From: a virus | Virus genome (UHGV): UHGV-1353844 | Strand: one strand, 5' to 3' | DNA: 64,000 bases | Shown: one piece after another, positions 1 through 64,000 of the stretch | Layout of the letters: each line of letters begins with the position of its first letter | How positions within the stretch are numbered: the stretch's first letter is position 1 | Program-made: the position numbers and the translations under genes | The notes under the pieces: generated by a model | Databases searched by the model: none | What the model was told of the DNA's origin: nothing | What the model saw: only the letters and a program-made list of their open reading frames with translations

Positions 1-64
1 ACTTCACATCTCTTCCCCTGATTCGGTACGTCACCATCTTGCTGATGATGTACGCTTAATTGCC

Positions 65-841
65 ATGATTCCTGGGGAATGGCCGAAAGTGCGTGGTCGT
101 CATATCGCTAATCGTGACAACTTTACGGTTGAGAATACGTTCAAAATTCGTGATATGGTTGGCGAAAGCATCGTTGTCTTTACCGGTGACAACTCACAAC
201 GCGGTAAACTTATCGACGGTAAATATTTCTTTAGCGACGGTGTGTTAAATAATACAGTTGACTTAGAACTTATGTTCACACCGTTTGAAGAACTCGATGC
301 TAAACCAATGGCCCGTCGTTGGTGGAGTCCAGACTACCTGGGTGCGTTCCCTAACTATTACGCGTTGGTTGAAAAAGATACCAAAGAGTATTTTGATACG
401 GAACCGTATATCGATATTGAAGGCTATCAAGAACTCGGAATTACGCATCTGGCCGACTTAATGGCGTACAGCTATAAGTTCGAATGGATTCGTGAACGTT
501 CGGTTTGGAAAGCCATCACTGACGAACACGTGATTACGAAACGCATTCGTAAACCGTGGATGCAGCATATGGTTCAGGTACGTTTTGGTCAGAGCCCAGC
601 TACCGAAGCGGACATTTCCAAACTCGTCAGCTTCTTGCTGTCGAAAGTTAAACTGACTGACGAAGAAGCCGAAGCAGTTAAGCCGATGCTTGACCGTGTT
701 GTGACCTTAGAAGACCTCAAACGGATGAATAGCCGCTACAACGAACTTAACCGTTTACTGGAAGCGTATAATTCGCCACTGATTTTAAAACCCGGTGTTA
801 ACTTCGACGAAGATCCTTTATTCGCCATCGATTATATTTAA
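65..841 (+). CDS. hypothetical protein; frame is open back to base 2, so possibly 5'-truncated by the window edge
   Basis: 258-aa ORF, no in-frame stop upstream of ATG at 65, no clear SD; first gene of plus-strand island. Confidence 0.6.
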   Translation: MIPGEWPKVRGRHIANRDNFTVENTFKIRDMVGESIVVFTGDNSQRGKLIDGKYFFSDGVLNNTVDLELMFTPFEELDAKPMARRWWSPDYLGAFPNYYALVEKDTKEYFDTEPYIDIEGYQELGITHLADLMAYSYKFEWIRERSVWKAITDEHVITKRIRKPWMQHMVQVRFGQSPATEADISKLVSFLLSKVKLTDEEAEAVKPMLDRVVTLEDLKRMNSRYNELNRLLEAYNSPLILKPGVNFDEDPLFAIDYI

Positions 842-861
842 AAATACTGGAGCAACCTGCA

Positions 862-1779
862 ATGATAGACAATGTGGAATCCAGGATCTCGACGAAGTTG
901 TACGATAAACCCACTATATTGTCCGTAGTTACGACGTCTAAGTGTAACCTAGACTGTAGTTTCTGCGGTGGAGCCTACTACATGAATCGTGAAGATTCGT
1001 CTCGTGCTTTTCAACGCGAACGTATCCTGGAATTACTACAAGAGAATCCAGCTATTAAGGAAATACATTGGACGGGTGGTGAACCGCTACTCGTCCAACG
1101 TAAGATTGAGGATTTCGTTAACGAACTGAAAGTGTCTCATCCGCACCTTGAGCATCACTTGTATACCAACGGCTTAAAACTGCGTAAATCGCATCTTACG
1201 CTGCTAAAAGACTTTGAGCATGTGTTTGTATCAATTGATGGCTACAAACGTTCTGAGCGCCCTTTTATGCGCTTTATTGAAGAGGATAGCCACGAAGCAC
1301 TGGAAGCGTTATACGAACTCGATAACTTCCAAACCTGGGCTGTGATTACGCGTGACCAGTTAGCCGATAAGCGCTGGTATGAAGATATTGTGGATTTACA
1401 TCGTGCGATGTACCACTATCGTCCCCGTGCGTTTTCTCTGATGTTTGATGCCCAAATGCCAAAACCGTTGTCTCCCGATCACATCATGAACTTCGTTTAT
1501 GGTTATTTAAAGATTCAGGAGAATATGGAACGGCTGAACGTCCAAACCGGAGAATCGTGCGGCGTGTCTGTCAGCAAGATTTTCGAAAACGAGTGTAATG
1601 TCTGTAGCGAAGAGTTGTATTTGAACGCAGATGGAACAGAACATCAGCTTCAGAATGCACCGGCTATCTTAAACGGTGGGTGCAATCAGCTTGCTTGCTC
1701 TATCGGGGTAGGTGCTTACGAGTACATTAAACGCGTGATTTATGCAGAGCGTAAAAGGATAAGCAAAGATGAGCAATAA
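862..1779 (+). CDS. radical SAM enzyme with C-terminal auxiliary Cys cluster
   Basis: CNLDCSFC (CX3CX2C) near N-terminus, GGEPLL SAM-binding motif, C-terminal Cys-rich region; SD tggag upstream. Confidence 0.75.
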   Translation: MIDNVESRISTKLYDKPTILSVVTTSKCNLDCSFCGGAYYMNREDSSRAFQRERILELLQENPAIKEIHWTGGEPLLVQRKIEDFVNELKVSHPHLEHHLYTNGLKLRKSHLTLLKDFEHVFVSIDGYKRSERPFMRFIEEDSHEALEALYELDNFQTWAVITRDQLADKRWYEDIVDLHRAMYHYRPRAFSLMFDAQMPKPLSPDHIMNFVYGYLKIQENMERLNVQTGESCGVSVSKIFENECNVCSEELYLNADGTEHQLQNAPAILNGGCNQLACSIGVGAYEYIKRVIYAERKRISKDEQ

Positions 1780-3103
1780 TGAAGCACCACGTTCACAACG
1801 TACTTACCAGGTGGTAACGAACCTGTCTTGTAACTTAGACTGTGAGTATTGTTACGAACGTAAGTATCCGCGTAATAACAAAGCGGCGGATATCGTGGAT
1901 TTCTTACACGCCTGTTTTGAGCGTGATAAAGATATTCCGAACATCGACGTCATTATTGATATCATCGGCGGCGAACCTTTTATGCAACCGAAACTGCTGT
2001 TAGCGGCGTTTGAAACCGCAGAACAGTTGTGTAAGGAGCATAATCGACCGTATATGTTCAGTATCTCCACGAACGGGACGTTGTTAGACCGTCCGTTAAA
2101 CCGTGAGATCGTCGAGCGTTGGAAAGACAAACTCTCCATCGGTGTGTCTATCGACGGGCTGCCAGAAGTCCATGACCGTTATCGTATCTTTACCACGACG
2201 CGTCAGGGTTCTTACGAAGCCGCTGTTCGTGGCTATAACTACTTAAAAGAAGTGGGTATTGCTGAACTGGGTATCAAGGCAACCTTTACAACCGAAACCC
2301 TCCCGCATTACGCGGCGAGTATGAAGTCGTTAATCGATATTGCGGGTGGTGGTACGATTTCGGGTAACGTGACGTACGAAGATATCCTTCCACGGAGCAT
2401 GGCAACGGATATTGCGTTGCAGATGATCGAGGTGATGGATTATTGGATTGAGAAAGGGCTGCACACCAATCCACGTAACGTGTTGTCCCACATCATTCCT
2501 GAAGGTCTGGATTTCCGTCAGATTTGGGACCCAGATTGGCGTGATAAACTGCTGTACGACGACACGCACCGTTATAACCCTGAACGTTTACGTCCGTTCT
2601 GTGGGACGTTGACGTTTATGACTTGTTTAGGTTTTGACCGTAAGGTGTATGGTTGTAACCGATTCATGTCAACGGTAACGTCACGCTCTGCGGTGTTTGA
2701 GTTAGTCGGTCGTGAGTTTGTTAGCTTAGACGGCGGGAAACTGCTGGAAGAGATTCAGACGCAATACACCAACTATCCTGAAACGTGCTTAGGTTGTCCG
2801 ATGAAACACGGTTGTGGGAGCTGTGCAGCTGCTTCCTACGAAAACGGTGAAGGGACACTGGAAGACCGTAAGGCGTACCACGCTGAACGACGTCAATGTG
2901 GTTGGACGACCGCAAAACTGATGGCGGCAGAATACTGGCGTCAACGTACAGGCACCGTCCACGCATCGTCACTGCACGATTCGTCTGTTTGTTACTGTCC
3001 GAAATGTACGCGTGAGCGTGAGCAAGCTAAACGTGCGTTAAATGCACAACCTACTGAGGCAAATAATGAAATCAATTCTGATCCACAATTTTACGAAGCG
3101 TAA
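1769..3103 (+). CDS. radical SAM enzyme with SPASM-type C-terminal domain
   Basis: CNLDCEYC motif, GGEPF motif, C-terminal CLGCPMKHGCGSCAAAS cluster; overlaps upstream gene by 11 nt. Confidence 0.75.
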   Translation: MSNNEAPRSQRTYQVVTNLSCNLDCEYCYERKYPRNNKAADIVDFLHACFERDKDIPNIDVIIDIIGGEPFMQPKLLLAAFETAEQLCKEHNRPYMFSISTNGTLLDRPLNREIVERWKDKLSIGVSIDGLPEVHDRYRIFTTTRQGSYEAAVRGYNYLKEVGIAELGIKATFTTETLPHYAASMKSLIDIAGGGTISGNVTYEDILPRSMATDIALQMIEVMDYWIEKGLHTNPRNVLSHIIPEGLDFRQIWDPDWRDKLLYDDTHRYNPERLRPFCGTLTFMTCLGFDRKVYGCNRFMSTVTSRSAVFELVGREFVSLDGGKLLEEIQTQYTNYPETCLGCPMKHGCGSCAAASYENGEGTLEDRKAYHAERRQCGWTTAKLMAAEYWRQRTGTVHASSLHDSSVCYCPKCTREREQAKRALNAQPTEANNEINSDPQFYEA

Positions 3104-3632
3104 ACTCCACCTGGTTGAGCGTTTTCTGCGCAAACACAAACTCTATAACGTTCACGCCATTATCCCTGGTGAAGACTTTACAGATGAGATTAAACCTCTG
3201 TTGATTAAGTACGGGCTAAACGTGATGATTCCCGTTTACTGTACAGAGACAGGCCATGAGTCCGTTGTGGAAATCGAAAAACGTAATCCGGGTTTCGAAC
3301 AACGCGTACTGGATTACCCACGCCACAAGATCGAATTGCTTCGTTATTCTGCGGAGAATCCGAGTAGCGCATCTATTGCTGCATTAGCGGTGTCTTTCCC
3401 GCGTCTGCCAATCCGTTGCTTGCGTTCTACGTCTATCTACGATGCTTATTACGTAGAGCATCAGACGTTCAACGAAAATGTGTTACCACAGTTAACGGAT
3501 GAAGAACGCGACATTGCAAACGTGGTGTGGTCAAACGATCTCTCTGAAACCTTCCAGTTGGTTGATTTTGGCTTGCTGCAAGAATTAGGTATGGTTGGAG
3601 AAGAAGAATGTCTGCTTCTAACAAAAGCTTAA
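3042..3632 (+). CDS. hypothetical protein, radical SAM island partner; likely true start ATG at 3066 with SD gagg
   Basis: ORF with coding codon bias; overlaps neighbours. Confidence 0.6.
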   Translation: MHNLLRQIMKSILIHNFTKRKLHLVERFLRKHKLYNVHAIIPGEDFTDEIKPLLIKYGLNVMIPVYCTETGHESVVEIEKRNPGFEQRVLDYPRHKIELLRYSAENPSSASIAALAVSFPRLPIRCLRSTSIYDAYYVEHQTFNENVLPQLTDEERDIANVVWSNDLSETFQLVDFGLLQELGMVGEEECLLLTKA

Positions 3633-4282
3633 CGAAAGAAGAGATTCGGGCGCGTTATTTCGCGCACGATCTGCCAATTGACCGCCACGGTAACTACATG
3701 GAACGTGTAGGTAACGAAGACCGTGGTCGTACGGGGTTCTGTGCATTACTGCACTATAAGTTGATTGAAGGGATGAGTGATGAAGAAGCTTTAGCTCAGA
3801 TGCAAACTTACGAAATGTCTCCTATTGAGGCGAAGTTTACACTGAACAAAGCAAAAGAATTCATTACTGACGTTCTGGAGATTAACCTGGACGAGATTCG
3901 TTCGAATATGCGCTCGACGTCTCGCTATATCTATTTAGATATCCAGAAAATCATGTTGGAAATTGAACACCGATACGAAGACCAGCGTCACGGTTATATC
4001 GAAGTTGACGGCCATCATTTCCAAGCGGATGAAACCTCTCGTCAGATGCTGGGTCAATATATCCAGTCTGAAACTGCACCGGATTATTGGCTGGACACGT
4101 CGAATACACGTATAGAACCGTTTACGCTGGAGCAATGTAAAGCGTTAATGGCGGCTATTGTGAAACGTGACCAACAGCTACACAACGCGATGTCTGCCCA
4201 GAAAAGTGAAATTCGTCAGTACGCCGAACAGCGTGACTACGACACGATCCGTGCACTTGCGCTGGAAATGGGATTAGAATAA
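3608..4282 (+). CDS. hypothetical protein, radical SAM island partner
   Basis: 224-aa ORF, SD ggag, followed by strong bidirectional terminator. Confidence 0.65.
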   Translation: MSASNKSLTKEEIRARYFAHDLPIDRHGNYMERVGNEDRGRTGFCALLHYKLIEGMSDEEALAQMQTYEMSPIEAKFTLNKAKEFITDVLEINLDEIRSNMRSTSRYIYLDIQKIMLEIEHRYEDQRHGYIEVDGHHFQADETSRQMLGQYIQSETAPDYWLDTSNTRIEPFTLEQCKALMAAIVKRDQQLHNAMSAQKSEIRQYAEQRDYDTIRALALEMGLE

Positions 4283-4332
4283 AAAATACCTACCTCCGTA
4301 AAGGAGGTAGGTAAACTTATTATTTTTTGTTA
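4280..4332. terminator. bidirectional rho-independent terminator between convergent genes
   Basis: hairpin tacctacctcc-gtaa-aggaggtaggta flanked by A-run and T-run. Confidence 0.7.
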
Positions 4333-4350
4333 TAGTAGTTGACTTAGCGG

Positions 4351-4881
4351 TTAAGCAGTAAAACCGTCCAATTCACCGTCGGTGGTGGCCAGGTCAATAC
4401 GATTATCGACTACCTTCGGTGTAATTACGAAAGTTGCCATTACACCCGGTTTATAACGGAGGTTCTGTTCAGTAACGGTGCATGTCACGGTACGCAGAGT
4501 GACGTTTTCATGTTCGTCTTTCTGGTCTTCGGTGCTGTACACAACGTCACCTGGCGCGATAGCGTCGTCAGGTTTTACTTTGTTGATGTATAGCTGTAAC
4601 CAAGCGCGGAGTTCATTTTCTTGAACCCAACGAGACAGATCGTCAGTTAGTTCAATCCGTCCTACAACACCCGGCTCCAGACGATCGTAATGCAGTTCGA
4701 TTTCGCCTTTGAAATTCTCAGAACCCGGTAGTGCGGTCATGGTAACTTTGGTATTCTTACTTTCGCCTTCCAGCGCAGTAGGGAGACCAAAGGACACTTC
4801 TTTATCTGTAATCTGATGCGGTAGCTCAGCGTTAGCAGCATTATAAAGCGCGACCAACATCATCTGGTTAGTAGCGGCCAT
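4351..4881 (-). CDS. paralog-family protein (HY.RL / ELDGFTA motifs), likely abundant virion protein
   Basis: 176-aa ORF with strong optimal codon bias; paralog of 4951-5487. Confidence 0.6.
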   Translation of the reverse strand: MAATNQMMLVALYNAANAELPHQITDKEVSFGLPTALEGESKNTKVTMTALPGSENFKGEIELHYDRLEPGVVGRIELTDDLSRWVQENELRAWLQLYINKVKPDDAIAPGDVVYSTEDQKDEHENVTLRTVTCTVTEQNLRYKPGVMATFVITPKVVDNRIDLATTDGELDGFTA

Positions 4882-4905
4882 TATCTTAGGTCCTTAATAG
4901 AACAA

Positions 4906-4930
4906 GTTAGAGAAATATCGGGGGAGGTCA
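4906..4930 (-). terminator. GC-rich hairpin with C8 homopolymer between paralog genes
   Basis: atcggggg...cccccccgat inverted repeat. Confidence 0.4.
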
Positions 4931-4950
4931 CCCCCCCCGATTTAACTTAC

Positions 4951-5487
4951 TTAGCCACCGACACCCGGTGCAGTGAAGCCATCAAGTTCACCTTCCAGAC
5001 CGCTCAGCGCTACCTTCTCAGGAGCTGGGTTGGAATAAGTGAAGGTGGCAATAGTACCAGCCAGGAATTTAATGTGTGCATCGTTTACTTTGACAGTGTA
5101 AACTTTAGCACCACTATCCCCGTCAGTTTTCTCAATGGTCAGTTCGCTTTCAGCGAAATAGTCATCGACATAACCTTTAGTAACCATTTCTTCGTTCAGT
5201 TTGGTTACAATGGCAGAGTTTTCCAGATCGAGGCTACCGGCTTTTTCGTAAGCTTTGGCACCGATCAGGTCTTGAGAAGCCAGACGAATGTAGTGGAATT
5301 CTTTCTCGCCTTTGAAGTTCTGGCTTTCTGCCTTGGCGGTCAGCGTAATTTTGGTGTTACGACCACCGGTACCGCTGTGCGCTTCGACAGCACCAAAATC
5401 GACATCATCAACCGTCAGATTAGAAGCGGTTCCTGGGTTTTTAGCAATTACAGCTTCGACGAACTGCAGTTTGAAGGTTTTAGCCAT
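4951..5487 (-). CDS. paralog-family protein (HY.RL / ELDGFTAPGVGG C-terminus), likely abundant virion protein
   Basis: 178-aa ORF, strong codon bias, SD gaggt; antisense ORFs 5074-5509 are shadows. Confidence 0.6.
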   Translation of the reverse strand: MAKTFKLQFVEAVIAKNPGTASNLTVDDVDFGAVEAHSGTGGRNTKITLTAKAESQNFKGEKEFHYIRLASQDLIGAKAYEKAGSLDLENSAIVTKLNEEMVTKGYVDDYFAESELTIEKTDGDSGAKVYTVKVNDAHIKFLAGTIATFTYSNPAPEKVALSGLEGELDGFTAPGVGG

Positions 5488-5625
5488 CTTTTTACCTCGT
5501 AAGTGGTAGGGGTGGATTGCATAAGAATGTTATTTTAGACATTTCCTAAAATATAGATATGACGGTTGGCAGTAGGCGCTAACCTGAAAAAATTAATTTT
5601 TCTTAATTTTAATAAGGGTGAGATT

Positions 5626-6105
5626 ATGCTAAAACGCATTCTCGTGGTCGTTGCTTTTGTAATGACATTGGCAAGTTGTGCTATTCAGCCGAACGCAGAA
5701 GGTCAGTTCTCCACCGTACCTGTTGACCAACACGATATGGTCATTTACACCTGTACAGCTGCTTCTCAAGAATTCGACGATTTTAAACCGGTACCGTCTA
5801 GCCTAAAACTGATGCCCCTTTCGGTGTTAGTCATGGATACAGGGGCGAATTGGGTCGCTACATGGGACGAAGGTAAAATTGAATCTCCGCAACTTTATAA
5901 AGACCTGTTAGGCAAGGTGGACGGTAACTTAAACGTTGTTACCGGTGAGCGCTATTACCGTGTAAACGGGTTACTGTCGAAAACCCCAACGTTTGCGTAT
6001 TCTACCGTCAACTACAAAACGGGTGAAGGTAAAGGTGTAACGTTCTTCAGATGTCACGAAGGCAGCATTCCGGATACCGGCACTATGTTGCACCCGGTAG
6101 AATAA
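5626..6105 (+). CDS. lipoprotein (signal peptide plus lipobox LASC); moron-like opposite-strand gene
   Basis: MLKRILVVVAFVMTLASC N-terminus; ATG at 5626 with SD; the ORF-track start at 5566 is a TTG extension. Confidence 0.65.
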   Translation: MLKRILVVVAFVMTLASCAIQPNAEGQFSTVPVDQHDMVIYTCTAASQEFDDFKPVPSSLKLMPLSVLVMDTGANWVATWDEGKIESPQLYKDLLGKVDGNLNVVTGERYYRVNGLLSKTPTFAYSTVNYKTGEGKGVTFFRCHEGSIPDTGTMLHPVE

Positions 6106-6109
6106 TAAA

Positions 6110-6145
6110 TACCCTCCTGCTTAGCAGGAGGGTAGGCTTATTTTG
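6110..6145 (+). terminator. rho-independent terminator of lipoprotein gene
   Basis: ccctcctgc-ttag-caggaggg hairpin followed by ttatttt. Confidence 0.7.
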
Positions 6146-6225
6146 TCCGTAAAACGCTCTAGAATGCGTTCTAAGACAGTTTATACAAAATAATGTACAA
6201 TCACCCTAAGTTAAGGATTATGCGC

Positions 6226-6741
6226 TTAGATTTTAACTAAGGCGCTCCAATCGATAGGGCTTTGTTTCACGACTTTCACAGTACCGCGATTCGGTGACCA
6301 GAACGTGATATTCGGTTGGTTACGAACGTCGATATGTAACCAACTGATGTCGCATTCGATAAAGTGAATGAACGGAAATTCGTCAGGATTAGCGGCGATA
6401 TAGTCGTGGACTTGTTTTACCGTTGAGTCTAACAGTGTTGCGTCAAATGCATTACCGAACTTGTGCTGACTCCCTGAATCAGAGTAGAGTTGTAACGCAC
6501 GTTGTTTATAGTTACCACCCTTAGGCTTTTCTTGGTTGATGAAAAAGTCTAAGGTTCTTAGGCCACGCTGTTGCGCAGCAGACGAGTTAATCACCATTCT
6601 GCCGAAACGGTTACGAATCTGTTGTAGCGAAATCATTAACAACGGGTTCATAAACCGAATTGCAGAATCACCGTATTTGGCGATGTACGATTGTGGTACT
6701 AACTCTTTGAGTTTAAAGTTACTCGGATTTGGATGAAACAT
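6226..6741 (-). CDS. zinc peptidase M15-like (D-Ala-D-Ala carboxypeptidase / L-Ala-D-Glu peptidase fold), cell-wall hydrolase
   Basis: SQHKFGNAFDA (SxHxxGxAxD) and HIDVR motifs. Confidence 0.55.
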   Translation of the reverse strand: MFHPNPSNFKLKELVPQSYIAKYGDSAIRFMNPLLMISLQQIRNRFGRMVINSSAAQQRGLRTLDFFINQEKPKGGNYKQRALQLYSDSGSQHKFGNAFDATLLDSTVKQVHDYIAANPDEFPFIHFIECDISWLHIDVRNQPNITFWSPNRGTVKVVKQSPIDWSALVKI

Positions 6742-7393
6742 CTTCCCTCCCAGACAGAAAAGCCCGTTTGATGTTCAAGTATTTGACATTAACGGGACAA
6801 CCTGTGGTGATATCAACACGTTCGTGGTCAGGAATAGCAGGCTCCTTAAACTCACGAACGAACAAATAGTTTCGATTGTAATCTAACGTACGGTAATCGT
6901 TAGTGGTATAAGACGGCTTCGCGTTAGGGTCTACGTAAGCATCCCAACCGAACCCCGCCACGGCTTTATAAAATGTTTGGCAGATATACGGCGAGATTTC
7001 CAACGACTGCATAATACGCAGGAATGTTAAGTCAGAGAACTCTTTATCGATAATACGCGAAACGTTACCACCCGGTGTCATGGGATAGCTACGCTCCGTG
7101 TTACATTTTTGATAGAGTAAGTCGTGAATGCAGGCCGCAGGTGCCCACGGTCCGTCAGGATGGAAAATTCCCTGTAAGTGTTCAGGAATTGACGCTAAAT
7201 CGGTAACGAACCCTTTCGGAGCGGTTAACCACAGTTGCGTGTCAGGTAATACACCGGTTAAATAAACCGCACGGTCTAAGTGTACGTGGTCGTGATAAAT
7301 CTCACGTAACGTAAACGGATAATGGTAATCCTCCGTTAATACAAACCACTTATTATCTAAACGTTTATATTGAAGCTTTTCCATTACCCACAC
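6719..7393 (-). CDS. DUF1353-like protein
   Basis: TDLASIPE and HDLLY motifs typical of DUF1353. Confidence 0.45.
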   Translation of the reverse strand: MWVMEKLQYKRLDNKWFVLTEDYHYPFTLREIYHDHVHLDRAVYLTGVLPDTQLWLTAPKGFVTDLASIPEHLQGIFHPDGPWAPAACIHDLLYQKCNTERSYPMTPGGNVSRIIDKEFSDLTFLRIMQSLEISPYICQTFYKAVAGFGWDAYVDPNAKPSYTTNDYRTLDYNRNYLFVREFKEPAIPDHERVDITTGCPVNVKYLNIKRAFLSGREDVSSKSE

Positions 7394-7500
7394 CTTTCCT
7401 TACAAAAACCAGAAGAACTCTTGTCCACGTTTTTCGTCTTTACGTTTCCGTCCAGACGTTAACGCTTTCCACAATAACGCTAAGAGTTTAGCAAACCAGT

Positions 7501-8091
7501 TCATTTTACTAACCCCGCTTTTACCGCATAATCTGCCATTTCTCTGAAGACGCGGCCGTACCAACCGTAGGTGTATTTCTCGTTTCTCTTACGTTTTTCG
7601 GAGATTTCCGTGTAGTAAGTTACTTGGTGCGAGATTAACGCAAAGATTAAAATGCTTAGCCCTTCATCTTTACGATATTTCAGGTACGCGTTCAACGCGC
7701 CCAGCGTTTTAGGCCCCATACCGCCGTCGGTATCGATGTCCGCGTAGAGTTTACCTTCGTTGTTCAACACGTTGAGAATACGCTGTAGCGATTTCACGCA
7801 GTTGGCACGACCTGCGTTAATACCAAAATCAAACATCCGGTCCGCGAGTAACGGTGAGATAGCGAAAATCTCATCAAGTTTGAGCTTCTTCCACCAACCG
7901 CGATCGTAGATATCGAATGCTTGTGCACGGGTAAGGTCTTTCATCTTCCCTGTGTAACCGTACTCACGTGCAGTCGTTACCGTGATACCGTGGTTCGTTT
8001 CTGCACCTAAGTCGTCAGGGTCGTTGACGTACCCGCCTTCCAAATCGGTTTTGGATTCAATGATACCTTCTTTAGACCAACGTTCAGCCAT
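7501..8091 (-). CDS. GH108-like lysozyme with C-terminal PG_binding_3-like domain (endolysin candidate)
   Basis: EGGYVNDPDDLGAETNHGIT N-terminal motif; C-terminal peptidoglycan-binding-like region. Confidence 0.55.
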   Translation of the reverse strand: MAERWSKEGIIESKTDLEGGYVNDPDDLGAETNHGITVTTAREYGYTGKMKDLTRAQAFDIYDRGWWKKLKLDEIFAISPLLADRMFDFGINAGRANCVKSLQRILNVLNNEGKLYADIDTDGGMGPKTLGALNAYLKYRKDEGLSILIFALISHQVTYYTEISEKRKRNEKYTYGWYGRVFREMADYAVKAGLVK

Positions 8092-8111
8092 TTTCGTTTA
8101 ACTCCTCTTTT

Positions 8112-8152
8112 ACACAAAAAAGAAAAGAGGGTGGGGATTACCCCCACCCTGT
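8112..8152 (-). terminator. rho-independent terminator
   Basis: agggtgggg-atta-ccccaccct hairpin with A-run on plus strand (T-run on minus). Confidence 0.65.
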
Positions 8153-8154
8153 AA

Positions 8155-8634
8155 TTATTTTTTCTTCTTAGCGCGTGATGGCTTAGCTGGCGGTGTTTCA
8201 ACAGCCGGTTTACGTGCAACACGCACCGTAAAACCGCCGACCCAAGTCAGACACTCAGGACGGAAGAAAATACCGTGTTCGATTGCGCTACCGTCCAACG
8301 GTAACTCACCAACCTGTTCTACCCACACGTCGTCTTCTGTAAGGGTTAGGCTGTACTGCTCGTTAATGACGGGCAGTAAGTCAGCGGTAGTCGTTGCAGA
8401 TTCTACCAACAGTTTCGGTAATACGTTCAGGAAATACAAACCTGCGTCAATGCGGTTATACTGGAACGTTTGTTCGTTAGTGTAACCGAGATTCTTAATT
8501 GACGCAACTGTGATTTCGGTATTGTAAGTACCGGTGGTCACAACCGGATCGCCCAGCGTGACTTTGGTGGTGTCGAACTCAGCGTCCGGGTTAGCCTTTT
8601 TAATAAGGTCGAAGATAGTTTCTTGATTGGTCAT
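8155..8634 (-). CDS. paralog-family protein (YNRID motif), basic C-terminal tail
   Basis: 159-aa ORF; shares Y.R[IL]...DLL..IN..Y.L motif with 8648, 16961, 26897. Confidence 0.6.
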   Translation of the reverse strand: MTNQETIFDLIKKANPDAEFDTTKVTLGDPVVTTGTYNTEITVASIKNLGYTNEQTFQYNRIDAGLYFLNVLPKLLVESATTTADLLPVINEQYSLTLTEDDVWVEQVGELPLDGSAIEHGIFFRPECLTWVGGFTVRVARKPAVETPPAKPSRAKKKK

Positions 8635-8647
8635 TACTGTAATCCTC

Positions 8648-9496
8648 TTAATCTAAGAATCCCGGTAAGACCGGATTAGTCTGTGCTAATTCAATCTTCG
8701 ACTTCGGACGATCGGTACCGTTAAAGTGAATTAACAGGTTACCGGTCAGGTTAGAACACAGCGGGCTGAGCGTTAGCACCAACACACGAGTGAACTTCGT
8801 ATTTGCGCCTTCGTAACCTGCGGTTGGACCATCGTAAATAACTTTAGCACCGTACAGGTTGTTAGCCGCGTTCTTAGGTACACTTACCCATTTCTCATCA
8901 ACGACGCCATCCAGTTTAGAGGCTAACTCTACCAAGTCTACGGTGTCGTTGATAGTAATCGGGTCAAGGTAATCTTTTTCTGCGGTGAAATCAATCGGGT
9001 GTGAATAAACCGCAGCGTTACCTTTCTTAGTGGACGGATACTCTACCAGATTCTCTAATTGAGTAACTGGTAAAAGTTCAGTCAGGTCAATAGGATCATG
9101 CAGCGTAAGCGTTACTACACCGCACCACTCGTAAGATTTCTCGTTAGCGGTAAGCTGATGGGTTTCGCCTTCAACTTTTGCGTCAACGATATCCGAGGGT
9201 AAAATATTTAGGCTGTATTTTGCGTTGATCGCATTAAGCAAATCTGATGCGGTTACCACACTGTCGTTACCGAATACCAACTCACCGGTTAAGTAGTCAG
9301 GTAAATTACGACGGTGGTAAGTCACTGTTAAAGTAGTAGACTCATCGCCTTTGAGTTTAGAGGTCAGAACCACCTGGGTATCAACCCCAGTACCGGTAGG
9401 TTCTCCGATATCAACATCACTGAAAGTCAACGGTGGACTAATATTGTTTTCAGTGTTGATGAGTTTTAGCAGTTTCTGTTTTGACGTAAGAGACAT
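8648..9496 (-). CDS. paralog-family protein (structural candidate)
   Basis: 282-aa ORF; motif similarity to 8155-8634. Confidence 0.6.
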   Translation of the reverse strand: MSLTSKQKLLKLINTENNISPPLTFSDVDIGEPTGTGVDTQVVLTSKLKGDESTTLTVTYHRRNLPDYLTGELVFGNDSVVTASDLLNAINAKYSLNILPSDIVDAKVEGETHQLTANEKSYEWCGVVTLTLHDPIDLTELLPVTQLENLVEYPSTKKGNAAVYSHPIDFTAEKDYLDPITINDTVDLVELASKLDGVVDEKWVSVPKNAANNLYGAKVIYDGPTAGYEGANTKFTRVLVLTLSPLCSNLTGNLLIHFNGTDRPKSKIELAQTNPVLPGFLD

Positions 9497-9599
9497 CGCG
9501 TTAACTCACAGTAAGTAAAAAGGTTTAAGAGGTCGTTTTACATCCCTCAGCCAGCATAGGAATAGTCGGGTAGGGTGTAAGTAAAGTAGCGTCAAAATA

Positions 9600-9656
9600 A
9601 CAAAAAAGAAAAGGGAAAGAAAATTAATTCCGCTATAGACCGAAGCCTATAGCGGA
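9600..9656 (-). terminator. rho-independent terminator
   Basis: ccgctatag-accgaagc-ctatagcgg hairpin preceded by A-rich run on plus strand. Confidence 0.6.
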
Positions 9657-9662
9657 GAGAGG

Positions 9663-10094
9663 TTAGCGAACGTTGTGTGCTAGGTACATCAGGGTCCGGG
9701 TGTCGATATCACGAGAAGTTTGCGACATCTGACTCAGTAGAGTGCTGGCAGTAGGGTCGTTGTAAACACGACTTAACCACTCGTCAACCATTTCTGGTAC
9801 AGTGTCGACTAAAAGCGGATAGTTAAGATTTTCCAGTGTGTATTCAACGAATTCGTGCATCAGATTCTGGTCACGATGCATAGAGTCGCCTAATTCACCT
9901 GCGGGATACTCTTCACGAGGACGTTTACCCCAGCTACAGATGTGCATGTAGTTAGTATTCACAATTTCCTGATATTCTTCTAACTTAACTAAATCGAAAT
10001 CAGTATTTGGACGACAGAAACCTGCTAAAACGCCCAGGGCAATCGGGTTGTTGCGAATGTAGTTACGGATATCATCTTTTAATACGAAAAACAT
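9663..10094 (-). CDS. hypothetical protein, paralog of 11352-11783
   Basis: 143-aa ORF; shared DxRxYIR and YPxGxxG motifs. Confidence 0.6.
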   Translation of the reverse strand: MFFVLKDDIRNYIRNNPIALGVLAGFCRPNTDFDLVKLEEYQEIVNTNYMHICSWGKRPREEYPAGELGDSMHRDQNLMHEFVEYTLENLNYPLLVDTVPEMVDEWLSRVYNDPTASTLLSQMSQTSRDIDTRTLMYLAHNVR

Positions 10095-10114
10095 TTTAAT
10101 GCTCCTTTAGGTAA

Positions 10115-10150
10115 ATACAATAATAGAGGGGTGGTTTACCACCCCTTGGA
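10115..10150 (-). terminator. rho-independent terminator
   Basis: aggggtgg-ttta-ccacccct hairpin. Confidence 0.55.
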
Positions 10151-10163
10151 CGATTTTAGTTAA

Positions 10164-11330
10164 TTAGCGATGCTTCTGACAGTTAGGGCAGTTGCAACCT
10201 ACGCCAGAAGATATTTCTCTAAAGTACGCGTCGAGTAAGTGCTCGTTATTATTAAGAAAACGAACTGACCACAAGTCACGCAGATGAGTTTTTAACTTTC
10301 CAATAATACCGGGTTCATAGTTGAGTAGAATGGTAAGTGTATCGTTTTTGTAAGTCCACTGACGGACTTTCTCAGGAAACCAACGAGTGATATCACGCAT
10401 AAACGTATCGGCATCTTCTTTCCCAATAGTAGTGATTGTTAGAAGACGTAGACGGTTGTCAACAATCTCATTAATGAGACTATGAATTTCTTCTTCAAAA
10501 GCAATGTTCCACCATTTCCATTTAAAGGTGAGTTTTTCGCCCTCGAGTTTGGTCTCTACCTTGGTAGAATAGAATGCTGTCAAAGTGTCATTAATCGCTT
10601 CGGCATCTGGACCAGTGTATGTAAAGGCTTTCAACACATCGGACTCTTCACGCGGTTGCTCCCCTTCTTCGAGTTGGTTAAGAAAAATTTTCTTTGTTAA
10701 CTTACGCATACAGATGTTCAGTTGATTAATAACAACAGGGTCATTATCAACAAGCACAGTTAGAGTATCGCCAGCATAATTAGACTGGCGAATTTTCTCC
10801 TTGTGTTCGTGAACAACTATACGCATGAATTCGTCCGCTTCACCTTTTCCGATACCTTGAAACGAAATAAGTCGAACGGTGTCGTTATCGATCAGCTCAG
10901 CGACAGAACGTACTTCTTCCATGAGGTTACGATCGTCATTCTTCAATCGAACGACGAGTTTGCTGTTATCCCAGTAAATGCCTAAATCATCGGGATAGAA
11001 GGTCTCTAACGCCTCTTTAATATCCTTAATCTTTTCGCCTTCGTACCAGAGGACGTGCGGTTCGTCTTTCTGCTGCTCTTCGACTTTCGGTTGCTCTGTC
11101 TCGGTTGTTTCTACCGGGTTGAGCAACTCACCGATTTCCACCGCGATAGTGTCGCAAAGGTAATCGTTGCTGTGAGTCCAGTAGAACACGATGCTTTCAT
11201 CGTTGACTTGTTCTACACGGAAATGCACACCTTTATCCAGGAATATACGATAAAGTTGATCGAGTAACTGTGCTTCAGGAACCGGACGGATTTCAGTTTT
11301 AACGAGCGGTGTAATCTCAATATTAAACAT
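10164..11330 (-). CDS. hypothetical protein with internal repeated ~60-aa domain and C-terminal CxC..C motif
   Basis: 388-aa ORF; repeats around GKGEADEFMRIVV and GKEDADTFMRDIT; antisense ORFs 10482-11267 are shadows. Confidence 0.65.
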   Translation of the reverse strand: MFNIEITPLVKTEIRPVPEAQLLDQLYRIFLDKGVHFRVEQVNDESIVFYWTHSNDYLCDTIAVEIGELLNPVETTETEQPKVEEQQKDEPHVLWYEGEKIKDIKEALETFYPDDLGIYWDNSKLVVRLKNDDRNLMEEVRSVAELIDNDTVRLISFQGIGKGEADEFMRIVVHEHKEKIRQSNYAGDTLTVLVDNDPVVINQLNICMRKLTKKIFLNQLEEGEQPREESDVLKAFTYTGPDAEAINDTLTAFYSTKVETKLEGEKLTFKWKWWNIAFEEEIHSLINEIVDNRLRLLTITTIGKEDADTFMRDITRWFPEKVRQWTYKNDTLTILLNYEPGIIGKLKTHLRDLWSVRFLNNNEHLLDAYFREISSGVGCNCPNCQKHR

Positions 11331-11351
11331 GGTACTTTTCCTTTTGGTAAA

Positions 11352-11783
11352 TTATTCGTAGTTGTGCTTAAGGAACTCTAAAGCACGTTGGTCATTGGTT
11401 AATGCTACCGCCGACATTTTCTTTAAGGCTTGACGACAGTAAGCGTCACTCACAATACGTTGCTGCCAAGCATTAACAATTTCCGTGACTGTTTCTCCTT
11501 CTACAGCCGTATTGAGTTTATCGATAAAGTGACGTCCCATCAGATACGCAACTGCGTAGTCTGTGAACATCTCTGTACCGAAATCGCCGTCTGGGTAGTC
11601 AGCACGTTTCCGCACTGACATATCGGTAACAATTTGATACGACGACTTCACCACTTCGTGGAATTTTTCTACCGTTAAGGTATTAAGGTCCATACCCGAT
11701 AAAGAGAGTGAAGCCAGTACCGGAATACTGGCTGGGTATTTACGAATGTAATCACGCAAATCAGAATTTAGGGTTTTCATCAA
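11352..11783 (-). CDS. hypothetical protein, paralog of 9663-10094
   Basis: 143-aa ORF. Confidence 0.6.
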   Translation of the reverse strand: MMKTLNSDLRDYIRKYPASIPVLASLSLSGMDLNTLTVEKFHEVVKSSYQIVTDMSVRKRADYPDGDFGTEMFTDYAVAYLMGRHFIDKLNTAVEGETVTEIVNAWQQRIVSDAYCRQALKKMSAVALTNDQRALEFLKHNYE

Positions 11784-12525
11784 TTAATCCTGCCTTTATC
11801 CAATTTAAATAGTTAACACCAACTTTTACCGGAGTAAGTTTGTCGAGTTCCTTTATTAGCAGATCGTAGACGCGACGACCGACGCGGTTGTCACAAGTGA
11901 ACGAAGTTAATCCGTTAGCTCTTACAGTCACGCAAAACATTTCGCGAGTTTGTAAGTAGTCGTCATTGATTTTGTCTACAATTCCTTTGATCTCTTCGTA
12001 ATTGTAATAAGCAATCCGATCTTTGTGTAATAAGAACCATTCCGTAGCCTCGAATCTTCCCGGTACATGCGGAATATAGTCATAACGAATAAGGTTGTTA
12101 GGATGTACTTTTCCGTCGTAAGCGAGGGTGTAAAGATCTACGCAGTATGAAGGGTTGTGTTCAAAAAACTCTCTGAGTTTAGTGAGGTTTTTCTTTGGAG
12201 AATGCTTAAAATAAACAATATAGTTATTGCTATCAACCTCAACGATACCGTATAGTTTCTCAGAAACTGCCATAAATAACTTCTCGGCAGACTTTATGTC
12301 TTCTCCAGGTTTAACAAAGTTCAGAACTAAACAGGTAGCTTCGTCGGCAATAACGTCGGTAATGAATTCGTTTGCCCTATTTAATTCAACTTCATCAAAA
12401 CCGGCAATCTTAAGTTCGTTCCCGTAGAATTGATAAGCTAAATGCGGTGTAGAATTTTTCAGGAAGCTCGTGATAATGTGTCCTTGCTCGCGTACGTTGC
12501 TGTTTTTGAATTCGATAGTTTTCAT
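11761..12525 (-). CDS. hypothetical protein
   Basis: 254-aa ORF. Confidence 0.6.
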   Translation of the reverse strand: MKTIEFKNSNVREQGHIITSFLKNSTPHLAYQFYGNELKIAGFDEVELNRANEFITDVIADEATCLVLNFVKPGEDIKSAEKLFMAVSEKLYGIVEVDSNNYIVYFKHSPKKNLTKLREFFEHNPSYCVDLYTLAYDGKVHPNNLIRYDYIPHVPGRFEATEWFLLHKDRIAYYNYEEIKGIVDKINDDYLQTREMFCVTVRANGLTSFTCDNRVGRRVYDLLIKELDKLTPVKVGVNYLNWIKAGLIDENPKF

Positions 12526-12571
12526 TTTTATTTTTCCTTTTAGATTTACAAGTCGAAGTGTTAATTTAGGT

Positions 12572-13066
12572 TTAGAGATGTTTTCCGATAACTTCCGAAA
12601 CTAATTCGTAAAGGTCATCGTCACTACACACATCCACACTAATTCCGATATCGATACTACGACTACGGAACCCTACTTTGAGCGATTTACCGAATTCGGT
12701 TTGGAGGGCTTTGTAGAGGATGTTCTTATCTTCTTCTGTGAGGTGTGCAGGTAGTCTAACGGTGAACTTGTAATGCTCTTTCGAAACAAGTTCGTTGGAA
12801 TAATTAAGACGATTAGCTCCACGCGTTCCGATAATCTGTGTTACCAGCTTAAACATTTCTTCATCGGTATACGCTGTTGCGCTGTAACCGATATCAATAG
12901 TGTTTCTGCGGAAACCTGCGCAGAACAAAGCACCGAACTGCTCACGGAATTCTTTGTGCAGAACATCTTTTTCTACGTCCAGTAATCCGTAACCCAAGTC
13001 AACGGTGAATTTGTATTTTTCTTTGTCAACTAATTCGTTAGTGTAATCAAGTCTAGTGAAGTTCAT
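12572..13066 (-). CDS. hypothetical protein made of two tandem ~80-aa repeats
   Basis: LDYTNELVDKEKYKFTV... and LNYSNELVSKEHYKFTV... halves. Confidence 0.6.
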   Translation of the reverse strand: MNFTRLDYTNELVDKEKYKFTVDLGYGLLDVEKDVLHKEFREQFGALFCAGFRRNTIDIGYSATAYTDEEMFKLVTQIIGTRGANRLNYSNELVSKEHYKFTVRLPAHLTEEDKNILYKALQTEFGKSLKVGFRSRSIDIGISVDVCSDDDLYELVSEVIGKHL

Positions 13067-13117
13067 GGTATATGCTCCTAAAATGGTTTTAGTTAAGTGA
13101 GAGTAGCTGAACTCTCA

Positions 13118-13137
13118 CCTAGGTAATATATATCTGA
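13118..13137 (-). promoter_or_regulatory. candidate phage promoter motif (minus orientation TCAGATATATATTACCTAGG), followed by hairpin 13097-13118
   Basis: conserved motif shared with 16737, 36985, 58107, 53194, 32332. Confidence 0.45.
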
Positions 13138-13148
13138 AATTATTTTTA

Positions 13149-13430
13149 TTAAAACCCCGCAATAAAGCTACCTAACGAAAGCCGCTGTAGGTATTTTGGC
13201 TTACGTGCCAGGTAACAGTTCTTAGGATTACCTATCGCCATCTGTGCAACCGCACGTTCTAAACGCGGTGCTTCTAAGATAGCACGATAGTTCCCTTCGT
13301 AATGCATTAACCATGCACACTCTTCAACAAAACGTTTTGCTTCTCGGTATTCTAACGTACGAATACGTTTCTTACCACGATACAAAACCACATCACCATT
13401 ACTACGAAATACAACCGTTTCACGCTTCAT
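13149..13430 (-). CDS. hypothetical protein
   Basis: 93-aa ORF. Confidence 0.5.
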   Translation of the reverse strand: MKRETVVFRSNGDVVLYRGKKRIRTLEYREAKRFVEECAWLMHYEGNYRAILEAPRLERAVAQMAIGNPKNCYLARKPKYLQRLSLGSFIAGF

Positions 13431-13773
13431 TAATAACCTCCCAATTCGCTCTTATAACTTCACGTTTATAATCATCAATTTCTTTACGGTAGAACTCTGT
13501 TTTTTCTTTTAATAATTTTAATATCTCTTCTTTAGGTAATTTTCCCTCACAACCCAATTCAGCAATAGCACAAACAAGGATGGTCAGATATTCCACTGAA
13601 CCGGTTTTCGCGCGGTATTCAGAGATAAGTTCTTTTTGCGTTTCAACTGTTTCTTCTAATAACTTGATATATTCTTCGTGCTTTGCACACTCTTTGCATT
13701 TTCCGAAACCTAACAATTTAAAAACCATTGTTACCACCGTTAGCAATCCAGGTTGCAACACGAACGTGTGCAT
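13420..13773 (-). CDS. hypothetical protein (start uncertain; overlaps upstream ORF)
   Basis: 117-aa ORF. Confidence 0.5.
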   Translation of the reverse strand: MHTFVLQPGLLTVVTMVFKLLGFGKCKECAKHEEYIKLLEETVETQKELISEYRAKTGSVEYLTILVCAIAELGCEGKLPKEEILKLLKEKTEFYRKEIDDYKREVIRANWEVINEA

Positions 13774-14026
13774 TGTGAAAGTTAGAGACTAAGAGTATCA
13801 CGCCACCTAACGTACGTGGAACACGTAAGGCTTCGAAACGACGACAGTAAGAACGTACGCAATACTCAGAACCCAAGATAACGACTTCGCAGTATTCTGA
13901 ACGAATCGGCAGTAGTTGAGAAACGAGTTTATCGCACGTTTCTTTATTGTCTTCTAACAATCCGCCACTGAGAATATAGTTGACAATGTTCTCAGGTGCT
14001 GATGTGTTCGTGATTTTACTTTCCAT
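13718..14026 (-). CDS. hypothetical Cys-rich protein
   Basis: 102-aa ORF. Confidence 0.45.
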   Translation of the reverse strand: MESKITNTSAPENIVNYILSGGLLEDNKETCDKLVSQLLPIRSEYCEVVILGSEYCVRSYCRRFEALRVPRTLGGVILLVSNFHNAHVRVATWIANGGNNGF

Positions 14027-14029
14027 CTT

Positions 14030-14404
14030 TTAAATCTCCACCGTAGTTCGTTCAGTTTCTTTAATAAATCTATGGACCGACTCACCTAATTTCTTTACAC
14101 TATTACTAAGTTTAATAAGCGTATCGAAATAGTGTTGCGCTGTTCGACCAAATAACATCGGTCCTGCTTTCAGTTCCAATGCAGAAACCAGATAGAGTTC
14201 GGGAAGAAAAATAGCACCGCCTTTACGACCTATCCTGACGGTGATATTGCGTACCTGAACATTAATTAGTTTACCGTCAGGGAGTACCACAATTTCGGTA
14301 TACCAGTCTGTTGCTTTAACGATCGTTCTGACATTCTCACCACAAGCCCAGGTTTTAAACGAGGTGTCTAGCCAACATCTGAATTTGTATAACAGTAATG
14401 ACAT
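14030..14404 (-). CDS. hypothetical protein
   Basis: 124-aa ORF. Confidence 0.5.
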   Translation of the reverse strand: MSLLLYKFRCWLDTSFKTWACGENVRTIVKATDWYTEIVVLPDGKLINVQVRNITVRIGRKGGAIFLPELYLVSALELKAGPMLFGRTAQHYFDTLIKLSNSVKKLGESVHRFIKETERTTVEI

Positions 14405-14446
14405 ATTGTTACTCCACCCTCTCAGGAATTCCTGAGAGGGGTTATA

Positions 14447-14728
14447 TCACAGCTTCTCTTCTATTGTGTCGATTCGAACTAACGCGTCGTGACTGACTTT
14501 CCGTGCGTGTCCAATCGTACTGCCTAAAGCTTTTGTTGTTGGGTCTAAGGTATTCAGACGGTGATACTGATAATCGATATCGCGTATACAGCGCGCCTGT
14601 TGTTTTACCATCCGAATTAACTGTCGTTTGGTTTGACGATTGTTACTAAGCTGCTGCCGTAACCGCGTGTTTTCTTTATAAAGCTCCTGTTGACGTGAGT
14701 TAATTAAACCCAACAACCAATCTAACAT
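14447..14728 (-). CDS. hypothetical coiled-coil protein
   Basis: 93-aa ORF. Confidence 0.5.
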   Translation of the reverse strand: MLDWLLGLINSRQQELYKENTRLRQQLSNNRQTKRQLIRMVKQQARCIRDIDYQYHRLNTLDPTTKALGSTIGHARKVSHDALVRIDTIEEKL

Positions 14729-14730
14729 TT

Positions 14731-15246
14731 TTACCCCCGGTGCAAGAAAATACGGTTAGTGTTTTCGAATTTCGGTTCTGTCCACTCTAGTTCCCAGTAA
14801 GCCTGGTTAATATCGCGAGACGTAAGTTTCAGATTCGAAACATTGGGGATATCGCACATTTGAAGTAAACGGATAATCGTCACCAGCTCTTTACGAGGTC
14901 GGTCCCAGATAACCTCCAGATATTCTTTTAAACGTTCTGGATAAGCGACAGGACGAATATAGACCATACCCGACGGATACTCAATCGCTGAAGGTGTTTT
15001 AGGGACTAACCAAACCCAGTCTTTTAATACTGGGCCAGGATGATAATTCGAGAGCTGGGTAAGTGCGTTGGCGACAGAACGGCAACGGAAATACATGATG
15101 TCCCAGTCTTTCTCGAAACAGTTGTGTGCGACAACGACTTTTAATGGGTCGATAGGTTTACCGTCAATCGTAGTAACACCTGGCTGATTAGCCAAGATTT
15201 GACGTTCACGTTTGGTATAAAGATTCATGTTGATTGTTACAGACAT
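14731..15246 (-). CDS. hypothetical protein
   Basis: 171-aa ORF. Confidence 0.6.
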   Translation of the reverse strand: MSVTINMNLYTKRERQILANQPGVTTIDGKPIDPLKVVVAHNCFEKDWDIMYFRCRSVANALTQLSNYHPGPVLKDWVWLVPKTPSAIEYPSGMVYIRPVAYPERLKEYLEVIWDRPRKELVTIIRLLQMCDIPNVSNLKLTSRDINQAYWELEWTEPKFENTNRIFLHRG

Positions 15247-15288
15247 TTAATGCTCCTTTAGGTAAATAGTGGGGTAATTAAGCCTTCG

Positions 15289-16131
15289 TTATTTAAGATT
15301 CCGAACTTCTCTCATCTCGTTACAAAATCTATCAAACAGCTGGGCGTATTCGCCAACGTGAGCTTCTAGCTGTCCAAAAAAGTGGCGTGAAAGTCGTTCG
15401 CTGATTTCTTTTTCGTATTTCTTGAGAACGTGTTTAAAATATTCACCATCTCTCTTAATTTTCTGCGCAAGGGGTTCCAGAACTTTAAGAACCCATGGTT
15501 TGTTTGGGATCAAGAGATTCAGGTTACCTTCAAGATATTTGCTTTGATAAATTATAAATAGATGGTGTTCGTGTTCATCTTTCACTGCGCGAATAAACTC
15601 GGCAGCATCGGCCTCGCTAATATCCTCAACTGTAAATAGCAGAATATTTTCTTTCTCTATGTCATTCAATAGGTTATTTAAAAAAGCGCGATAAGTAGCA
15701 CCTTCATAGTTCACTTTAAGCACGTTGTTTTCAACCAGATAAGTGAATTTGTCGTTGTAAAAAAGGTATAATATCGAACCGATTTTACCTGCCTGTTTGG
15801 GGGTAAGTGGAATCTCGTCTGTGAAGTAAGCGACGTCTTTCGCAGTTGGCTTGTCTTTTAGCCTACAAGTCATTTGATCCGGAATTTCTGGATCTTTAGG
15901 CGTCTCAACAGCCCGTACTAAAATATCCATAACCGCACTAATGAGCTTGTTAGGGAAATCGACCTCGCCTTCTACCCAGAAAATGTTAAACGCTTCTGAT
16001 TTAACTTTATAGTAAAACGTGTACGTGTTTTGTAGCTCAGTGATTTCTTTAATTTGATCCTCAGTAGGGATAGGGGAAATTTTAAACTTGTTGATAACCT
16101 TTTCTTCTTCGGTGAGTTCGAACTGAAACAT
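15289..16131 (-). CDS. hypothetical protein with ADxFxRxV-type domain related to 10164-11330
   Basis: 280-aa ORF; EADAAEFIRAVKDEHEHH segment. Confidence 0.6.
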   Translation of the reverse strand: MFQFELTEEEKVINKFKISPIPTEDQIKEITELQNTYTFYYKVKSEAFNIFWVEGEVDFPNKLISAVMDILVRAVETPKDPEIPDQMTCRLKDKPTAKDVAYFTDEIPLTPKQAGKIGSILYLFYNDKFTYLVENNVLKVNYEGATYRAFLNNLLNDIEKENILLFTVEDISEADAAEFIRAVKDEHEHHLFIIYQSKYLEGNLNLLIPNKPWVLKVLEPLAQKIKRDGEYFKHVLKKYEKEISERLSRHFFGQLEAHVGEYAQLFDRFCNEMREVRNLK

Positions 16132-16142
16132 GCTACTCCTCC

Positions 16143-16586
16143 TTAAATCATTGCTGGGAATTCGAAATCAATCTTATTTACGATCCCGTAATCTTCTTTT
16201 AGTTGAATGTTTAATGTTCCCTGAAATAACTCAAGAGAACCGATGAAGAACGCTGTGTAACAGTTTCCACGAACAGAAAAGGCAAGATCCAATCCCCTTA
16301 AACAGCGTTTTAAGGTATCGTGTTCTTCTTTACTACCGAACAACTGGAAATTGATAACGGTAATCCGTTTGTTAATGATTGCCATTAACCAATCTTTAAT
16401 TCTTCTCGTGGTTATACTCTCTTTAAAATCGTTAGCTTCTGGTAGCCAGGTAACGTGAACAAACGGTGCAGCATAGTCCACGCAAACCTTTTGCTGCCAA
16501 CGTACTTGCATCAAACCACGAATACGATTTGCTAACGTTTCAGAATCACAAAGTAACATAATGCCGTTAGTAGTATTTGGTTTCAT
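16143..16586 (-). CDS. hypothetical protein
   Basis: 147-aa ORF. Confidence 0.6.
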   Translation of the reverse strand: MKPNTTNGIMLLCDSETLANRIRGLMQVRWQQKVCVDYAAPFVHVTWLPEANDFKESITTRRIKDWLMAIINKRITVINFQLFGSKEEHDTLKRCLRGLDLAFSVRGNCYTAFFIGSLELFQGTLNIQLKEDYGIVNKIDFEFPAMI

Positions 16587-16736
16587 AATTGTCCCTCTTT
16601 CTTAACGTAGTCTTCAACTAATTTATCAAACACGATTTTTTATCTTCACCCAATTCACCAGAACAGATAATACGGGTGATAGAACTAATCCTCCTTTCGG
16701 CTATAACTAATAGAGCGAATGTAAATTTCGCTCTCC

Positions 16737-16756
16737 CCTAGGTAATATATATCTGA
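16737..16756 (-). promoter_or_regulatory. candidate phage promoter motif (TCAGATATATATTACCTAGG) downstream of terminator, upstream of hairpin 16712-16734
   Basis: conserved motif. Confidence 0.45.
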
Positions 16757-16802
16757 GAAAAAATAAAAAAGAAAGGTAGTAGGGGCTTAGCCCCTACTAC
16801 CT
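16757..16802 (-). terminator. rho-independent terminator
   Basis: ggtagtagggg-ctta-gcccctactacc hairpin preceded by A-run on plus strand. Confidence 0.65.
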
Positions 16803-16960
16803 AATATTTATTTCATTCCGTTCTGAGAAAGCGTTGTCCCTGTAAGATGCGTAATAACGATCTTAACAGGCAATAGACGCTAACACCACCACACCAGTGA
16901 TGTCTTCTGAAAGTGTCGGTAGCTCGCGAATGCGTACCTTTCCTACCAGTTCAGCCACTA

Positions 16961-17473
16961 TTAACCACCAAAGGTTAAGACGCGATTATCTGCGGTAACG
17001 ATTAAATCGTTGTCTTTTACTACAGCGGCTTCTTCGTCGTTACCGAAAACCAGAACGGAGAATTGGCCTTTATAACCTAACGAGTTGGGTGAAACCTGTA
17101 ACGTTACAGCGTCTTTCCCTACGGTAAATGATTCGTCGGTAAGATCGTCGGGTTGTAAATTACAACCGCAAGCCGCGTTAATTCCGTCGATTAGATCGTG
17201 TGCGGTAAAACCATTACCGGAAACCTTTACCAGAATAGGTTGCTGGTTTAACCACCGCTCTGCGGTTAAACGGTTGTAATAGATTTGTAACGTTCTGTTA
17301 CCAGGACGTTTTATCTTTACAACAGCAGTGGTGTCACGATCCATTTCGTTACTGGTCTTTACGTCGCTGACTTCAACCTCGTTCTCTTGCAGGTCGAGCT
17401 GGAGGTCATGGTTAACCAGTGAAATAACCATGTTAAGTGAAGTTAACGACAAATCAGGCGTGAATTGTTCCAC
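16961..17473 (-). CDS. paralog-family protein (PDLSLTS N-terminus, YYNRL motif); GTG start
   Basis: 170-aa ORF, SD AGGAGG 8 nt upstream of GTG; paralog of 26897-27460. Confidence 0.6.
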   Translation of the reverse strand: MEQFTPDLSLTSLNMVISLVNHDLQLDLQENEVEVSDVKTSNEMDRDTTAVVKIKRPGNRTLQIYYNRLTAERWLNQQPILVKVSGNGFTAHDLIDGINAACGCNLQPDDLTDESFTVGKDAVTLQVSPNSLGYKGQFSVLVFGNDEEAAVVKDNDLIVTADNRVLTFGG

Positions 17474-17572
17474 GTATGGTTACCTCCTATGATTGGGGAG
17501 ACATAAAATGTTGGCTAAAAACATTTCACCCCCCCCCCGATTACGTTTTCAAGCACATTCGCTTGAAAATTA

Positions 17573-18076
17573 TTAACTAATCTTCAAATCTCTTAATGTG
17601 CCGGTTGATTTCATCACGTTTTGGAAAGCAGTGCTAATGTTAGAGGTCCAGTAATAATGTTGACCATTAATAACCTGCTGATAGGCTACCGTACAAGTGT
17701 TGCCGCCTAGATTTACGGTGATGTTAGAAGCTCTCCCACCTTGTAAATAGACCGCTAAACTTGGTTTTGCATCAGCAGCCAATGTGATCAATAGTAGTTG
17801 GATACCAATAAGTGTGCCTACGCCGCAGCTACCAGGATTCTGAATAGTCCCTTTATTTTTCTGCGCTAACGGCCAGTTTGGTCCCACCGCACCCCAAAAT
17901 TTAGCCATTGAATCGCTATATGCAGCAGTTGCGATTTTACAGCCAAGAGATCGGCCCACCATTTGACTCATCATAAAAGGTCTACCCAATCCTAATTTAC
18001 TACCAGCAGCACTCATCCATTGTTCGCCCGTTTCGTTCTTGGCCGAAGAACCGACCCATCCAGATGCTACCCCCAT
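17573..18076 (-). CDS. fibre-associated protein sharing N-terminal ~45 aa with the Gly-rich protein (possible tip adhesin variant)
   Basis: GWVGSSAKNETGEQWMS N-terminus paralogous to 18137-18919. Confidence 0.55.
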   Translation of the reverse strand: MGVASGWVGSSAKNETGEQWMSAAGSKLGLGRPFMMSQMVGRSLGCKIATAAYSDSMAKFWGAVGPNWPLAQKNKGTIQNPGSCGVGTLIGIQLLLITLAADAKPSLAVYLQGGRASNITVNLGGNTCTVAYQQVINGQHYYWTSNISTAFQNVMKSTGTLRDLKIS

Positions 18077-18136
18077 TATACCCTATCCTTTTGAAAGGTG
18101 TGAGGAGGGGAGTGAGTATCCCCATACTTTTTCAAA

Positions 18137-18919
18137 TTAAACACGTGAACCATATATTGCACCTACTGCGTCCCATCTTGGCGCATTACCTCTAACGGCT
18201 GCACCAGCGGCTCCGCCGTTATATTCTGTACCGTTACCATGAGTATTACATCTTCCTCCAGCAGCACCGACATTACCACCCGAACCGCCTGTATATGCAC
18301 TAAGAGACCCCTCACCAACAGATCCTCTACCAGGAGCGGAAATAGTACCAGCAGCTGCACCGGAACTCATATGTGAGGAAGACCCACCAGCACCGAATGG
18401 GCGACCACCGCCACCACCAAATATTAGTCTACCCCTGTTACCGCCGCCACCGCCGCCACCGCCTCCGGCAATAGCGCCACGGTTGGTTATACGCAGTCTG
18501 TTTCCTATTCCGTTCTGTATTGCGGTTCCACCTGCACCGCCTGGTGAGTTAGAACCGCCGTTGCCTCCTCTGCCGTATACTGTAACCCCAGGATTGATGA
18601 TGAGTGTAATATACGAATTTGGAAGATTGCTAGGGAATTCTAAACAAGGAACCCCGCTACTATAAGACACTAAATCCCCTGTAATGGTCACAACGACAGC
18701 ATTAGAGCCTATAGAACGTAAATAGTTAATAAGCGTATCTTTATTGTAATTGTGATTAGCCCCGATCGAATACTGAACCTCTTTTGATTTTCCCGCCAAT
18801 TGCGACATCCAGCCTGGAACCGGCACACCAAGTGTGCGCATCGCGCCAGACATCCAATCGTTACCAGTTTCAGCTTTTGCTGAAGAACCAATCCAACCAC
18901 CTACGCCGACAACTGCCAT
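18137..18919 (-). CDS. glycine-rich protein immediately downstream of tail fibre (possible adhesin or tip protein)
   Basis: poly-Gly tracts (GGGGGGGGGN, GGGGRPFGAGG); start overlaps fibre stop (TAATG). Confidence 0.6.
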   Translation of the reverse strand: MAVVGVGGWIGSSAKAETGNDWMSGAMRTLGVPVPGWMSQLAGKSKEVQYSIGANHNYNKDTLINYLRSIGSNAVVVTITGDLVSYSSGVPCLEFPSNLPNSYITLIINPGVTVYGRGGNGGSNSPGGAGGTAIQNGIGNRLRITNRGAIAGGGGGGGGGNRGRLIFGGGGGRPFGAGGSSSHMSSGAAAGTISAPGRGSVGEGSLSAYTGGSGGNVGAAGGRCNTHGNGTEYNGGAAGAAVRGNAPRWDAVGAIYGSRV

Positions 18920-21900
18920 TAGGATCTTCCTTTAATTTCGTTAACCTCTTGACGCAACGCTTTCATACCCTCTACTAACAGCGCAATAACGCCATTGTAG
19001 TTTAGACGTAAACGTTTTTCGCCTGAAATGGCATCATCATCCTCAGACACAAGTTCAGGTAACGCTTCTAATGCGTCTTGAGCAATTAGACCTACCGAAG
19101 TGTTCCAACCGTCGTCTGGATGTTGAACCTCGTACAGATAGCCGGTAAGCGCTTCTAACCGATCCAAAGCCTTATCCAGCTTCACCAGATTACGTTTGTT
19201 GCGACGGTCAGAACGAATCTGTACGTCGTTAAACGAACCGTTACCGTTGCTAGAAATGTTATGACCAAAGGTTACTTGACCGTTAGAGTTATTAAAATAC
19301 AACGGACGTAGTCCGTTCCAGGAACCCGTTGCGGCTTGTCCGGAGTCGGTTACTAAGAAATAGGTATTGGCACCATCATTACGTAAAATGAAACCGCAGC
19401 TACCGTAAGCGATTCGGAAATCAGCATACTTCGTAACCAGTTTACCGTTAACCGTTAAATCGCCAGTGACAGTACCGCCGCTGTTCTTCAAAAACAGCGC
19501 ATCAATCCAGCCTGCAAATCCTGACTTATTGATGTATAAATTTCCATCATTTGCCAGAATGCCGCCACCCGGCGTCTTGAGAGGCTGACTCACATTTTGC
19601 AGCGTCAGCACACCATTCAATTGACCGCCAGATAATGGCAACGCCCCAACATCCGCAGCAGTTGGCTTGTTTTTCGTATTGTAAGCGCGACGCCAACCTG
19701 GTGAGTAAGCATCACCGTTATTTACGTAGATAAACTCCGCATTAGTGAGTGCGCCGCCGACGCTCGTCGTTGTGGGGGTCGTTATACGGATCGTGTAGTT
19801 GTTTGCGCTGTTACTAATCACTTCTATAACAGCCCCAGCTAACGGAATAACACCACAACCCGTCTCGCTGTTCGGTATGGACGCACTAGCAGCATAAGCC
19901 CATGCACAGCGAGCAACCCATGATTTTGTGGTAAACGCGCCGTTATTTTGCAATAACGTCACTAGCTGTGCTGTAGTTATTGCGCCGCCGTCTTTACCAG
20001 TCTCCAACCAACCAGTGGGCGAAGCCGGACAACCTATATCGGCAGGCCCTAACGATATATTTCTAGTACCGTCAAATGCGATACCGTTAATGGTACGCGC
20101 TGTCTGCAACTTTGTTGCCGTGGCTGCGTTTCCGGTAGTCGACTGATTACCCGTCTGGTTTACACCGGGCAGACTAATGTCTTGCGAACCGTCAAAGTTA
20201 ACACCGCCGATCTTACGTGCTGTTTGTAACTTAGTAGCGGTCGCTGCATTACCTGTCGTATTCTGGTTGCCTTGCTGGTTAACCCCCGGTAAATTGATAT
20301 CCCCAGTACCGTCAAAGGTAACGCCGCCGATTCTGCGAGCGGTTTTCAGTTTCGTCGCGGTAGCGGCATTGCCAGTAGTATCCTGATTACCGGTGGTATT
20401 TACACCAGGAATACTGTCACGGGCAGTATAAACTTGTGCCCAATCTGACCACGGCGCATCAGCCGTATCGCGTCGACTACGAATATAAACGGGTGCGTGT
20501 GCACCACTCGTGCCCGACCAACCAATTAACAACTCACCTTCGCCTAGCGCATTAGCACCACCTAAGTGCAGCAAGTTACCATAGGCGGTTGGATAACCGT
20601 TATTGTAAACTTCGTACATCTGGATACCAGGTGTACCCTTGTTCGACCCGGTCAGAGCGGTAACCCGTCCACGACCTACCAAGGTGTTGATATTGATGTC
20701 TCCAGAGCCATCGAATTTCACACCGTTAATATTTCTGGCGGTTTGAAGTTTAGTGGCTGTCGCGGCGTTACCTGTGGTGTTTTGATTACCTTGTTGGTTA
20801 ACACCTGGGAGGTTAACGTCGCCGCTGCCGTCGAAAGCGACCCCGCCAATTCTACGCGCAGTCTGGAGCTTAGTGGCGGTTGAAGCATTGCCGGTTAACT
20901 CACCTGCTAACCCTTTTGCAAAGGTCTGTTTCTCTGCCCAAGTGTGGGCTGCGTTCAACACAGGCATCTGTCGTGGCGTAATCGTACGGCTACCCTTCTC
21001 GCCAGCGATACGTACTGCAAAGAAGCGATAGTTAGCAGTAGACACTGTACCGCGCCAGACCAACATACTCCGACCAGTACCGGTGTCCTCTGACGCCCCT
21101 ACGAGAATACTGACCAAGTTACCGTCAATAACACCCCAATCCATTCCCGCAGGAATGTTTTTCATGGTATTCAACGGTGTACTTATCATCTGGCCAGGAA
21201 CGAAATCGAAGGTTTGCCAGTCTAACGGATCGACCTTGGCAGCAACCCCACCGATCCCTAAAGCCAACGGGAGTGAATAGGATGTGAAAATCTCTCGCCA
21301 TTCGCTCCAGGCGTTTCCTGTACGAATTCGTTGGAACTTGCGACCTTTCGTAGTTGCGCCTGTACCGTATGTGGTATAATTTTGTTCAACGCCTGAACCG
21401 TCTAAGCGTAAGGTAACTTCGCAAACACCTAACAAGGTTGCGCCAGCAGAGTCTGTTAACGGACCGTCAGTAGCCTCACCGGTAACACTAAAACGACCAG
21501 GTTTAGTTAAGTCATTAAAGCTACCCTTATAGTAGGCACCGTCTACCTGATACCCAACTTGAATCCAATCTTCCCACTGTGGATTAGACGCATCCCAAGT
21601 CGCAGTCAACCCACGGACATACATCGTACCACGACGAGTGGTGTAACGTTGCATACGTCCGTAGAGACCACCTTCCATTACTTCTAATACACCTTGAGCA
21701 TTACCACCTTCTTCGGGATAATGACGATCGAACGTCGCAAGAGAAGAACTGGAGTTACGCCACTGACCCATGTGTTCAACACCACCTAAAGTGTTAAGGT
21801 CAATAGTGGTGGAGAGCGGACGGTTCGCGGTAGTTGTCATTCTCCAGGGCGACCAAGGGCCGTTAGTACCGTTCCAGGTTCCTGTTAAACGACGAGTATA

Positions 21901-23385
21901 GACGTTACCGTTACGTATGGTAAAACGTTGGCTTCCGCTGTAGTTACCTGCTTTGAATACCTCTAAGTAACCAACTGCATCGTCTTCCGGGAAGTTCTTT
22001 GCAATTGTTGCATTCGTAGACGTGGCTTTAGACCAGACACCCATAAACGCTTCGACTGGGCCGAAGGTGTTGATATCCGCATCTACTGCCATTTCCCCAT
22101 TAAACTTCAAATACGTCTCTGCTGACAACCCGATGTTCTTCGCGAAGGTGACTTTATCTGGAATATCGGCACCGTTAGAACTGCGTTGCATAGCACCCGC
22201 AGCTTTATCAACAGTGGTTTTCAAACCCAGGAAGTTAATGATATCTGCCGTCGACCCTTTCGCTAACAAATCACGCGCAGTCGAGGTGAAATCCGCTAAC
22301 CCTACCTGATTACTACCGGTAAAGTAAGGGAGTTTGTTTGCAGCGGTGGTGACTGCGGCAATCGCTGTCAGTAACGGACTTAACGGCTGTTTACCCGCGA
22401 GTTGGTTCGTCATCGTTGTCGCAAAGTTAGGATCGTTTCCTAACGCAGCTGCAATTTCTGATAACGTATCTAACGTCTCGGGTGAAGAGTCCACTAATTC
22501 AGCAATCGCTTGCCGTACCCATGCGGTCGTTGAGACGCTCGTGTCGTTAGAATCCGAAGCAGGTGTTGGTGCTTTTACCACACCGGTAAAAGTTGGGTTG
22601 TGACGGTTTGCTTTTAACTGCAAATCTTCATTTAACTGCTTAACCGTTGACGGCGTAGCCGCTTCAGTAACAGAGTCACTGCTTAAGGTATTATTAAGTC
22701 TAACGATACCTTTACTGGTCGTTGTTGCATCAACGTTACCTTTTGCAGCGATTTCTTCTGCACGCTTAGCCGCTGCCTCAGAACGCGTTGCCGCATTCTC
22801 TGCGGTTTCTTTGTCTGTGGTAACTTGCGTTGCTGTAGCTTCTACAGCGGCTTTTGACGACTCTACCGACGCGACAGCTTCGTTAACTGCCGTAAGCGAC
22901 TGTTCGACTTGACCGGCTTGTGTGGCAACAGTTTCTGCTTTCTTCGTAACGGTAGTCACCGCTTGTGTGACGTTGGCCTCGCTTGCCGCTACCGCTTGCG
23001 CTTTCTCATTAACGGACACAACCTGGGTATCTACCGCCGTTTTCGCGGCTAACACTTCAGTGTGTTTTGTACCGACTTCAGTTGCTTTTTCGGTTACAGT
23101 TTGCGCTTGTTGAGCAACTGTAGCCGCAACGGTGTCAGTTTGTTGTTTTGCTGTTTCTGCTAAATTCTTTGCTTGTGTAGCCTGAGTTGCAGCTTCTTGT
23201 GATTGTGTTGCTGCTGTTTGTGCATCAGACACCGCATTACGTACGGTGTCAATATCTGCAACGATCTCACGGACAGGTAACTTATAATCTTTCTCATCCT
23301 TGGAAAAAAGTAAAACACCTTCACCTATATCCCCGGTGTATGGACGTAAATCGTGTAAACGAATTTTCTTTACCGCTTTAGCCAT
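18919..23385 (-). CDS. long tail fibre protein with N-terminal anchor, A/T/Q-rich coiled coil, five NTTGNAATATKLQTAR repeats and C-terminal intramolecular chaperone (S74-type autoproteolytic) domain
   Basis: 1488-aa ORF; C-terminal SDRRNKRNLVKLDKALDRLEALTGYLYE segment; repeat motif typical of phage fibre repeats. Confidence 0.85.
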   Translation of the reverse strand: MAKAVKKIRLHDLRPYTGDIGEGVLLFSKDEKDYKLPVREIVADIDTVRNAVSDAQTAATQSQEAATQATQAKNLAETAKQQTDTVAATVAQQAQTVTEKATEVGTKHTEVLAAKTAVDTQVVSVNEKAQAVAASEANVTQAVTTVTKKAETVATQAGQVEQSLTAVNEAVASVESSKAAVEATATQVTTDKETAENAATRSEAAAKRAEEIAAKGNVDATTTSKGIVRLNNTLSSDSVTEAATPSTVKQLNEDLQLKANRHNPTFTGVVKAPTPASDSNDTSVSTTAWVRQAIAELVDSSPETLDTLSEIAAALGNDPNFATTMTNQLAGKQPLSPLLTAIAAVTTAANKLPYFTGSNQVGLADFTSTARDLLAKGSTADIINFLGLKTTVDKAAGAMQRSSNGADIPDKVTFAKNIGLSAETYLKFNGEMAVDADINTFGPVEAFMGVWSKATSTNATIAKNFPEDDAVGYLEVFKAGNYSGSQRFTIRNGNVYTRRLTGTWNGTNGPWSPWRMTTTANRPLSTTIDLNTLGGVEHMGQWRNSSSSLATFDRHYPEEGGNAQGVLEVMEGGLYGRMQRYTTRRGTMYVRGLTATWDASNPQWEDWIQVGYQVDGAYYKGSFNDLTKPGRFSVTGEATDGPLTDSAGATLLGVCEVTLRLDGSGVEQNYTTYGTGATTKGRKFQRIRTGNAWSEWREIFTSYSLPLALGIGGVAAKVDPLDWQTFDFVPGQMISTPLNTMKNIPAGMDWGVIDGNLVSILVGASEDTGTGRSMLVWRGTVSTANYRFFAVRIAGEKGSRTITPRQMPVLNAAHTWAEKQTFAKGLAGELTGNASTATKLQTARRIGGVAFDGSGDVNLPGVNQQGNQNTTGNAATATKLQTARNINGVKFDGSGDININTLVGRGRVTALTGSNKGTPGIQMYEVYNNGYPTAYGNLLHLGGANALGEGELLIGWSGTSGAHAPVYIRSRRDTADAPWSDWAQVYTARDSIPGVNTTGNQDTTGNAATATKLKTARRIGGVTFDGTGDINLPGVNQQGNQNTTGNAATATKLQTARKIGGVNFDGSQDISLPGVNQTGNQSTTGNAATATKLQTARTINGIAFDGTRNISLGPADIGCPASPTGWLETGKDGGAITTAQLVTLLQNNGAFTTKSWVARCAWAYAASASIPNSETGCGVIPLAGAVIEVISNSANNYTIRITTPTTTSVGGALTNAEFIYVNNGDAYSPGWRRAYNTKNKPTAADVGALPLSGGQLNGVLTLQNVSQPLKTPGGGILANDGNLYINKSGFAGWIDALFLKNSGGTVTGDLTVNGKLVTKYADFRIAYGSCGFILRNDGANTYFLVTDSGQAATGSWNGLRPLYFNNSNGQVTFGHNISSNGNGSFNDVQIRSDRRNKRNLVKLDKALDRLEALTGYLYEVQHPDDGWNTSVGLIAQDALEALPELVSEDDDAISGEKRLRLNYNGVIALLVEGMKALRQEVNEIKGRS
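20040..20420 (-). repeat. imperfect ~120-bp tandem DNA repeats inside fibre gene encoding the GNAATATKL repeats
   Basis: three successive units ending ccgtcaaa(g)ttaacaccgccgat / ccgtcaaaggtaacgccgccgat. Confidence 0.6.
20693..20895 (-). repeat. second block of the same fibre repeat
   Basis: units gccatcgaatttcacaccgttaat / gccgtcgaaagcgaccccgccaat. Confidence 0.55.
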
Positions 23386-23419
23386 GATATTTAATTCTCT
23401 ATCGGGAGCTAAAAGATCT

Positions 23420-23453
23420 GGGGGAGGTAAAGCACCTCCCCCAACATTTTTAT
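23420..23453 (-). other. GC-rich hairpin between enzyme gene and fibre gene (attenuator or terminator)
   Basis: gggggaggt-aaagc-acctccccc. Confidence 0.4.
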
Positions 23454-23463
23454 AAGCGGGTTA

Positions 23464-26400
23464 TTATTGCTCCGGTTTTAATGGAACATCTTCTATCGTT
23501 AACGTAACGTCTAAGACCGCTTGACTGTGGTCAGTAATCGCTAAGTCACGATAAATATTAGCGTTGGGTCCGTAGGTTTTATAAGTAACGTAGAGACCTA
23601 ACGCACGTAGCACTTCTCCAGTGTAGAACCCATAAGCCATTCCGTTATCAGAAGACTCTCGAGCGGCTGGAGACCACGCTCCATTAATCGGCTTATTCGG
23701 AATTGAGGTAATCGTAAACCCTTCACCTAACTCCTTAATTGCCGCATTAACCACTTTTTCGTAGTTCGGATTCGTTGCACCGGCGAGTAATGCCCAGCAA
23801 CACCCTGCTAACCACAACCCACACATATGTGCGGTGAAGTCGTTTTCCACCCAAACAGCTTTATCCGGTGCTGTAGGGAACTCGTTAGGAGTGTGGCCGT
23901 TAAACCGATCCACAAACCCACCTAGCCAATTCACCCAGTTGTCAATATAGGTTGTTAACGCCTCGGGAACGTCTTTACCTCGCAGTTTCAGTTCGTACCA
24001 ACACCGACACGCAGCATGAAACGCGCGAGGCTGATACCCTGCCCAAGGATGGTCATCACCCCAATGGAACGTCGTCCAGGTATCCGCTTCTCCGTAGCTG
24101 TAGTTGTCCCAACGGTTCCAGATATAAGCTGCGCAACCAGGTCCTAATTCCCCAATTTGCTGTTGGTAAGCCAACTGCGAATCGTGCAGGAATTGAATCT
24201 GGTTATCTAACCACAACTTATACCGGTCGTCTTTGTGGATACTGTACATAAACGGATACTGATAACCTGGATAAGGCATCCCGTGCCAAGCACCTAACTG
24301 TTCTGAACCTTCTAAGTAGCTGTTCGTGAACGGTATCGTACCCGGACAGTACGCTAACGAATCCAATCGGTAATCTACAATCGTACAATCACCCACCTTT
24401 GCATCAAACTCTGCACCACCGCGTAAGGCAATACGGAAGGTTAAAATATAACCATCGTCTTTATTAAAGACCGGTGGGACATCGTTAACACAATAGTAAG
24501 CAAAGTGTGCATGGTCAACTGTGGAGTCAGGAAGAATCGTGACCTGATCCACCTTATCGAAATTCGGTGCTGAAGGTTTAGGGTCAGCGTCTGTGTGGTC
24601 TGGCTGATAACCGGAAAGTGTGGCTTCATCCGGATTCAACGTTACCTGACGCCATTCGTTGTTTGTGTTGGGTAACATCCACCACCAAAGCCAGTTATCA
24701 CTGTCGACTAAACGCAAGTTAAAATCTGCGTCTGCACGGTAAACAATAGAAACGGGTTTTACCTTCTCTTCAGCGGTTAACCAAAACCCGATAATAAACC
24801 CGGCACTGTCATCAGGAAATTCCGCTTCTACCACGGTACCCGCGCGACCATCGTAAATGCTATCCTCAAAACGTTCTTCCCACGTACAACCACCGTAGTC
24901 CGAACACGCACGGGCTTCAGCTATCAGGTAGTCTCCCCCTTCTGGGGTGGTAATACGGGAAAGTTGGCCTAAGTCAACATCGTACTGTTTAACGGTATTT
25001 ACCGTAGACCGAGGTAAGGTTAAACCGTACCAGTTTACCTCCTCGGTATCAGCTTTCGCAGGGTTAATGTTCACCATCACTTTACAGTAGACAGGATCGC
25101 CATTCTTACAAACTCCACCGTACGTGACACGTAGTTTAGAGTCTTTGTTAATCCTGAACCTAACCGCTTTTTGCTCCATAAAGTGCTGCGCCGCTTCAGG
25201 CACGTGGATGGTAATGTCTCCATTCTCATCACGGCCGTAGGTGGCACTTACGGTATCTGGGTAATCGAAATCGTACGAAATACCGTCAGTAAACGGTGTA
25301 TCCGCAGCGGTAGAACGACGGAAGAATTTATCTGTCGCATCAATATACGTGTACTCATGTGCGGTGTAGAAAGCACAGTCTAATGCTTGTTTGTATTTCT
25401 CTTCACCTGTGATTCGCCACAGCAAATAACAGGCGTCGATAAACCACAGTTCAGCATCAGCGGCGTTACCGTATTGGTTTTTCGACCCTAAGAACGGTGT
25501 GTGGACCGGACGGTTGTGCCACGGCTCATTACGTTTAAATTCGTAACCGCCGTGTTCGACAGGAAGTTTTACCGCGTAGTTAATTAAATAGACACCGTTT
25601 AACTGTGTGTCTTTTAACTGTACGGTACCTTTATCAGCGTCTGCTAATCCCGTCTCAATAATTTCACCATCCTGGATTTTGTTACCCGTCCAGGCAATTA
25701 TCCAGTCAACGTCGTGTTTAGGAGCTTTTGTTGCAGAGCCGCCCCAAAGCGGGGTGTAACCTGTAGTATTATTTAGCAGTGTTGGCCAATCGACCCAAGC
25801 TGTGCTTTCGTAAGGCTTATCAGGATTAGTAATAACGTGAGTTAAAACGTCTTCCCAATTAATCGACCCTTCTTTGTCTTCCTTGATAATCTGTACATCT
25901 GCGTTAATCGCGGCCCAGGCAGGGTGGCCACGATATGCAAACGTACAGATATCCAAATACTCTCCCCAGAAAGGTGCACCGTGCGGTATCTTACATTGGC
26001 CATTTGTAAACCTTACAGGAACACATTTATACCCGCCGTTGGTAGGTTCCGTAGGGTGAATAGGATAGTGTGCTAATACCGGTTCTTTCCCGTTTACTAA
26101 CCAGTTACAAATCCGACGCTGGGGTGTTGTCGGAATAGGCTGTCCGGCGTAGAAGTACGTGTTGTACGCATCCCAGGCGTGTTTCGCAGCATCTAACCAT
26201 CTTTCGTCTTTTGTTGCGATATACATGTGGCAATAACCGATAATGTGTAACGACTGACCCTCGGTCGTTGCGTCACCGTTCGGTTGGTATTCCGCCATGG
26301 TATCAGCGATGAAATGACGGTTATTCGACAGAACACCTTCTTCGTTTTGAATGTAATGATCGATATGTGCGTCGTTAGTCGTTCCCGTATTCCGGGTAAC

Positions 26401-26469
26401 GAAGGATTGGTGACCGTAAGCTAACGATAACGCGTAGCTAATCGCGTGACGCTGAAAATGTTTTCTCAT
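23464..26469 (-). CDS. large W/Y-rich enzyme-like tail protein (candidate polysaccharide-degrading depolymerase)
   Basis: 1001-aa ORF rich in Trp/Tyr/Asp; lies in-frame directly after anchor ORF, separated only by TAA. Confidence 0.65.
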   Translation of the reverse strand: MRKHFQRHAISYALSLAYGHQSFVTRNTGTTNDAHIDHYIQNEEGVLSNNRHFIADTMAEYQPNGDATTEGQSLHIIGYCHMYIATKDERWLDAAKHAWDAYNTYFYAGQPIPTTPQRRICNWLVNGKEPVLAHYPIHPTEPTNGGYKCVPVRFTNGQCKIPHGAPFWGEYLDICTFAYRGHPAWAAINADVQIIKEDKEGSINWEDVLTHVITNPDKPYESTAWVDWPTLLNNTTGYTPLWGGSATKAPKHDVDWIIAWTGNKIQDGEIIETGLADADKGTVQLKDTQLNGVYLINYAVKLPVEHGGYEFKRNEPWHNRPVHTPFLGSKNQYGNAADAELWFIDACYLLWRITGEEKYKQALDCAFYTAHEYTYIDATDKFFRRSTAADTPFTDGISYDFDYPDTVSATYGRDENGDITIHVPEAAQHFMEQKAVRFRINKDSKLRVTYGGVCKNGDPVYCKVMVNINPAKADTEEVNWYGLTLPRSTVNTVKQYDVDLGQLSRITTPEGGDYLIAEARACSDYGGCTWEERFEDSIYDGRAGTVVEAEFPDDSAGFIIGFWLTAEEKVKPVSIVYRADADFNLRLVDSDNWLWWWMLPNTNNEWRQVTLNPDEATLSGYQPDHTDADPKPSAPNFDKVDQVTILPDSTVDHAHFAYYCVNDVPPVFNKDDGYILTFRIALRGGAEFDAKVGDCTIVDYRLDSLAYCPGTIPFTNSYLEGSEQLGAWHGMPYPGYQYPFMYSIHKDDRYKLWLDNQIQFLHDSQLAYQQQIGELGPGCAAYIWNRWDNYSYGEADTWTTFHWGDDHPWAGYQPRAFHAACRCWYELKLRGKDVPEALTTYIDNWVNWLGGFVDRFNGHTPNEFPTAPDKAVWVENDFTAHMCGLWLAGCCWALLAGATNPNYEKVVNAAIKELGEGFTITSIPNKPINGAWSPAARESSDNGMAYGFYTGEVLRALGLYVTYKTYGPNANIYRDLAITDHSQAVLDVTLTIEDVPLKPEQ

Positions 26470-26931
26470 TTAGTAACCCGCTGCAAGAAGAGAACCTTTC
26501 CAAGTGGCACCCCCGTCAAGGGTATAAAGCGACAGAGTGTCTTCCGCATTTGCCGTGTAGGATAAAACCGGTTTTGCACCGTGAGGCCACTTAACGTTTT
26601 CAGGCCAGGTTACTTTATTCGCCCCTGTTCCCTGCTTAAACGTTAGCATTACTTCGAAACGGGTATTTTCCGCAACGTTAGTAAGGGCTGCGAACGTCAC
26701 CGTAGTAGTGGGATCGTTTAACACCAGAATAATGTCAGTGCTGGTATTGAAATCCAACGTGGCGGCATTATTCGAACCGTTAACCGTGGTGACTGTCGCA
26801 ACCGGGGCTAACTTATCAACATCAATTTTATATTCTTTATTGTCTTTGCTATACAGCAGTACCCCGCCCTGCGGTGTGCCTGCGTAGCTTTCGAGCTCAT
26901 GGAGTCTCGTCTTCTTCAGTGCTGTCGCCAT
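26470..26931 (-). CDS. tail-fibre N-terminal anchor-domain protein
   Basis: MATALKKTRLHELESYAGTPQGGVLLYSKDNKEYK aligns with fibre N-terminus MAKAVKKIRLHDLRPYTGDIGEGVLLFSKDEKDYK; ATG at 26931 with SD GAGG. Confidence 0.6.
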   Translation of the reverse strand: MATALKKTRLHELESYAGTPQGGVLLYSKDNKEYKIDVDKLAPVATVTTVNGSNNAATLDFNTSTDIILVLNDPTTTVTFAALTNVAENTRFEVMLTFKQGTGANKVTWPENVKWPHGAKPVLSYTANAEDTLSLYTLDGGATWKGSLLAAGY

Positions 26932-27460
26932 CTGTAACCTCGAATGTAAGAACGGCATTGTCACCAATACAGAAGATTGCATCTTCTTCGTTTGCTAATG
27001 CCCGTTCGGTTGTATCAAACAACGTCACCATAAACGCGTTCATCCACGCAGGAGAATCGTCGGCAACGTTAACGGAAATGGGATCGTTACCTAAAGTGAT
27101 ATCTGAAGCACGTAAATCCTCGGGTTGTAAGTTCGTTCCGCAGAATTCATTTACAACACTAAGAATGTCACGAACGTTGTCTTCAGTACCGTCTAACGAA
27201 ATCAGAATGGGTTCATACGTTAATACTTCATCTGCGTCGAGTCTGTCGTAATAAACCACAACAGACGCACCATCTGGTTTTCTGATTTTACTGATTTCGG
27301 TAATGGTGTTACGACGCGAAGTTGTTGGAGATGAGTTTGTTACGGTCCCGCTAATACGTATTTCGTTTAGCGTAAGCTGTAACCCATTATCGTGATTGAT
27401 TAAAGCGACCACTAGCTCTGCTGAGGTCAGACTCAAATCAGGTACGTATGGTGTGGCCAC
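26897..27460 (-). CDS. paralog-family protein (PDLSLTS, VYYDRL); GTG start
   Basis: 187-aa ORF; paralog of 16961-17473. Confidence 0.6.
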   Translation of the reverse strand: MATPYVPDLSLTSAELVVALINHDNGLQLTLNEIRISGTVTNSSPTTSRRNTITEISKIRKPDGASVVVYYDRLDADEVLTYEPILISLDGTEDNVRDILSVVNEFCGTNLQPEDLRASDITLGNDPISVNVADDSPAWMNAFMVTLFDTTERALANEEDAIFCIGDNAVLTFEVTDGDSTEEDETP

Positions 27461-27473
27461 TTAACCCTCCGAG

Positions 27474-27521
27474 ATCAAAAAAAAATAAAACACCTACCGC
27501 CCATAGAATCGGGCGGTAGGA
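27474..27521 (-). terminator. rho-independent terminator
   Basis: cctaccgccc-atagaatc-gggcggtagg hairpin preceded by A9 run on plus strand. Confidence 0.7.
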
Positions 27522-27586
27522 GACTATTCTGTAGTTAAAAATCAAGAATGATTAGTGATTTTTCCGGAAGATTTCGATAGAATTTT

Positions 27587-27961
27587 TTATTCGGTTAATT
27601 CTCCACACAACACAACGTCGATACCAAACATCATTCCCACTTCTTGAAGTTTGTTCGCCAGTAAGTGTCGATGACAAAACTTACCTGCGGGACAATAACA
27701 CATCAAAACCAAGTCATCGTGTCTGAGTAACGACACTAAAACTTCGGCATCAGTATCTAACAGTCGTTCGAGTTTGTACAAATACTTTATCGTGTACTCA
27801 CGTTCAGCGGCAGCGTCCTTGACAGAAGATTTATACGCCATTAGGAAATCCCAGTCGGGGGCGAGTTCCTTTCGACCTGACTTCACGGTGATATCCACCG
27901 CGTGAAATCCTTTCTGCTTAGCTAACCGCCACTTAGCGAGTTGTAGCGTCCAGATACGCAT
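27587..27961 (-). CDS. small conserved protein with CYC...C.HR motif (DUF488-like, tentative)
   Basis: LVLMCYCPAGKFCHRHLLA segment. Confidence 0.35.
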   Translation of the reverse strand: MRIWTLQLAKWRLAKQKGFHAVDITVKSGRKELAPDWDFLMAYKSSVKDAAAEREYTIKYLYKLERLLDTDAEVLVSLLRHDDLVLMCYCPAGKFCHRHLLANKLQEVGMMFGIDVVLCGELTE

Positions 27962-28158
27962 TAGGAGCGAGTCTGCGATTCAGCCATCAACGCACAACTT
28001 TTTACAGCTTGTGCATGAAGCTCTGTACCCGGTGTATAATCCTTTATACAGTCCTGGTACAATTCACGTTTCGTTTCTAAAGTACGGCTATCTAACTCAG
28101 CACTTGCGAGTGCCCCTGCAATAACGATAAAAACTAGAATCGGCAACCAAATTTTCAT
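27961..28158 (-). CDS. small secreted protein with two Cys
   Basis: signal peptide MKIWLPILVFIVIAGALASA; weak paralogy to 28155-28367. Confidence 0.45.
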   Translation of the reverse strand: MKIWLPILVFIVIAGALASAELDSRTLETKRELYQDCIKDYTPGTELHAQAVKSCALMAESQTRS

Positions 28159-28367
28159 TTCCCTCCTCCCATTCGATTAGCGTATTCCGTACACGCCATT
28201 ACTAATTCAGCGTAGCGTGGATTATCTACAGTAGTGCCTGACATACATTCACGATAAAGGGAGTCTCTACGTGATTCGTCAGACGTCTTAACGTAGAACA
28301 TCAACATCGCTACAATCAACGCAGTTGAAACGATTGCTGAAATGATATATCCGTCATTTATTTTCAT
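28155..28367 (-). CDS. small single-pass membrane protein with two Cys
   Basis: TM segment IISAIVSTALIVAMLMFYV. Confidence 0.45.
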   Translation of the reverse strand: MKINDGYIISAIVSTALIVAMLMFYVKTSDESRRDSLYRECMSGTTVDNPRYAELVMACTEYANRMGGGK

Positions 28368-28884
28368 CTATAAAACACCAAGGTTCCGGATAAAAGTCTG
28401 TAAGTAAATCAACGTAAAAACTACGTAAATTTGTTAGCCTTATAACACACCCTAACAAATCCTGATCAGTGCGATGATAAATCACCACAGAAGTTTCTGA
28501 TAATCGTTTAACATGTATAAACCCATCATCTTTTATTCTGCGATACAGCATCTTAAAATCGATTTCACCTACCGTATCAGGTTCACCTACGACGGAAAAC
28601 CGAATATGTGGCCGTTCGCTACCTTGGGTTGATAAAAATTCCTCTGTCGTCATTGCATAAACCTGCCCTAAAAAGGATAGGTGTGGAATTACTTCTTTAC
28701 GCAACTCGCTGCTCGAAATCTTAGCAAAAACCTGACGTTCCGTTAAGCGCATTAATCCACCTAATCTCTTCAAGTCTTTGTTATATCTCAAAAAAAGAGC
28801 CACTTTCTCGTCATGCGTAATAGGCGGCCATTCGACCGCCTTTGCACGACATTGCTTAAACCAACCCACAAGTCGTGCTATCAC
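28354..28884 (-). CDS. hypothetical protein
   Basis: 176-aa ORF. Confidence 0.55.
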   Translation of the reverse strand: MIARLVGWFKQCRAKAVEWPPITHDEKVALFLRYNKDLKRLGGLMRLTERQVFAKISSSELRKEVIPHLSFLGQVYAMTTEEFLSTQGSERPHIRFSVVGEPDTVGEIDFKMLYRRIKDDGFIHVKRLSETSVVIYHRTDQDLLGCVIRLTNLRSFYVDLLTDFYPEPWCFIDENK

Positions 28885-28886
28885 GT

Positions 28887-29579
28887 TTAGTAATCCTCAA
28901 TCTGGTTTACTACACTTTGAATACGTGTTGCGACTTCATTAGTGTCCAGGTCAGTTTCGTCTACTTTATCCACGAGTTTCTGTACTTTACGTACATGTGG
29001 CTCGGTGATATCAAAACGACCACGGTCGGCTAACAGCAACGTTACCATATCCTTACGCGAAACCATCAGTTCCTCTTCAGGTAAGTGTAAGGATTTGTCT
29101 AATAGTCCAGAATGCATGAAGTTTTCCAGTAAGCGTTCTTCTCCCTGGTCGAAATCATAGCGTTCATTAGGCGCAGCAACGAAAGCATAGCCGAAGTAGT
29201 TTTCTTCTGTCTCACGTAGCGACTTGATGATTTTGTCGCCGTGCTGACAGAAGTCACTTAACGTGTAGTCGTCAAGCGTGGCCACGACGGTTTCTGCTTG
29301 TACACCATTATCTGTTTCGTACAGATGCGCAACCCAGAGTTTCCAGTTACGTGGTTCGTCAAACAAACCACCGATTAACATATCAGTCGCTGCCATGCGC
29401 ATACGCGGTGACGTTGTGAACTGGAAACCACGACCTGCGTACGGACCAATAGGACGAATAGAGCTACCGACGAAAGTAATACGGTTTAGCGCATTTTCAG
29501 CAATGGTGTGCGCAGTACGGTTAGCAGCCGCTTTCGGGTTATACTTTTTGTTACGAGGTTTCTTTTGTTTGGTAGCCAT
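28887..29579 (-). CDS. hypothetical protein with basic N-terminus
   Basis: 230-aa ORF. Confidence 0.6.
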   Translation of the reverse strand: MATKQKKPRNKKYNPKAAANRTAHTIAENALNRITFVGSSIRPIGPYAGRGFQFTTSPRMRMAATDMLIGGLFDEPRNWKLWVAHLYETDNGVQAETVVATLDDYTLSDFCQHGDKIIKSLRETEENYFGYAFVAAPNERYDFDQGEERLLENFMHSGLLDKSLHLPEEELMVSRKDMVTLLLADRGRFDITEPHVRKVQKLVDKVDETDLDTNEVATRIQSVVNQIEDY

Positions 29580-30061
29580 TATTTATTCTCAACTAATACT
29601 GTGTGAAATGCTTTGTAAAGAGCTTGACGTGCTTCAATTAATACAGGCCGATTAATCAAGCACATGTATCCGATTTTCCAAGACCAGTAAGACGTGTCAT
29701 CGGTATTTAATCCATAGTCAGGTTCAAGATATACCAAATCCGTGTATGCGTCTGGTATATAAAGACGACACAAACTAAGATTCCAGAAATTCGGTAAATC
29801 TGATTTTGCAAGTTCGGTCATAACCTGCATTGGAATCTGACTTCCAATAGCGTCTGTTGCAAAAACGATATGCAGATTTCCAGGTGACTTAGAATACATA
29901 CCGTGACCTTCACAGCTCCACATTGTCGCCAGGTGCGGATGGTCGTTGATTAGTTTACAGGTATCACGAACACCTTTCTCAATGTAACCGTTTTTGATTG
30001 CAGACTGAGCACGTTCTTTAAACGACGCCAGTCTTTCTGCGCCAACAGAAAATTGAATCAT
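29579..30061 (-). CDS. hypothetical protein
   Basis: 160-aa ORF. Confidence 0.6.
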   Translation of the reverse strand: MIQFSVGAERLASFKERAQSAIKNGYIEKGVRDTCKLINDHPHLATMWSCEGHGMYSKSPGNLHIVFATDAIGSQIPMQVMTELAKSDLPNFWNLSLCRLYIPDAYTDLVYLEPDYGLNTDDTSYWSWKIGYMCLINRPVLIEARQALYKAFHTVLVENK

Positions 30062-30564
30062 GACGGACTCTTCCCTAAAATTATCTCACGCATTTCCAGG
30101 TAGGTGTCAAACGGCACCACGGTGTCTTTATAACGCAACGTTACGTAGGTTACGAAGTGTTGCGGTGCCAGGAAAGCACGTTTTGGCGACCCGTCGTGGT
30201 TGTAATACTGTTTCGGACGATAATTGTTGAAAATATCTTCCCGTGGGAACAGCGATTTCTGAATAACCACTTCCCAACGATGTGGTGTTTCCAAAAGCGC
30301 AATACGACCCAGTATGTCATCTACCCAACGTTCCTTGTTTTCAGTTAATACGAAACTGATGTGGTGATGTTGAACTTCTGCTAATGCAATTTCGGGTTCT
30401 TTATCCAGTTTCAGCAATACCGCAAACAGAGGACGGTAATCGGAATCGTACAAGTCACGGAAAGTGGTTTTCTCACGCTGTTTAAACAACTCAACAATTT
30501 CTTTAGATTCGAAGCAATTCATTTTGAAATCCCCAATTCGTAAGTAACTAAATCGAACAAACAC
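30058..30564 (-). CDS. hypothetical protein
   Basis: 168-aa ORF. Confidence 0.55.
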   Translation of the reverse strand: MFVRFSYLRIGDFKMNCFESKEIVELFKQREKTTFRDLYDSDYRPLFAVLLKLDKEPEIALAEVQHHHISFVLTENKERWVDDILGRIALLETPHRWEVVIQKSLFPREDIFNNYRPKQYYNHDGSPKRAFLAPQHFVTYVTLRYKDTVVPFDTYLEMREIILGKSPS

Positions 30565-30914
30565 ATTTCCAGCATTGCCTGATACAAGGTGTGTTCTCCA
30601 TTACCTACAAAACCGTTGGTCAACATTTTATACGTATCTTTCCCAAACATCGTCATGGTGTCAATAGGACGTTTTTCGATAATACGTAGTAGCGAAATTT
30701 CCATTACAATCCAATAAGCAGGTTCAACCCTAATTCTAAATAACGGATCAATTTTACTTATTGTTTTATCCCAAATCCTAAACCAACGAACCCATTCTGT
30801 GCTATTCTGGGGTATACGCAATCTAAGACGCGTATACGGTGAGTTGTTATATTGGTCAATAAATGTCTCAATGACATCAGCTTTTCTTGACATTATACCT
30901 AATATTGCGGTCAT
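30519..30914 (-). CDS. hypothetical protein
   Basis: 131-aa ORF. Confidence 0.5.
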   Translation of the reverse strand: MTAILGIMSRKADVIETFIDQYNNSPYTRLRLRIPQNSTEWVRWFRIWDKTISKIDPLFRIRVEPAYWIVMEISLLRIIEKRPIDTMTMFGKDTYKMLTNGFVGNGEHTLYQAMLEMCLFDLVTYELGISK

Positions 30915-30960
30915 CTCTATATTCTCCTAATCATTAAAATAGCCGCAGTTGTAAAAAAGA

Positions 30961-31482
30961 CTACGGGTTAAAAGGTAGCGGCTTGCAATCCCGCTTTTTC
31001 AACTCTTCTACTAACTCAGGTAATGTACACCAACGTTTAAATTTGTTGTTGGCTTTAAAGTGGCCGAGAATCTCCTCTACGCGTTCAATAGACCACTTCC
31101 CTTTACCCACGTTATCCAAATCTTTACGTACCGAGAGCGTCTCAATGGTAAACGCTAACTCTGAACTATCCGAGTGGTCGTACAACAATCTTACTGGTGT
31201 AGATTGGTGTAGCGTAACACGCCACCCTGACTCTTTAGCCCAGTAGACGTCTTTAATTCGACCACTGACGTCAATTACGGAACTGATATAAGTCCAGTCA
31301 TCTTCCAGTTTATTCTCTTCAGCAGTTAATGCTTCTTCTAATCGTAAAGAGTTAGGAGTCGGAATCCACCAACCGTATTTACTGTAATAGTCGTCTACTA
31401 CAGTAATACCTTCGTAATACAGATATTGTGTTTTTGTATTAACGAAAATTTCATCGCCAATTAAGACAGCGTTTATCTTCAT
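30961..31482 (-). CDS. hypothetical protein
   Basis: 173-aa ORF. Confidence 0.6.
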   Translation of the reverse strand: MKINAVLIGDEIFVNTKTQYLYYEGITVVDDYYSKYGWWIPTPNSLRLEEALTAEENKLEDDWTYISSVIDVSGRIKDVYWAKESGWRVTLHQSTPVRLLYDHSDSSELAFTIETLSVRKDLDNVGKGKWSIERVEEILGHFKANNKFKRWCTLPELVEELKKRDCKPLPFNP

Positions 31483-31967
31483 CGTAAGTGCTTCCTGTAA
31501 AATAAGTCGTACGTTTGTGATGAAGCTGTATCAATCGAACCTACTAAGGGAATGATATTCTTTTCGGTTATACCTGTTGCCCATGCTGCTCGAGCAAAAC
31601 CTTGACCCGAACCCGTTGCCCAAACCGTGTTTTTATTCAGTACACGAGATTCAAATTTACCCTCTAGCAGCCCGAGCCAGTGTGTTTCCTTAGCTGTAAA
31701 AATGATAACCTGATCGAAAAGTTGTTCTTTTTCGATAAGATCTTTAAATATCTCTTCAACCTTAGTTCGCTTTTCTTCGATCAAATATTTTTCTGCTCCG
31801 GACATTATCGTCGTTTTCCAGAGATCCGAGTCCAATACACGTTCCCCAGTGTAAACAACGAATTTGTTTTTGTATTTGTGTAATTTAGGAAGCTCTTTAA
31901 CTGTGCCGCCGTAATCAACCAACCGATCAGCTAAAATGTAATCCTTTGTTACTAATACCGTTGTCAT
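31479..31967 (-). CDS. HslV-like proteasome-type threonine peptidase (tentative); start ATG at 31967 giving Met-Thr-Thr N-terminus
   Basis: MTTVLVTKD N-terminus, ATGSGQGFARAAW resembles the HslV GSGG.YA.AAA motif; SD GAGGTG. Confidence 0.45.
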   Translation of the reverse strand: MTTVLVTKDYILADRLVDYGGTVKELPKLHKYKNKFVVYTGERVLDSDLWKTTIMSGAEKYLIEEKRTKVEEIFKDLIEKEQLFDQVIIFTAKETHWLGLLEGKFESRVLNKNTVWATGSGQGFARAAWATGITEKNIIPLVGSIDTASSQTYDLFYRKHLR

Positions 31968-31980
31968 CACACACCTCGAA

Positions 31981-32020
31981 GAAAAATAAAAGTACCCTCT
32001 CTCCATTAGGAGAGAGGGGC
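31981..32020 (-). terminator. rho-independent terminator
   Basis: ccctctctcc-atta-ggagagaggg hairpin, A-run before on plus strand. Confidence 0.65.
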
Positions 32021-32025
32021 ACTGC

Positions 32026-32295
32026 TTAAATCTTACGACTGCTACCGTAGCAGCCACGACCGGCTGTCGTTTTCGCAGCACTGACAGGTGCTAACGCAGC
32101 CATCGTACCATCGGCCTTAACAATGTGTAAGTTACCTGCGCGAACCAGACCTTTAAAGGTAATCTTCACACCCTTGCGTAAACTCTTCACTTCATACCCG
32201 TCGAGTTTGAGTGTTTTAACTTTTTCAGGTTTACCTTCTTCGTAATAGGAAAGAACATTACCCGCACGTTTCTCAACAATGTAAATCTTAGCCAT
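32026..32295 (-). CDS. small Lys-rich protein
   Basis: 89-aa ORF with own promoter-like motif upstream. Confidence 0.5.
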   Translation of the reverse strand: MAKIYIVEKRAGNVLSYYEEGKPEKVKTLKLDGYEVKSLRKGVKITFKGLVRAGNLHIVKADGTMAALAPVSAAKTTAGRGCYGSSRKI

Positions 32296-32331
32296 TTTAG
32301 ATTACTCCATTTAGTTAAGTGAGAATTCTCA

Positions 32332-32353
32332 CATAGATGAAATATATCTTAAA
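32332..32353 (-). promoter_or_regulatory. variant promoter-like motif (AGATATATTTCATC) with hairpin 32319-32332
   Basis: architecture motif-hairpin-ttaactaaa-SD-ATG shared with site 13118. Confidence 0.35.
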
Positions 32354-32396
32354 TTTTTTAGACCATTAACAACACAATGCTGAAGTTATATCGAAA

Positions 32397-32729
32397 TTAG
32401 TGTGGTTCTGGTTCGACATAAATTTCCCCAAACACGTATGCGGTTCCGGCTTCATTCGTCGGTTTAGCAACACACCACATCCATTCTTTGGTTTCAGGTT
32501 TTTGCCAGGACAACAAAAGAACACCGTCACAAATTTCAGAGGTATCCACTTCTGGATGATACAACATAAATTCGTTGTCGTTGCCATCCATTACAACAAA
32601 CTGCCCTTCTTCGATTCTTTCGAATTTCGCGACGCCTACCGCGATCGGTGCGTCATCAACAGTAAACGACACGTCACGTTTTGGCAAATCACGGTGAATA
32701 GCACTTAACCACATCAGATTGTTCCTCAA
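32397..32729 (-). CDS. hypothetical protein
   Basis: 110-aa ORF; alternative overlapping ORFs in other frames are weaker. Confidence 0.5.
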   Translation of the reverse strand: MRNNLMWLSAIHRDLPKRDVSFTVDDAPIAVGVAKFERIEEGQFVVMDGNDNEFMLYHPEVDTSEICDGVLLLSWQKPETKEWMWCVAKPTNEAGTAYVFGEIYVEPEPH

Positions 32730-32767
32730 TTAATTTTGTTTACTTGTGCATAACTACGGCTATACGC

Positions 32768-32808
32768 GTAAAATAAATACACCCTCTCTCCAAACGGAGA
32801 GAGGGGCA
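32768..32808 (-). terminator. rho-independent terminator, stem nearly identical to 31981-32020
   Basis: ccctctctcc-aaac-ggagagaggg. Confidence 0.65.
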
Positions 32809-32810
32809 GC

Positions 32811-33317
32811 TTACAGCAGATTCTCTTCGCGATCATCTACCAAGATAGACGTAATGACATAACGCGCTAAGCGACTACGCGCTTCTTCAGTTTCTTCGTC
32901 GGACGGTAATGGCTCACCTGCTGGCGCACACAACGTCAGTCCTGATTCACGAAGCTGTTCCGTGTACTCTTCTACGGCAGTTTCAAACGTACCACGAATA
33001 CCTGCGACAGTGTCCATAATCTCATCAGTTGGGATGATGGATTCTTTCAACACAGCATGGGCATCAGTAGGTTCGACGGAGTCTAAGTTCAGTTCGACCA
33101 GCAACGCTTTCTTCGCCAGACAGTCAGTGATAAAACACGACAGAGCTTTTTCAAACTCATCTAAACTGAATTCGGTGTCGTCAGAGGCACCGGTGATGAG
33201 CTGACCGTAACGGTTAAACAGCTCTTTACAACGTGTTTCATAATCAGCATCGATATCACGAACACCGAGGTCGAAATCGTGTTGTTCGAGCTGATTAAAA
33301 TCCAGAGTCTCACTCAT
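32811..33317 (-). CDS. highly acidic protein (candidate DNA mimic, speculative)
   Basis: 168-aa ORF with very high Asp/Glu content. Confidence 0.6.
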   Translation of the reverse strand: MSETLDFNQLEQHDFDLGVRDIDADYETRCKELFNRYGQLITGASDDTEFSLDEFEKALSCFITDCLAKKALLVELNLDSVEPTDAHAVLKESIIPTDEIMDTVAGIRGTFETAVEEYTEQLRESGLTLCAPAGEPLPSDEETEEARSRLARYVITSILVDDREENLL

Positions 33318-33356
33318 TATTAAAGTCTCCAGTTAAGAGGTCATATTACCTGCTGA

Positions 33357-33584
33357 CTAGAGGGCCAGCGTTAACCCCGTGTGGGTTTGTACTGAACCAA
33401 CACCGTCACGCGCTTTCGCTTTTGCGATAAGTTTGTCAATCACACGTTGGTGACTGCGCGTAATAACTTTACCCGGATAACCGATAATGAGCGCATTTTC
33501 GCTGTTGATTACCGCCGAGAATTCGTTATCACCTGCGACGTAAACAATCTGTTTGTTTTTGGTTACAATACGTTTGATTTCCAT
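33357..33584 (-). CDS. hypothetical small protein
   Basis: 75-aa ORF. Confidence 0.45.
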   Translation of the reverse strand: MEIKRIVTKNKQIVYVAGDNEFSAVINSENALIIGYPGKVITRSHQRVIDKLIAKAKARDGVGSVQTHTGLTLAL

Positions 33585-33593
33585 TCATCATCC

Positions 33594-34367
33594 TTAAAAG
33601 ATAAAGTGGCCGGTTAATGGTTCTACCTCAACTCCACCCATAGACGGTGGGGCTGTGTATGGAAACGTGAGGCGAACAGTTGCGCCTTTCAGATAAGCAA
33701 TACGGAAATACGTGGTTAGCAGTGCGTTTCCGTAAGTACAGTCGTTATAGAAAAAACCTTCGGTGGCAAACGTCTTTTCATTGATTTTCGAATAGACTAA
33801 GATACCTTCAACCTTACCGTCTTTACGACAACACAGCCCTTCTGCCGCACCTACGGCTAACAACCCTAAACAGTGCGTGTCGAGGCTGACATTAACAACC
33901 TTAGGAATCGTAAACGTCTCTTCTAACGTTAGGGATTCAACGTCGACCACGTCAGGTAAGTCAGTACGTACTTCTGGCTTCTCAGTAATCGTAAGGTCAT
34001 AATCGATAGACGTTGGTTGCATACCCAAAAACGTCATTAACTGATCACGACGTTTTAGGTCATTAGCAGGGTAGGTAACGTCAAACATCTTCACGTTTAA
34101 CAGACGTTTGAGTTGGGCGAAGTTGATGTTCTTCTTCGCAAACACAACGATTGCGGACATATAGAAAATCTTACCGTCTGCACGCCCTGAAAAGATGCCC
34201 TGTAATTGGTTAGTATTCGAAAGGATGATAAAGGTAGGGTCTTCAGATTCCCGAATGATTTCCTTTTCCATTAACCCTTTGCGTACACGGGTTAACGAAA
34301 CCATTTTACCTTCTACACCAATCGCTAAATGGTCATTACGATAATCGTGGATATCCACTATACGCAT
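33594..34367 (-). CDS. hypothetical protein translationally coupled to dam
   Basis: 257-aa ORF; start overlaps dam stop by 1 nt. Confidence 0.6.
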   Translation of the reverse strand: MRIVDIHDYRNDHLAIGVEGKMVSLTRVRKGLMEKEIIRESEDPTFIILSNTNQLQGIFSGRADGKIFYMSAIVVFAKKNINFAQLKRLLNVKMFDVTYPANDLKRRDQLMTFLGMQPTSIDYDLTITEKPEVRTDLPDVVDVESLTLEETFTIPKVVNVSLDTHCLGLLAVGAAEGLCCRKDGKVEGILVYSKINEKTFATEGFFYNDCTYGNALLTTYFRIAYLKGATVRLTFPYTAPPSMGGVEVEPLTGHFIF

Positions 34368-35182
34368 TAGAGCACTCCTAACAATTCCGTTACCGTTTTA
34401 CGAGCAGCACCTGACGCACCCATGTATCGCCCTACTTCTACAGAACGCCATTCGAACCCGTAATAAATCTCACGCGTTAGTAACGTATCTGCATTGGACA
34501 ACACAACGCTATTCCCCTTCTCAACCTGCTTAAACAGCGCTCTGGCGAGTTCTCGATGGTCAGCCTGGGAAAACTCCTTCCGATGGTATTGGGCGTGTTT
34601 AGCGGTCTCTGAGAGCGGTATATAAGGTGGGTCTGCGTAAATCACGCTGTCTTCCGGTGTACGCTCTAAAACTGTTCGGAAATCTTCACAAACAATTTCT
34701 AAGTATTCCGGTTCTTGACAACGTTTAGCCCAACCACGAATCTCTTCTAACGGGTAATACACACCGTTAGGATAGCGACCAAACGGAACGTTAAAACCAC
34801 CGCTGCCGTTGTAACGACACATCCCGTTAAAACCGTGACGCATTAAATACAGAAACATTGCAGCACGGTCTAACGGAGCCATATCCGTTTCGCGATTAAA
34901 CAGTTCTCGTCTCTCCATATACTTAATACAATCGTTACCGTCTTCGAATAGCGGTTTCGACTTTAAGATAAGTTCTTCAGGTTGGTCTTTCGCCACGTTC
35001 AGCAACTGAATTAAGTCAGGGTTAGAGTCAGCAAGAATGTAACGTTTATAACGTGTGTTCAAAAACACCGACCCTGCACCAACAAACGGTTCAACGAATG
35101 TTGTACGTTCAGGTAAGACTTGTAATAAGGTGTCGATAATCCGCGATTTGCCACCCATCCACTTTATAATTGGTTTATGCAT
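34367..35182 (-). CDS. dam: DNA adenine methyltransferase (Dam, GATC N6-A)
   Basis: near full-length similarity to E. coli Dam: KWMGGKSR, VEPFVGAGSVFLN, FLYLMRHGFNGMCRYN, DPPY motif. Confidence 0.9.
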   Translation of the reverse strand: MHKPIIKWMGGKSRIIDTLLQVLPERTTFVEPFVGAGSVFLNTRYKRYILADSNPDLIQLLNVAKDQPEELILKSKPLFEDGNDCIKYMERRELFNRETDMAPLDRAAMFLYLMRHGFNGMCRYNGSGGFNVPFGRYPNGVYYPLEEIRGWAKRCQEPEYLEIVCEDFRTVLERTPEDSVIYADPPYIPLSETAKHAQYHRKEFSQADHRELARALFKQVEKGNSVVLSNADTLLTREIYYGFEWRSVEVGRYMGASGAARKTVTELLGVL

Positions 35183-36161
35183 TAATTCCGCCTTGTAACG
35201 ATGACATTTCGTCGCCTAACACTAACTCGACGCGGTTTTTCCGACGCTCCCAACTGACGACATCGTCGTCGCGCACTAAAACAAATTCGTACTCGTAGGG
35301 ACGGAATTTAAACAAATCTACAGCCAGGTGTCTAAATGCTGGGTTGTTATTGTAACACCCTATTTCTAATGGTGCTGCTGTTGTCGATGCAATCTGTAAA
35401 GCACGGTACAACAACGCACGCCCAATCCCACGGCCCCGGTGTGATTCACTTACCGCAATGGCTTTTAGTTCGCACTCGCTAAGATTGCGTGATTTAACTT
35501 GCACCACACCCACAATGTCGTTACCGTCCATCCAAACGTAAGTGTAGTGATTGACGTGACGCACTAACTCCACCAGCGTTTCAACTTGCGGCATTATTTG
35601 TCGAGAACGCGTCACAGGGTCAGCATTGATGTTTTCAACAACGCTAGTGCCAAACAACGTCATGAGCTGTTCACGTTGTGCTCTGGTTAAGTCTTTATAG
35701 AAGTCGCCGGAGACGTTCTTCACGTTCGTCGGTAAAGTGACATCCAGTAGCTTACGCGTACCTAAACGATATGCTGTGTGGGTATGTCTAAACCCTAAAT
35801 CGTTAAGCTCAGCAATTTCTTCCACACCTCTGGCAATTCGGTTAAGGTACGTAAACCCAGTATAGTCAAGTACCAATAGAAGGCTCAGTTTGTTCAAACA
35901 CCCAGGTACAATTTCATGCATATACAAGCAGTGTAACGTTGGGTCACCGTAAATGTGTTTTGTGATGATAAACCCTTGGATTGTTTTTCCTTTTTGTAAA
36001 GAGAACGTATTCAGCTCAGTATTGCACAGTGCTTCACGAATCGCCGCACCGTTAGGCCCCGTTAAACATGCCTGAAGCTGAGGATTGCGAATATCTCTAC
36101 GGGTTAAGCGTCCTACGGTTAAATCAGAAGAGGTTCTTTCTATCGTTTTACGATATACCAT
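35175..36161 (-). CDS. protein with C-terminal GNAT acetyltransferase domain
   Basis: HRGRGIGRALLYRALQ acetyl-CoA binding motif. Confidence 0.6.
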   Translation of the reverse strand: MVYRKTIERTSSDLTVGRLTRRDIRNPQLQACLTGPNGAAIREALCNTELNTFSLQKGKTIQGFIITKHIYGDPTLHCLYMHEIVPGCLNKLSLLLVLDYTGFTYLNRIARGVEEIAELNDLGFRHTHTAYRLGTRKLLDVTLPTNVKNVSGDFYKDLTRAQREQLMTLFGTSVVENINADPVTRSRQIMPQVETLVELVRHVNHYTYVWMDGNDIVGVVQVKSRNLSECELKAIAVSESHRGRGIGRALLYRALQIASTTAAPLEIGCYNNNPAFRHLAVDLFKFRPYEYEFVLVRDDDVVSWERRKNRVELVLGDEMSSLQGGINA

Positions 36162-36204
36162 TTTAATACTCCTTATCGGCTTTCCTCACAACAAAAGAAA
36201 AAGT

Positions 36205-36236
36205 TGTAAAAAGAAAAAGGGAGCCGAAGCTCCCTG
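36205..36236 (-). terminator. rho-independent terminator
   Basis: gggagc-cgaa-gctccc hairpin, A-run before on plus strand. Confidence 0.6.
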
Positions 36237-36247
36237 TTTGTTACAAA

Positions 36248-36931
36248 CTACCAAAGCTTAGAACTAGTGAATGCTGCACTAGAATCTGGAACTTTGCCTC
36301 TTAATTTATCACGCAGAAGTTCAAAGAACATGCGATGATAAGCGTAATATTTTTCCAACCGATTGTATTCAATCAGGTTTTCTAACGCCGGATGAAAGCG
36401 AAGATGTTTGTTAGGACTGGTAAGGGAAAACGGAACGACTTCTTCATTAAGCAAGATAGGATACTTAACACTATCGCCCATTTCAGCATACAACATTTTG
36501 GTGTCGAAAACGAAATAAGCCGTTGGGTGAAAGCCTAACCACGTTGAAGCCTCAACAAAGAAGTCAGTCAATTTACTAGCAATCTGGCTGATCATCTTAT
36601 CGTCTGATTTAAACATCAGGCGCAGGAAAATCTCGCTAATGACTGAACCCGTAAGCAGTTTTTCTTTGTGGATACCTGGCACGACTGCCAGTACCTCATC
36701 GTCGAGTCGACAGACAAGCGTGTACAGGTCGAATACCGGGTAATGGTAAATATCGATCGTTAAACTCGCACGCGGAGTGTAACTTAAGATTTTATCCCCG
36801 TGTATTTCTGTGGCGGGCGGCATAAGCGCAAGCTTCTTGCTAGGCCCACCCTGTTTAACTTCTGCTTCCTTAGTATCAATCGGTTTTTCTACAGTTTCTT
36901 TAACTTCAGTTTTCTTAGTTCTCGGTGCCAT
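36248..36931 (-). CDS. hypothetical protein
   Basis: 227-aa ORF. Confidence 0.6.
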   Translation of the reverse strand: MAPRTKKTEVKETVEKPIDTKEAEVKQGGPSKKLALMPPATEIHGDKILSYTPRASLTIDIYHYPVFDLYTLVCRLDDEVLAVVPGIHKEKLLTGSVISEIFLRLMFKSDDKMISQIASKLTDFFVEASTWLGFHPTAYFVFDTKMLYAEMGDSVKYPILLNEEVVPFSLTSPNKHLRFHPALENLIEYNRLEKYYAYHRMFFELLRDKLRGKVPDSSAAFTSSKLW

Positions 36932-36984
36932 GATATTTAATCCTCATCTGTAGAACAAGTCGTAAAGAGATTACGATGTAATCT

Positions 36985-37006
36985 CACTAAGGTAATATCT
37001 ATCTGA
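36985..37006 (-). promoter_or_regulatory. candidate phage promoter motif (TCAGATAGATATTACCTTAG) with hairpin 36966-36984
   Basis: conserved motif. Confidence 0.45.
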
Positions 37007-37042
37007 GAAAAAATTAAATAACCCCCTACCCGAAGGTAGGGG
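37005..37042 (-). terminator. rho-independent terminator
   Basis: cccctacc-cgaa-ggtagggg. Confidence 0.65.
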
Positions 37043-37049
37043 TATGTGA

Positions 37050-37694
37050 TTAATTCTCTAAAATACAAGCAACGATTTCAGCCGCTTTTAACCGGTAATC
37101 GTCGTCTTGCTTCACGGGTAATAAATGGTGCAGACAACCACCTTCAGTGAGGATGTGGTGGGCAAAGCGGTAGTGGTCACGTAACGCTTCCCAGCTTTGG
37201 TTATCTTTTAAATACTTAACGGTAAGGACTTCATCGTCCCAATTCTTACCTTGTTCTTCTACCCGTTTCTTAAAGCGTGCTACTGCGCCGTCGTAATCCA
37301 CATCTGTCCAAACGTACAAATCTGGTGCGTGGAAATGACGCGTTAGCTTACGTCGGAAAACTTCGTCTTTACCGTCGACGCCCTGGTAAACGACTGTAGA
37401 GGGACAGAACCTGTCGAAAATAACAACATCGTAATCGTCAACAACATGGTCTAACGTGTGAAGGAAATCGTCGCACATCGCTTCGGCAATTTTTGCTTTT
37501 GCTGCGGACTGAATGACTAAACTGCGTGCACGGATACCCGCCTCGGTCTCCGTCGTAGGGTGATTACGGATGCAGACCTTTAACCCCGCAGATTCCAGCA
37601 TACCTTTTACTATTTTGCACAACGTCGATTTCCCAGAAAAGTCAGGGCCATCAATAGACACTGTCTTAAGCATTATCGTTTTACCTTTACGCAC
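37050..37694 (-). CDS. tmk: thymidylate (dNMP) kinase; likely start at ATG 37673
   Basis: P-loop GPDFSGKST and DRF...VYQG (DRY/AYQ-like) motifs. Confidence 0.6.
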   Translation of the reverse strand: MRKGKTIMLKTVSIDGPDFSGKSTLCKIVKGMLESAGLKVCIRNHPTTETEAGIRARSLVIQSAAKAKIAEAMCDDFLHTLDHVVDDYDVVIFDRFCPSTVVYQGVDGKDEVFRRKLTRHFHAPDLYVWTDVDYDGAVARFKKRVEEQGKNWDDEVLTVKYLKDNQSWEALRDHYRFAHHILTEGGCLHHLLPVKQDDDYRLKAAEIVACILEN

Positions 37695-37769
37695 AAAAAT
37701 TTAAACCGATACTTCTTTATTCCATACCGGCGTTCACATAATAGCTATTGGTTGTAATAAATTTTAGGA

Positions 37770-37806
37770 TAAAAAAGAAACCCGCCCCTACCGATTGGTA
37801 GGGGTA
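37770..37806 (-). terminator. rho-independent terminator
   Basis: cccctacc-gatt-ggtagggg. Confidence 0.6.
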
Positions 37807-37811
37807 AGGTT

Positions 37812-38420
37812 TTATTGATGGTCAACAATCGGACCACTCCACACTTCTGACGTTTCCGGTGCGGTAAGATTAGCCGCCTGTGCTGACGGTACACACAGTA
37901 AAACTAACCCTTGCTTAGCAAGATAGTGCTGCATTCTTGCGGCCTGTACTGCGGTGTCCACAATAACGAGCTCAGCGCCACGTAGAAGCGCTAAAGCCGC
38001 TTGGCCTTCTTGCGGTGTGGTAAACGCGTCTGAGTCGTCCAGAATGCGTTTGAGGCGGTTATACGCAAGTCCTGTAACGTTACAGTGTTCGGTACGTAAA
38101 TCAACAACCATTTCGTTATAGACCCCCACAACCTGTTGCGTAGAGTTTGGATAAAAGCGAAACGAGGCACGACGACGCGCACGACGGACTTCAGAAATCG
38201 CACGTTGGAGTACCACTAATACGTACTTCGGTGCTGCGTCTGACGTCGGTCTACGCATCTTCGCTAACCGCGCTGCCAAATCGAGAACTTTCGTTAACGG
38301 GTAGCGGTGCTTAAACCCCTCCCGTTCAATCGTCACCCCACGCTTTGGTAGCTTACCGGTTTTGTTGATATACGCCACCGTAATCAGCAGTAATGAGTCG
38401 AGAATCATCTCTGACATCAC
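37812..38420 (-). CDS. hypothetical protein
   Basis: 202-aa ORF. Confidence 0.55.
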   Translation of the reverse strand: MMSEMILDSLLLITVAYINKTGKLPKRGVTIEREGFKHRYPLTKVLDLAARLAKMRRPTSDAAPKYVLVVLQRAISEVRRARRRASFRFYPNSTQQVVGVYNEMVVDLRTEHCNVTGLAYNRLKRILDDSDAFTTPQEGQAALALLRGAELVIVDTAVQAARMQHYLAKQGLVLLCVPSAQAANLTAPETSEVWSGPIVDHQ

Positions 38421-38430
38421 AATACCCTCT

Positions 38431-38802
38431 TTAGAACCCCTCGAGAACAGCTTTCACAAATTCATAAACCGTGCGTCGGTGTTCTTCAAGTGGATAAACA
38501 AACTTAGAATAATCGTTGTTCCAGACAACCGGATAGAGGTCACCGTCACAACTTAAATAGCTCTTACGAACCATGTAATAATCTAAACCTACACGGAAGT
38601 TTAACGACAAACTGCCGTGTTTACTACAAACGTGTAGCTGGAGCGATTTCACACCGTCACGGGTTGGCGTTTCAATCGTTTCCGCATACAATACATCCGA
38701 ACACTGTTCTATAACGCTAACGACATCTCTGAGGTTGTTGTGAGCATCAATGGTCGCTTTTCGGAGAGCGTCGGTGTATTGCTGAAGTTCTCGATAGAAC
38801 AT
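38431..38802 (-). CDS. hypothetical protein; overlaps upstream gene by 94 nt but has strong SD AGGAG
   Basis: 123-aa ORF. Confidence 0.5.
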   Translation of the reverse strand: MFYRELQQYTDALRKATIDAHNNLRDVVSVIEQCSDVLYAETIETPTRDGVKSLQLHVCSKHGSLSLNFRVGLDYYMVRKSYLSCDGDLYPVVWNNDYSKFVYPLEEHRRTVYEFVKAVLEGF

Positions 38803-39341
38803 CCTGCTAATCTCCTGTCTCTACCATAAGGCAGAGGAAATGCTTTGTGTTCGTATTCTGCAACGACGTAGGCAGGATAGAACAAAAGGTATTTATAGAA
38901 CGTGGCTAATGTAACGTCTTTCGGGGTAGCCAGAAAGTAATTAAGGTCAGGGTTATCTGGGAATGCAAAATGTATTCCGGTATACACCTGACCGTGATAT
39001 TCACCGTTAAAGGGCGTGACGGCACAACGGGGATGTGTTGGCTCAACGTGTAACCAACGACTCCCTACGTGATAAACACCACGTACCGTCGCGTTTCGTG
39101 TTTTACCCAAATAACGGCAACGAATATTCTTTTCCCACGCAGCACGTTGCGTGGGAGAACCCAGAGAAACAAACCGCGTTAAAGCTTCAGGTGTAAAGTA
39201 ATCAAAAATGCCGGTCGGTAAACACCAACACGCTTTATCGATTCGCACCACTCTCCAACCAGGACGAAAACCCACAGCGTAACGCTCTACACCAAAAGTA
39301 TATCTAGACCCGTCGTGAAACGGTACGAATCTTGCAGCCAT
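38709..39341 (-). CDS. hypothetical protein
   Basis: 210-aa ORF. Confidence 0.55.
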   Translation of the reverse strand: MAARFVPFHDGSRYTFGVERYAVGFRPGWRVVRIDKACWCLPTGIFDYFTPEALTRFVSLGSPTQRAAWEKNIRCRYLGKTRNATVRGVYHVGSRWLHVEPTHPRCAVTPFNGEYHGQVYTGIHFAFPDNPDLNYFLATPKDVTLATFYKYLLFYPAYVVAEYEHKAFPLPYGRDRRLAGCSIENFSNTPTLSEKRPLMLTTTSEMSLAL

Positions 39342-39342
39342 T

Positions 39343-39810
39343 TTAGATTTCCTTTATCATTTCCCTGCATTCGGTACGGAATCCCATTTTCTCATACAAG
39401 GAGATAGCTTTAACGTTGTTGTCTAACACATCCAGACTCATCCAACCACAACCTTTGGACTTTCCGTATTCACGGACTTTGTCCATAAGCGCACGCCCTA
39501 CCCCTTGAGAACGTGCTTCAGGAACCACATAGTAATTCCCGATGTAAACGAACGTGTCTTTTGAGCAAGAACCCAATGAGAACGTCATAAAGCCCAGAAG
39601 CTGTTCGTTATCATCCACCGCACACGCACAGAGATAATCTTGAGGCCAAATCTCTTCTAAACGTTCGATGGGGTTGAACGTGTCACGTCCAGTTAACTGA
39701 CTAATACGCACTTTCTCTTCTGCGAACAACATGTTGTGCAGTTTGAGTACCTGGTCGCCGTATAACTTTCCGTATTTACTGTCGGGTTTGAGAATAATAG
39801 TAATACGCAT
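39343..39810 (-). CDS. GNAT family N-acetyltransferase
   Basis: QGVGRALMDKVREYGKSKGC motif. Confidence 0.65.
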   Translation of the reverse strand: MRITIILKPDSKYGKLYGDQVLKLHNMLFAEEKVRISQLTGRDTFNPIERLEEIWPQDYLCACAVDDNEQLLGFMTFSLGSCSKDTFVYIGNYYVVPEARSQGVGRALMDKVREYGKSKGCGWMSLDVLDNNVKAISLYEKMGFRTECREMIKEI

Positions 39811-40943
39811 TATTTAACCTCAATCAGCGACAACCTGCACCATTCCAGTAAGCCTTCCGCAACACGCACTAACGAGGTAGTAAACGCATCTTCTAAACGC
39901 AGTGCGTTCTTATACCGAACGGTAGCATCGCGTAACTCACGACCGTCTAACGACTTCAGCTCTTTTTTCATTCGCTGAACTTCATCGTAAATACCGGTAT
40001 AACCAACGCTACGTCGCTTCGTACCACGCTGACGTAAAGCTCGGATAATTTTTTCAACGGCTTCGAGAGCTGAACCGATTTCGTGTAAGTTCAGAGATTT
40101 GATTGTGTGGCCAAAATCACCATCACGGGCAATCGCCCACTCAATCTTACCGTTGTCGTGTTCAACGACCACCACGTTACCTGGCCACGGATACGCTTTC
40201 ACCGTTTTAAACGGATCGATAATACCGAACAACCCTGCACTACGTTTAATCGCCCAGTTCGTTGAGCGGCCTACTTTCTCCAAGCCACTCTCAGTAACTT
40301 TCTTGCTCTTACCGATAATGGTGCGCGTTTTAACGGTATACTCGTTGACCATCGCATCCATTGCGTTCAGGTTCTTACTGAACTCAATACACGCTTTTAC
40401 GTTAGGTTTGTCTTCTAAACAAACTTTGGTCGTCCAGCTTCCCGTGTCGCAGTCAACCGGTTTTAAGGTGTCTTTGTCACCGATTAAACTTAGACGAGCA
40501 TTTAACTTTTGCAGTTTGCGCTCTAAGGTCGTTGCTTTAGACGTCGCTTCTTTTAATTCCTTAATGACTTCTTTACCCGCAACTTCGGCAAAATCCACAA
40601 AACGTAAAGCAAGTTGTTTGGAATGTTTACCTGCGAAATTCGCTGATGCTTTTGCACCTGCACTGGCAGCACGCCCTGCTACCCGACTTACGCCACGAAC
40701 CGCACGTCCGGTGAGTCGTGCAGCCGCTTTGCCTATCCCTTTATCAGGTTCCGTGTCTGACAAAAACTGCGCACGGTGCATCATGGCCGCAGACTCTGAC
40801 GCAACAACCACATCATCCAAAAGCCAACGTTTACGGATAGCAACGATAGCCGGATAATTGTCTTTTACTCCAATGGATTCTAACGCTACGAGTCGGTCGT
40901 AATCGTCACAAAGCACTTCTAAGTCGCTATCTAACGTTGACAT
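39810..40943 (-). CDS. hypothetical protein, tandem paralog of 40950-41834
   Basis: shared C-terminal block AYPxxGNVxVV...YKNxxxLEDAxTTxLxRVAxGLLxW; antisense ORF 40099-40857 is a shadow. Confidence 0.6.
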   Translation of the reverse strand: MSTLDSDLEVLCDDYDRLVALESIGVKDNYPAIVAIRKRWLLDDVVVASESAAMMHRAQFLSDTEPDKGIGKAAARLTGRAVRGVSRVAGRAASAGAKASANFAGKHSKQLALRFVDFAEVAGKEVIKELKEATSKATTLERKLQKLNARLSLIGDKDTLKPVDCDTGSWTTKVCLEDKPNVKACIEFSKNLNAMDAMVNEYTVKTRTIIGKSKKVTESGLEKVGRSTNWAIKRSAGLFGIIDPFKTVKAYPWPGNVVVVEHDNGKIEWAIARDGDFGHTIKSLNLHEIGSALEAVEKIIRALRQRGTKRRSVGYTGIYDEVQRMKKELKSLDGRELRDATVRYKNALRLEDAFTTSLVRVAEGLLEWCRLSLIEVK

Positions 40944-40949
40944 GATAAT

Positions 40950-41834
40950 TTACTCGTTTGCTTTGATCGTCGCTTTCACCCAGGCTAACAACCCATCCGC
41001 TACTCGGTCGAGTGCAGTGGTCACCGCGTCTTCCAACTTAATAACGTTTTTGTAAGCGCGTTTAACCTCGGAGATTTCATCCCGATCGACTTTGTACATT
41101 TTATCTTTAATCTTTTCAGCTTCTTGGTAAATACCGCTGTAGCCAAAAAGTCCGTTTTTCGCGTTGCGGGATTCCATGATGTCTGCAATCTTACGCACCG
41201 CTTTTAATGCCTGGTGACATTCACGCTCGGTGAGTGCGGCAATAGTGTCTTTATACATCCCGCCGTTACCGATACCGAACGTAGTCTTACTTTTACCCAG
41301 TTCACCCTGCGTAACGACGTAGACGTTTCCTGCTAACGGATACGCAGTAACTTCCGTGCCCATCAAATTAGGGATATACCCCATCGCACGATGAATCGCT
41401 GAACTACTGGAGTAGCTCAATTCTTTTAACATCCCGTCTTCAACTTTACGGTGAACTTCTTTAGGACCGATAGCCATCGGGTTAGTCACAACCAGGAATT
41501 TCTTCGCAGCCGCCTCGAACCCGTTTACGGAATCGACTAACTTAAGACATTCTTTTAAATCAGGGACGTCTTCGTAACACACACGCGCACACCAGGTGCC
41601 CGCAGGAACCACTTTGGCAGAAAACGTTTTGACGTCTTTCAACCGATCTTCTAATCGGTCAGCGTCTTCTTTCATCGTTTTCATTTTGCCGGTGACGACA
41701 CGCTTAGCATCGTGTAATCGGTTGTTCACTAAACCGATAATTTCCAAATAGACCTGGTGGCCATACGAGGCAGAAGAGTCGGTGCGATCGCGAGACTCCT
41801 GTCCCACCTGTTGGCCAATCCAACTACGACGCAT
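40950..41834 (-). CDS. hypothetical protein, tandem paralog of 39810-40943
   Basis: 294-aa ORF. Confidence 0.6.
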   Translation of the reverse strand: MRRSWIGQQVGQESRDRTDSSASYGHQVYLEIIGLVNNRLHDAKRVVTGKMKTMKEDADRLEDRLKDVKTFSAKVVPAGTWCARVCYEDVPDLKECLKLVDSVNGFEAAAKKFLVVTNPMAIGPKEVHRKVEDGMLKELSYSSSSAIHRAMGYIPNLMGTEVTAYPLAGNVYVVTQGELGKSKTTFGIGNGGMYKDTIAALTERECHQALKAVRKIADIMESRNAKNGLFGYSGIYQEAEKIKDKMYKVDRDEISEVKRAYKNVIKLEDAVTTALDRVADGLLAWVKATIKANE

Positions 41835-41870
41835 ATCAAGATTTCCTTTGTAAAACGGTTAAAGTCAAGT

Positions 41871-42437
41871 TCATAATAAACGAAGACTTTCCAACCACTT
41901 ATCCCGATCGGCGGTATGATAATAACAAGGAACATCGATTGACTTCGCGTATTTTACACCCATTGCGGTGCCACCTTTTGCGTTCCCGTGTTTGTCGTGG
42001 TCGCTAAAGTAATATACTGCGTCTACCGGTTCGTCTAAGCGGTCACCTGCGATGATGTTCAGATTACGACCGTGTAACGCCCAGGCAATCGGTGAGAGAT
42101 TATCTGGGTTTGGGTGGAGTGAAGCAACAACTGCTCGGTACTGCACGTCTTGTGGGATATAACGAAACTCTACCTTAGGGTGTATTTTCCCTAACCACAT
42201 TTTCTTTTCATCCGGCAGGTAACAAACGCTCTTAACGTCCTCGGTGCGTGCTAACATGAACTGAAGTTGGTCTGGGCCTTTATAACACCCTCCAGAACGG
42301 GTGGTAATCGTGTAGCCTTTCTTTCGTAAGATTCGAAACCCTTCCCGTAACGTGTCTAACATTTCCTGCATAACGTCTTCCGGTGTTTCTCGAGACCCGA
42401 TGATCGCGATTTTGTATTCTTTCATGGTCACCTCCAT
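41871..42437 (-). CDS. SLOG/DprA-like Rossmann-fold protein (tentative)
   Basis: KIAIIGSRE N-terminal motif and GTAMGVKYAKSIDVP. Confidence 0.4.
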   Translation of the reverse strand: MEVTMKEYKIAIIGSRETPEDVMQEMLDTLREGFRILRKKGYTITTRSGGCYKGPDQLQFMLARTEDVKSVCYLPDEKKMWLGKIHPKVEFRYIPQDVQYRAVVASLHPNPDNLSPIAWALHGRNLNIIAGDRLDEPVDAVYYFSDHDKHGNAKGGTAMGVKYAKSIDVPCYYHTADRDKWLESLRLL

Positions 42438-42452
42438 AAAGACCGTCGATAA

Positions 42453-42496
42453 TGAAAAAAAAGAAAAGTAGAGAGAGCCCGAAAGCTCTCTCTACC
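42453..42496 (-). terminator. rho-independent terminator
   Basis: gtagagagagc-ccgaaa-gctctctctac. Confidence 0.65.
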
Positions 42497-42507
42497 CACC
42501 GTTACTA

Positions 42508-43170
42508 TTACATCTCCAGGCCGCTTAAGACGACTGTCTCAACCAACGCCTGGCCCATCCACACTTCTAACTCACCGTCCAAATCCGCCAATGGTTTCTT
42601 GTTCAGTTCGTTATTGTAATTAAGACCGTCTAATGTCGTGTCGTTAATCACCTGCCCTAAGTGTAGAGGTAAGATGAATCGGTTTCTCGCACTATAAATA
42701 AAAGAGTCGCACTCGTAAACAACCACATAGCGTTCGATAGACTCGTCAAACTCAACGTGACACTGTGAACCGGTGTCCCAAGCGCGCGACAACACCATAC
42801 CTCGGTCTTGGCACATTTTCTCTACGGCGACTTTAGCGGAAGCTGCCCACGTATCGTAGTTCTTAGGTTGACCGTTTTCGAAATCAAACCAATCCAGATA
42901 CTTGGCAGGAATCTCAAGGAAGTCGTTCAGTTGAAGCTTTGTGTAGGTAATCAGTACCGCATCGTTTATGTCGTTACGGTTCGTTAACTTTACCTTATAG
43001 CGCCCTTCAGGTGTTGGGGCACCGACAAGCGTAACGTCTACCTTTTCAGCCGAAAGCTTTTTCCGTACACTGTCGCTGTTACAATAACTAACGAGATTAA
43101 GTAAGTTCTGTCTGTGGCCAACGTCGAAATCAATTACAAAAGACATACGAACTCCGTGGGGGCTAATCAC
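42508..43170 (-). CDS. hypothetical protein
   Basis: 220-aa ORF. Confidence 0.55.
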   Translation of the reverse strand: MISPHGVRMSFVIDFDVGHRQNLLNLVSYCNSDSVRKKLSAEKVDVTLVGAPTPEGRYKVKLTNRNDINDAVLITYTKLQLNDFLEIPAKYLDWFDFENGQPKNYDTWAASAKVAVEKMCQDRGMVLSRAWDTGSQCHVEFDESIERYVVVYECDSFIYSARNRFILPLHLGQVINDTTLDGLNYNNELNKKPLADLDGELEVWMGQALVETVVLSGLEM

Positions 43171-43559
43171 TAATACCCGTATAACGGATAACGTGCTGTG
43201 ATTTCATCACCCGCATAAAAGGTTAAACGTTGTATATTAATGTTTTTATTCGTATAAGGTACGGTTTCTAACGTCACCTTAACCATTGCAGAGCAGCTAC
43301 CCGGATCAACAAACTGATAAGTTCGACGTTTGATGTTCACCAGATAAAATCCACCCGCAGGGCATAAGTCCGTTTTGCCGTAATTCACCACCGCAAACTC
43401 ATCGTTTTGAACCACAGTGACGGGTTGGTCATCTGCTTTAAACACAACCGGTTTATCGCCAGGGACAGCGGGTTCGTAACGACTGATATCGTAAGGTTTA
43501 AAATCCGCTAATACAGAAAACGAAAGTAACATTAGAAATGGGGTAATAAAACGTTTCAT
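43170..43559 (-). CDS. secreted protein with signal peptide
   Basis: MKRFITPFLMLLSFSVLA N-terminus. Confidence 0.55.
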   Translation of the reverse strand: MKRFITPFLMLLSFSVLADFKPYDISRYEPAVPGDKPVVFKADDQPVTVVQNDEFAVVNYGKTDLCPAGGFYLVNIKRRTYQFVDPGSCSAMVKVTLETVPYTNKNINIQRLTFYAGDEITARYPLYGY

Positions 43560-44035
43560 CAGTTTACCTCATCGAGATAAACACGAAGCCAAGGCATTGA
43601 CTCTAAACGTGGCATCATATTCCGTGTGTTCGGAGACCAACGCAATGACTCGTGGTATTTCTTTTTGAAACGTTCCCAGTGATACGAGAACGGTTTGGGT
43701 TGAAAACCACGCTCTTTAAGCACTTCTTCCCAAACCAGGTCTTTAATGAAATCGTCAACTAACATTAACACCAGCACTTTCCATTTACTCCGGCGGTAGT
43801 GTCGTTGAAAACACTTACGGAGTTCTGAAAAGTCTTCTCGTTTACTGGAACGTACTACTGGGACAGCTTTCTCTTTATATTGCGAACAATGGCTGTGTTG
43901 TACGATCTTAACCGGAACGCCCCGAACCTTACCAGCATGAATATCCAGTTCGTGTTCGGGAACGATTTCAACACAACGTAATGCTTTTGCTCGATTGTCT
44001 TCTAAGCACCGCGTCTCATATTCGACACGTATCAT
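43559..44035 (-). CDS. hypothetical protein
   Basis: 158-aa ORF. Confidence 0.55.
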   Translation of the reverse strand: MIRVEYETRCLEDNRAKALRCVEIVPEHELDIHAGKVRGVPVKIVQHSHCSQYKEKAVPVVRSSKREDFSELRKCFQRHYRRSKWKVLVLMLVDDFIKDLVWEEVLKERGFQPKPFSYHWERFKKKYHESLRWSPNTRNMMPRLESMPWLRVYLDEVN

Positions 44036-44051
44036 TTTAGACTCTCAACGG

Positions 44052-44528
44052 TTAATAAATTTTATCCGCAACAGAGAGAAAGATGGGCGTGTTTTCGATA
44101 AAATCCACCAAATATCCTTCTTCCGGCGGGGCGTATGACGAAACAACGTTACCGTTCGTCATACGAAAATACCGACGAGAGTCGCTGGCGATATACCAAC
44201 GGTCAATCTGGTAGCCTTTTTTCGAAAAGAAACACAGGCCGTCAATGTTCGAAGGGTGGACACGACACGTCACCATTTGACGATCGGAATTCAGTTGAAC
44301 GTACTGCAATAAGAACGAACCCACACCGAAACGTCGAGAACCTTCTGCTACCACCAGATAGATAAGATTGCCCGGTTCCCAAATCGCGATACCGTGCGTA
44401 ATGTCGTCTTCTATCGCTAACGTAATACGAACAGGTGTTTCGCGTATCGAGTTTAAGTCCTTGATGTATTCGCGTAATTGTGGAAATTTAGCGGAGATTT
44501 TGTCTTCAGTAATATCTAACTGCTGCAT
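44052..44528 (-). CDS. hypothetical protein
   Basis: 158-aa ORF. Confidence 0.55.
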   Translation of the reverse strand: MQQLDITEDKISAKFPQLREYIKDLNSIRETPVRITLAIEDDITHGIAIWEPGNLIYLVVAEGSRRFGVGSFLLQYVQLNSDRQMVTCRVHPSNIDGLCFFSKKGYQIDRWYIASDSRRYFRMTNGNVVSSYAPPEEGYLVDFIENTPIFLSVADKIY

Positions 44529-45181
44529 TATTGTTCCCCAATTGACATAACGTTATTAACGAATTCAGCCCACGTAGTGTTCTCGCCGGAAGTAAATAAA
44601 CTGCTAAGCGGAACATTTCGGTGTTTTGGAATAACCGCATCGAGTTTATTTACTGGAACTTCGCTCCATAGCGCCCAGCCGTACAACCCCTCCACCGTTT
44701 TTCTCTCACCACGCAATACTGGTACCCACCAAGCAAACTGTACGAATCTTTTACCGCGACAAATTTTGAGGGTGGTGGTAAAACCGTGGTCTAACATCCG
44801 TACGTCATCAAATTTACAGTTAATTGAGAAAAGGCCGTAGCGGGTGAGTAATTTTCTTATCTGAAACGTCAGCTCAATCTGATAACTCTTCAGTTTATCG
44901 ACGTCCACATAAACCCGACCTTTCCCAACCCCGATTCCTTTCTGTTCTAAATACTCTGCGATTAACGCAGACGTACTCCCTTCTACACCAGGGCAATCTA
45001 ATCCGCCAGATAAAGGTACTGCATTATAATAACGATGCAGCGTCTCCTGGAAAGCCGTCAGCACAAATTCCTCGTCTTTAATAAAATCGATGACCTCCCC
45101 ATTAGAGGCGGACAACGGGGCAAGCTTCAATTCCCAGATAGGAATCAGTAGCGTTCTGGTCATTAAACGTAGTGGTTCCAT
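44528..45181 (-). CDS. hypothetical protein
   Basis: 217-aa ORF. Confidence 0.55.
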   Translation of the reverse strand: MEPLRLMTRTLLIPIWELKLAPLSASNGEVIDFIKDEEFVLTAFQETLHRYYNAVPLSGGLDCPGVEGSTSALIAEYLEQKGIGVGKGRVYVDVDKLKSYQIELTFQIRKLLTRYGLFSINCKFDDVRMLDHGFTTTLKICRGKRFVQFAWWVPVLRGERKTVEGLYGWALWSEVPVNKLDAVIPKHRNVPLSSLFTSGENTTWAEFVNNVMSIGEQ

Positions 45182-45224
45182 GATAAGTCTCCATGTTCAA
45201 GTCTCACAGTATGATCAAAAATTG

Positions 45225-45263
45225 TAAAATAAAAAGAAGAAAACCTCTACCCGAAGGTAGAGG
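45225..45263 (-). terminator. rho-independent terminator
   Basis: cctctacc-cgaa-ggtagagg. Confidence 0.65.
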
Positions 45264-45269
45264 TTGGTT

Positions 45270-45848
45270 TTATTTCGTTGTCTTTGTTTCCGTCTTCGCG
45301 ACGACCTGACCTGATTTCTCAAGTTTCTTCTCGACAACTTTGGTAGCAATCTCCAACGACTTGTAAGCCAATGTTTTAATCGGCCACGTTGCGAATACTA
45401 CCAGTCCAAACAGCGGAAGTAAGGATACAAACAACACTTCCATGCTGTCTTTTGGAAAGTTCTGATGCGTGTCGTACGCTAAGAAGCCTGTCACGACCAC
45501 AGTGGCGAGTGCAAGCAGAACAATAATGAACTTCTGTGCACCGGCAAGTTTTGGCCACAGCGTCAACATCGTTTCTTTGCTTACTTCGTCACCTAAACTC
45601 TCTACAGCATTTGTGGCTTGCTGCTGAAAGTTTTCCGCCATCTTTCCAATGTTCTCAAGAAGCGTTGGACGTAGCTCCGACAGAATCTTTGTACCTGACC
45701 GCGTTACGTCTACAGAGACGTCGTCACCGAAGTTGTCTTTGAGAATCTTAGACAGTTCTTCGGACTGCTCTTTACTTAACTTTCTGTTTCCTGCTTGGAT
45801 AAGAATGTCAAGAATTGCGGCTGACACGTCTTGTGTTGGTTGCGACAT
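45270..45848 (-). CDS. membrane protein with two C-terminal TM helices
   Basis: FIIVLLALATVVVTGFLAY and VLFVSLLPLFGLVVFATWPI. Confidence 0.55.
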   Translation of the reverse strand: MSQPTQDVSAAILDILIQAGNRKLSKEQSEELSKILKDNFGDDVSVDVTRSGTKILSELRPTLLENIGKMAENFQQQATNAVESLGDEVSKETMLTLWPKLAGAQKFIIVLLALATVVVTGFLAYDTHQNFPKDSMEVLFVSLLPLFGLVVFATWPIKTLAYKSLEIATKVVEKKLEKSGQVVAKTETKTTK

Positions 45849-45850
45849 CG

Positions 45851-46495
45851 CTATTTCCTCCGACGTCTTCTCCGCCGTTTTGCTGCCTTAGCAGACTTTT
45901 GTTTTGGCGGTAGGAGACTATTCAAGTTTAACAGGTTTACCCTGACAAAGATATTCCCCACCGCCACGGCATCGATACTGTGCTCATCCAACGTTGTAAT
46001 ATCAAACAACGCGTGGTCGCGATACAACTTCGTTACGGCACGAAACATATCTGTTTTGTCCGTTCCTTTCGCTTCCACACCGACGAATGATTTTACAATA
46101 ATCGGATTGAACCCGTGTAAGACTTTCTCTGGAAACACGTCCCATAACGCTCGTCTTAACATCAGCTGTAACTCTACGCCAGACTCATACGCGGAGAGTT
46201 TTGCTCGCCGCATAAACGGCGTTTCTGTTGCAACAAACGTCGGACGCGCAATCCGAAGAAACTCACGGTAGCACGCTTCGAGTTTTACTAAGCGATCGTC
46301 GCGTTTACCGACACACTCTGCAAACGCACTTGGATGTGTTGGGTCTAATACGTGCATGGTATCAGCCCACACCACTTCGGCTTGGTCGCTGCCATATTCC
46401 CAATCCAGCACCGCCATCCCGAGATGGCTCGTACCGGGGTCTATCGCCGCGATCCTGACCATTTTATCGGGAAGTCTCGGCTCAGGAATCAACAT
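45851..46495 (-). CDS. RuvC-like Holliday junction resolvase with poly-Arg C-terminal tail; likely start ATG 46462
   Basis: RIAAIDPGTSHLG, ATETPFM and DEHSIDAVAVG align with RuvC catalytic motifs. Confidence 0.6.
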   Translation of the reverse strand: MLIPEPRLPDKMVRIAAIDPGTSHLGMAVLDWEYGSDQAEVVWADTMHVLDPTHPSAFAECVGKRDDRLVKLEACYREFLRIARPTFVATETPFMRRAKLSAYESGVELQLMLRRALWDVFPEKVLHGFNPIIVKSFVGVEAKGTDKTDMFRAVTKLYRDHALFDITTLDEHSIDAVAVGNIFVRVNLLNLNSLLPPKQKSAKAAKRRRRRRRK

Positions 46496-47382
46496 TAATT
46501 CGCTGTCCCTAAGAAGAACGGTGCAGGTTGACCGATACGGATTGTCAGTGACAGTTTATCGTTCGTCTGCGCCAGGTTAGTAAACATCGAAATGTAATAC
46601 AGGGCTTGTACACCGATAGCTTCAGTGTAGCTGAACTTCGAACCTGTGGCAGAGTCACCAGACGTTACCTGGTCTAAACCGGAGCACAGTGCCAGTTCAG
46701 AGATAATCGAACTACGAGGGCTACCGCGCATAATGCTGGTTACGTTCATGTACTCCTGAACGTCGAAGTCCGTCCACGGGATAACCAGGTCTGCACCTGA
46801 CTCCACATAACGGCCATCAGGGATTGCAACGGTACCGTCATCGTCGTAATCGTAATCCGGCAGCACTTTCGGTACCGGGTTCAGTTCAGTATCCGTATAA
46901 ACAAAGTCTTCTACAGTTTCAACACCGTTCTCACGCTTAATGTCGTAGTCGGTGGTTTTTACTGCACGCATGTCAATGCGTTTTAAGTAGTACGCCCAAT
47001 ACTCACGTTTGTTGATGGTTTCCAGAGTACGGAAAGCGTAGTTCTTACGCTGCTCATCAGACAAATCGTTGTCTTTAGTACGCAGGACAAACGGAACGCG
47101 TGAAAACATCCCGGACGCGATAGGTTCTTTAGCTACAGGAACAACATCAGCAACAACATCTGATGTGTCGACCATGTGGCCACGGTTACCAATCGCCATG
47201 TACTGCAAATGGGGACGTGCTTTACCATCCGGCACTGGGGTTTGCATGAGCTTATAAAACTCATTCAGTGTGGACTTCTGTGGGTATTGCACATCGGCAC
47301 CGGTAATTAATGCGGTAGCCAGACGCATCGCATTAAGTGTTACCGTCGAGAGTTTACCGTCGTAAACTTTGACATTAGACAT
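46495..47382 (-). CDS. hypothetical protein (head/structural block)
   Basis: 295-aa ORF. Confidence 0.6.
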   Translation of the reverse strand: MSNVKVYDGKLSTVTLNAMRLATALITGADVQYPQKSTLNEFYKLMQTPVPDGKARPHLQYMAIGNRGHMVDTSDVVADVVPVAKEPIASGMFSRVPFVLRTKDNDLSDEQRKNYAFRTLETINKREYWAYYLKRIDMRAVKTTDYDIKRENGVETVEDFVYTDTELNPVPKVLPDYDYDDDGTVAIPDGRYVESGADLVIPWTDFDVQEYMNVTSIMRGSPRSSIISELALCSGLDQVTSGDSATGSKFSYTEAIGVQALYYISMFTNLAQTNDKLSLTIRIGQPAPFFLGTAN

Positions 47383-47929
47383 TGATTAATTCTCCAGGGC
47401 GGAACCCGTCCAACGCAAGTTTCGTCACAAGAGACGCCAACGTACGTGGTGTGGGGTCAGTAAATACGACCGGAATCGTTCCTTTAAAAGATAAGTGATT
47501 CGGGACTAAGCGAACATCATAAGAATCGAGTTCCTCACTGATAGGCTCGATCATAATGTCGTCTTGGGTCAAATCAATACCGGTCTGAGCAACGATATAG
47601 TCTGCCAGTTCTTGGCTGCTGGTTACTTCGCCTTTCGGTACTGTAACCGGTTCGTCAGCTAAGAACGTTGCCAGGTCAACACGGGTTAAGATGAATTCCT
47701 GGTTCCCTGTAACACCGTTTTTAAAGTCGGCCGCCACTTTCGATTCCAGTCCGTAACGACGGGCTTCGTCTTTCGTCAGTGGTTGCACACCTTTATCGTT
47801 AAAATCGATGTTGTCAGTGGTATAGGATACCCCGAAAACGTAGTTAATACGATCTACCAGAATTTGTTTCGGAGTTTTCGTTAAGTCGACGCGATATGCC
47901 ATGGTTTTCTCACTTAGGTAGCTGGTCAA
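47375..47929 (-). CDS. hypothetical protein
   Basis: 184-aa ORF. Confidence 0.6.
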   Translation of the reverse strand: MTSYLSEKTMAYRVDLTKTPKQILVDRINYVFGVSYTTDNIDFNDKGVQPLTKDEARRYGLESKVAADFKNGVTGNQEFILTRVDLATFLADEPVTVPKGEVTSSQELADYIVAQTGIDLTQDDIMIEPISEELDSYDVRLVPNHLSFKGTIPVVFTDPTPRTLASLVTKLALDGFRPGELINV

Positions 47930-50105
47930 GCGTGAAGCCGTCCAGATCGTTAATTTTCACCTGTTCGTTTAACGTCCAATCGTCAAGCGAAGATTTCACT
48001 TTAACAACCCCGGTAGTCGGCTCGTTAATATCCACCACAACCTGCTGTGTTACTTTCACTCGGATACCCATGTAAATGTTCATCCTGAGTTTGATGTGCT
48101 GTGGCATCGACAGTTCTTTAATAACAGGCGCTGCCGGTAACACAGTGTCGGTGGACATATACTGGTGACGCGTAACTTGCTGTACGCCTAAGAGGGGTTC
48201 AATAATGGTAATCGACCCCTCCCCACTCATAGGGATATCCCCTAAGATAGGACAGAGCGGGTCCATAACGTCGTAAGAATCTGACCCCATTCGTGCAGCA
48301 AAATGTACGGTGTAGGATGACAACTTCGTCATCAGTCGTACCATTGCACGCTGAATCTCAGACTGTGAAATCGTTGCGCGGGTTTCCAGGTTAGTTGCGG
48401 TGTTAAATGCGTCAATAGCAATGTCTTGCCACGTCTCCGCCGAAACCAACGTATAGTCTAACCCAAACGTTTTAAAGAACTCATCGTAGTTACGATAGTT
48501 CAGTTTTAAATCGCAACGATAATCACGGTAATGGTAGTTAAACAGCATCATACCCGCTGCACGGTCAGGAATCTTCCGACGGTTTTGGCTATAACGCCAA
48601 CGACGTCGTTTCTGGGTAATGATTTCATTAACCGTGTCGTAAAGTTCATCAGCACTAAGAATCGTTCCGACGACTTCTGTGTGCGTATCGGTATAATAGT
48701 TAATCAACGCATCGAAACGGTTTTCCCAGCTCGGGATTAAATGTTGTTCCATTTCATCGAATGAAACCCAGCGTTTGATTAACACCCCGAACACGTTGAA
48801 CACAGGAATCTTTTCTAACGCAACGTCAGAATACCCTTTATACGCCGCGTACAAGAACAGCGCCAATAACTCTTTTGAGCTAAGCTTTAAGGTATCCCCG
48901 TTTGTTGGGTTAAGAATCTCGTGGTAAATGTTGTATTTCCCTTTCGCGACGAGATGTACCCATTCGTTAAAGAGGTTATGCAGATACTCGAAGCGCTCAA
49001 TCGCTTCTGGGTCGACTGCTGTAACTTCAATGAGTTTGGTTTTCAGGTTAGGGTATTGCGTTAAACTTAAACGGGTATCTAAGTCTTCCTGATACTCCGG
49101 TTCGTACGCCGGGTTATTGTACGCTAACGCGACTTCCTTCTGGATGATGTCCGTCGTTGTTACAATGTCAAGGTCTCGACCAGAGTCCTTTTCCGTATAG
49201 TTAAGCGATTGCTGATAACCGATCGGTAACGGCGTTAACGTGGAATCGTCATCATCCTTCGGTTCGTGTATTTGCTGCGCAACATTATACCCAACCGCAG
49301 GCATCCCCCAACCTGTCAGTAGCGCATCAATCTGCCAGTCGAAAATCTCCTCTTTCCCTGAGTTACGTTCCCAGTAACGAATATTCCGATAAAGAATGAA
49401 TTTCTGTTTCTGGGTCAAATACGGCATAAACTCGTGAAGTTCTTGGTGTGATGCTAAGAACTCTGTCACGTAAAACGAATGCGTTTCCGTGGTATGCTGT
49501 AAAGAAGAACGAATATACCCGATGATGCCGGGTAACTGCGGATACAGAATACAGTAGAATGCTAACACGAACGCATCGTTGTGAACTTTCCACCCTTCTG
49601 ACATATAGCGAACGTGAGCTGCCCTTATTCTGTCTTCCAATCTCGACATCAGTGACGTCTCTTGCGACTCCACTAATGAACTGTCGTAATAGAGGATAGA
49701 GCAGTCAGCCACACGGATGGCGTAGTTTATATCCACCGGATTAAACACACCCCGGATATAAATCGCGTAGTCAGGATACGTTCTGATCAGCTCCTCAATG
49801 TACCCGCCGTTCGAACGAAATACGTTTGAGGTCTTTTTATGACGGGACAGGTTGGCTGTCGTTAATTCTATCTGCTCTTGCGTGTCGAGCGACGTTATGT
49901 AAATGGGCTTATCCCATTCGTGACGTTGTCCTGCTAAATGCAGGTAGTATCGCCACGTACTTCGGTTATCGGAAACGAAACCGCCGTTCTCGGTTATTGC
50001 CAGATTCATCTGTTGTGCGATTGATTCTGATTTAATAATCAGTGATTTCGCCAACGCGATGTTCTGTTCACGAAATATGTTAAATCTCTGCATCGGAGAC
50101 CCCAA
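47910..50105 (-). CDS. large hypothetical protein; ORF-track start is TTG, probable ATG start at 50093
   Basis: 731-aa ORF, no Walker A. Confidence 0.65.
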   Translation of the reverse strand: MGSPMQRFNIFREQNIALAKSLIIKSESIAQQMNLAITENGGFVSDNRSTWRYYLHLAGQRHEWDKPIYITSLDTQEQIELTTANLSRHKKTSNVFRSNGGYIEELIRTYPDYAIYIRGVFNPVDINYAIRVADCSILYYDSSLVESQETSLMSRLEDRIRAAHVRYMSEGWKVHNDAFVLAFYCILYPQLPGIIGYIRSSLQHTTETHSFYVTEFLASHQELHEFMPYLTQKQKFILYRNIRYWERNSGKEEIFDWQIDALLTGWGMPAVGYNVAQQIHEPKDDDDSTLTPLPIGYQQSLNYTEKDSGRDLDIVTTTDIIQKEVALAYNNPAYEPEYQEDLDTRLSLTQYPNLKTKLIEVTAVDPEAIERFEYLHNLFNEWVHLVAKGKYNIYHEILNPTNGDTLKLSSKELLALFLYAAYKGYSDVALEKIPVFNVFGVLIKRWVSFDEMEQHLIPSWENRFDALINYYTDTHTEVVGTILSADELYDTVNEIITQKRRRWRYSQNRRKIPDRAAGMMLFNYHYRDYRCDLKLNYRNYDEFFKTFGLDYTLVSAETWQDIAIDAFNTATNLETRATISQSEIQRAMVRLMTKLSSYTVHFAARMGSDSYDVMDPLCPILGDIPMSGEGSITIIEPLLGVQQVTRHQYMSTDTVLPAAPVIKELSMPQHIKLRMNIYMGIRVKVTQQVVVDINEPTTGVVKVKSSLDDWTLNEQVKINDLDGFTLDQLPK

Positions 50106-52822
50106 TGGACGATATTAGTAAATTAACGGGCGACCCCGCCGTAGCTGCAATTCTTCGTAAAACTACGGGCCCAGCACCTCAGCAACAACGCGGTACGCGT
50201 AGCGAGGGTGGTTCTACGCCAACACGTCAAGAACTCACGGCAATTGCGAGTTCACGTATTCGTACTATCAAAAATGCGGAACGTATCTTTGATGCGTTAC
50301 CTGAACTCGAAACAATCGTTACTATTGCAACTTCGAGCCTGCTATCAACAAAAGACTTAATCAACACGACGTTGATTTACGACAACATCGCGGACATCCC
50401 CATTGATCTGCGTAACGCACTACTGACACCGACCCGTGATTATCACGATAACATTCGTCAGCTACCTAAGAAATTATATCAGTGGATTTACGATGCGTTA
50501 AAAACCAAAGGCGCAAGTCCAGTGATGATAATCTCGGATACCGGCTTCGACCAATTATTCGGTCTGAATACAAAGGTCGCTACTGAATCTGTTCGTCGTT
50601 CCCAAACGGCGTTCTTCGAACAACAGCTTGGTATTCTCGGGCCTATTAATGCGCCGAAAGAAGGGCAGCGAGTTGGTGTAGAATCAATTCTCAACCGTTT
50701 ACACGGAGCCGTTACTGGTCCTCAAACGTTGAAAATCGATTTCGGTAAACACGATTCGATGTTCTCGGATAAATTCCAGATGGAAATCACGATTACCGAT
50801 AACCCGCGCATTACCATGCTACCGGATTTGTATCGTCGTATTGCGCATGAGAACGCACGTACGGGATTGTACGGGCAATTAGAGCAAGCCGCATATGAAA
50901 AGCCGTCTACACCAAACGGTGGCAGTCCGTTCGACCCTAACCAATCTTTCGATGACCGTCAGCGTGACGCTGCTGAAAAAGGGTTCATTAACTTGGGTGA
51001 TTTAAACGAGGCGTATAAGTCAACACCGAAAACACAAACGTACGGTGATATTCCTATTATCTCAATGGATGAGAATAACAAAATCGAATACATCGAACGT
51101 TTACTGCCCGCAGAGTCAACGCTGCCACTGGTAATTGGCGATGACGTTCGTAACCCTATCGGTTATCTGACCATCGTAGATGACATGGGTAACTTCATCA
51201 ATGCTCGCTCCTCGCTGTACGGCGATGCGAACTTTATGAACTACCTGAATAACGACGGGATGACGGACAGCATCATTAACCGTTCTAATCTGGGCTTAGG
51301 GAACACTTCTCGTATTACCCCGGAAATCGCCAACCGTTTAAGTGCACGTTGTGGTGAAATCGCTGAAAACGAATTTGCCCGCGCATTAAGTCAGGCACTA
51401 GGTGGCGCAGAAATCAGCATGAATATTACCGAAACTTTCGGTCGTATTCTGTTAGCGCGTCATCTCGCAAAACGTCATACTCAGGTGGTTTACATTCCGG
51501 TTAATAACCTTTGCTATTTTGCAACCGACTTTAACGAAGATGGTATCGGGGTTTCTATTACTGAGCGCTCCTTTATTATCTCTACTGTCAGGATGGCGCT
51601 GCTGTTCGCAACGATGAACTCATCTGTACTGAACTCGGCACGTCACATGCAGTACGACATTGAGCTGTCACCAGATGATGCAAACGGTCAAAAAACCGTT
51701 GACCAAGTTAAATCAGATATCCTTAATTCCTACAATCGACGCCTGCCGATGTGGGGCGATATCAACGACGCCTGGTCAATGGGGGCTAACGCGGGGATTG
51801 CCTTTAACGTAACGGGTAACGATTACTACGCCAGCCACAAAGTGTCTGTGTCTGATACCACGCCGGAGTATAAAGTTCCTGATCAACAAATCGACGAGAA
51901 CCTGTTACGCCGTACATGTCACATCGCGTGTGTTGATCCTGACCTTGTACTTACCCCGGAGAACCTGGAGTTTGCTTCTCAGATTTATTCTAAATCGCTG
52001 TTGGTCACTCAACAGATTGTGAAGAAACAGGAAATCCTCTCAACCCCGCTTACGCGCTACGTTACAAACAGTCTGCAAGCTTCACCGAAACTGCAAGCAG
52101 AACTCATCCGTATTATCGTTGAGTATATCCGTGAGCAGAATCCGGATGTATCTAGCGAAGAGATGACAAAACAAACGTCAGAGTATATGGCGAAGTTTAT
52201 CAACGGTATGAAGGTCACCTTGCCACCGCCTGATACTTCTGCAACAGCATCTCAAGCTGATCTCTTCGATAAACGCTATGAATTTATCGAGAAACTTGCA
52301 GATCTGGTGGTCACGGATGACATTGCTAATATGCTTCAGAACGAAGGTATTGAAATGTCACCTGATGACCTCAAGACGATGGTTAAGACCTTCTACGCGC
52401 GCAACTGGCTACGTAATCAGGGCATCGAAACCGATCTGTTTGATTTGATCTACGATGAAGATAAACGTGGTGAAAACGTCAAGATGATTTCTGATGAGAT
52501 TGCAGCGGCATCGAAGACGCTGATTCAGTTAGCAAAACGTGCGACAGGTAAAGTTCAGACGTTAGCAAAAGCAGCCGATCTGAATCCTGAAGACGCCAAT
52601 AACTTCGGCGGTGGCGGCGACTTCGGTGGCGGCACTGAAGACGATGGTGGCTTAGGAGGCGATGAGGACTTAGGTGGTGACGATCTGGGCGGTGATGAAG
52701 ACTTGGACATGACCGATGATGAAACGACGGAAACCGATACGACGACGGAAGAAGACGTTTCAACTGAAGGCACGGACGAGACGGATACCGGCGCAGATGA
52801 CAACACCGATGAAACTCTCTAA
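50105..52822 (+). CDS. large protein with acidic Gly/Asp/Thr-rich C-terminal tail (portal candidate, speculative)
   Basis: 905-aa ORF, SD ggag; antisense ORFs 52479-52829 are shadows of the acidic repeat region. Confidence 0.7.
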   Translation: MDDISKLTGDPAVAAILRKTTGPAPQQQRGTRSEGGSTPTRQELTAIASSRIRTIKNAERIFDALPELETIVTIATSSLLSTKDLINTTLIYDNIADIPIDLRNALLTPTRDYHDNIRQLPKKLYQWIYDALKTKGASPVMIISDTGFDQLFGLNTKVATESVRRSQTAFFEQQLGILGPINAPKEGQRVGVESILNRLHGAVTGPQTLKIDFGKHDSMFSDKFQMEITITDNPRITMLPDLYRRIAHENARTGLYGQLEQAAYEKPSTPNGGSPFDPNQSFDDRQRDAAEKGFINLGDLNEAYKSTPKTQTYGDIPIISMDENNKIEYIERLLPAESTLPLVIGDDVRNPIGYLTIVDDMGNFINARSSLYGDANFMNYLNNDGMTDSIINRSNLGLGNTSRITPEIANRLSARCGEIAENEFARALSQALGGAEISMNITETFGRILLARHLAKRHTQVVYIPVNNLCYFATDFNEDGIGVSITERSFIISTVRMALLFATMNSSVLNSARHMQYDIELSPDDANGQKTVDQVKSDILNSYNRRLPMWGDINDAWSMGANAGIAFNVTGNDYYASHKVSVSDTTPEYKVPDQQIDENLLRRTCHIACVDPDLVLTPENLEFASQIYSKSLLVTQQIVKKQEILSTPLTRYVTNSLQASPKLQAELIRIIVEYIREQNPDVSSEEMTKQTSEYMAKFINGMKVTLPPPDTSATASQADLFDKRYEFIEKLADLVVTDDIANMLQNEGIEMSPDDLKTMVKTFYARNWLRNQGIETDLFDLIYDEDKRGENVKMISDEIAAASKTLIQLAKRATGKVQTLAKAADLNPEDANNFGGGGDFGGGTEDDGGLGGDEDLGGDDLGGDEDLDMTDDETTETDTTTEEDVSTEGTDETDTGADDNTDETL

Positions 52823-52847
52823 ATAGCAAAAAAAATAATTCGAGCTT

Positions 52848-52888
52848 ACTCCGACCCTTCTGGGGTCGGGGTAGCTTTCTTTTTTCAC
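52848..52888. terminator. bidirectional terminator
   Basis: ccgacccc-ttct-ggggtcgg with A-run before and T-run after. Confidence 0.65.
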
Positions 52889-53184
52889 CATGCTATTTCG
52901 TCTTTATTGATAGCAAGGTCTAACATAATTCCTATTGCTAAAGGATCGTTATCGTACGCCATCAGTTTCGCTAACAGTTCTGGCTGACCTGATTTCTTAA
53001 CGGCTTTCAGTAGTTCGTTACGGGCATTATAGTAGATAAGCCAGTATCTACCGTGATTGACTTTGGTGTTTGAGTGTTCTAATAAATAGCGATTAAACTC
53101 CATGGTTGCTTCGGTTTCAGGTAATTCGAAGCGAAAACGTGGACTACGTTCGTAGTTTACATTAATAACAACATATTTAATCAT
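52885..53184 (-). CDS. hypothetical protein
   Basis: 99-aa ORF. Confidence 0.55.
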   Translation of the reverse strand: MIKYVVINVNYERSPRFRFELPETEATMEFNRYLLEHSNTKVNHGRYWLIYYNARNELLKAVKKSGQPELLAKLMAYDNDPLAIGIMLDLAINKDEIAW

Positions 53185-53193
53185 TTCCTCATT

Positions 53194-53221
53194 CCCTCAC
53201 TATAGTGGGCGGCTATAATAA
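53194..53221 (-). promoter_or_regulatory. promoter-like motif variant (ACTATAGTGAGGG in minus orientation)
   Basis: matches the TAG-GxGAG end of the other sites. Confidence 0.3.
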
Positions 53222-53227
53222 ATTGGG

Positions 53228-53262
53228 GAATAAAAAAGAAGGAGGAGAGCCGAAGCTCTCCT
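53228..53262 (-). terminator. rho-independent terminator
   Basis: ggagagc-cgaa-gctctcc. Confidence 0.6.
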
Positions 53263-53272
53263 TGTGTGGTGA

Positions 53273-53527
53273 TTAACCAATAGCAGCGATACGTTCTTCG
53301 AGTAACAGTTTCTCTGCGGTCATAACTTCTAACTCCGCAGTGATAAGTTTTACCTGCTTCTCGTCGATAAATAATGGACGTTTCTCAATAAGTTGTTCAC
53401 GCTCGTGAATACGGACGCGAAGTTGATATAACTCCAAAGAAAGTTGTTGCTTTAAACGCTCCACGGTATCAATTACGTTTAGCTCTATCTTGGCTTTACT
53501 GTAATCAACATAAGCGGCCATACGCAC
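53273..53527 (-). CDS. small coiled-coil protein
   Basis: 84-aa ORF. Confidence 0.5.
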   Translation of the reverse strand: MRMAAYVDYSKAKIELNVIDTVERLKQQLSLELYQLRVRIHEREQLIEKRPLFIDEKQVKLITAELEVMTAEKLLLEERIAAIG

Positions 53528-53565
53528 TCCTTAAAAATGGGGATGTTTCCACCCCCAATCCAAAC

Positions 53566-55176
53566 TTAATAACGAACTGGTGCAGTCACGTCACCTGTGC
53601 TCAGCAGCGAATAAACATGAGACGGGGTCTTAAGTTTAATGAACGCTTCTGGTGCTTTCTGGTTAATGACTTCGTAGATTGAAACAATCGGTTCGAAGCT
53701 GTTACCAAACGATGAGATTTCCACGATATGGCGATCGTTAGCGGATTGATAATCTGCTTGCAGAGAAATCGTGTACGTTACCTGAGACAGTTCAATAGCT
53801 TTATTATCGCAGGTCAGACGAATGTGCAGCTTACGCAGAGAACGCGCGATCAGCAGGAACATTTCACGAAAATAATCCGCAGACTTGCTCACACCATTTT
53901 CACCGATGGTACGACCATACACTGTCTCTTTAAAGTAGGTCATGTCATCCAGGCAGCATTCCAACTGTACGAATTTCGTACCCGGAACGTCTTTACCGTA
54001 AGCAGATGCCACGGAGATGGCGTTGTGAACCAGCACGGTTAATGTTGCAATGAAACGACGAGTAAACGCTGAACATTCGCTACGATACGTTTCATTCTCA
54101 TCAGATTTGGTGAGGAAGTACATTAACAAACGTTGTGCAAGGTCACGCAGTCTGAAGACGTCATTAGAAACACGCTCCATCAGCTTTTCAATATCGTCAA
54201 TATCACGTACGGTATCGAGATCGTCGATAATCTGGCGAACCGAACTATAAAACTCCTGGAGATACACCGCAGAAGTTTCAGTCTGTGCCATCGGATACAG
54301 ACGGTATTCGCTTTCGACTTTCACCATGATACCCGCATCGTCATACGAGCAATATTGTTTGTCGTTATCTTCAACCAGTTCACTAACCTTATCACCCCAG
54401 TCACGATGTTCTGCATACACAGAATTCTTGACGCGTGTGTTAGCTTCTTTCGGCGAAACAACGTTTTGCTGAATCTTTTCTTTCAGCTCGTGATCTAAAT
54501 AGTCTTCCACAATTTCTACCCGCAAAATGTCATGGTGAGGACGGTTAGCACGTTGAATGATATCATCCATCGTTTCCTTATTCATATCCACAGGCTTGCT
54601 TTTGTTCATCACTTCCTGCGGAACAGTCGGCTGAATAATAGCAGGCTGTGTTTGCGTTTGCGGTTGAGTTTGCGGAGTACCACCGAATACCGGAGCGGAT
54701 TGTACAGGTTGCACTGTTACACCGGCCGGAGTATAGCTGGCCATCGGTACAGAAGAACCCTGAATCGGTGCAGTTGGTTGCGCATTCTGCGAATTCTGAA
54801 TACCGAAGTTAACCGGTTCAGTACGCACACCGAATCCACCCTGCCCAGCACGACGTGCTTCTTCTGCAAGCTGATTCGCCAGCACAAACGCTTTCTCTAA
54901 CGCGCTATGAATGTCCGGCTGCAACGGAGTCAGACCTAAACCTAACAGACGGCTATAGAGCGTTGCCTTAAAGGTTTCGATAACCGCAACGTTAGTTTGG
55001 TCACTAGGGCGACGGTTTTGCAGATACCAGTTACCCACAATACACGCTGCATTAACAAACGGATCTTCTTTTATCCCCTTCGCGTTCATCGCGTCGACGA
55101 GATAGTTCAAAAGCTGATCCTGTTTAGCCATAAAAACTTTCAAGATAAATTCACGAGTTTCGCTGTAGCTTGCCAT
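53566..55176 (-). CDS. hypothetical protein with Q/P/T-rich linker (structural candidate)
   Basis: 536-aa ORF; antisense ORFs 53728-55182 are shadows. Confidence 0.65.
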   Translation of the reverse strand: MASYSETREFILKVFMAKQDQLLNYLVDAMNAKGIKEDPFVNAACIVGNWYLQNRRPSDQTNVAVIETFKATLYSRLLGLGLTPLQPDIHSALEKAFVLANQLAEEARRAGQGGFGVRTEPVNFGIQNSQNAQPTAPIQGSSVPMASYTPAGVTVQPVQSAPVFGGTPQTQPQTQTQPAIIQPTVPQEVMNKSKPVDMNKETMDDIIQRANRPHHDILRVEIVEDYLDHELKEKIQQNVVSPKEANTRVKNSVYAEHRDWGDKVSELVEDNDKQYCSYDDAGIMVKVESEYRLYPMAQTETSAVYLQEFYSSVRQIIDDLDTVRDIDDIEKLMERVSNDVFRLRDLAQRLLMYFLTKSDENETYRSECSAFTRRFIATLTVLVHNAISVASAYGKDVPGTKFVQLECCLDDMTYFKETVYGRTIGENGVSKSADYFREMFLLIARSLRKLHIRLTCDNKAIELSQVTYTISLQADYQSANDRHIVEISSFGNSFEPIVSIYEVINQKAPEAFIKLKTPSHVYSLLSTGDVTAPVRY

Positions 55177-55215
55177 TCTTAATTCTCCTAATAGGTCTTA
55201 ATACGTCTTTCGTGG

Positions 55216-56991
55216 TTAACGGCCAATCTTCGCAATATCTTCTTCGGTTGCTTGGATTAACTCGTCAAGTTTTGGATTACGAACCATCACTAACTGACGG
55301 CTAGTTTTCATGTACGGGTTAAGGATACCCCATTTGAACGGGGACGATTTCGGAATGTAATAAACGTTACCGCACTCCAGATGCGATGCAGAAGCGTGTT
55401 TCGTACGGTCATTAAGGTTAACCGTTTTACCGCCTTTGCTGTTACGTTTAGATTCCGTTTCAGTTTGACTAATCGCGTGTGTGGATACTCCTAGTACCAT
55501 GGACTCTGTTGATGCGTTGAAATAACTTACACCGCCGTTACCAGTGATATTACGCAACACCAGACTCGTGACAATTTCTTTATTGAGTGCGCTACGAATC
55601 ATATTCGCGCAGGATTCTGGCGAACGATTCTCCGTTTGTCCCAGATGGAAACGAATAGCCGCTACCGTTGGTGTAAACCCACGGTCACCTAACAGTAAGT
55701 AGTCAGTTACGGTTAAACGTTTTCCGTACATCGACGGAATGTCACCCTGTTTAGTCAAACGGGTACGTACCATCAGTTTCGTTGCATACCAGAAGAAATC
55801 AAACATATCCATGTCGTCTGGAATGTCAGGATCGGTCATCTTCAGTTCTGCACGGAACGTTGAGTTAACGTAGCGATCGCATTCAGTATAGTGTTTCGCC
55901 ATACTGTGCGCTAACTCAATATCGGAAGGTTTCAGTCCTACGATACTTCTTCCCAGAATCTCACGCCAAATCGGAGCAGAGTTCAGGTTAGCAATATCGT
56001 CTTCCATCGCTAACTCGTTAATTGCGGTAAACAGCGGCGGGAGCGGCGTGACGTTACCGTTCTTAATGGATTGTTTACTGCAATAGTAGTGAGCGGCTTT
56101 GAAGAACGCAGCAATTGCGGCCAGCAACAAATGCTCGTTTTGATCCCAACCAACTTTATCCACGTTCGGCAATGCTTCTGCGGGTACGACAACCGCGTAC
56201 ATTATCGAACGGTTATATTTCGATTCACCGGAACTGATTACAACTTTCTCGTTGAGATCGAGTTCTGGGATCTTAAACGATGGATAAATTTCTACGTCAA
56301 CACCAGTATAGCGTTTAATCGCTTCTTTAAATCCGTAACGTCCGAACAACCAATACATTAACGGTTTCTCGTCAGTATCAGGATGTGTTGCGTTCTTCGC
56401 TTTGAACAGGTTTTTGGTTCCTGGTAAGAATAGCTCCTCTTTTTTACCGTTGACTAACACACGGACAGGTTGCTTACAGAATTTCAACGAGGCTTTACGT
56501 TTAAAGTCAAAGTTAACAAATACCCCACCGTGTTCGCGACAGATACCTGGCTGGTGAATAACCGGTGCAACGTGATACGTCGTACCGTAATAGTTCATTA
56601 AACCACCACGACGGATAAAGGGTAAGTTAATCGGTCTTGAGATCGGTCGAGAATCTCCTGGAATACGGAATGTTGACATGACCATATACGCATCAGTATT
56701 CGCAATGGACATCACACCACGACGTCTATCCATTCTGCTGCTCTCAGAACGAGACAGCTTATAGATGAACGTTTCAAACGGTGACATTAACCGTACACCT
56801 AATACAGCCAGCCCTTCAGGAACACGCGGATTATCAACAGGATGATAATCCAGCTCACGTTTCAAGATAATCTGAACACGCTCGTGTATACCGTCTTTGG
56901 CCTGTGTATAACCGACACCTTCCGCAATCGCTCGGTTAAAGGGTACTATTTTGCCATCCTCTTTAAGCTTTCTGATTGCATCTTTAAACAC
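55216..56991 (-). CDS. hypothetical protein (structural/morphogenesis candidate)
   Basis: 591-aa ORF. Confidence 0.65.
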   Translation of the reverse strand: MFKDAIRKLKEDGKIVPFNRAIAEGVGYTQAKDGIHERVQIILKRELDYHPVDNPRVPEGLAVLGVRLMSPFETFIYKLSRSESSRMDRRRGVMSIANTDAYMVMSTFRIPGDSRPISRPINLPFIRRGGLMNYYGTTYHVAPVIHQPGICREHGGVFVNFDFKRKASLKFCKQPVRVLVNGKKEELFLPGTKNLFKAKNATHPDTDEKPLMYWLFGRYGFKEAIKRYTGVDVEIYPSFKIPELDLNEKVVISSGESKYNRSIMYAVVVPAEALPNVDKVGWDQNEHLLLAAIAAFFKAAHYYCSKQSIKNGNVTPLPPLFTAINELAMEDDIANLNSAPIWREILGRSIVGLKPSDIELAHSMAKHYTECDRYVNSTFRAELKMTDPDIPDDMDMFDFFWYATKLMVRTRLTKQGDIPSMYGKRLTVTDYLLLGDRGFTPTVAAIRFHLGQTENRSPESCANMIRSALNKEIVTSLVLRNITGNGGVSYFNASTESMVLGVSTHAISQTETESKRNSKGGKTVNLNDRTKHASASHLECGNVYYIPKSSPFKWGILNPYMKTSRQLVMVRNPKLDELIQATEEDIAKIGR

Positions 56992-57001
56992 GCCACGCTC
57001 C

Positions 57002-58012
57002 TTATTTTAGCATCCCTATAAATGCGACACCCGCCGCCAGATACGCAGGGACTGATTTAAATAGGTCTGACCCATCTTTACGAATGTAAGAACGAGTCTC
57101 GTAGAATTCTTTTCGTGCCTCTGCCCGAGACTTTGCTTCTAGTTCTTGTTGTTTATACGCTAGAGTCAAACGCTCCTTTTCCAAAGCCAAATTCTGTAGT
57201 TGTTTTTTGTGTTCTAATTCCAGTTTGTCTTTTGCCGAATCCAAACTTTCTAATTTTTCTCTGTATTGACTTTCCAGCTTTTCCTTTATCTCGTGAATAT
57301 CCGGTAACGTTTCTTGCCATCGAAACGCGGTGGCTGTTTCTTTATCTTTAAAAACACGGAACGGTGACAATAAGTCATCGAACTCGAAGTGAATCATCCT
57401 GCTCCCTTCTACTTTGTCTCCACCTCCGATTACCATATACACACCCGGTTCGTAATACCGTGATAGTATCGGTTGTACTTCCATGCGCGTTCCGTAGAAT
57501 CTAATCCAACGATATAGTTCGGGATCGTCGTAACGCTGCACAACAATAACACCTAATGTAAATTCAGTTCTCTCACCTCCTGGTCTTACGCTCGGTGGCG
57601 TACTTTCTAATCGAACTGGTGTAATTGAAAAAGCGAATCCTAGCTGCTTCAATACAACCAAGTCCCCACGTAATAAAGCACCGATATCGTCAACCACGTA
57701 TCGGAGTGTGACCTCTCCTTTCTCCTTTAAATCTGCACAAAATTTAGTGAATTGTTTTTCTGGTAAGACTTCTGCAAAGCCGTTCAGGTTAGCCAGATTT
57801 CCGAACGATTGATACGTTACATAAACAACAACCCCATGCTCATCAGCCGGGCTTTTGGACGGAGTTAAAATAAAGCTACCGCCACTGGTTTCAGTGACGT
57901 AAATTGGCACACCAGTATTATTCTCAAAAGTGATGAGTTTTTGTAGTCCTGACCTTTGATACAACGAACGGTCAGTAATACTGGGTACCACATCAATATC
58001 AAGACGGTTCAT
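57002..58012 (-). CDS. hypothetical protein with C-terminal coiled coil and hydrophobic anchor
   Basis: 336-aa ORF. Confidence 0.6.
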   Translation of the reverse strand: MNRLDIDVVPSITDRSLYQRSGLQKLITFENNTGVPIYVTETSGGSFILTPSKSPADEHGVVVYVTYQSFGNLANLNGFAEVLPEKQFTKFCADLKEKGEVTLRYVVDDIGALLRGDLVVLKQLGFAFSITPVRLESTPPSVRPGGERTEFTLGVIVVQRYDDPELYRWIRFYGTRMEVQPILSRYYEPGVYMVIGGGDKVEGSRMIHFEFDDLLSPFRVFKDKETATAFRWQETLPDIHEIKEKLESQYREKLESLDSAKDKLELEHKKQLQNLALEKERLTLAYKQQELEAKSRAEARKEFYETRSYIRKDGSDLFKSVPAYLAAGVAFIGMLK

Positions 58013-58106
58013 GTAAGGGCCAGATTAAGTTTTAATAATGGTACATATCTTTAGTCTTAAATGTATTTTTTCCATAAAGTCTCCTTTAAACCAACTGACA
58101 GTCTCC

Positions 58107-58124
58107 CATTGATAATATCTATCC
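58107..58124 (-). promoter_or_regulatory. promoter-like motif variant (GGATAGATATTATCAATGG)
   Basis: downstream of terminator 58138-58180. Confidence 0.35.
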
Positions 58125-58137
58125 AAAAAATAATAGA

Positions 58138-58180
58138 AAGAAAAAAAAATAAAAGGTCTAAGCCCCGAAGGGCTTAGACA
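58138..58180 (-). terminator. terminator of capsid-like gene (bidirectional)
   Basis: gtctaagcccc-gaag-gggcttagac with A-run and T-run. Confidence 0.7.
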
Positions 58181-58194
58181 CTTTTTATTCGGTA

Positions 58195-60480
58195 TTATTT
58201 ACCAGCTTTGTCTTTACCGTCGCCAGCAACATTACCTGCTACACCACCTTCGGTTTGTTTCTGACCGTTCTGTTCTACAGAAACGTTGTAAGCCAGTTTT
58301 TCTTCAACCAGTTTGGTGATGCCTTTAACCCAAATCAGACCAGTGATCGGGCAGTGGCAGATATGCGCGTTACGCGGCTGTACAGCCAGTTCTTTAGAAG
58401 TAGAACCGTTACGCTGGATGTTGATGTTGGTAACCATGATCGGAGACCAGAAGTGGTTACCCCAGTTCAGTACGCAGTAGGAACCATCGTCCGCAGTCGG
58501 AACTTTCAGGAACCATTGCAGACGACGAGTCCAGGAATCGTCAGCTGCGTTGTAGATACGCCAGCGGTCATCGTTGGTGGTAACGACTTCGTATTCATAA
58601 CGGTCGCCCAGCAGACGTTGGTCGCCCTGAACCAGCAGCAGCATAGATGCAGTCGGTTCGTCAGTTGCGATAATAACTTTCGGCAGAATGTCCGGATCAG
58701 CGGTCAGCAGGCGCAGTGCAGGAATGAAACGAGAATCCTGGATAGCCTGAGTTACCTGGCTACCGATACGCTGCAACAGACCCTGACGAGCGTTGATCAG
58801 CGCTTCTTTGGTATCCAGAGACTGAACAACTTCATCGACTTTGTAGTCAGACTCTTTGAACCACGGAGCAACCCAGTGACGGCCCAGACCACGGATGGCC
58901 GGTTTGTCCCACGGAGTGATCATCGCAGCGGCTGCGTTACGTACTGCTTCGGTGTAAGACAGCGTCTGAGTAATCGCCAGCTGTTCGTTACGGATGTTCA
59001 CCGCAGAGATCAGGTCGTCCAGACGTTCAGTGTCGTCGTATTCAACACCAACTGGAGACTTGGTCAGAATCGGAGAACCGTATTGCAGTTTGTAGTTTTC
59101 CTGTTCCCAAATTGGGTCAAGCAGCAGACCCTGGGTACGACGGTTTTCGTTGGTACGAGTACCATCGAAGCGCCAGCCCATCAGTTCGAGCTTCAGGCCG
59201 TCCAGGATAACTTTACCGGTGCCAGACTTGGTATCAACTTTGTTACCAGTTGCATCGTACAGACCTTCGATTTCCAGTTTGTGGCCGGAAATGTCTACTT
59301 TACCACCGAACTGGCCGCTGGTGAACAGGGACATGGTGATGGTGATAACGTAGCGCAGGGTGTAGGAGTTCTGACCCAGTGCTTGCAGAGCCGGAATAGC
59401 TGCACCAGTCCAGTCGGTGGTTTTCGCATTCAGAGAGAACGCGGTACGACGGAATTGCAGAACCAGTTCACGGCCGTCACCTTCAGCAGGACGCTGGAAG
59501 GTTGCGAACTGCATGTCACGAACGTGCAGTTTGATGAATTTACCCGCTCTCGCTTCTTCGGTCGGTTTACGTACAGAAATCAGCAGGCTGCCCAGAGCAC
59601 AACCCGGTGCGATTTCATCAGTTTCATCGTAACCTTCCTGAACGATACCCGGATGCGCAGACAGCTGGAACAGGTTCAGCGTGTCGTTTGCAAAGCTCAG
59701 GTAGTTAGTCGGATACGGAGGTACACGACCCAGGCGAACGGTTTCGTTCGGAACCAGTTCTTCGCTTACGAAGTATTCCTGGTTTTCACCGGTTTCCATT
59801 ACGTAAGGAACGATGTTGATCGCTTCGTCCTGGAGAACGGTGTGGTCAGTCAGTGCGTTGTGCAGCGGACGACGATGGTCTTCAACCACGTCTTTGCTCA
59901 GCAGCGCGTTCATGATACCGCGAGAAACGGTAGTCACTTTAGTACGTACGGTAATACCAACATCGTTGGTGTCAACGGTAATGGTCGGGAACAGTGTTTC
60001 AGCAAACTTGGACTGAGTTTCCAGAGCACGTACGTTCAGGGTCCAGGTCAGGCCCAGGTTTTTGTCGTAGTCTTTGTTGCTATAGTATTCCTGAGCAACA
60101 ACCATGCGCTCACGACCCCAGTCACCACCTTGCGCACCAGGGATACCAATATCCAGGTTATACTTGCTGTGGAATTCCGGCTTAGCGTATTCCTGGGCAA
60201 CACGTTCTTGCAGGTCTTTACCGTGGTTAGCTGCGCCCAGAATCATTGCGGAGGCGACAGTCGCAGCATGAGACATTTTCTTGCCGCCAAAAGCGTTGGC
60301 ATAGTGCTGTGATGCTTCGTCACGCAGAGCGCCAAATACTTTTGCGTTGCTACGTACGGACTCGCCTGCAACAATCGTATTCCACATTTCGCTGGCGGTG
60401 TTGTTGCCGATGACGTTTTGGGCCAGACTAGTACCGGCTTCTACGAGTTTCTCTAAATTAGAGATTCGGGTATCTTTCAT
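58195..60480 (-). CDS. major capsid protein candidate (jumbo-phage-sized) or other very abundant virion protein
   Basis: 761-aa ORF with extreme optimal codon bias (CTG, CGT, GGT, AAC) that generates a 685-aa antisense shadow ORF. Confidence 0.75.
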   Translation of the reverse strand: MKDTRISNLEKLVEAGTSLAQNVIGNNTASEMWNTIVAGESVRSNAKVFGALRDEASQHYANAFGGKKMSHAATVASAMILGAANHGKDLQERVAQEYAKPEFHSKYNLDIGIPGAQGGDWGRERMVVAQEYYSNKDYDKNLGLTWTLNVRALETQSKFAETLFPTITVDTNDVGITVRTKVTTVSRGIMNALLSKDVVEDHRRPLHNALTDHTVLQDEAINIVPYVMETGENQEYFVSEELVPNETVRLGRVPPYPTNYLSFANDTLNLFQLSAHPGIVQEGYDETDEIAPGCALGSLLISVRKPTEEARAGKFIKLHVRDMQFATFQRPAEGDGRELVLQFRRTAFSLNAKTTDWTGAAIPALQALGQNSYTLRYVITITMSLFTSGQFGGKVDISGHKLEIEGLYDATGNKVDTKSGTGKVILDGLKLELMGWRFDGTRTNENRRTQGLLLDPIWEQENYKLQYGSPILTKSPVGVEYDDTERLDDLISAVNIRNEQLAITQTLSYTEAVRNAAAAMITPWDKPAIRGLGRHWVAPWFKESDYKVDEVVQSLDTKEALINARQGLLQRIGSQVTQAIQDSRFIPALRLLTADPDILPKVIIATDEPTASMLLLVQGDQRLLGDRYEYEVVTTNDDRWRIYNAADDSWTRRLQWFLKVPTADDGSYCVLNWGNHFWSPIMVTNINIQRNGSTSKELAVQPRNAHICHCPITGLIWVKGITKLVEEKLAYNVSVEQNGQKQTEGGVAGNVAGDGKDKAGK

Positions 60481-60492
60481 TTGTTTAATACC

Positions 60493-61017
60493 TTAATGAG
60501 ATAAATGACATGCGTATAATTGCGTCAGCACTTCGTTAGCGGCAAACTGCGTTGAGGTACTGAAGCAGTCATCCACGACGCGAGTCTTGGTACGCATATA
60601 TTTAAAAAGTTCTGCGCAGAACATCTTTTTCGCAGCGTGGTCTTCACCCGAAGAAAAACCCGAACCGGACTTCGCTTCTGCAAATGACGCCACAATCGTA
60701 TCACCACGTTGGGTAAAGACCCAGCGTAAGCGACAAGGAATTGTTTCCCCATATAAATCGTCAAGGGAAACCTTTTCGCCTGATTCGACCAGACGTAACA
60801 CCTGATCATAATATTTACCTGGAAGTACAGGCGGAGCCATTAACGCTTTATAAATAGCAGAACGACTTACTTCAGGTATAATGATAGAACTGAAACCATT
60901 CGGACAGTCATATAACCAGTTAAAGAACCCTGCCTGGAGCAATTCTACACTTTTAACGGCAGCGCCTTTATCTATGTTAGGCTGAACTTCCCACGGTGGA
61001 CTAAAACGAATTTGCAT
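60493..61017 (-). CDS. hypothetical protein upstream of capsid-like gene
   Basis: 174-aa ORF, ATG start with SD GGAG. Confidence 0.6.
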   Translation of the reverse strand: MQIRFSPPWEVQPNIDKGAAVKSVELLQAGFFNWLYDCPNGFSSIIIPEVSRSAIYKALMAPPVLPGKYYDQVLRLVESGEKVSLDDLYGETIPCRLRWVFTQRGDTIVASFAEAKSGSGFSSGEDHAAKKMFCAELFKYMRTKTRVVDDCFSTSTQFAANEVLTQLYACHLSH

Positions 61018-61030
61018 TTAAGGATGCTCC

Positions 61031-62593
61031 ATGAATAACAAAATGATGTTGATAACCGCATTAGCCACACTATACACTGAAAGTCTGCTGACCGACCCTG
61101 AGAAGGATCACGAGGTCATAAGAAAAGTGCTGTTAGAGGCTAAGCTTCCTGATTACGTAGAGGAAGGTGACGAACGTGCCGCCCTCGTCGAAATCAAGGA
61201 TATCATCACATCCATCATAGACGGCGGTATGCCTTACGACCACACAAACGTCATGAAACGTTTGAAGTTGGCCACTACGCAAATACGTCCTCTATACGAT
61301 ACGATTACCAAATTCCTGGAAGATGATATTCCAGAAGAACCAGAAGCACGCATCGAGCATCTTAACCGTCAAGTAGCACAATACTACTTCCAATTACGTC
61401 AAGCTATTCAAGGCGTACAACTGAAACAAAAATTAGGTCGTACGTTAGGCGCACTGAACGGAACAGAAACGCGCGTTGATTTACAAACGGCGCTCAACGA
61501 CCTCAGAGATAGTCTCTCTACGTTCAGTGAACGCTCTCATAATAAGATTCCCTCACTAGTTGGTGAGCTTATTACGGATAACCGTGCACCGTTCGTACAT
61601 GTGTTCGACTCAATCAGTAAGAAAGCAGCGGGTAACGGTTTACGTACCGGATGGAAAGCCATTAACCAGATGCTGGGTTGTAACAAAGGGATTACCGAAG
61701 AACTTTGGCTGATGCCTGCACTGCCTTTTAACTGTAAATCACTTTTTAGTCTGTTGTTGTCTATCAGTATTCCGGTATTCAATACACCTGAAAAAGTAAT
61801 GGAAAACGTTAAAGGGGATTTGCAGCCGGTTATTCTCGATTTAAGTTTAGAGAACGAACTGGACGTTAACTTGGCGTATGCGTACCAAGCGCTCTACGGT
61901 CATTTTGAAGGTGAAGCGCCGGTTATGGTTGCTTCTGAAAACGCTACCGACGAAGAGAAAGCTTTGCACAACACAAAAATGTCGGACTACCTCTGTAGTA
62001 AAATGCGGGCTAACGGTTGGGAGTACATCTTTCAGAAACACACAAACTCAGATTTTAAAATACACTACTTAAACGACTTAATACTGGACTTAAAGCGTCG
62101 AGGTTATCATGTAGCTGGGATTCGCGGAGACTATTTCGGGACTATCAGTAAAGCAGGTCACGGTAACGGGATTGCCGGTAGCGACATTAAAGAAATTTAT
62201 CGTATCGCTCGAAACATCCAGGTAGTACGTAACCGTGGTTTCTTGTTAGCACCACACCAAATCTCACCAGAAGGCAAAAAATTAAAAGCGTTAGACCCAG
62301 CAAGTTTCTGTAAGAACTTGCCAGGTCGCGGTCTTTACGATAACTGCTCCAGCTTGGATAACGAAGCTGACGGTGAGATGTATTTTAACAAACGTGTTGT
62401 CAATGGGCATAGTTACTTAGAAGTACAACGTGGTAAACACCGTACAATTATCGATACTAAAGAAGCTTACCATTATACAGTAATACCTTTCCGTGAAGTT
62501 GGCATTCTGCCATGGGATTGCGATAAAGAAGAAACAGTAACTGCATCGTCGATAAACGTCTTTACAGGCGGTATGGGTGACGAACTCTTTTGA
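61031..62593 (+). CDS. hypothetical protein (divergent from 60493-61017)
   Basis: 520-aa ORF, SD aagga. Confidence 0.65.
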   Translation: MNNKMMLITALATLYTESLLTDPEKDHEVIRKVLLEAKLPDYVEEGDERAALVEIKDIITSIIDGGMPYDHTNVMKRLKLATTQIRPLYDTITKFLEDDIPEEPEARIEHLNRQVAQYYFQLRQAIQGVQLKQKLGRTLGALNGTETRVDLQTALNDLRDSLSTFSERSHNKIPSLVGELITDNRAPFVHVFDSISKKAAGNGLRTGWKAINQMLGCNKGITEELWLMPALPFNCKSLFSLLLSISIPVFNTPEKVMENVKGDLQPVILDLSLENELDVNLAYAYQALYGHFEGEAPVMVASENATDEEKALHNTKMSDYLCSKMRANGWEYIFQKHTNSDFKIHYLNDLILDLKRRGYHVAGIRGDYFGTISKAGHGNGIAGSDIKEIYRIARNIQVVRNRGFLLAPHQISPEGKKLKALDPASFCKNLPGRGLYDNCSSLDNEADGEMYFNKRVVNGHSYLEVQRGKHRTIIDTKEAYHYTVIPFREVGILPWDCDKEETVTASSINVFTGGMGDELF

Positions 62594-62697
62594 GTCTGGG
62601 GAGCTTCGGCTCCCCCTACGACCCCTTATGCGTCCCGAAAAGCAAAAAAAAACAAGACATCTAATATTTATGAACGAAAGTCAACTACTGAACTAAG

Positions 62698-62726
62698 TAG
62701 GGGGTGGTAGCACACCCCCTTTTATT
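62698..62726 (+). terminator. rho-independent terminator
   Basis: gggggtg-gtagca-caccccc followed by ttttatt. Confidence 0.6.
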
Positions 62727-62728
62727 AG

Positions 62729-62941
62729 TTAGTAGCGTTCACTCCTTTTTTCAGTGATTATCTGTGTGAAACGGTTGGTTGATGGTTTTAATCGTTTATT
62801 CGCACCGAGTTGACTATACTCGTAGATACGTTGCTGTAAATTGGTTTTTGCTGCATATTGTTCTGCAAGCATTTTGTCAGTAAAGTAGTAACCATTGTTC
62901 ATGGTATAAGCCCTCTTTGTAGGGTGATTAAAGAAATCCAT
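62729..62941 (-). CDS. small hypothetical protein
   Basis: 70-aa ORF. Confidence 0.4.
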   Translation of the reverse strand: MDFFNHPTKRAYTMNNGYYFTDKMLAEQYAAKTNLQQRIYEYSQLGANKRLKPSTNRFTQIITEKRSERY

Positions 62942-63023
62942 TACGTTTCCGTAATGGTGCTGTAAAAGGTACGCTGCACCAACAGCGTACCTTGCTTTAA
63001 CTTCTCTTTGGAAAAGTTAAAGC

Positions 63024-63056
63024 GTAAAAAGGGGTGTGACAGCACCCCTTTTTATT
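63024..63056. terminator. bidirectional terminator
   Basis: aaaaaggggtg-tgacag-cacccctttttat. Confidence 0.65.
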
Positions 63057-63060
63057 ACAC

Positions 63061-63246
63061 CTACGACCACCAACTCGGCAGGTTACTGTACGAAGCTTTA
63101 CGCTTCACAGTCCCACAGCTGGGCTGTGGTCCAGGGGCAGTAATCAGACCACGCATGGCGTAGTCGTTCATGTGTGCCTTGAACCTACTTTCCCTAAACT
63201 GTGTTAATTTCGTTTGTTTTAAAACTTCCTTACGTAAATCAGGCAT
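63061..63246 (-). CDS. small hypothetical protein
   Basis: 61-aa ORF with SD gaggt. Confidence 0.4.
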   Translation of the reverse strand: MPDLRKEVLKQTKLTQFRESRFKAHMNDYAMRGLITAPGPQPSCGTVKRKASYSNLPSWWS

Positions 63247-63362
63247 TTTGATACCTCACTTAGTGTCTTAATGTTAGGCTAACAGTTCGTTAGCCGCCTA
63301 AGTAGGGACTGCCTATACAGTCCCTACTGCTTTATCTTCTCTTTCGAAAAGATAAAGCTATG

Positions 63363-63396
63363 ATAAGGGGTGTGTCACCACCCCTTGTTTTTTTAT
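63363..63396. terminator. terminator-like hairpin
   Basis: aaggggtg-tgtcac-caccccttg followed by T7 run. Confidence 0.5.
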
Positions 63397-63554
63397 CAGT
63401 TACTTCTCCTTTCAACTATCAACTGGGTGTTTCTTGGATAAGCAACTTTGGGCTGAGTTAACGTTGGTTGCGCTATTTCACTAACCCTACGTTGAAATTC
63501 GAGCTGTTTTACGGACAACTCGTTTAACCTTTGAAACAACTGTTCATGTTTCAT
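63396..63554 (-). CDS. small ORF of 52 aa not in the ORF track (MKHEQLFQRLNELSVKQLEFQRRVSEIAQPTLTQPKVAYPRNTQLIVERRSN)
   Basis: ATG at 63554 preceded by SD AGGAG; stop abuts terminator hairpin. Confidence 0.3.
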   Translation of the reverse strand: MKHEQLFQRLNELSVKQLEFQRRVSEIAQPTLTQPKVAYPRNTQLIVERRSN

Positions 63555-63581
63555 GAACTTTTCTCCTATGTTGAAGTTGCG

Positions 63582-63636
63582 AAAATAAATAAAGTGTACC
63601 CCTAATCCCGAAAAGGATTAGGGGTTGCTTTTATTT
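63582..63636. terminator. bidirectional terminator
   Basis: cccctaatcc-cgaaaa-ggattagggg with flanking A and T runs. Confidence 0.65.
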
Positions 63637-63969
63637 AATCGCTACGTATTGAACATGACCACATTCCTTACATTGCACGTTGGCTTGCGGGAATGTTAGG
63701 CCGGTTAAAGGAACACGGATTCGATACTGTGCACCACATTCTTCACAAACAAAATCGTGTTCTGGATAAACACGACCTTTCAATTTCTCATCCTTCCTTA
63801 ACGTTTCAGCCAGGAAATGCATGGCTCCTAACGCTTCATTAATCTGCTGTTCCCATTCACCGTCTAACGGATATGCGAACGCTCGAATCAACGTTTCCAC
63901 CATCTCCGGTTTATTGCTCACGTAGACGTGTTTCAATTCAAACTCTACGCGTTGTAGACCGAACAGCAC
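63631..63969 (-). CDS. protein with C-terminal zinc-ribbon (CxxC...CxxC); reading frame stays open to window end so likely 5'-truncated here
   Basis: CEECGAQY...CKECGHVQY; listed start is GTG and no stop upstream to 64000. Confidence 0.5.
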   Translation of the reverse strand: MLFGLQRVEFELKHVYVSNKPEMVETLIRAFAYPLDGEWEQQINEALGAMHFLAETLRKDEKLKGRVYPEHDFVCEECGAQYRIRVPLTGLTFPQANVQCKECGHVQYVAIK

Positions 63970-64000
63970 ACGTGCAGTTACCGTTACATTATCTAACGTT

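Follow-up and report, generated by a model that had tools for sequence, protein, structure and literature searches.

An in-frame stop-start junction between two tail genes of an SPN3US-like phage and the proposed adaptor-enzyme device that they encode

When two open reading frames follow each other in one frame and are parted by a single stop codon, are they read as one protein, the remnant of one protein, or two proteins? The question is raised by a site on the minus strand of the 64,000-nt stretch of viral DNA analysed here (the window), where a 153-aa ORF (26470-26931) ends in TAA (26472-26470) and the ATG of a 1001-aa ORF (26469-26467; whole ORF 23464..26469) abuts it, the strand reading GCA GCG GGT TAC TAA ATG AGA AAA. 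The first-pass annotation had pointed out this contiguous, same-frame TAAATG (26467..26472), which we find exactly as described, and had offered three explanations: a readthrough or suppression fusion, a recent nonsense split of one tailspike gene, and a two-component device made of an anchor protein and a separate enzyme docked on it. We conclude that two tail genes meet here at an ordinary, tightly coupled boundary and that the pair is a new member of a known sort of modular tail device. One transcript is likely to yield two distinct tail proteins that together form a two-part host-surface device.

The junction in the window and its relatives

The window has about 74% nucleotide identity to SPN3US/Asesino-type phages, and its source is, judged by sequence, a new SPN3US-like (phiKZ-related) jumbo phage. 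On the same grounds the two ORFs are orthologues of SPN3US gp123 (SPN3US_0123, RefSeq 'tail fiber protein') and gp124 (SPN3US_0124, 'tail-associated protein'), which stand in the same order after gp122; the small ORF gives 47% identity at 100% coverage in a tblastn comparison with SPN3US, and the large protein is 71% identical to gp124. The gp122 orthologue, a 187-aa DUF7941 ORF (26897..27460, minus strand; Pfam PF25613, E=7.6e-20; phrog_2935), is the first of a three-gene unit, shares 35 nt with the start of the small ORF and keeps its position in SPN3US, Asesino and all relatives. On one strand, DUF7941 gene, small ORF and enzyme gene follow each other in this order in SPN3US, Proteus phage 7, Asesino, SNUABM_29, JN03, EC001, SPAsTU, L009, L010, L018 and L019. 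The mechanical ORF of the small protein opens further upstream, at 26982; we favour the conserved ATG at 26931 because the homologues all begin with MAT, MAA or MAS and because an SD-like GAGGU lies 5 nt upstream of it. Terminator-like hairpins bracket the unit on the minus strand, one (27493..27520; 11 pairs, 8 of them G-C, with a T-run) upstream of it, between the DUF488 gene (27587-27961) and the DUF7941 ORF, and the other (23418..23444; 12 pairs, 7 of them G-C) in the 78-nt gap past the enzyme gene. None occurs at the TAAATG junction, and a sigma-70 promoter scan of the region gave background level only.

The junction, for which resequencing had been suggested, is not a sequencing artefact, since L009, an independent metagenomic relative that is 94-97% identical, carries the same one and the changes between the two are mostly synonymous in both ORFs (12 synonymous against 5 nonsynonymous differing codons in the small ORF, 162 against 65 in the large ORF). 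The same data speak against a recent nonsense mutation or assembly error that split one ancestral tailspike gene, an event that would leave contiguous in-frame ORFs of just this kind. In the comparison with related phage genomes, suggested at first pass as a way to look for a fused ORF, the two ORFs are separate in 19 of 19 genomes examined, from seven lineages, with the conserved '...GY/GW' end and an ATG of the second ORF's own, and no fused small::enzyme protein was found among 120 of the 315 enzyme homologues or among 56 clusters of small-ORF homologues. We therefore regard a nonsense split as extremely improbable.

Readthrough calls for a closer look. The A1 protein of Q-beta, a read-through coat protein, is a fusion made by programmed stop-codon readthrough, and like the window it involves two in-frame ORFs parted by a single stop. 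In the window, L009 and L019 frame is kept with nothing between the two ORFs; SPN3US (TAA GCC ATG), Proteus phage 7, SNUABM_29 and SPAsTU keep it across a spacer of 3 nt. Readthrough or suppression at the stop could in these phages yield a minor, functionally required anchor-enzyme fusion, of about 1155 aa in the window. However, neither frame nor stop codon is conserved among the relatives, in which the junction takes the form of a gap of 0 (TAA or TAG), +1 (TGA), +2 or +3 or an overlap of 1, 8 or 19 nt. It is out of frame in Asesino (+1), in L018 (+2), a close relative with a 91% identical enzyme, and in JN03, EC001 and L010 (19-nt overlap), as well as in all six other lineages, represented by muut, Vibrio G1, L013, L014, L015 and L017, five of which overlap by 1 or 8 nt. 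Most junctions are thus out of frame, and the in-frame arrangement in the window is, on this comparison, no more than chance. The stop itself is TAA, which in enterobacteria leaks less than the other stops; it is replaced by TAG or TGA in relatives, and ARAGORN found no tRNA gene within the 64-kb window. Unlike the downstream part of a readthrough system, the enzyme ORF starts at an ATG of its own, preceded by an SD-like GGGU within the last codons of the small ORF; each of the other junctions has its own ATG too, and an SD-like stretch lies 6-9 nt ahead of it in 12 of the 13 junctions scored. A required readthrough product is accordingly highly improbable, and we give an equally slight chance to the weaker version, in which trace readthrough in the gap-0 and gap-3 lineages merely supplements the separate proteins with a covalent fusion of anchor and enzyme. 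The in-frame stop is very probably not a recoding event, and the pair should be annotated neither as a fusion nor as a pseudogene.

Translation of the small ORF and the enzyme is probably coupled at this stop/start. Ribosomes ending the small ORF would restart at the adjacent ATG, aided by the weak SD-like sequence, and such restarting would supply adaptor and enzyme in similar amounts with no need for a fusion protein.

The small protein and the large protein

The label 'fibre-type N-terminal anchor' given to the small ORF is correct. Its first 45 residues or so match the N-terminus of a 1488-aa tail fibre encoded in the same window, as had been noticed at first pass (26 of 50 residues identical, 52%, E=9e-12 by BLASTP), and the motif occurs exactly twice in a six-frame translation of the window, as opposed to once in the SPN3US genome. 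The anchor peptide (aa 1-41, MATALKKTRLHELESYAGTPQGGVLLYSKDNKEYKIDVDKL; 26809..26931, minus strand) has a pLDDT of about 50 in a monomer model. A profile built on it matches residues 1-41 of proteins of 133-1494 aa that carry differing cargos, among them a fibre, a SASA esterase and others.

The remainder of the small protein (aa 46-153, QGTGANKVTWP...LSY...LDGGATWKG...GY; 26473..26796, minus strand) is predicted to be a beta-sandwich with a pLDDT of about 90, and we propose it as the enzyme-docking domain. It contains an Asp-box-like LDGGATW motif, of a kind seen in carbohydrate-active proteins, and its fold matches to known attachment domains are weak. At the domain level the matches of phrog_9017 and of seven further PHROGs named 'tail fiber protein' are confined to this C-terminal part, the reported span of the phrog_9017 match to the small ORF (E=4.7e-39) being residues 1-153. 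A Pfam search with the small ORF returned no family, and neither by sequence nor by profile did the PDB yield anything meaningful.

For the 1001-aa ORF, the earlier label 'enzyme-like' is apt at the level of fold. The protein, an orthologue of SPN3US gp124 and of phi92 gp141-type 'tail protein' and matched by phrog_2871 over residues 6-983 (E=0), has a glycosidase-like (alpha/alpha)6 barrel, split by two large beta-rich inserts. The barrel is the fold of GH8 (clan GH-M), but the inserts set the protein apart from GH8-type enzymes and its sequence falls outside that family: identity to GH8 and to other (alpha/alpha)6-barrel glycosidases (GH76, GH88, GH105) is about 10%, the GH8 profile gives no match even at E up to 10, and no Pfam glycoside hydrolase family scores above threshold (GH76 scores 18 bits, its cut-off being 25.9). 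No solved structure was matched when the PDB was searched by sequence and by profile. Enzymatic activity is therefore suggested by the fold alone, and the large protein probably binds or cuts a surface glycan. Residues E70, D338 and E340 are invariant in 73 enzyme homologues and, we presume, sit in GH8-like motifs. The family as a whole is conserved and has no characterised relative. A lead from the BASEL paper, 'N4 glycan receptor' (NGR), was dropped, having no link to the enzyme family.

The family also appears to lack an anchor of its own. Among the 120 of 315 homologues that were covered, 102 have one shared conserved motif no further than about 40 residues from the N-terminus, and so no anchor, and three in which the motif starts later (P0082, P0089, P0107) open with other modules instead, the baseplate protein gpI among them.

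A two-part device and its alternatives

The pair recurs in six further lineages, namely phi92-like phage muut, T7-like Vibrio phage G1, an SU10-like podophage, a Rosemount/Loughborough-like Salmonella contig, a P2-like Pseudomonas prophage and a Spongiibacter prophage, in which the enzyme is 41-57% identical across some 900 aa. The small proteins have only the C-terminal domain in common (32-48% identical across all seven lineages), while their N-terminal parts are unrelated, lineage-specific attachment modules; Vibrio G1, for example, has the N-terminal domain of T7 tail fibres (PF03906) there, and P0160 the lambda-type PF08400. In Justusliebigvirus phage muut, the counterpart of the phi92-type gp140/gp141 pair begins with a small protein that shares the C-terminal domain; the enzyme homologue encoded right after it is full-length (958 aa, 41% identity), and stop and start overlap. 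The muut pair differs from the window pair in its unrelated N-terminus, its out-of-frame TAATG junction and its baseplate. Phi92 gp141 is counted among the five tail fibres and spikes of that phage (PMC10269720). Where the enzyme is fused to gpI, in a P2-like contig, no small-domain ORF lies beside it in the 7.3-kb locus, the contig ending 48 nt downstream of the fused gene. Identities of the C-terminal domain and of the enzyme correlate in a Mantel test (rho 0.51, 15 of 2000 permutations), which is weak support, since the correlation is mostly driven by the jumbo-phage cluster. Adjacency and co-inheritance would also be expected of two independent tail proteins, or of a protein and its assembly factor.

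Taken with the virion data below, the conserved adjacency and the domain architecture support the two-component explanation, in which docking itself is conjectural. The small protein would be an adaptor, its first 41 or so residues serving as a lineage-specific plug into the baseplate and its conserved beta-sandwich holding the large protein, a glycosidase-type enzyme with no virion-attachment module of its own. The pair has the features of an adaptor system, with the N-terminal attachment module on the small ORF, an enzyme that lacks one, and genes that co-occur, being adjacent in seven lineages, with no small-domain ORF accompanying the gpI-enzyme fusion. Adaptors with separate tailspikes are familiar from gp37 of K1-5, K1E and SP6, from gp66/gp63.1 of G7C and from the TSP2/TSP4 branching of CBA120. 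None of these is known to have a sequence relationship to the window pair, whose enzyme is an (alpha/alpha)6 barrel instead of a beta-helix tailspike and varies far less from host to host than typical depolymerases do.

Could the two instead be independent tail proteins encoded side by side, the small one a short fibre with a receptor-binding C-terminal tip and the enzyme attaching by itself? The name 'tail fiber protein' in RefSeq and PHROGs, the anchor shared with a true fibre and the Asp-box-like motif would all suit a fibre, but a tip conserved at 32-48% over Vibrio, Spongiibacter and Salmonella hosts would be unusual. Nor would independence account for a small ORF that, in seven lineages, always stands directly upstream of one enzyme family with abutting or overlapping stop and start and is not seen beside the gpI-fused enzyme, or for the scarcity of recognisable attachment modules in that family. 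We consider this arrangement unlikely.

In SPN3US, gp123 (16.5 kDa, 55 PSMs) and gp124 (113.7 kDa, 530 PSMs) are both classed as 'Tail' (PMC10052503 Table S2), a location that would suit independent proteins as well as a device. These are shotgun PSM counts, in which separate and fused products look alike, and they correspond to roughly 3.3 PSMs per kDa for gp123 and 4.7 for gp124. In addition, gp123 was detected in purified virions and not in tailless heads (PMC10052503). The literature searched did not mention SPN3US gp123 or gp124 by name, and papers on the jumbo phages Lh1B and SPFM gave nothing specific.

The virion data also bear on the idea that the small protein serves the enzyme as a chaperone or assembly factor, is produced alongside it by coupled translation and stays in the particle only loosely or transiently. 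Its PSM count is below that of the enzyme, and tight coupling and strict co-occurrence are what a dedicated chaperone would show; per kDa, however, the level is close to that of gp124, and the protein is found in virions. PF03906, PF08400 and a fibre-shared anchor would make no sense on a non-structural chaperone, and the gene order is unusual as well, chaperones of tail fibres usually being encoded downstream of their client. We judge a chaperone role very unlikely.

An adaptor-enzyme device has implications beyond the window. The small-ORF C-domain and the (alpha/alpha)6 enzyme may form a portable and universal 'socket plus enzyme' cassette, spread over myo-, podo- and sipho-type phages with only the N-terminal plug swapped, a generalisation that we hold tentatively and at slightly less than even chance. 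The comparison shows that a gene pair without an assigned function, annotated only as 'tail fiber protein' and 'tail protein', is a conserved cassette, putatively of adaptor and enzyme, that very different phages have in common and whose N-terminal plug can be exchanged. If the generalisation is true, the pair represents a class of device for receptor binding or host-surface processing that is as yet uncharacterised. Given an unusually conserved enzyme that remains 41-57% identical from Vibrio podophages to enterobacterial jumbo phages, its target would be a glycan shared across Gammaproteobacteria and not a serotype-specific capsule or O-antigen. The device also gives a testable model of how SPN3US-like jumbo phages mount their host-recognition proteins.

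The anchor on a second device

The second copy of the anchor is at the N-terminus (aa 1-41, 23263-23385) of the 1488-aa mosaic long tail fibre (18919..23385, minus strand). In the window's clade the same plug would also have been joined to an imported long fibre of the P1/P2/T-even type, which comes with a Gp38 adhesin, and the presence of the plug on both adaptor and fibre suggests that the baseplate site accepts two different receptor-binding devices. The approximately 41-residue anchor is already fused in nature to fibres and esterases, and the same logic could be used for host-range engineering. SPN3US, by comparison, has no long fibre/Gp38 cassette downstream of the pair, and the fibre is likewise absent at this site in Asesino, SNUABM_29, JN03, EC001, SPAsTU and L010. 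It is found there only in the window's own clade (L009, L018 and L019), and in the window the cassette includes a 260-aa Gp38-type tail-fibre adhesin (18137..18919, minus strand; PF05268, E=3e-69; PF21721).

The junction between the two ORFs

In nucleotide sequence, the 24 kb flanking the pair are about 73-75% identical to Erwinia phage Asesino/phiEaH2 and to jumbo phages of the Salmonella phage SPN3US type, and the enzyme gene matches that of Proteus phage 7 (Seoulvirus) at 71%. On these sequence matches, the window comes from a new jumbo phage that is SPN3US-like and related to phiKZ. The DUF7941 ORF (26897-27460, minus strand), the small ORF and the 1001-aa enzyme ORF are orthologues of SPN3US gp122, gp123 and gp124, which RefSeq names 'virion structural protein', 'tail fiber protein' and 'tail protein', respectively. 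As the first-pass annotation had described, the TAA of the small ORF abuts the ATG of the enzyme ORF in one frame: the minus strand reads ...GCA GCG GGT TAC TAA ATG AGA AAA..., with the TAA at 26472-26470 and the enzyme running from the ATG at 26469 to 23464. Read mechanically, the small ORF opens at 26982. The ATG at 26931 is the start position in all homologues (MAT/MAA/MAS) and has GAGGU 5 nt upstream, a sequence that the ATG at 26982 lacks, so that the real product is the 153-aa protein encoded at 26470-26931 (minus strand).

Two of the proposed explanations would join these ORFs, either in a fusion made by readthrough or suppression at the in-frame TAA or as one gene recently split by a nonsense mutation. 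We compared the junction in 19 genomes. The window and L009, an independent sample 94-97% identical to it, have TAC TAA ATG and the related locus L019 has TAC TAG ATG, all in frame; the jumbo-phage block L018, whose enzyme is 91% identical, has TAC TAA CG ATG, out of frame. A 3-nt spacer (TAA NCC ATG) keeps the frame in SPN3US, Proteus phage 7, SNUABM_29 and SPAsTU, Asesino has TGA G ATG out of frame, and JN03, EC001 and L010 have no stop after GY, the two ORFs overlapping by 19 nt out of frame. In six other lineages the overlap is 1 or 8 nt, again out of frame. Stop codon, spacer and frame thus all drift among relatives, and both proteins remain intact. Within the jumbo clade the frame is kept in two of five junction types, as expected by chance. 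Codon differences between the window and L009 are mostly synonymous, with 12 synonymous versus 5 nonsynonymous in the small ORF and 162 versus 65 in the large one. The 64-kb window contains no tRNA gene, and a fused ORF, sought in relatives, was absent from all 120 enzyme homologues examined (of 315 found) and from all 56 clusters of small-ORF homologues. Given the drifting junctions, the intact proteins and the lack of window tRNAs and of fusions, neither explanation is supported: functional readthrough is highly improbable, and a recent split or sequencing error, set against two separate intact ORFs with variable junctions in relatives, is slightly more improbable still. The flagged junction is ordinary.

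Terminator-like hairpins at 27520-27493 and 23444-23418 (both minus strand) bracket the DUF7941 ORF, the small ORF and the enzyme gene as one unit, and none lies at the junction between the latter two. Of the 13 junctions scored, 12 have an SD-like stretch 6-9 nt before the enzyme ATG, inside the final codons of the small ORF (conserved ...G-G-W/Y end), and the predicted anti-SD pairing energy ranges from -4 to -11 kcal/mol over all 13 (-4.1 in the window). Abutting or overlapping stop and start codons with a weak internal SD are the classic arrangement for translational coupling, and we infer that translation of the enzyme may be coupled to that of the small ORF. Just upstream of the first hairpin, which precedes the tail-gene unit, lies a DUF488-N3a family ORF (27587-27961, minus strand; PF22751, E=3e-11) whose position is conserved in SPN3US-like phages.

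A small protein paired with an anchor-less enzyme

The remaining proposal, a two-component device of anchor and enzyme, fits the conserved pairing, the attachment modules, the anchor-less enzymes and the tail location in SPN3US. We consider it probable that the N-terminus of the small protein would act as a plug and its remainder as a socket holding a glycosidase-type enzyme that has no anchor of its own, with coupled translation of a single transcript yielding both proteins. The adjacency is indeed conserved: a small protein sharing the C-terminal domain lies directly upstream of a full-length enzyme homologue in six further lineages. These are the phi92-like phage muut (157 and 958 aa; BLASTP identity of the enzyme 41%), the T7-like Vibrio phage vB_VpaP_G1 (269 and 936 aa; 40%), L017 (contig of an SU10-like podophage), L013 (a Salmonella contig of Rosemount/Loughborough type), L014 (a P2-like prophage of Pseudomonas fluorescens, arranged gpJ - gpI - small - enzyme - fibre) and L015 (a Spongiibacter prophage). 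Between lineages the enzymes are 41-57% identical over about 900 residues. The last ~100 residues of the small proteins are 32-48% identical, and their N-terminal parts cannot be aligned. Domain matches point to recognisable attachment modules in these N-terminal parts, which correspond to the T7 tail-fibre N-terminal domain PF03906 in Vibrio G1 (E=1.7e-7) and to the lambda-type 'prophage tail fibre N-terminal' PF08400 in the homologue P0160.

In 102 of the 120 enzymes examined, the conserved motif GH..F...NTG lies within about 40 residues of the N-terminus, and these enzymes therefore have no anchor of their own. The three enzymes whose motif starts later bear other N-terminal modules, which in P0082 and P0089 is gpI, a P2 baseplate protein fused to the enzyme. 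On L016, the P2-like contig that encodes P0082, the gpI (PF09684)-enzyme fusion (4001-7294) directly follows gpV-gpW-gpJ and no ORF with the small-protein domain is present, whereas in the P2-like prophage L014 gpI, the small ORF and the enzyme are three genes.

Wild-type SPN3US virions yielded 55 PSMs for gp123 (16.5 kDa) and 530 for gp124 (113.7 kDa), against 0 and 20, respectively, for tailless heads, and both proteins were classed as 'Tail' (Scheuch et al., PMC10052503 Table S2). The resulting values of about 3.3 and 4.7 PSMs per kDa are compatible with similar copy numbers, although such shotgun counts alone cannot exclude a fused species. In the same table, 22 PSMs of gp122 came from wild-type virions and none from tailless heads. 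The protein was nevertheless labelled 'Non-virion', and it is possibly a tail component of low copy number. That the small protein and the enzyme are two independent neighbours, the small protein being a short fibre, is distinctly less likely, and a role of the small protein as an assembly factor is less likely again. If the adaptor model is true, a gene-123 knockout would lose gp124 from the particle, and neither a ~130-kDa species nor a junction-spanning peptide would occur.

Adaptor-tailspike systems are known from K1-5/SP6 (gp37), G7C (gp66/gp63.1) and the TSP branching of CBA120. The pair would follow the same adaptor logic, but it has no sequence relationship to these systems and its enzyme fold is unlike that of beta-helix tailspikes. 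A confident structure model of the enzyme (pLDDT 90.4, pTM 0.86) predicts an (alpha/alpha)6 barrel interrupted by two beta-rich regions, with the N-terminal barrel helices at about 2-106 and 337-372 and the C-terminal ones at about 739-966. The residues E70 (within TTEGQ), D338 and E340 (both within AADAE) do not vary among 73 homologues and may resemble the GH8 acid and Asp motifs, which makes them a lead. Some members of the enzyme family are ~1690 aa long (P0012, P0017, P0022, P0023, P0026), being extended at the C-terminus by a long series of Big_2 Ig-like repeats, and others are ~1150 aa long (P0014, P0016, P0029), with about 160 residues inserted behind residue ~210, showing modular decoration of the same core. 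Annotations of both genes already exist in phages of the SPN3US-like, phi92-like and other groups, and among the papers searched we found no description of the pair or its function; the homologous ORF17 of phage S144 was described as a tail protein that 'may have hydrolase activity' (PMC7432712).

The anchor and the long-fibre cassette

The likeness between the N-termini of the small ORF and the 1488-aa fibre (18919-23385, minus strand) was confirmed, with 26/50 identities over the first 50 residues (E=9e-12), and the motif occurs at only these two places in the window. A two-sequence profile of it, searched against 1.84 billion representative proteins, matched 17, starting at residue 1-3 in 14 of them and covering exactly residues 1-41 in 11. 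The bearers include small adaptors (154-156 aa), a 1494-aa fibre and a 706-aa protein that combines DUF6645 with a SASA carbohydrate esterase domain; others are 710, 273, 259, 188 and 133 aa long. Such varied cargos behind a conserved N-terminus make the anchor a portable plug for one putative baseplate site. Among these proteins, P0197 is the SASA/DUF6645 protein, P0191 (710 aa) has Ig-like and propeller-like parts, and P0184 (273 aa) and P0194 (188 aa) have no known domains.

Other SPN3US-like phages in GenBank have the motif once per genome, on the small ORF; in the clade formed by the window, L009, L018 and L019 the motif additionally stands at the start of a long fibre, whose insertion point follows the terminator of the enzyme gene. 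This cassette (17573-23385, minus strand), of a T-even/P1/P2/Goslar mosaic type within a phiKZ/SPN3US-like jumbo phage, is absent from the locus downstream of the enzyme in SPN3US, Asesino and the other GenBank relatives. Its fibre, a mosaic of segments of P1, P2 and Goslar type, contains Gp34 trimerisation and S74 chaperone domains and is followed on the same strand by a Gp38 adhesin (18137-18919) and a second Gp38_N ORF (17573-18076). In the corresponding stretch of L019 (12539-18121), the first ~50 residues of the 1385-aa fibre are nearly unchanged, its distal half differs, and a 273-aa ORF and a DUF4376 protein stand in place of Gp38, a pattern suggestive of host-range cassettes being exchanged while the anchor stays fixed. 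The view of the small ORF and enzyme gene as a conserved cassette, together with the duplicated anchor, is of modest interest.

Two DUF7941 paralogues (26897-27460 and 16961-17473, both minus strand; phmmer E=3.5e-33 between them) flank the receptor-binding block. L018 (CP134655.1, 84386-102847) lies on a 114.5-kb record within the Enterobacter ludwigii assembly GCA_031875345.1, which may point to the host genus, or to phage DNA that the bacterium carried or that was co-assembled with it. Its fibre was split by the gene caller into 629-aa and 696-aa pieces; one frame is open over the stretch checked (14380-14800), spanning the gap between them. In L015, the C-terminal domain of the small ORF recurs as a weaker copy (E=3.4e-7) in another ORF, two genes upstream of the pair (2814-3506). 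Residues 140-148 of the small ORF in the window, LDGGATWKG (26488-26514, minus strand), resemble an Asp-box (S/T-x-D-x-G-x-T-W), which probably explains both the label 'sialidase domain protein' on some phi92-like homologues and the sialidases returned by Foldseek at non-significant E-values.

Follow-up and report, generated by a model that had tools for sequence, protein, structure and literature searches.

A large tail protein of the phi92 gp141 family, encoded beside a putative adaptor, with a predicted GH8-like barrel

The annotation of phage phi92 gp141 as a putative glycosidase tail protein goes back to Schwarzer 2012, as cited in PMC5380687, and PVP-SE1 gp50 and phAPEC8 'tail protein I' belong to the same group. 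Related proteins have been found in virions by mass spectrometry: gp124 of Salmonella phage SPN3US was detected together with gp123, with neither assigned to the head, and ORF17 of S144 is likewise a virion protein. In Vequintavirus rV5/Bas54 (MaxBurger), the homologue bas54_0026 (865 aa) is annotated as 'lateral tail fiber protein with glycosidase domains' and was dispensable on E. coli K-12 in transposon sequencing. A literature search on SPN3US gp124 returned no paper, and the papers searched contained no report of biochemical activity for any member of the family. Here we describe a further member, encoded in the virus genome UHGV-1353844, of which a stretch of 64,000 nucleotides was analysed (the window).

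The gene occupies 23464..26469 on the minus strand, a feature absent from the preliminary description, as a single ORF with an ATG start that encodes a protein of 1001 aa (113.4 kDa, pI 5.0). Compared with the window's other minus-strand ORFs, the protein is rich in Trp (3.6% versus 1.5%), Tyr (6.1% versus 4.2%) and Asp (7.9% versus 6.3%), and His and Cys are likewise elevated; Gly, which had been named alongside Trp, Tyr and Asp, stands at 7.5% and is not enriched. The protein matches PHROG 2871 with 1457 bits over aa 6-983, and tblastn recovered 539 GenBank phage records, of which 521 match over the full length, so the gene lies far above chance. Identity is 71-76% to SPN3US gp124 (71%, over at least 99% of the length) and Erwinia phage Asesino gp141, 41% to phi92 gp141 over 99% of the length, and ∼28% to bas54_0026, which is homologous over 96% of the length. 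Since this family is widespread and already annotated as a putative glycosidase, sequence comparison makes the 1001-aa protein an ordinary member of the phi92 gp141/SPN3US gp124 family (PHROG 2871). By analogy with its homologues, it is probably a virion tail component.

The next gene downstream, also on the minus strand, encodes a 1488-aa T-even-type long tail fibre with Gp34_trimer and Peptidase_S74 domains (18919..23385), and the large gene does therefore lie directly upstream of the tail fibre, as originally described. The fibre gene is followed on the same strand by a gp38 adhesin gene (18137..18919), with ∼80% nucleotide identity to RB49/JSE gp38, and by a gp38-N-like ORF (17573..18076), all assigned using Pfam and PHROG. 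A terminator-like, GC-rich hairpin with a T-run on either strand (23418..23444) separates the large gene from the fibre gene. This neighbouring module (17573..23385) is outside the conserved cassette: it is present in a 94%-identical contig and missing at this site in SPN3US and Asesino, which have small hypothetical genes downstream where the window phage has its fibre and gp38 adhesin. A separate endolysin-like ORF is located at 7501..8091.

Immediately upstream, the stop codon of a small gene (26470..26931, minus strand) directly adjoins the large gene's ATG. Its ORF is open up to 26982, and the product is 153 aa when read from M18, which has GAGG 6 nt ahead of it; the same 153-aa gene was called in the 94%-identical contig. 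The product is a homologue of SPN3US gp123 and is 40% identical to phi92 gp140 in its C-terminal domain. In an alignment of these proteins, the N-terminus varies and the C-terminal domain, ∼100 aa long with one Asp-box, is conserved; the window's protein carries the QGTGxNKVTWP...GATW.G pattern of this domain. We propose that the small protein is an adaptor, whose variable N-terminus would fit the particular virion and whose conserved domain would presumably be the docking site for the N-terminus of the large protein. Further upstream, 26897..27460 (minus strand) encodes a 187-aa DUF7941/phrog_2935 virion-protein paralogue, identified by PHROG and by Pfam on the 94%-identical contig. This is probably the first gene of a three-gene transcription unit, upstream of which lies a terminator-like hairpin (27493..27520, minus strand). 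The same order of DUF7941 protein, adaptor and large protein is found in SPN3US (gp123, gp124) and Asesino (gp140, gp141).

As in the window, the adaptor gene stands directly before the large gene in eight phage groups, and the two-gene cassette is present in podoviruses, myoviruses and jumbo phages. In phi92, the pair follows the sheath initiator gp139 within the block of baseplate genes, whereas in the window phage its setting is a jumbo genome of the SPN3US type, at a distance from any recognisable baseplate genes. An adaptor that shares this C-terminal domain, with Tail_spike_N as its anchor, is likewise encoded before bas54_0026. In homologues from P2-like prophages (e.g. P0082), Tail_P2_I (gpI) is fused at the N-terminus, a domain (PF09684) that is absent from the 1001-aa protein, and some homologues have C-terminal fibre-adaptor or Ig extensions.

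The core of the 1001-aa protein is predicted by AF2 to be a cellulase-like (GH8-like) (alpha/alpha)6 barrel, split by two large insertions of 230 and ∼360 aa. On the minus strand, the AF2 secondary structure places barrel helices alpha1-alpha3 at aa 1-106 (26152..26469), which include the motif ATTE70GQS (E70 codon 26260..26262). These are followed by a beta-rich insertion between helices alpha3 and alpha4 (aa 107-336, 25462..26151), where BcsZ has only ∼29 residues and from which ∼40 residues are missing in phi92 gp141. Helices alpha4-alpha5 (aa 337-379, 25333..25461), located by AF2, invariant columns and hhalign, carry the motif AAD338AE340LWFID345 (D338 codon 25456..25458). Two CBM-like beta-sandwich domains are then predicted within the barrel (aa 398-698, 24376..25278), for which Foldseek gave matches to CBM22, CBM11 and SGBP-B. 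The C-terminal half of the barrel (aa 739-966, 23572..24255), defined by AF2 and invariant columns, holds the conserved residues W784, R786, D788, R815, W845 and E952 (E952 codon 23614..23616), with Y733, Y736 and Q737 just upstream, and its motifs are also kept in remote family members. The region of aa 398-698 is the least conserved folded part (42-46% mean identity versus 52-66% in the barrel segments), and an RCC1-like propeller takes its place in the homologue P0114. The model is free of any beta-helix, in agreement with the earlier remark that beta-helix periodicity was not apparent, and it does not feature the right-handed parallel beta-helix catalytic domain of classical trimeric tailspikes.

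Enzymes of GH8/clan GH-M (E. coli BcsZ, C. thermocellum CelA and CPF_2247) are ∼10% identical to the 1001-aa protein, and the profile–profile link to GH8 is marginal (hhalign E 0.04-0.07, HH probability ∼1%). The barrel profile aligned to the BcsZ family profile at E 0.038, whereas the single BcsZ sequence aligned with a shifted hairpin at E 0.45; the alignment was readable only with the family profile, and its statistics are marginal even so. In the Viterbi alignment, ATTE70GQS is paired with TSE55GQS of BcsZ and, at the level of sequence, agrees with the GH8 proton-donor motif T-[ST]-E-G-Q-[SA] (BcsZ E55). E70 and Q72 are invariant in both family alignments, and the E70 motif is present in 196 of the 219 long family members. 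The MAC alignment pairs AAD338AE340LW with SNSASD116GDVWM of BcsZ; D338, E340 and D345 are invariant in the family alignments, and D338 and W342 are retained in remote members. Several positions of this region depart from the strict form of the GH8 signature A-[ST]-D-[AG]-D. Bas54_0026 keeps E70, Q72, D338, E340 and E952, with second-shell changes (N49-H52 missing, W342M, Y812L). A 'glycosidase R87*' escape mutation of Bas51, described in a retron paper, is probably not in this gene, because the ∼98%-identical Bas54 homologue has Asp, and no Arg codon, at residue 87.

No conserved acidic counterpart to the GH8a base motif S-Y-D-A-x-R (BcsZ SYD243AIR) was found across the family, where Q, E or Y replaces the Asp in the Y812-Q813-x-R815 motif. 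D796, which aligns to BcsZ D243 at a low MAC threshold, was rejected as a catalytic base: it alternates between D and N across the family, so the GH8 base position has no conserved acidic equivalent. No catalytic base could be assigned in the 1001-aa protein or in the family columns. PF01270 (GH8) gave no match at E ≤ 1 with full-length or barrel-only sequences, and none of the Pfam or NCBIfam GH models reached threshold, barrel-only constructs included, with nothing from NCBIfam. On barrel-only constructs, from which the inserts had been removed, Pfam returned sub-threshold matches to GH76, GH47 and GH127 alone. In the complete protein, the GH76 match (PF03663) scored 18 bits against a gathering cut-off of 25.9 and covered aa 49-109 only; in two homologues it scored 13-16 bits. 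Sequence searches of the PDB with the single protein and with a 76-sequence profile yielded zero matches, and HMMER recovered only 378 representatives of 50%-identity clusters (full-length proteins, fragments and longer fusions), among which there was no bridge to cellular GH8. The likeness to a carbohydrate-active enzyme that had been suggested from composition is partly supported, by the predicted barrel and the CBM-like inserts and not by any GH HMM at threshold; structure prediction pointed to a glycosidase-like barrel rather than a beta-helix, with the base position unfilled.

We consider it probable that the two genes form a portable tail appendage whose large subunit is the 1001-aa protein, an adaptor-anchored, probably enzymatic accessory tail protein directed against a conserved glycan. 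The 1001-aa protein would be a globular, probably monomeric module at the baseplate periphery, in which the GH8-like (alpha/alpha)6 barrel and the CBM-like beta-sandwich inserts most likely bind and cleave a beta-linked surface polysaccharide common to many Gammaproteobacteria, with Glu70 as candidate general acid and Asp338 as putative holder of the -1 sugar. Such an accessory device for adsorption, itself non-essential, would ease the passage of the phage through a glycan layer that many hosts share.

The unfilled base position and the lack of a GH HMM match would also fit a non-catalytic scaffold or lectin, an arm or branching hub of a side fibre that uses a degenerate glycosidase fold for glycan or protein contacts and has distal fibres attached, such as the proximal part of the phi92 L-shaped fibre I. 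We regard this as rather unlikely, given that the invariant Glu/Gln/Asp/Trp/Arg set at the N-termini of the barrel helices, which is kept in members out to E 1e-40, exceeds the needs of a scaffold and copies GH8 active-site motifs. Several features of the family nevertheless agree with a scaffold: within genera the gene is strongly conserved instead of varying, it precedes fibre genes in rV5, phi92 and the window, certain homologues bear the C-terminal extensions mentioned above, and those of P2-like prophages are fused to the wedge protein gpI. In the phi92 cryo-EM study, the arm of fibre I and the whole of fibre II were left unassigned and gp141 was never placed; Bas54 genes 0026, 0027 and 0028 are each dispensable, as expected of one fibre. 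Another case argues in the other direction: in a T7-like podovirus, the pair occupies the usual tail-fibre gene site, and the 15 kb examined there contain no further gene annotated as a tail fibre.

Across phages of Salmonella, Erwinia, Escherichia, Hafnia, Klebsiella, Aeromonas, Pseudomonas and Acinetobacter, members of the family share 40-76% protein identity. In 118 Vequintavirus records the homologue has 93-99% nucleotide identity, and the adjoining fibre genes vary, according to the BASEL text; the hypervariability between close phages that marks tailspikes is not seen in this nearly invariant gene. Strong cross-host conservation of this kind would equally fit a structural role. Because the family is conserved both within Vequintavirus and across host genera, it is very unlikely that the protein is a depolymerase specific for a capsule or exopolysaccharide type and deciding which capsular types can be infected, a reading based on the capsule- or exopolysaccharide-degrading enzyme of the preliminary description, even though a CAZyme fold with CBM-like domains, a position next to receptor-binding genes and the occurrence of alpha/alpha toroids among phage depolymerase candidates all speak for such an enzyme. 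The dispensability of the Bas54 homologue on non-capsulated K-12 is neutral on its own and shows no essential role. What stands of the original proposal is that the protein is probably enzymatic, as its motifs and model suggest; a capsule-type-specific depolymerase is unlikely.

The breadth of the hosts, and the fact that GH8-like enzymes cut beta-1,4 glycans, could also point to a virion-associated peptidoglycan (beta-1,4 GlcNAc-MurNAc) hydrolase that aids cell-wall penetration, peptidoglycan being to our knowledge the sole beta-1,4 glycan common to all hosts of the family. Tail lysins are located on the central spike, hub or tape measure and not on peripheral, adaptor-anchored appendages. 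Unlike them, the cassette is anchored via fibre- or tailspike-type anchors or the wedge protein gpI; moreover, the window already has its endolysin-like ORF (7501..8091) and the K-12 phage manages without the homologue, making this function exceedingly improbable.

Returning to an enzymatic, adaptor-anchored appendage, we tentatively suggest that the family may be an unclassified GH family of clan GH-M, a cousin of GH8 with a relocated base. In this reading it would serve as a single-chain virion enzyme anchored by the adaptor, a generalist 'matrix cutter' unlike the trimeric tailspikes with their type specificity. Cleavage of a glycan common to many Gammaproteobacteria, such as a matrix or envelope polysaccharide of the cellulose type or with other beta-1,4 linkages, would then account for the spread of the cassette through podoviruses, myoviruses, jumbo phages and P2-like prophages. 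Should the GH8-like site be active, the family would represent a virion glycanase of broad specificity; this would help to account for the many hosts infected by phi92- and rV5-like phages, and the enzyme would be of use for degrading biofilms or matrix. For the window alone the result is modest, as the gene is a typical family member; the family itself, with its 539 GenBank phage records, is among the most widely shared large tail proteins of Gammaproteobacteria phages.

A small virion-specific anchor combined with a separately encoded sugar-processing subunit is likewise found in the arm-like scaffold and endosialidase of K1E/K1-5, as described in PMC13450770, and in the anchor systems of CBA120/G7C. 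The cassette adaptors use the same anchor families as these two-component systems, namely the T7 fibre N-terminal domain and Tail_spike_N. In contrast to trimeric beta-helix or beta-propeller spikes, the large protein described here, with its putative binding to the adaptor, is predicted to be a single-chain alpha-barrel, and in its family fusion to gpI, a wedge protein present in single copy, also occurs.

The interval 23464..26469 holds a single 1001-codon open reading frame (ORF) on the minus strand, its plus-strand translation containing many stops. The encoded protein is acidic (113.4 kDa), and compared with the window's other minus-strand ORFs it is elevated in Trp (3.6%, 2.3-fold), Tyr (6.1%), Asp, His and Cys, but not in Gly. 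Its ATG follows directly on the stop of a small ORF lying upstream (TAA-ATG). At its longest (26470..26982, minus strand), this ORF overlaps the next gene upstream by 86 nt; its start is probably M18 (26931), preceded by GAGG 6 nt upstream, which yields a 153 aa protein and retains a 35-nt overlap. A 94%-identical metagenomic contig also has a 153 aa call. Terminator-like hairpins at 27493..27520, upstream of a DUF7941 gene, and at 23418..23444, a strong one 3' of the large gene, flank three genes encoding the DUF7941 protein, the small protein (hereafter the adaptor) and the large protein. The 1488-aa fibre gene is next after the second hairpin. The preliminary description of a Trp-, Tyr-, Asp- and Gly-rich tail protein beside a tail fibre is thus confirmed in its ORF, composition and neighbours, with the strand now set as minus and Gly withdrawn. 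Immediately upstream of the three-gene unit, 27587..27961 (minus strand) encodes a DUF488-N3a family protein, and SPN3US has a gene annotated 'DUF488 family protein' at the equivalent place. The phage is a new SPN3US/Erskinevirus-like jumbo phage with ~73% nucleotide identity to its nearest GenBank relatives.

As the preliminary description had proposed, the structure was predicted and compared using Foldseek. AlphaFold2, supplied with a 76-sequence alignment, gave a model (pLDDT 90.9, pTM 0.88) with no beta-helix, as anticipated there. Helices at residues 2-26, 69-106, 337-379 and 751-966 are predicted to form one barrel, into which a beta-rich segment (aa 107-336) and a pair of beta-sandwiches (aa 398-698) are inserted. 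The sandwiches matched CBM22, CBM11 and SGBP-B-like structures and are the least conserved of the folded parts; in the homologue P0114, an RCC1-like propeller (aa 424-648) replaces the beta-sandwich insert. The module turns up in BFVD as well, where the proteins bearing it are annotated as tail fibres and belong to phages of other types. Domain shuffling is apparent in the family (P0114, P0012, P0107 and P0332): homologues P0012 and P0107 are extended at the C-terminus by Big_2 or podophage Gp77 fibre-adaptor domains, others have Ig-like or fibre-adaptor domains added at the poorly conserved C-terminus, and remote members of 1200-2000 aa carry the module at their C-terminal end.

The suggestion that this protein is enzyme-like stood in part. 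Its sequence fits no curated glycoside hydrolase (GH) family: the only Pfam match was a sub-threshold GH76, Pfam searches with barrel-only constructs did not improve on the full-length search, and NCBIfam and PDB profile searches gave no matches. The conservation pattern, however, looks like that of an active site. Residues invariant in a set of 20 sequences that reaches as low as 31% identity include E70, Q72, D338, E340, D345, R384, Y733, Q737, W784, R786, R815, W845 and E952, and the model places most invariant residues at the N-termini of barrel helices. ATTE70GQS matches TTSE55GQS of BcsZ, the E. coli GH8 enzyme used for comparison, in which E55 is the GH8 proton donor, and AAD338AELW matches BcsZ ASD116GDVW; in both proteins the first motif opens the second helix and the other the fourth. 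When a 95-sequence barrel profile was aligned to the BcsZ family profile with hhalign, the same motifs emerged independently as the top matches (TTE70GQS by Viterbi, AAD338AELW by MAC), in a colinear alignment of 295 columns obtained at a permissive threshold and with weak statistics (E = 0.038, HH probability ~1%). The BcsZ profile matched distant true GH8 structures solely through this motif region. Of 219 long family members, 196 contain the pattern [ST][ST]E[GAS]Q, including remote ones (E ~1e-40 to 1e-60) whose N-termini HMMER left unaligned; when the whole window is translated in six frames (128,000 residues), the pattern appears a single time. At the GH8a base position there is no conserved acid (D796 is D or N; Q813 is Q, E or Y). 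Weighing this against the active site-like conservation, we rate catalytic activity as probable only.

The large protein matches PHROG 2871 ('tail protein') at 1457 bits, and tblastn matched 539 phage records, 521 at full length. Identities were 76% for Erwinia phage Asesino, 71% for SPN3US-type Salmonella jumbo phages, 55% for 84-kb Erwinia and Hafnia phages, 46% for Rosemountvirus, 44% for Asteriusvirus jumbo phages, 41% for both the phAPEC8/phi92/PVP-SE1 group and phiEco32-like phage 7-11, 40% for a T7-like Aeromonas podovirus, 30% for Vibrio Ackermannviridae and 28% for rV5-like Vequintavirus. Prophage copies in a metagenomic protein database came from Acinetobacter, Pseudomonas, Brenneria, Shewanella, Spongiibacter and Psychrosphaera. 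An exhaustive HMMER search against 1.84 billion cluster representatives returned no more than 378 proteins at E <= 1e-3, a set made up of fragments and longer fusion proteins as well as full-length members, with no bridge to cellular enzyme families. The Vequintavirus gene retains 93-99% nucleotide identity in 118 genomes, in agreement with the BASEL remark that, within the fibre locus, the genes with sugar domains are conserved and three further fibre genes are variable. A capsule-type-specific depolymerase, the reading taken from the preliminary description, is at odds with this conservation pattern and seems improbable; the target glycan of a GH8-like virion protein would instead be common to many Gammaproteobacteria. 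Eighteen GenBank 'Campylobacter phage' records (MG0656xx, host C. jejuni) carry the gene at 97-98% nucleotide identity to rV5 in genomes of rV5-like size, and their host label looks doubtful.

Across eight phage groups, the small upstream protein shares a ~100-aa C-terminal domain with one Asp-box, preceded by an N-terminus ranging from near nothing to ~180 aa. In the T7-like Aeromonas phage, whose pair occupies the expected fibre-gene place after internal virion protein D, this variable part is the T7 tail-fibre N-terminal domain; in rV5 it is a Tail_spike_N anchor. A P2-like prophage lacks the adaptor and, after gpV-gpW-gpJ, has the large protein fused from ~residue 5 to a complete gpI wedge domain. 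We infer from these arrangements that the large protein attaches via its N-terminus to the small protein, which would serve as an adaptor specific to the virion. Such peripheral anchoring is at odds with a peptidoglycan hydrolase, which we regard as very improbable. The module probably acts as a single chain, gpI being present at one copy per wedge in P2/Mu-type baseplates. The low mass-spectrometry abundance of the SPN3US homologue gp124, under that of the 12-copy portal, is roughly compatible with about six copies.

The computed masses of the SPN3US homologue and its small partner (113.7 and 16.5 kDa) identify them as gp124 and gp123 of the tabulated virion mass-spectrometry data, which mark neither of the two as a head protein (PMC5694885). 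Loughboroughvirus S144 ORF17 (111 kDa) is a virion protein for which HHpred hinted at a 'hydrolase' (PMC7432712). In phi92, gp141 and gp140 correspond to the large protein and the small upstream ORF, and gp141 is tabulated as a putative glycosidase, after Schwarzer 2012 (PMC5380687). A 2026 cryo-EM study of phi92 modelled the gp145-gp146 wedge, hub and spike; it never placed gp141, and assigned no protein to the L-shaped fibre I arm or any of fibre II (PMC13450770). These unassigned densities, together with the strong conservation, leave room for the main alternative, a barrel that is a non-catalytic scaffold or lectin arm bearing other fibres, a reading we consider possible but rather unlikely. 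The Bas54 homologue, bas54_0026, is named 'lateral tail fiber protein with glycosidase domains' and tolerates disruptive transposon insertions (HIDEN-SEQ preprint), so the gene is dispensable for virion formation and K-12 infection. On balance, we favour, with some reservation, an accessory GH8-like virion protein that is anchored by the adaptor and acts as a glycanase or glycan binder.

The neighbouring T-even-type fibre module (within 17573..23385, minus strand) comprises the 1488-aa fibre, with Gp34_trimer and Peptidase_S74 chaperone domains, a gp38 adhesin with ~80% nucleotide identity to RB49/JSE gp38, and a second gp38-N-like ORF. In SPN3US and Asesino, the identical three-gene order is followed only by small hypothetical genes and the T-even-type fibre module is missing from this place, which makes the fibre and gp38 a lineage-specific addition, also borne by the 94%-identical contig, and not conserved partners of the large protein. 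This pattern suggests that coliphages were the source of a horizontal acquisition, and it hints at a host resembling Escherichia. Three DUF7941 (phrog_2935-1037, 'virion structural protein') paralogues on the minus strand (26897..27460, 16961..17473 and 8648..9496) resemble family B of the SPN3US head paralogues; two of them lie on either side of the stretch with the adaptor, large-protein and fibre genes and might mark recombination boundaries. A pair of neighbouring radical-SAM ORFs (305 and 444 aa, phrog_1802) occupies 862..3103 on the plus strand, opposite to the large gene, at the window's left end.

Three points were not found stated in searchable papers, and we offer them as leads: the correspondence to GH8-type motifs, the adaptor logic shared by podoviruses, myoviruses and jumbo phages, and the gpI fusion. 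As the fold class had already been predicted for homologues and the family is abundant, the gene itself adds one member to a known kind.

Follow-up and report, generated by a model that had tools for sequence, protein, structure and literature searches.

Two adjacent small genes in the virus genome UHGV-1353844 are real and conserved, and each encodes a protein with an export signal and a conserved pair of cysteines. The domain that their 70-aa and 65-aa products share is predicted to act in the periplasm of the infected cell, and the cysteine-hairpin pair constitutes a small family that is new but familiar in type. The window, by which we mean the whole stretch of 64,000 nucleotides that was analyzed, is by sequence relationship part of an SPN3US-like jumbo phage (Salmonella phage SPN3US is a phiKZ-like Seoulvirus); SPN3US gp115 is 62-64% identical to a 230-aa protein flanking the locus, and SPN3US gp120 is 58% identical to the 124-aa protein encoded after the pair.

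Three ORFs were confirmed between positions 27587 and 28367, all on the minus strand, an orientation that an earlier sequence-only reading had missed. The 70-aa gene is transcribed first, followed by the 65-aa gene and the 124-aa gene, and the features of the locus are as follows.

28354..28884, minus strand: 176-aa ORF upstream, in the same unit as the 70-aa gene, its position conserved in the clade
28155..28367, minus strand: 70-aa gene; short N-terminal tail, predicted anchor at residues 8-26 and C-terminal domain of ~44 residues with LYREC41-x17-C59
28161..28169, minus strand: Shine-Dalgarno sequence GGAGGAGGG of the 65-aa gene, read from the sequence, within the final codons (MGGGK) of the preceding 70-aa gene
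27961..28158, minus strand: 65-aa gene; predicted Sec signal peptide at residues 1-20 (ALASA/ELDS, the slash marking the cleavage site) and mature domain of 45 residues with LYQDC37-x17-C55
27587..27961, minus strand: 124-aa DUF488-N3a gene with the signature C88-Y-C90-PAGKF-C96-H97-R98 (Pfam PF22751, phrog_2450)
27474..27520, minus strand: intrinsic terminator closing the transcription unit, a stem-loop CCTACCGCCC-gattctat-GGGCGGTAGG followed by a U-rich tract

The 70-aa, 65-aa and 124-aa genes are translationally coupled and stand at the end of one transcription unit. As read from the sequence, the first two overlap by 4 nt at an ATGA junction and the last two by 1 nt at TAATG, and the upstream 176-aa ORF overlaps the start of the 70-aa gene by 14 nt. 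The terminator hairpin (27520..27493, minus strand), ~65 nt past the stop codon of the 124-aa gene, has an 11-bp stem with 8 GC pairs and a fold z-score of -4.7. Terminator-like hairpins also occur further upstream at 32805..32782 and 32018..31995, and the positions of such hairpins suggest a unit of ten genes and ~4.4 kb ending at 27.5 kb. The genes upstream encode unannotated proteins and then a methyltransferase, an acetyltransferase-like protein and a thymidylate kinase; those downstream encode a DUF7941 virion protein, a tail-fiber protein, a 1001-aa tail protein, a 1488-aa long fiber and T-even-type adhesins. The 176-aa ORF had no matches in Pfam, PHROG or NCBIfam, and its identification with SPN3US gp117 or Stratton gp134 was ruled out when comparison revealed no similarity.

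Selection at the locus was estimated by the Nei-Gojobori method (dS <=1.8), by which dN/dS is 0.07-0.17 in the 70-aa gene, 0.13-0.28 in the 65-aa gene and 0.04-0.20 in the DUF488 gene. Both cysteines are invariant in the 31 cluster representatives of the 70-aa protein and the 50 of the 65-aa protein, and likewise across the four sub-families that were aligned. Variation among the 70-aa representatives falls in the N-terminal tail, the juxtamembrane stretch and the C-terminal tail, sparing the anchor and core, and the 65-aa representatives vary more in the signal peptide and mature N-terminus than in the cysteine core. The order 176-aa ORF, 70-aa gene, 65-aa gene and DUF488 gene is retained in nine loci, that is, in all of the 220-230 kb relatives examined, and in a word-indexed search of 5.8 billion proteins the two small proteins turned up solely on contigs of 220-230 kb from close relatives. 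The 70-aa ORF is skipped by several gene callers and often goes without annotation; a family profile could allow it to be called consistently. That the small ORFs are chance frames, or their shared motif a coincidence, is extremely improbable, and for both small genes the chance-frame reading is ruled out: the omissions by gene callers and a modest profile-profile score between the sub-families would favor it, but the genes must be considered real because of their purifying selection, invariant cysteines, strong Shine-Dalgarno sequence and independent homologues, and because SPN3US has this architecture at the corresponding syntenic position.

The exported two-cysteine domain and its relatives

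The sequence-only reading had described a loose Y.[ED]C...C motif common to both small proteins, and closer inspection strengthens this, as the spacing is identical in the two (LYREC-x17-C in the 70-aa protein and LYQDC-x17-C in the 65-aa protein) and the cysteines are the invariant ones described above. The core can be written as LY-x-[ED]-C-x17-C, and a broader pattern common to both proteins as [LF][YF]-x-[EDN]-C, 17 residues, and A/V-V-x-x-C. Pairwise BLASTP between the two proteins gave E = 4e-4 and hhalign between their sub-families P = 2e-4 with a probability of 47%, so that by score the similarity is suggestive. AlphaFold2 models built with family alignments place helices at residues 4-41 and 52-67 of the 70-aa protein (pLDDT 79) and at residues 4-39 and 46-64 of the 65-aa protein (pLDDT 72). 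Both models have a helix/loop/helix arrangement with the first cysteine at the end of helix 1 and the second within helix 2, from which we infer a helical hairpin of ~40 residues whose two helices would be stapled together by a disulfide between the two cysteines. A CHCH (twin Cx9C) hairpin was considered and rejected, the domain having a single cysteine pair spaced by 17 residues and not two Cx9C pairs; Mdm35 appeared in the Foldseek search of the PDB with a non-significant E of 2.9.

Neither small protein has a match in Pfam, PHROG or NCBIfam or a sequence match in the PDB, and tblastn of both against 50,697 phage records returned no significant match. Foldseek searches of BFVD and the PDB with the 70-aa model gave nothing below E = 0.3, although a hairpin this small gives such a search little to work with. 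When 1.84 billion representatives were scanned exhaustively with a profile, only the five known clusters and one further protein, P0106, were recovered, and a search seeded with P0106 yielded no new members. By these searches the domain defines a narrow, previously unnamed family confined to few phage lineages.

Export was called by a hand-made analysis of hydrophobicity and of the residues at -3/-1, and this agrees with the earlier suggestion that the two adjacent genes encode a single-pass membrane protein and a signal-peptide protein. The 70-aa protein has an uncharged run of 21 residues (residues 6-26), and the Hessa dG summed over the 19-mer 8-26 within it is -1.7; the -3/-1 analysis found no cleavage site at the end of this hydrophobic run, which is therefore read as an uncleaved membrane anchor. 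One K/R precedes the anchor and 4 K/R and 4 D/E follow it, leaving its orientation ambiguous by the positive-inside rule. The N-terminus of the 65-aa protein (MK, an h-region of 18 residues and ALASA/ELDS) is a canonical type-I signal. A hydrophobic 19-mer scan of the 85 non-overlapped ORFs of the window flagged only the 70-aa protein and ORF 45270..45848, which encodes a 192-aa protein with two TMDs, and the 65-aa protein was detected separately through its N-terminal hydrophobic segment.

Relatives of the two proteins help to locate the domain. P0106, a singleton lipoprotein and the only homologue of the 70-aa protein outside the clade (36% identity over 50 residues, BLASTP E = 1e-10), carries a lipobox (LSAC/D) in place of the anchor. 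In E. coli, lipoproteins with Asp at position +2 stay at the inner membrane; the lipobox and Asp+2 of P0106 therefore point to export and to retention at the inner membrane, which is also the predicted location of the 70-aa domain. Textbook signal peptides (VAHA/A, FAHA/E) occur in the SPN3US, Stratton and Asesino proteins related to the soluble form, and gp95 of the Pseudomonas phage KoPa-4, a weak relative of SPN3US gp118, is a lipoprotein with the lipobox LTGC/E. Because this small domain is preceded by an anchor in some proteins, by a signal peptide in others and by a lipobox in still others, it is very probably periplasmic, and the domain of the 70-aa protein would be held on the periplasmic side of the membrane. 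The description of the pair as periplasmic disulfide proteins, already offered by the sequence-only reading, is thus the best available one, judged purely by the sequence evidence of export and anchor signals, the cysteine pair and relatives with signal peptides or lipoboxes.

Candidate counterparts in SPN3US, which the earlier reading had overlooked, are gp116 (SPN3US_0116; 69 aa, N-terminal anchor, F-x-x-C-x17-C) and gp118 (SPN3US_0118; 110 aa, signal peptide, F-L-E-C-x21-C). Their genes lie in the same syntenic block as the window pair, between the 230-aa phrog_6965 gene and the DUF488 gene, and in the Erwinia phages Stratton (gp138) and Asesino (gp134) a signal-peptide cysteine-pair form occupies the same block as the 65-aa gene of the window. 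A profile of the domain retrieves the window, SPN3US and Erwinia proteins together. The hhalign scores are weak, with probabilities against the 70-aa form of 16% for gp116 and 1% for gp118 and no match between the 65-aa form and gp118, but on account of architecture, motif and position gp116 is likely and gp118 plausible as a homologue of the window family. The SPN3US and Erwinia proteins share ~17-24% identity with those of the window and, unlike the 65-aa protein, the gp118-type proteins have a loop longer by 4 residues and a C-terminal extension of ~45 residues. The arrangement also differs, as the gp116 and gp118 genes are parted by the gene for a protease-like paralogue, gp117, whereas the window pair is adjacent, and in the Erwinia phages a 58-aa protein with two TMDs replaces the anchored cysteine-pair form directly upstream of the signal-peptide form. 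The gp118 form was found in 36 of the 50,697 phage records. In one study of SPN3US, gp118 is named solely as the gene that follows gp117 (PMC5694885), and a second SPN3US paper names neither gp116 nor gp118; beyond this passing remark the literature searched contained nothing on gp116, gp118 or gp120.

Possible roles in the envelope

The established facts fix the location of the pair and not its function, and Pfam, PHROG, NCBIfam, PDB and Foldseek searches provided no homology linking the cysteine-pair family to a function. The sequence-only reading had pointed to superinfection exclusion or envelope remodeling, and this is an analogy. The best-matching precedents are small exported phage proteins that guard an infected cell, and by analogy with them we favor an envelope-protective or superinfection-exclusion role as a tentative and speculative reading. 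Under this proposal the tandem paralogues would encode an exported helix-loop-helix hairpin of ~40 residues, with one disulfide made by DsbA between its helices from the two invariant cysteines. The 70-aa protein would insert N-in/C-out, so that its hairpin would sit on the inner membrane and face the periplasm, and the 65-aa protein would be exported by Sec and cut after ALASA to release a soluble periplasmic hairpin of 45 residues. Both hairpins would be produced from one tightly coupled transcript that also carries non-structural genes, and their site of action would be the infected cell's envelope, where they would most likely bind a target in the periplasm or envelope, for which the candidates are the cell-wall- or membrane-penetrating apparatus of an incoming phage or a host envelope protein. 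The outcome would be an infected cell shielded from secondary infection or lysis from without, in the manner of T4 Spackle/Imm and T5 Llp, with the DUF488 product standing outside this envelope function.

Genome position has some bearing on exclusion, since small exclusion lipoproteins such as Llp adjoin receptor-binding genes (PMC9586334). The tail-fiber module of the window starts ~130 nt past the DUF488 stop codon and ~500 nt past the small-gene pair; between the pair and this module lie the DUF488 gene and the terminator, and the fiber module belongs to another transcription unit. The closeness of the module to the unit of the pair lends exclusion weak support, with the terminator intervening and a genome of 220 kb, and across the nine loci variants of the small proteins showed no clear co-variation with the types of tail fiber downstream.

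The main rival is that the pair controls the timing of lysis. The anchored protein and its soluble paralogue would either regulate the phage holin, as T4 RI does, or receive a lysis-inhibition signal; alternatively, the 70-aa protein would itself be a small holin whose oligomerization is poisoned by the paralogue. We consider this rather unlikely. A protein with one TMD and a secreted partner do resemble T4 T/RI, and the single TMD of the 70-aa protein is a holin trait in its own right. The two-TMD 58-aa protein directly upstream of the signal-peptide form in Erwinia phages points in the same direction, and the MOI-dependent delayed lysis of phiKZ suggests lysis inhibition, the periplasmic component of which has not yet been identified (PMC12894885). 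However, the lysis genes of phiKZ cluster with its endolysin (PMC12894885), whereas the neighbors of the window pair are unannotated, metabolic or tail genes and include no endolysin, spanin or recognized holin. Among the ORFs scanned, which cover 15.3-37.7 kb and 43.5-50.1 kb, none carries a lysis annotation or matches an endolysin, holin or spanin family, and the pair has no holin or antiholin match in PHROG. A two-component spanin (Rz/Rz1) was also rejected: there is no lipobox, the signal of the 65-aa protein ends in ALASA/E and no cysteine occurs before residue 37. The 70-aa protein does not qualify as an i-spanin, as the ~44 residues past its anchor, modeled as a folded-back hairpin, are too short to span the periplasm.

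Alternatively, the two proteins may modulate a host envelope process that has nothing to do with other phages, for example by inhibiting a periplasmic protease or peptidoglycan enzyme, damping an envelope-stress pathway or blocking a surface appendage, and so keep the cell productive through the long jumbo-phage cycle. The same export and cysteine-pair evidence applies here, and the restriction to few lineages with fast evolution outside the core is common for host-interaction genes. Nevertheless, there is no nameable target and no similarity to known inhibitors, and we regard this role as doubtful. Sequence cannot separate envelope protection, lysis timing and modulation of the host envelope from one another. 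On a bolder reading, SPN3US-like jumbo phages would have in this pair an envelope module of their own, with a new disulfide-hairpin domain as its basis, that detects or blocks secondary infection from the periplasm. It would do so either through a new way of exclusion or by supplying the periplasmic arm that jumbo-phage lysis inhibition still lacks; we consider such a module rather unlikely.

Periplasm-acting proteins of phiKZ-like jumbo phages have been little described, and in the literature searched only the phiKZ lysis cassette was found. The window pair together with SPN3US gp116/gp118 provides a short and tractable list of candidates for envelope management by jumbo phages. The processes at stake include superinfection exclusion, the timing of lysis and carrier-like states, and the amber-mutant genetic system of SPN3US makes ideas about an envelope role testable.

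The DUF488 gene

The sequence-only reading had also drawn attention to the CYC..C.HR motif of the 124-aa protein and had named DUF488 as a family to check. Membership is borne out by a score of 44.1 bits against Pfam PF22751 DUF488-N3a (gathering threshold 27, E = 3e-11) and by a match to phrog_2450 (E = 1.4e-41). The protein contains the CYCPAGKFCHRH motif, and C88, C90, C96, H97 and R98 are invariant in the window, L011, SPN3US and Stratton proteins, which represent four lineages. On this evidence the motif is the plain signature of the DUF488 family (C-x-C-x5-C-H-R), a point that the earlier reading had not recognized. The family includes phiKZ gp151, PhiPA3 gp174 and SPN3US gp120, the phiKZ equivalence being taken from the annotation of the PhiPA3 record. 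E. coli YeaO also belongs to DUF488 (PF04343 / PF22751). Homologues occur in 284 phage records, mostly from jumbo phages of Vibrio, Pseudomonas, Erwinia, Salmonella and Serratia. The literature searched contained no characterized member of DUF488, and PDB sequence and profile searches found no structure.

A functional link between this protein and the small exported pair, as the earlier reading had implied, did not stand up to comparison. If the 70-aa, 65-aa and DUF488 genes formed one functional system, their translational coupling, their common terminator in this clade and an order conserved in all close relatives would be as expected. However, a gene of 335-370 aa parts DUF488 from the signal-peptide protein in SPN3US and the Erwinia phages, and in PhiPA3 (and in phiKZ, according to the PhiPA3 record annotation) the DUF488 gene, gp174 in the former, is found elsewhere, adjoining a UvsX-like gene without small exported neighbors. 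The distributions are also at odds, with DUF488 present in 284 phage records against 36 for the gp118 form and no significant match there for the small proteins of the window. The compartments would differ as well, the 124-aa protein having no export signal and so being assigned to the cytoplasm rather than the periplasm. A three-gene system is thus largely ruled out on distribution and, taken as a whole, very unlikely. Given this distribution, the separate neighbors and the missing export signal, the DUF488 protein is not considered a functional partner of the small proteins: its gene appears from comparison to be an ordinary cytoplasmic, broadly conserved jumbo-phage gene, tied to the pair by co-transcription in this lineage only, and it offers nothing distinctive or new.

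Comparison with known phage systems

Several characterized phage systems resemble the pair in part. In the T4 RI antiholin and T holin and in phiKZ gp142-gp143, a single-pass protein and a small secreted partner could meet in the periplasm, as the products of the window pair could. The window pair, however, lies outside a lysis cassette and has no homology to either system, and its periplasmic domains, unlike those of T4 RI/T, are paralogous to each other.

Llp of T5 and Cor, whose genes lie next to host-recognition genes (PMC9586334), are small exported phage proteins like those of the window, and the distant family members P0106 and KoPa-4 gp95 are, similarly, lipoproteins; neither window protein has a lipobox, though, and there is no homology to Llp or Cor. 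T4 Spackle is a helical periplasmic protein of 75 aa, exported by a signal peptide and containing a single disulfide, which acts against superinfecting phage by inhibiting the incoming tail lysozyme (PMC7677548). It differs from the window domain in forming a helical bundle of 75 residues rather than a hairpin of ~40, and the searches for homology between the two gave no PHROG or Pfam match and a best E of 1.9 with Foldseek against the PDB, in which Spackle was not listed. The 65-aa protein would nonetheless be Spackle-like in being small, with a predicted cleaved signal, two modeled helices and two invariant cysteines. At the level of the pair, T4 Spackle (gp61.3) and Imm provide soluble and tethered partners in the envelope, an arrangement that is conceptually like that of the 65-aa and 70-aa proteins.

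Distribution of the phage clade and its host-range module

When 50,697 deposited phage genomes were searched with megablast, none matched the SPN3US-like jumbo-phage clade to which the window belongs. In the complete genome of an E. coli urine isolate, a circular 'plasmid' of 221,873 bp represents it at 95.5% identity; in Enterobacter ludwigii, a 222,441-bp 'plasmid' does so at 90.5%. It also occurs as contigs of 220-230 kb in numerous assemblies of Salmonella, E. coli and Shigella isolates (records: L018, which is NZ_CP173450.1, together with NZ_CP134650.1 and L005-L011). Whether a phiKZ-like phage may be carried persistently, for example by pseudolysogeny or in a carrier state, merits attention.

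Two genes of the tail-fibre module are located as follows:

17573..18919, minus strand, tail-fibre module gene
18919..23385, minus strand, tail-fibre module gene

In this phiKZ-like phage, the module includes a 1488-aa long fibre as well as T-even-type families for fibre adhesin and host specificity (phrog_1121, phrog_2056). Relatives have other fibre genes at the same place, and the host-range module is therefore mosaic.

Annotation and surroundings of the Cys-pair genes

Several annotation pipelines, among them PGAP in the case of NZ_CP173450.1, fail to call the gene for the 70-aa anchored Cys-pair protein (28155..28367; loci L004, L007 and L018), which is nonetheless intact and under purifying selection. 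A different problem affects several deposited records of Salmonella phages SPFM5-20 (proteins P0096-P0105), in which gp116, in SPN3US the likely anchored counterpart, and gp118, a plausible signal-peptide one, are scrambled with their segments in permuted order, and tblastn matches fall into 3-5 pieces. The scrambling seems to be an artefact of how the records concerned were assembled or annotated.

In SPN3US and the Erwinia phages, the following genes lie around the Cys-pair genes:

L001 5008..6015, SPN3US gp119, flanked by the signal-peptide Cys-pair gene and the DUF488 gene
L015 4230..5342, Stratton gp139, at the same position
L015 3714..3890, Stratton gp137, 58 aa, directly upstream of the secreted Cys-pair gene
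L017 2269..2445, Asesino gp133, 58 aa, likewise directly upstream

The N-termini of gp119 and gp139 carry SAGLDS and TGGVDS, respectively, which recall a PP-loop ATPase motif; a Pfam search with this intervening gene returned no match, and the window's clade has no gene of the type at this position. The Erwinia-phage 58-aa protein combines a strongly basic loop with two hydrophobic segments, and its gene occupies the position held in the window by the anchored Cys-pair gene. Beside P0106, the lipoprotein homologue of the 70-aa protein, a metagenomic high-GC contig encodes one further small protein:

L002 551..802, 83-aa protein adjoining P0106

With its hydrophobic N-terminal segment and four cysteines, this neighbour may be a second exported protein.

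Hairpins and a further protein with membrane-like segments in the window

Two terminator-like hairpins lie in the window:

32805..32782, minus strand, stem-loop with T-rich tail
32018..31995, minus strand, stem-loop with T-rich tail

They are near-identical (CCCTCTCTCC-N4-GGAGAGAGGG, followed by the T-rich tail) and 787 nt apart. Because the second falls within the listed ORF 31479..32081, the GTG start of that ORF is probably too far upstream.

Besides the 70-aa and 65-aa Cys-pair proteins, only one ORF in the window has a membrane-like segment:

45270..45848, minus strand, 192-aa ORF with hydrophobic segments at 107-125 and 139-157

These segments follow a soluble N-terminal part of ~105 residues. 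The protein belongs to phrog_8722, a PHROG family with no assigned function, and its conservation is limited to SPN3US-like and Erwinia jumbo phages. In layout, with a large cytoplasmic domain ahead of the membrane part, it may loosely resemble the holin gp142 of the phiKZ lysis cassette.

Follow-up and report, generated by a model that had tools for sequence, protein, structure and literature searches.

A highly divergent HslV-like peptidase gene in a jumbo phage lineage without an HslU-like ATPase of its own

The DNA analyzed here (hereafter the window; 64,000 nucleotides of the virus genome UHGV-1353844) carries on its minus strand a gene whose 162-aa product, judged from its sequence, is a very divergent relative of HslV with an intact catalytic signature. 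We consider it likely that the protein is a highly divergent phage Ntn hydrolase of the HslV branch of MEROPS T1, which would use Thr2 as its nucleophile and form a ring particle without an HslU of its own. Phage proteins of the HslV kind have already been recognized, by annotation only, and the window gene is a divergent further member. Less ordinary are the lack of a phage HslU-like ATPase, the coupling to a conserved 173-aa gene and the presence of two HslV-like paralogues in the genome. An identity look-up found the exact sequence of the window protein absent from the records, and the protein is labelled hypothetical in every source seen; the present finding corrects that label and brings no new principle. 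The gene and its immediate surroundings comprise the following features:

31479 to 31967, minus strand: HslV-like N-terminal-threonine peptidase gene (predicted), paralogue 1 (CR5/Machina type), 162 aa
31972 to 31977, minus strand: Shine-Dalgarno-like GAGGTG, ending 4 nt 5' of the ATG, from direct reading of the sequence
31995 to 32018, minus strand: terminator-like hairpin separating the upstream gene from the HslV-like gene; 10-bp stem (CCCTCTCTCC/GGAGAGAGGG) with a T-tract behind it
30961 to 31482, minus strand: translationally coupled downstream gene, 173 aa, phrog_25529, its ATG overlapping the TGA of the HslV-like gene

The earlier note had proposed an HslV-like peptidase for this ORF on the basis of a Met-Thr-Thr start and the stretch ATGSGQGFARAAW, and both are indeed present in the 162-aa minus-strand frame. 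The reading frame extends from the ATG at 31967-31965 to the TGA at 31481-31479; its product begins with MTTVLVTKDYILADR (Met-Thr-Thr), residues W116 to 129 consist of W followed by ATGSGQGFARAAW, and the protein contains in order the stretches MTTVLVTKDYILADRLVDYGGTVKELPKLHKYKNKFVVYTGERV...WATGSGQGFARAAWATG...GSIDTASSQTYDLFYRKHLR. A program-made ORF list opened the same frame at a GTG at 32081 (200 aa). Because this extension runs over both the upstream gene (32026-32295) and the hairpin, and because homologues begin with Met-Thr or Met-Ser (all 56 of the close set, 63 of the 65 distant relatives), we take the ATG at 31967 to be the start. The full length of 162 aa with the MTT start was found in 49 of the 56 homologue clusters, the other entries being shorter and nearly all from short contigs. 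Since the hairpin lies only 27 nt upstream of the start codon, the HslV-like gene is probably either the first of a transcription unit or dependent on read-through. A second hairpin at 32782-32805 (minus strand) has the identical 10-bp stem (CCCTCTCTCC-N4-GGAGAGAGGG) and a T-rich tail; the window thus holds two copies of this stem, with none expected by chance, each located just 3' of a gene.

Kinship with HslV became apparent at the level of the family. Searched as a single sequence, the window protein retrieved nothing relevant from Pfam, NCBIfam or the PDB, and both this protein and 34 close family members missed the cut-offs of the Pfam PF00227 (Proteasome) and NCBIfam HslV models, while only 3 of the 65 distant family members reached PF00227 on their own. 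A match to PHROG 1040, whose name 'peptidase HslV family' is an annotation label, was obtained with an E-value of 5.6e-6 (residues 1-159 against profile positions 14-157 of 277). Counterparts with 25-31% identity were detected by tblastn in 19 phage records (including CR5, Derbicus, EarlPhillipIV, Phobos, pEa_SNUABM_38, Machina, Parshik, Huxley, pEa_SNUABM_6/10/42/43 and pSal-SNUABM-04), and several of these carry the RefSeq label 'peptidase HslV family'. The family is small: a profile search of 1.84 billion representatives yielded only 88 relatives at E <= 0.001, nearly all of 150-190 aa and aligned from residue 1, and a repeated homologue search with a broad alignment added few distant members. 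No related locus was confirmed for one distant member, P0074.

Profiles built from the family consistently placed HslV first and proteasome beta subunits after it. The best PDB match of a 23-member profile of close and intermediate sequences was Trypanosoma brucei HslV (4hnz, E 0.008), whereas the 65-member profile A4 gave 14 top matches that were all HslV (E 1e-10 to 5e-4), with proteasome beta subunits next in rank. Profile A5 was restricted to 34 members without any PF00227 match up to E 0.1, and again had HslV 4hnz as its top match (E 1.6e-7, residues 11-156 against 14-169); since this PF00227-free profile still ranks HslV first, the kinship is not an artefact of contaminating true HslVs. 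The resemblance of the G-S-G stretch to the HslV GSGG segment, from which the peptidase reading had started, likewise stands above chance, as HMMER sets the family G-S-G on the GSGG of HslV within near full-length alignments (E 1.6e-7 to 1e-10). Scores against proteasome beta (E 1e-3 to 0.09) and BPH (0.3) were weaker, and Anbu was not detected by the family profiles. An hhalign comparison of profile A3 with one E. coli HslV sequence gave only 17% probability over the first 41 residues.

Closer inspection of the alignments located the putative catalytic residues, the conservation of which was counted over 65 family members:

31962 to 31964, minus strand: Thr2 codon, predicted N-terminal nucleophile (Thr1 once Met is removed); Thr in 55/65, Ser in 10/65
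31926 to 31928, minus strand: Asp14 codon, aligned to HslV/proteasome Asp17; 65/65, HMMER alignment to HslV GD
31884 to 31886, minus strand: Lys28 codon, aligned to HslV/proteasome Lys33; 63/65, on the K of HslV K-L/V-R-R
31845 to 31847, minus strand: Gly41 codon, aligned to the conserved Gly of the HslV FAG(G/S)TAD loop; 60/65
31605 to 31613, minus strand: Gly119-Ser120-Gly121 codons, aligned to the HslV GSGG loop; G119 and G121 65/65, Ser/Thr120 62/65
31518 to 31532, minus strand: Asp146-Thr-Ala-Ser-Ser150 codons, D-x-x-S/T-S motif, aligned to T. brucei HslV DIDVFS

By alignment the protein thus has the Asp17 and Lys33 partners, the conserved Gly and the Ser loop of GSGG type; we take D14, K28, G41 and G-S-G to be the Asp17, Lys33, conserved loop Gly and Ser loop of HslV (T1 family). 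The D146-x-x-S/T-S motif, presumably equivalent to the Asp166/Ser169 segment of proteasome beta, is conserved to a lesser degree (D146 in 52/65, S/T at 149 in 49/65 and S150 in 43/65). Thr or Ser directly follows the initiator Met, without a propeptide, in the window protein as well as in all 65 members. In E. coli HslV the initiator Met is removed, which exposes the catalytic Thr1 of the 'TTI' motif (PMC6429459). The same residues bear on the question of whether the protein could be an Ntn amidohydrolase that applies N-terminal Thr chemistry to a non-protein substrate, for instance a modified nucleotide, a peptide of peptidoglycan or some small molecule, and is no self-compartmentalizing protease. 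Such an enzyme would share the threonine nucleophile; however, the profiles point to HslV and then to proteasome beta instead of other Ntn families, a pair of the Asp17/Lys33 type characterizes the proteasome T1 family, and sister phages tie the HslV-like gene to an HslU-type unfoldase, all of which makes this alternative quite improbable.

Structure prediction led to the same family. An AlphaFold2 monomer model based on the 23-sequence alignment (mean pLDDT 74, pTM 0.74) adopts the proteasome-type Ntn-hydrolase alpha-beta-beta-alpha fold, with four strands, two long helices, four strands, a helix, a poorly modelled region (121-148) and a last strand, an order that we take to be that of HslV. 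Foldseek returned T. brucei HslV in first place (E 7.8e-4), although structural alignments to HslV contain only about 11-20% identical residues. The best matches among predicted viral structures were uncharacterized jumbo-phage proteins (RisingSun, PhiPA3, 201phi2-1, Derbicus, Noxifer and RP12) together with a Caulobacter phage 'Proteasome subunit beta'. Profile, fold and catalytic-residue matches therefore all support the HslV-like peptidase reading of the earlier note.

The element that carries the gene is a jumbo phage of ~224 kb related to SPN3US, the closest named genus to the window lineage. Its major capsid protein (58195-60480) shares 78-80% identity with the phiEaH2, Asesino and SPN3US proteins, and further genes of the window code for a DnaB-like helicase, a polymerase, tail and tail-fibre proteins as well as virion proteins of the kind found in phiKZ-like phages. 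Megablast against the 2025 GenBank phage collection returned no match for the locus. The 8 kb around the HslV-like gene share 94% identity with a circular 'plasmid' from Enterobacter ludwigii (222,441 bp; NZ_CP134650.1) whose annotation is plainly that of a jumbo phage, and close protein homologues reside on ~222-226 kb contigs of many Salmonella assemblies. The proposed genus 'Bapsvirus' (Chimalliviridae) comprises lytic jumbo phages of ~220-226 kb in Salmonella, E. coli and Shigella assemblies that are syntenic with Seoulvirus (PMC12768965). The window phage fits this genus by shared properties, as opposed to an alignment with the published genomes, and the carrier-like state (PMC12768965) fits its lineage as well. 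Two further arrangements in the window were observed. The adjacent plus-strand ORFs 862-1779 and 1769-3103, the second of which matches the radical SAM phrog_1802, appear from position and size to be the two adjacent 'radical SAM protein' genes of the Enterobacter relative. The thymidylate kinase gene (37050-37694) adjoins an XRE-family HTH gene (the pair is RIK61_RS23580/23585 in the relative), and SPN3US retains this arrangement with a thymidylate kinase followed by an HTH DNA-binding protein; such a regulator is of note in a phage that persists in host cultures.

A search for a partner ATPase found none in the window, in the complete 222 kb relative or in the lineage's second clade. In CR5, the gene for CR5_127 lies 2.3 kb downstream of that for the homologue CR5_121; CR5_127 has 687 aa and AAA_2/AAA domains, and its two ends are 33-41% identical to bacterial HslU. 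The 19 phage records in which the window protein has a homologue all contain this HslU-like gene on the same strand, at a downstream distance of 1.8-2.4 kb. For pSal-SNUABM-04, a published account places HslV at ORFs 1 and 116 and states 'no HslU detected' (PMC7823757), whereas tblastn with the CR5 protein finds an HslU-like homologue (H69) in this phage at MT710307.1 106153-107874, with 52% identity over the AAA+ parts and the annotation 'putative DnaA protein / hypothetical protein'. The 64,000-nt window contains no HslU-like or classical Walker-A AAA+ ORF. Neither tblastn nor phmmer (E <= 1) detected an HslU-like gene in the 222 kb relative, whose ORFs, when scanned for Walker-A motifs, yielded only the thymidylate kinase and an SbcC-like protein apart from chance matches. 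Two candidates were rejected as partner ATPase: ORF 37050-37694, whose P-loop gave the only weak match of the HslU search in the window, is the thymidylate kinase, and the 834-aa P-loop protein of the 222 kb relative is SbcC-like.

Comparison of gene order placed this absence at a defined position. CR5_119, 121, 123 and 129 map in order to 33311-32841, 31967-31482, 29492-28920 and 27961-27593 of the window, and the interval that in CR5 holds CR5_124-128, including the HslU-like gene, is occupied by a single ORF of 176 aa. Gene order is identical in the lineage's second clade, which also has no AAA+ gene. In SPN3US the flanking genes are present, while the HslV-like gene, the downstream partner gene and HslU are all missing from this locus. 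As CR5/Machina, the window lineage and SPN3US differ in this way, a single syntenic locus exists in three states, with no direction of change implied. Protease with ATPase (CR5, Machina), protease without ATPase (window lineage) and neither (SPN3US) form a natural comparison set, with which the use of host HslU by a phage HslV can be tested against the use of a non-ATPase partner, and which also bears on the role of the protease in a nucleus-forming phage that persists in clinical Salmonella isolates.

The gene that directly follows the HslV-like gene is joined to it by an ATGA overlap (31482-31479) of stop and start codons. The phage pEa_SNUABM_6 (E 3e-22), a third clade (L009, E 1e-23) and the P0034 clade likewise encode homologues of the 173-aa protein directly after their HslV-like genes, and CR5_122, which follows CR5_121, is a weak homologue. 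Because these homologues adjoin in three to four jumbo-phage clades, the two genes constitute a conserved coupled pair, and the 173-aa protein is a candidate partner of the HslV-like protein. It has no match in Pfam or the PDB, and its single-sequence AlphaFold2 model (pLDDT 33) was unusable.

In NZ_CP134650.1 a second paralogue of 166 aa is encoded outside of the region covered by the window, at 88426-88926 (L005 38426-38926; profile E 3e-12). It contains the stretches MTTIVFDGKTLACDGQ...AIGSGAHYALGA...YDLYSGG and looks more canonical than the window protein. This paralogue 2 is the 'peptidase HslV family' gene of SPN3US, SPFM and phiEaH2, occurs in 67 phage records and is also present in Klebsiella and Escherichia phages of 40-50 kb. 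It was the only other relative that the family profiles, which score proteasome subunits as well, detected in the 222 kb relative, and it is not alpha-like. SPN3US gp149, the 'head maturation protease', was considered as a family member and rejected, as it did not match the HslV-like profiles. A distant family member of 160 aa was observed in a siphovirus-like phage of ~40 kb (L010 10001-10483, a 40 kb JGI metagenome contig), where a 242-aa gene separates it from the downstream gene for the small terminase subunit. The 20 kb examined of this contig contain no unfoldase gene, so HslV-like proteins that lack a phage ATPase are not confined to jumbo phages.

The HslV-like gene is maintained by purifying selection. 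We obtained a dN/dS of 0.165 relative to the Enterobacter relative (from only 13 synonymous and 8 non-synonymous changes) and of 0.135 relative to the second clade of the lineage (locus L012 10001-10489; ~66 synonymous and ~59 non-synonymous changes). Constraint was distributed unevenly along the protein, with dN/dS values of 0.033 for residues 1-46, 0.186 for residues 47-110 and 0.151 for residues 111-162, and with 36/46, 15/64 and 34/52 invariant columns, respectively, among 15 lineage members; on both counts the catalytic N-terminus is almost frozen, while the helical middle is variable. The catalytic residues are all invariant across both clades of the lineage. The residues with which HslV grips the C-terminal tail of HslU are 54, 57, 79 and 114 (PMC6429459), and these positions may roughly correspond to the variable middle of the phage protein.

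Between the two clades the HslV-like gene retains only 74% amino acid identity (dS 1.29), compared with 90-97% (dS 0.1-0.4) for most of its neighbours. The 168-aa gene at 32811-33317 is similarly diverged (86% amino acid identity, dS 1.96). This excess divergence of both genes over their neighbours suggests mosaic allele exchange at the locus, in which old alleles were swapped by recombination. The low identity between clades, together with the missing HslU-like partner at the syntenic position, could also be expected of a decaying relic that lost its function along with the phage HslU-like gene and drifts toward a pseudogene. A relic, however, would hardly remain full length in most homologue clusters, keep dN/dS at 0.135-0.165 with invariant catalytic residues in both clades and preserve the ATGA coupling to the next gene, and we find decay extremely doubtful.

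Retention under selection in a phage that encodes no ATPase for the protein is, on the other hand, what a decoy or adaptor would display, i.e. an HslV fold that binds, sequesters or redirects host HslU or another factor, with proteolysis beside the point, and that would thereby protect phage proteins or alter host proteostasis. Dependence on a host factor is plausible, considering that the ~40 kb phage described above has no unfoldase in 20 kb and that paralogue 2 occurs in 40-50 kb phages, and the phage HslU-like protein has, in its AAA+ parts, 38-41% identity to HslU of enterobacteria. Yet the catalytic set, superfluous for a pure decoy, is conserved more strongly than the rest of the protein (dN/dS 0.033, with Thr/Ser, Asp, Lys and G-x-G essentially invariant), and the segment roughly equivalent to the pocket for the HslU tail is the most variable, so that we regard a decoy role as improbable.

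We therefore favor an active peptidase of the HslV branch. Host methionine aminopeptidase would cut off Met1 and leave Thr2 as the N-terminal nucleophile, which Asp14 and Lys28, the counterparts of Asp17 and Lys33, would tune, and Gly41, the G119-S120-G121 loop and the D146-x-x-S motif would shape the active site as they do in HslV. By analogy, the protein probably forms a ring-shaped, self-compartmentalizing particle. Because the lineage has no HslU-like ATPase of its own, the protein would have to act alone on peptides or unfolded proteins, borrow host HslU or work with phage partners, namely the 173-aa protein and/or paralogue 2. A more far-reaching version, which we think rather unlikely, is an unfoldase-independent phage proteasome-like particle that captures host HslU or uses the 173-aa protein as a cap or activator and is directed at host defence or regulatory targets. 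If so, mixed rings with paralogue 2 would be possible, and the particle might aid carrier-like persistence inside the Salmonella and Enterobacter isolates.

Proteasome-like proteases have been annotated in dozens of jumbo phages. In the literature that we searched, HslV and HslU homologues of jumbo phages occur as annotations only, with no functional study of a phage HslV-like protein. In Erwinia phage RAY, gp116, an accessory protein of the HslU family, co-localizes with phage DNA, and its role is only a matter of conjecture (bioRxiv 10.1101/2023.02.24.529968), while the text of a broad comparative jumbo-phage review contains neither 'proteasome' nor 'Ntn' nor 'HslU' (PMC7824862). Compared with known systems, the window protein differs from 20S proteasome beta subunits in its lack of a propeptide and in much weaker profile scores, and for BPH and Anbu the scores are weaker still or absent. 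Paralogue 2 of SPN3US, SPFM and phiEaH2 (NC_027402 1186-1668) belongs to the same superfamily, but has no BLASTP similarity to the window protein, a different genomic location and a far wider spread. The CR5-type proteins (PHROG 1040; CR5_121, YP_008125861) are relatives at the level of orthologues at the same syntenic locus and share with the window protein the ADR and IDxxS motifs, the Met-Thr-Thr start, K28 and the G-x-G loop, and a homologous gene of ~180 aa comes after theirs, although identity is as low as noted above and only those phages encode the HslU-like ATPase. From HslV itself (ClpQ; PDB 4hnz, 1m4y, 1e94) the protein is set apart by its low identity, scores below the Pfam and NCBIfam cut-offs and the absence of a phage hslU anywhere in the 222 kb relative. 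Its D-x-x-S-S motif looks more proteasome-like than HslV-like, and by hand comparison the distance from Thr1 to the catalytic Asp is ~4 residues shorter than in E. coli HslV, with which the hhalign alignment agrees. HslV nonetheless provides the best match in profile and fold, with the same Met-Thr-Thr start without a propeptide, a similar size (about 175 aa compared with 162 aa) and aligned Asp, Lys, Gly and GSG positions.
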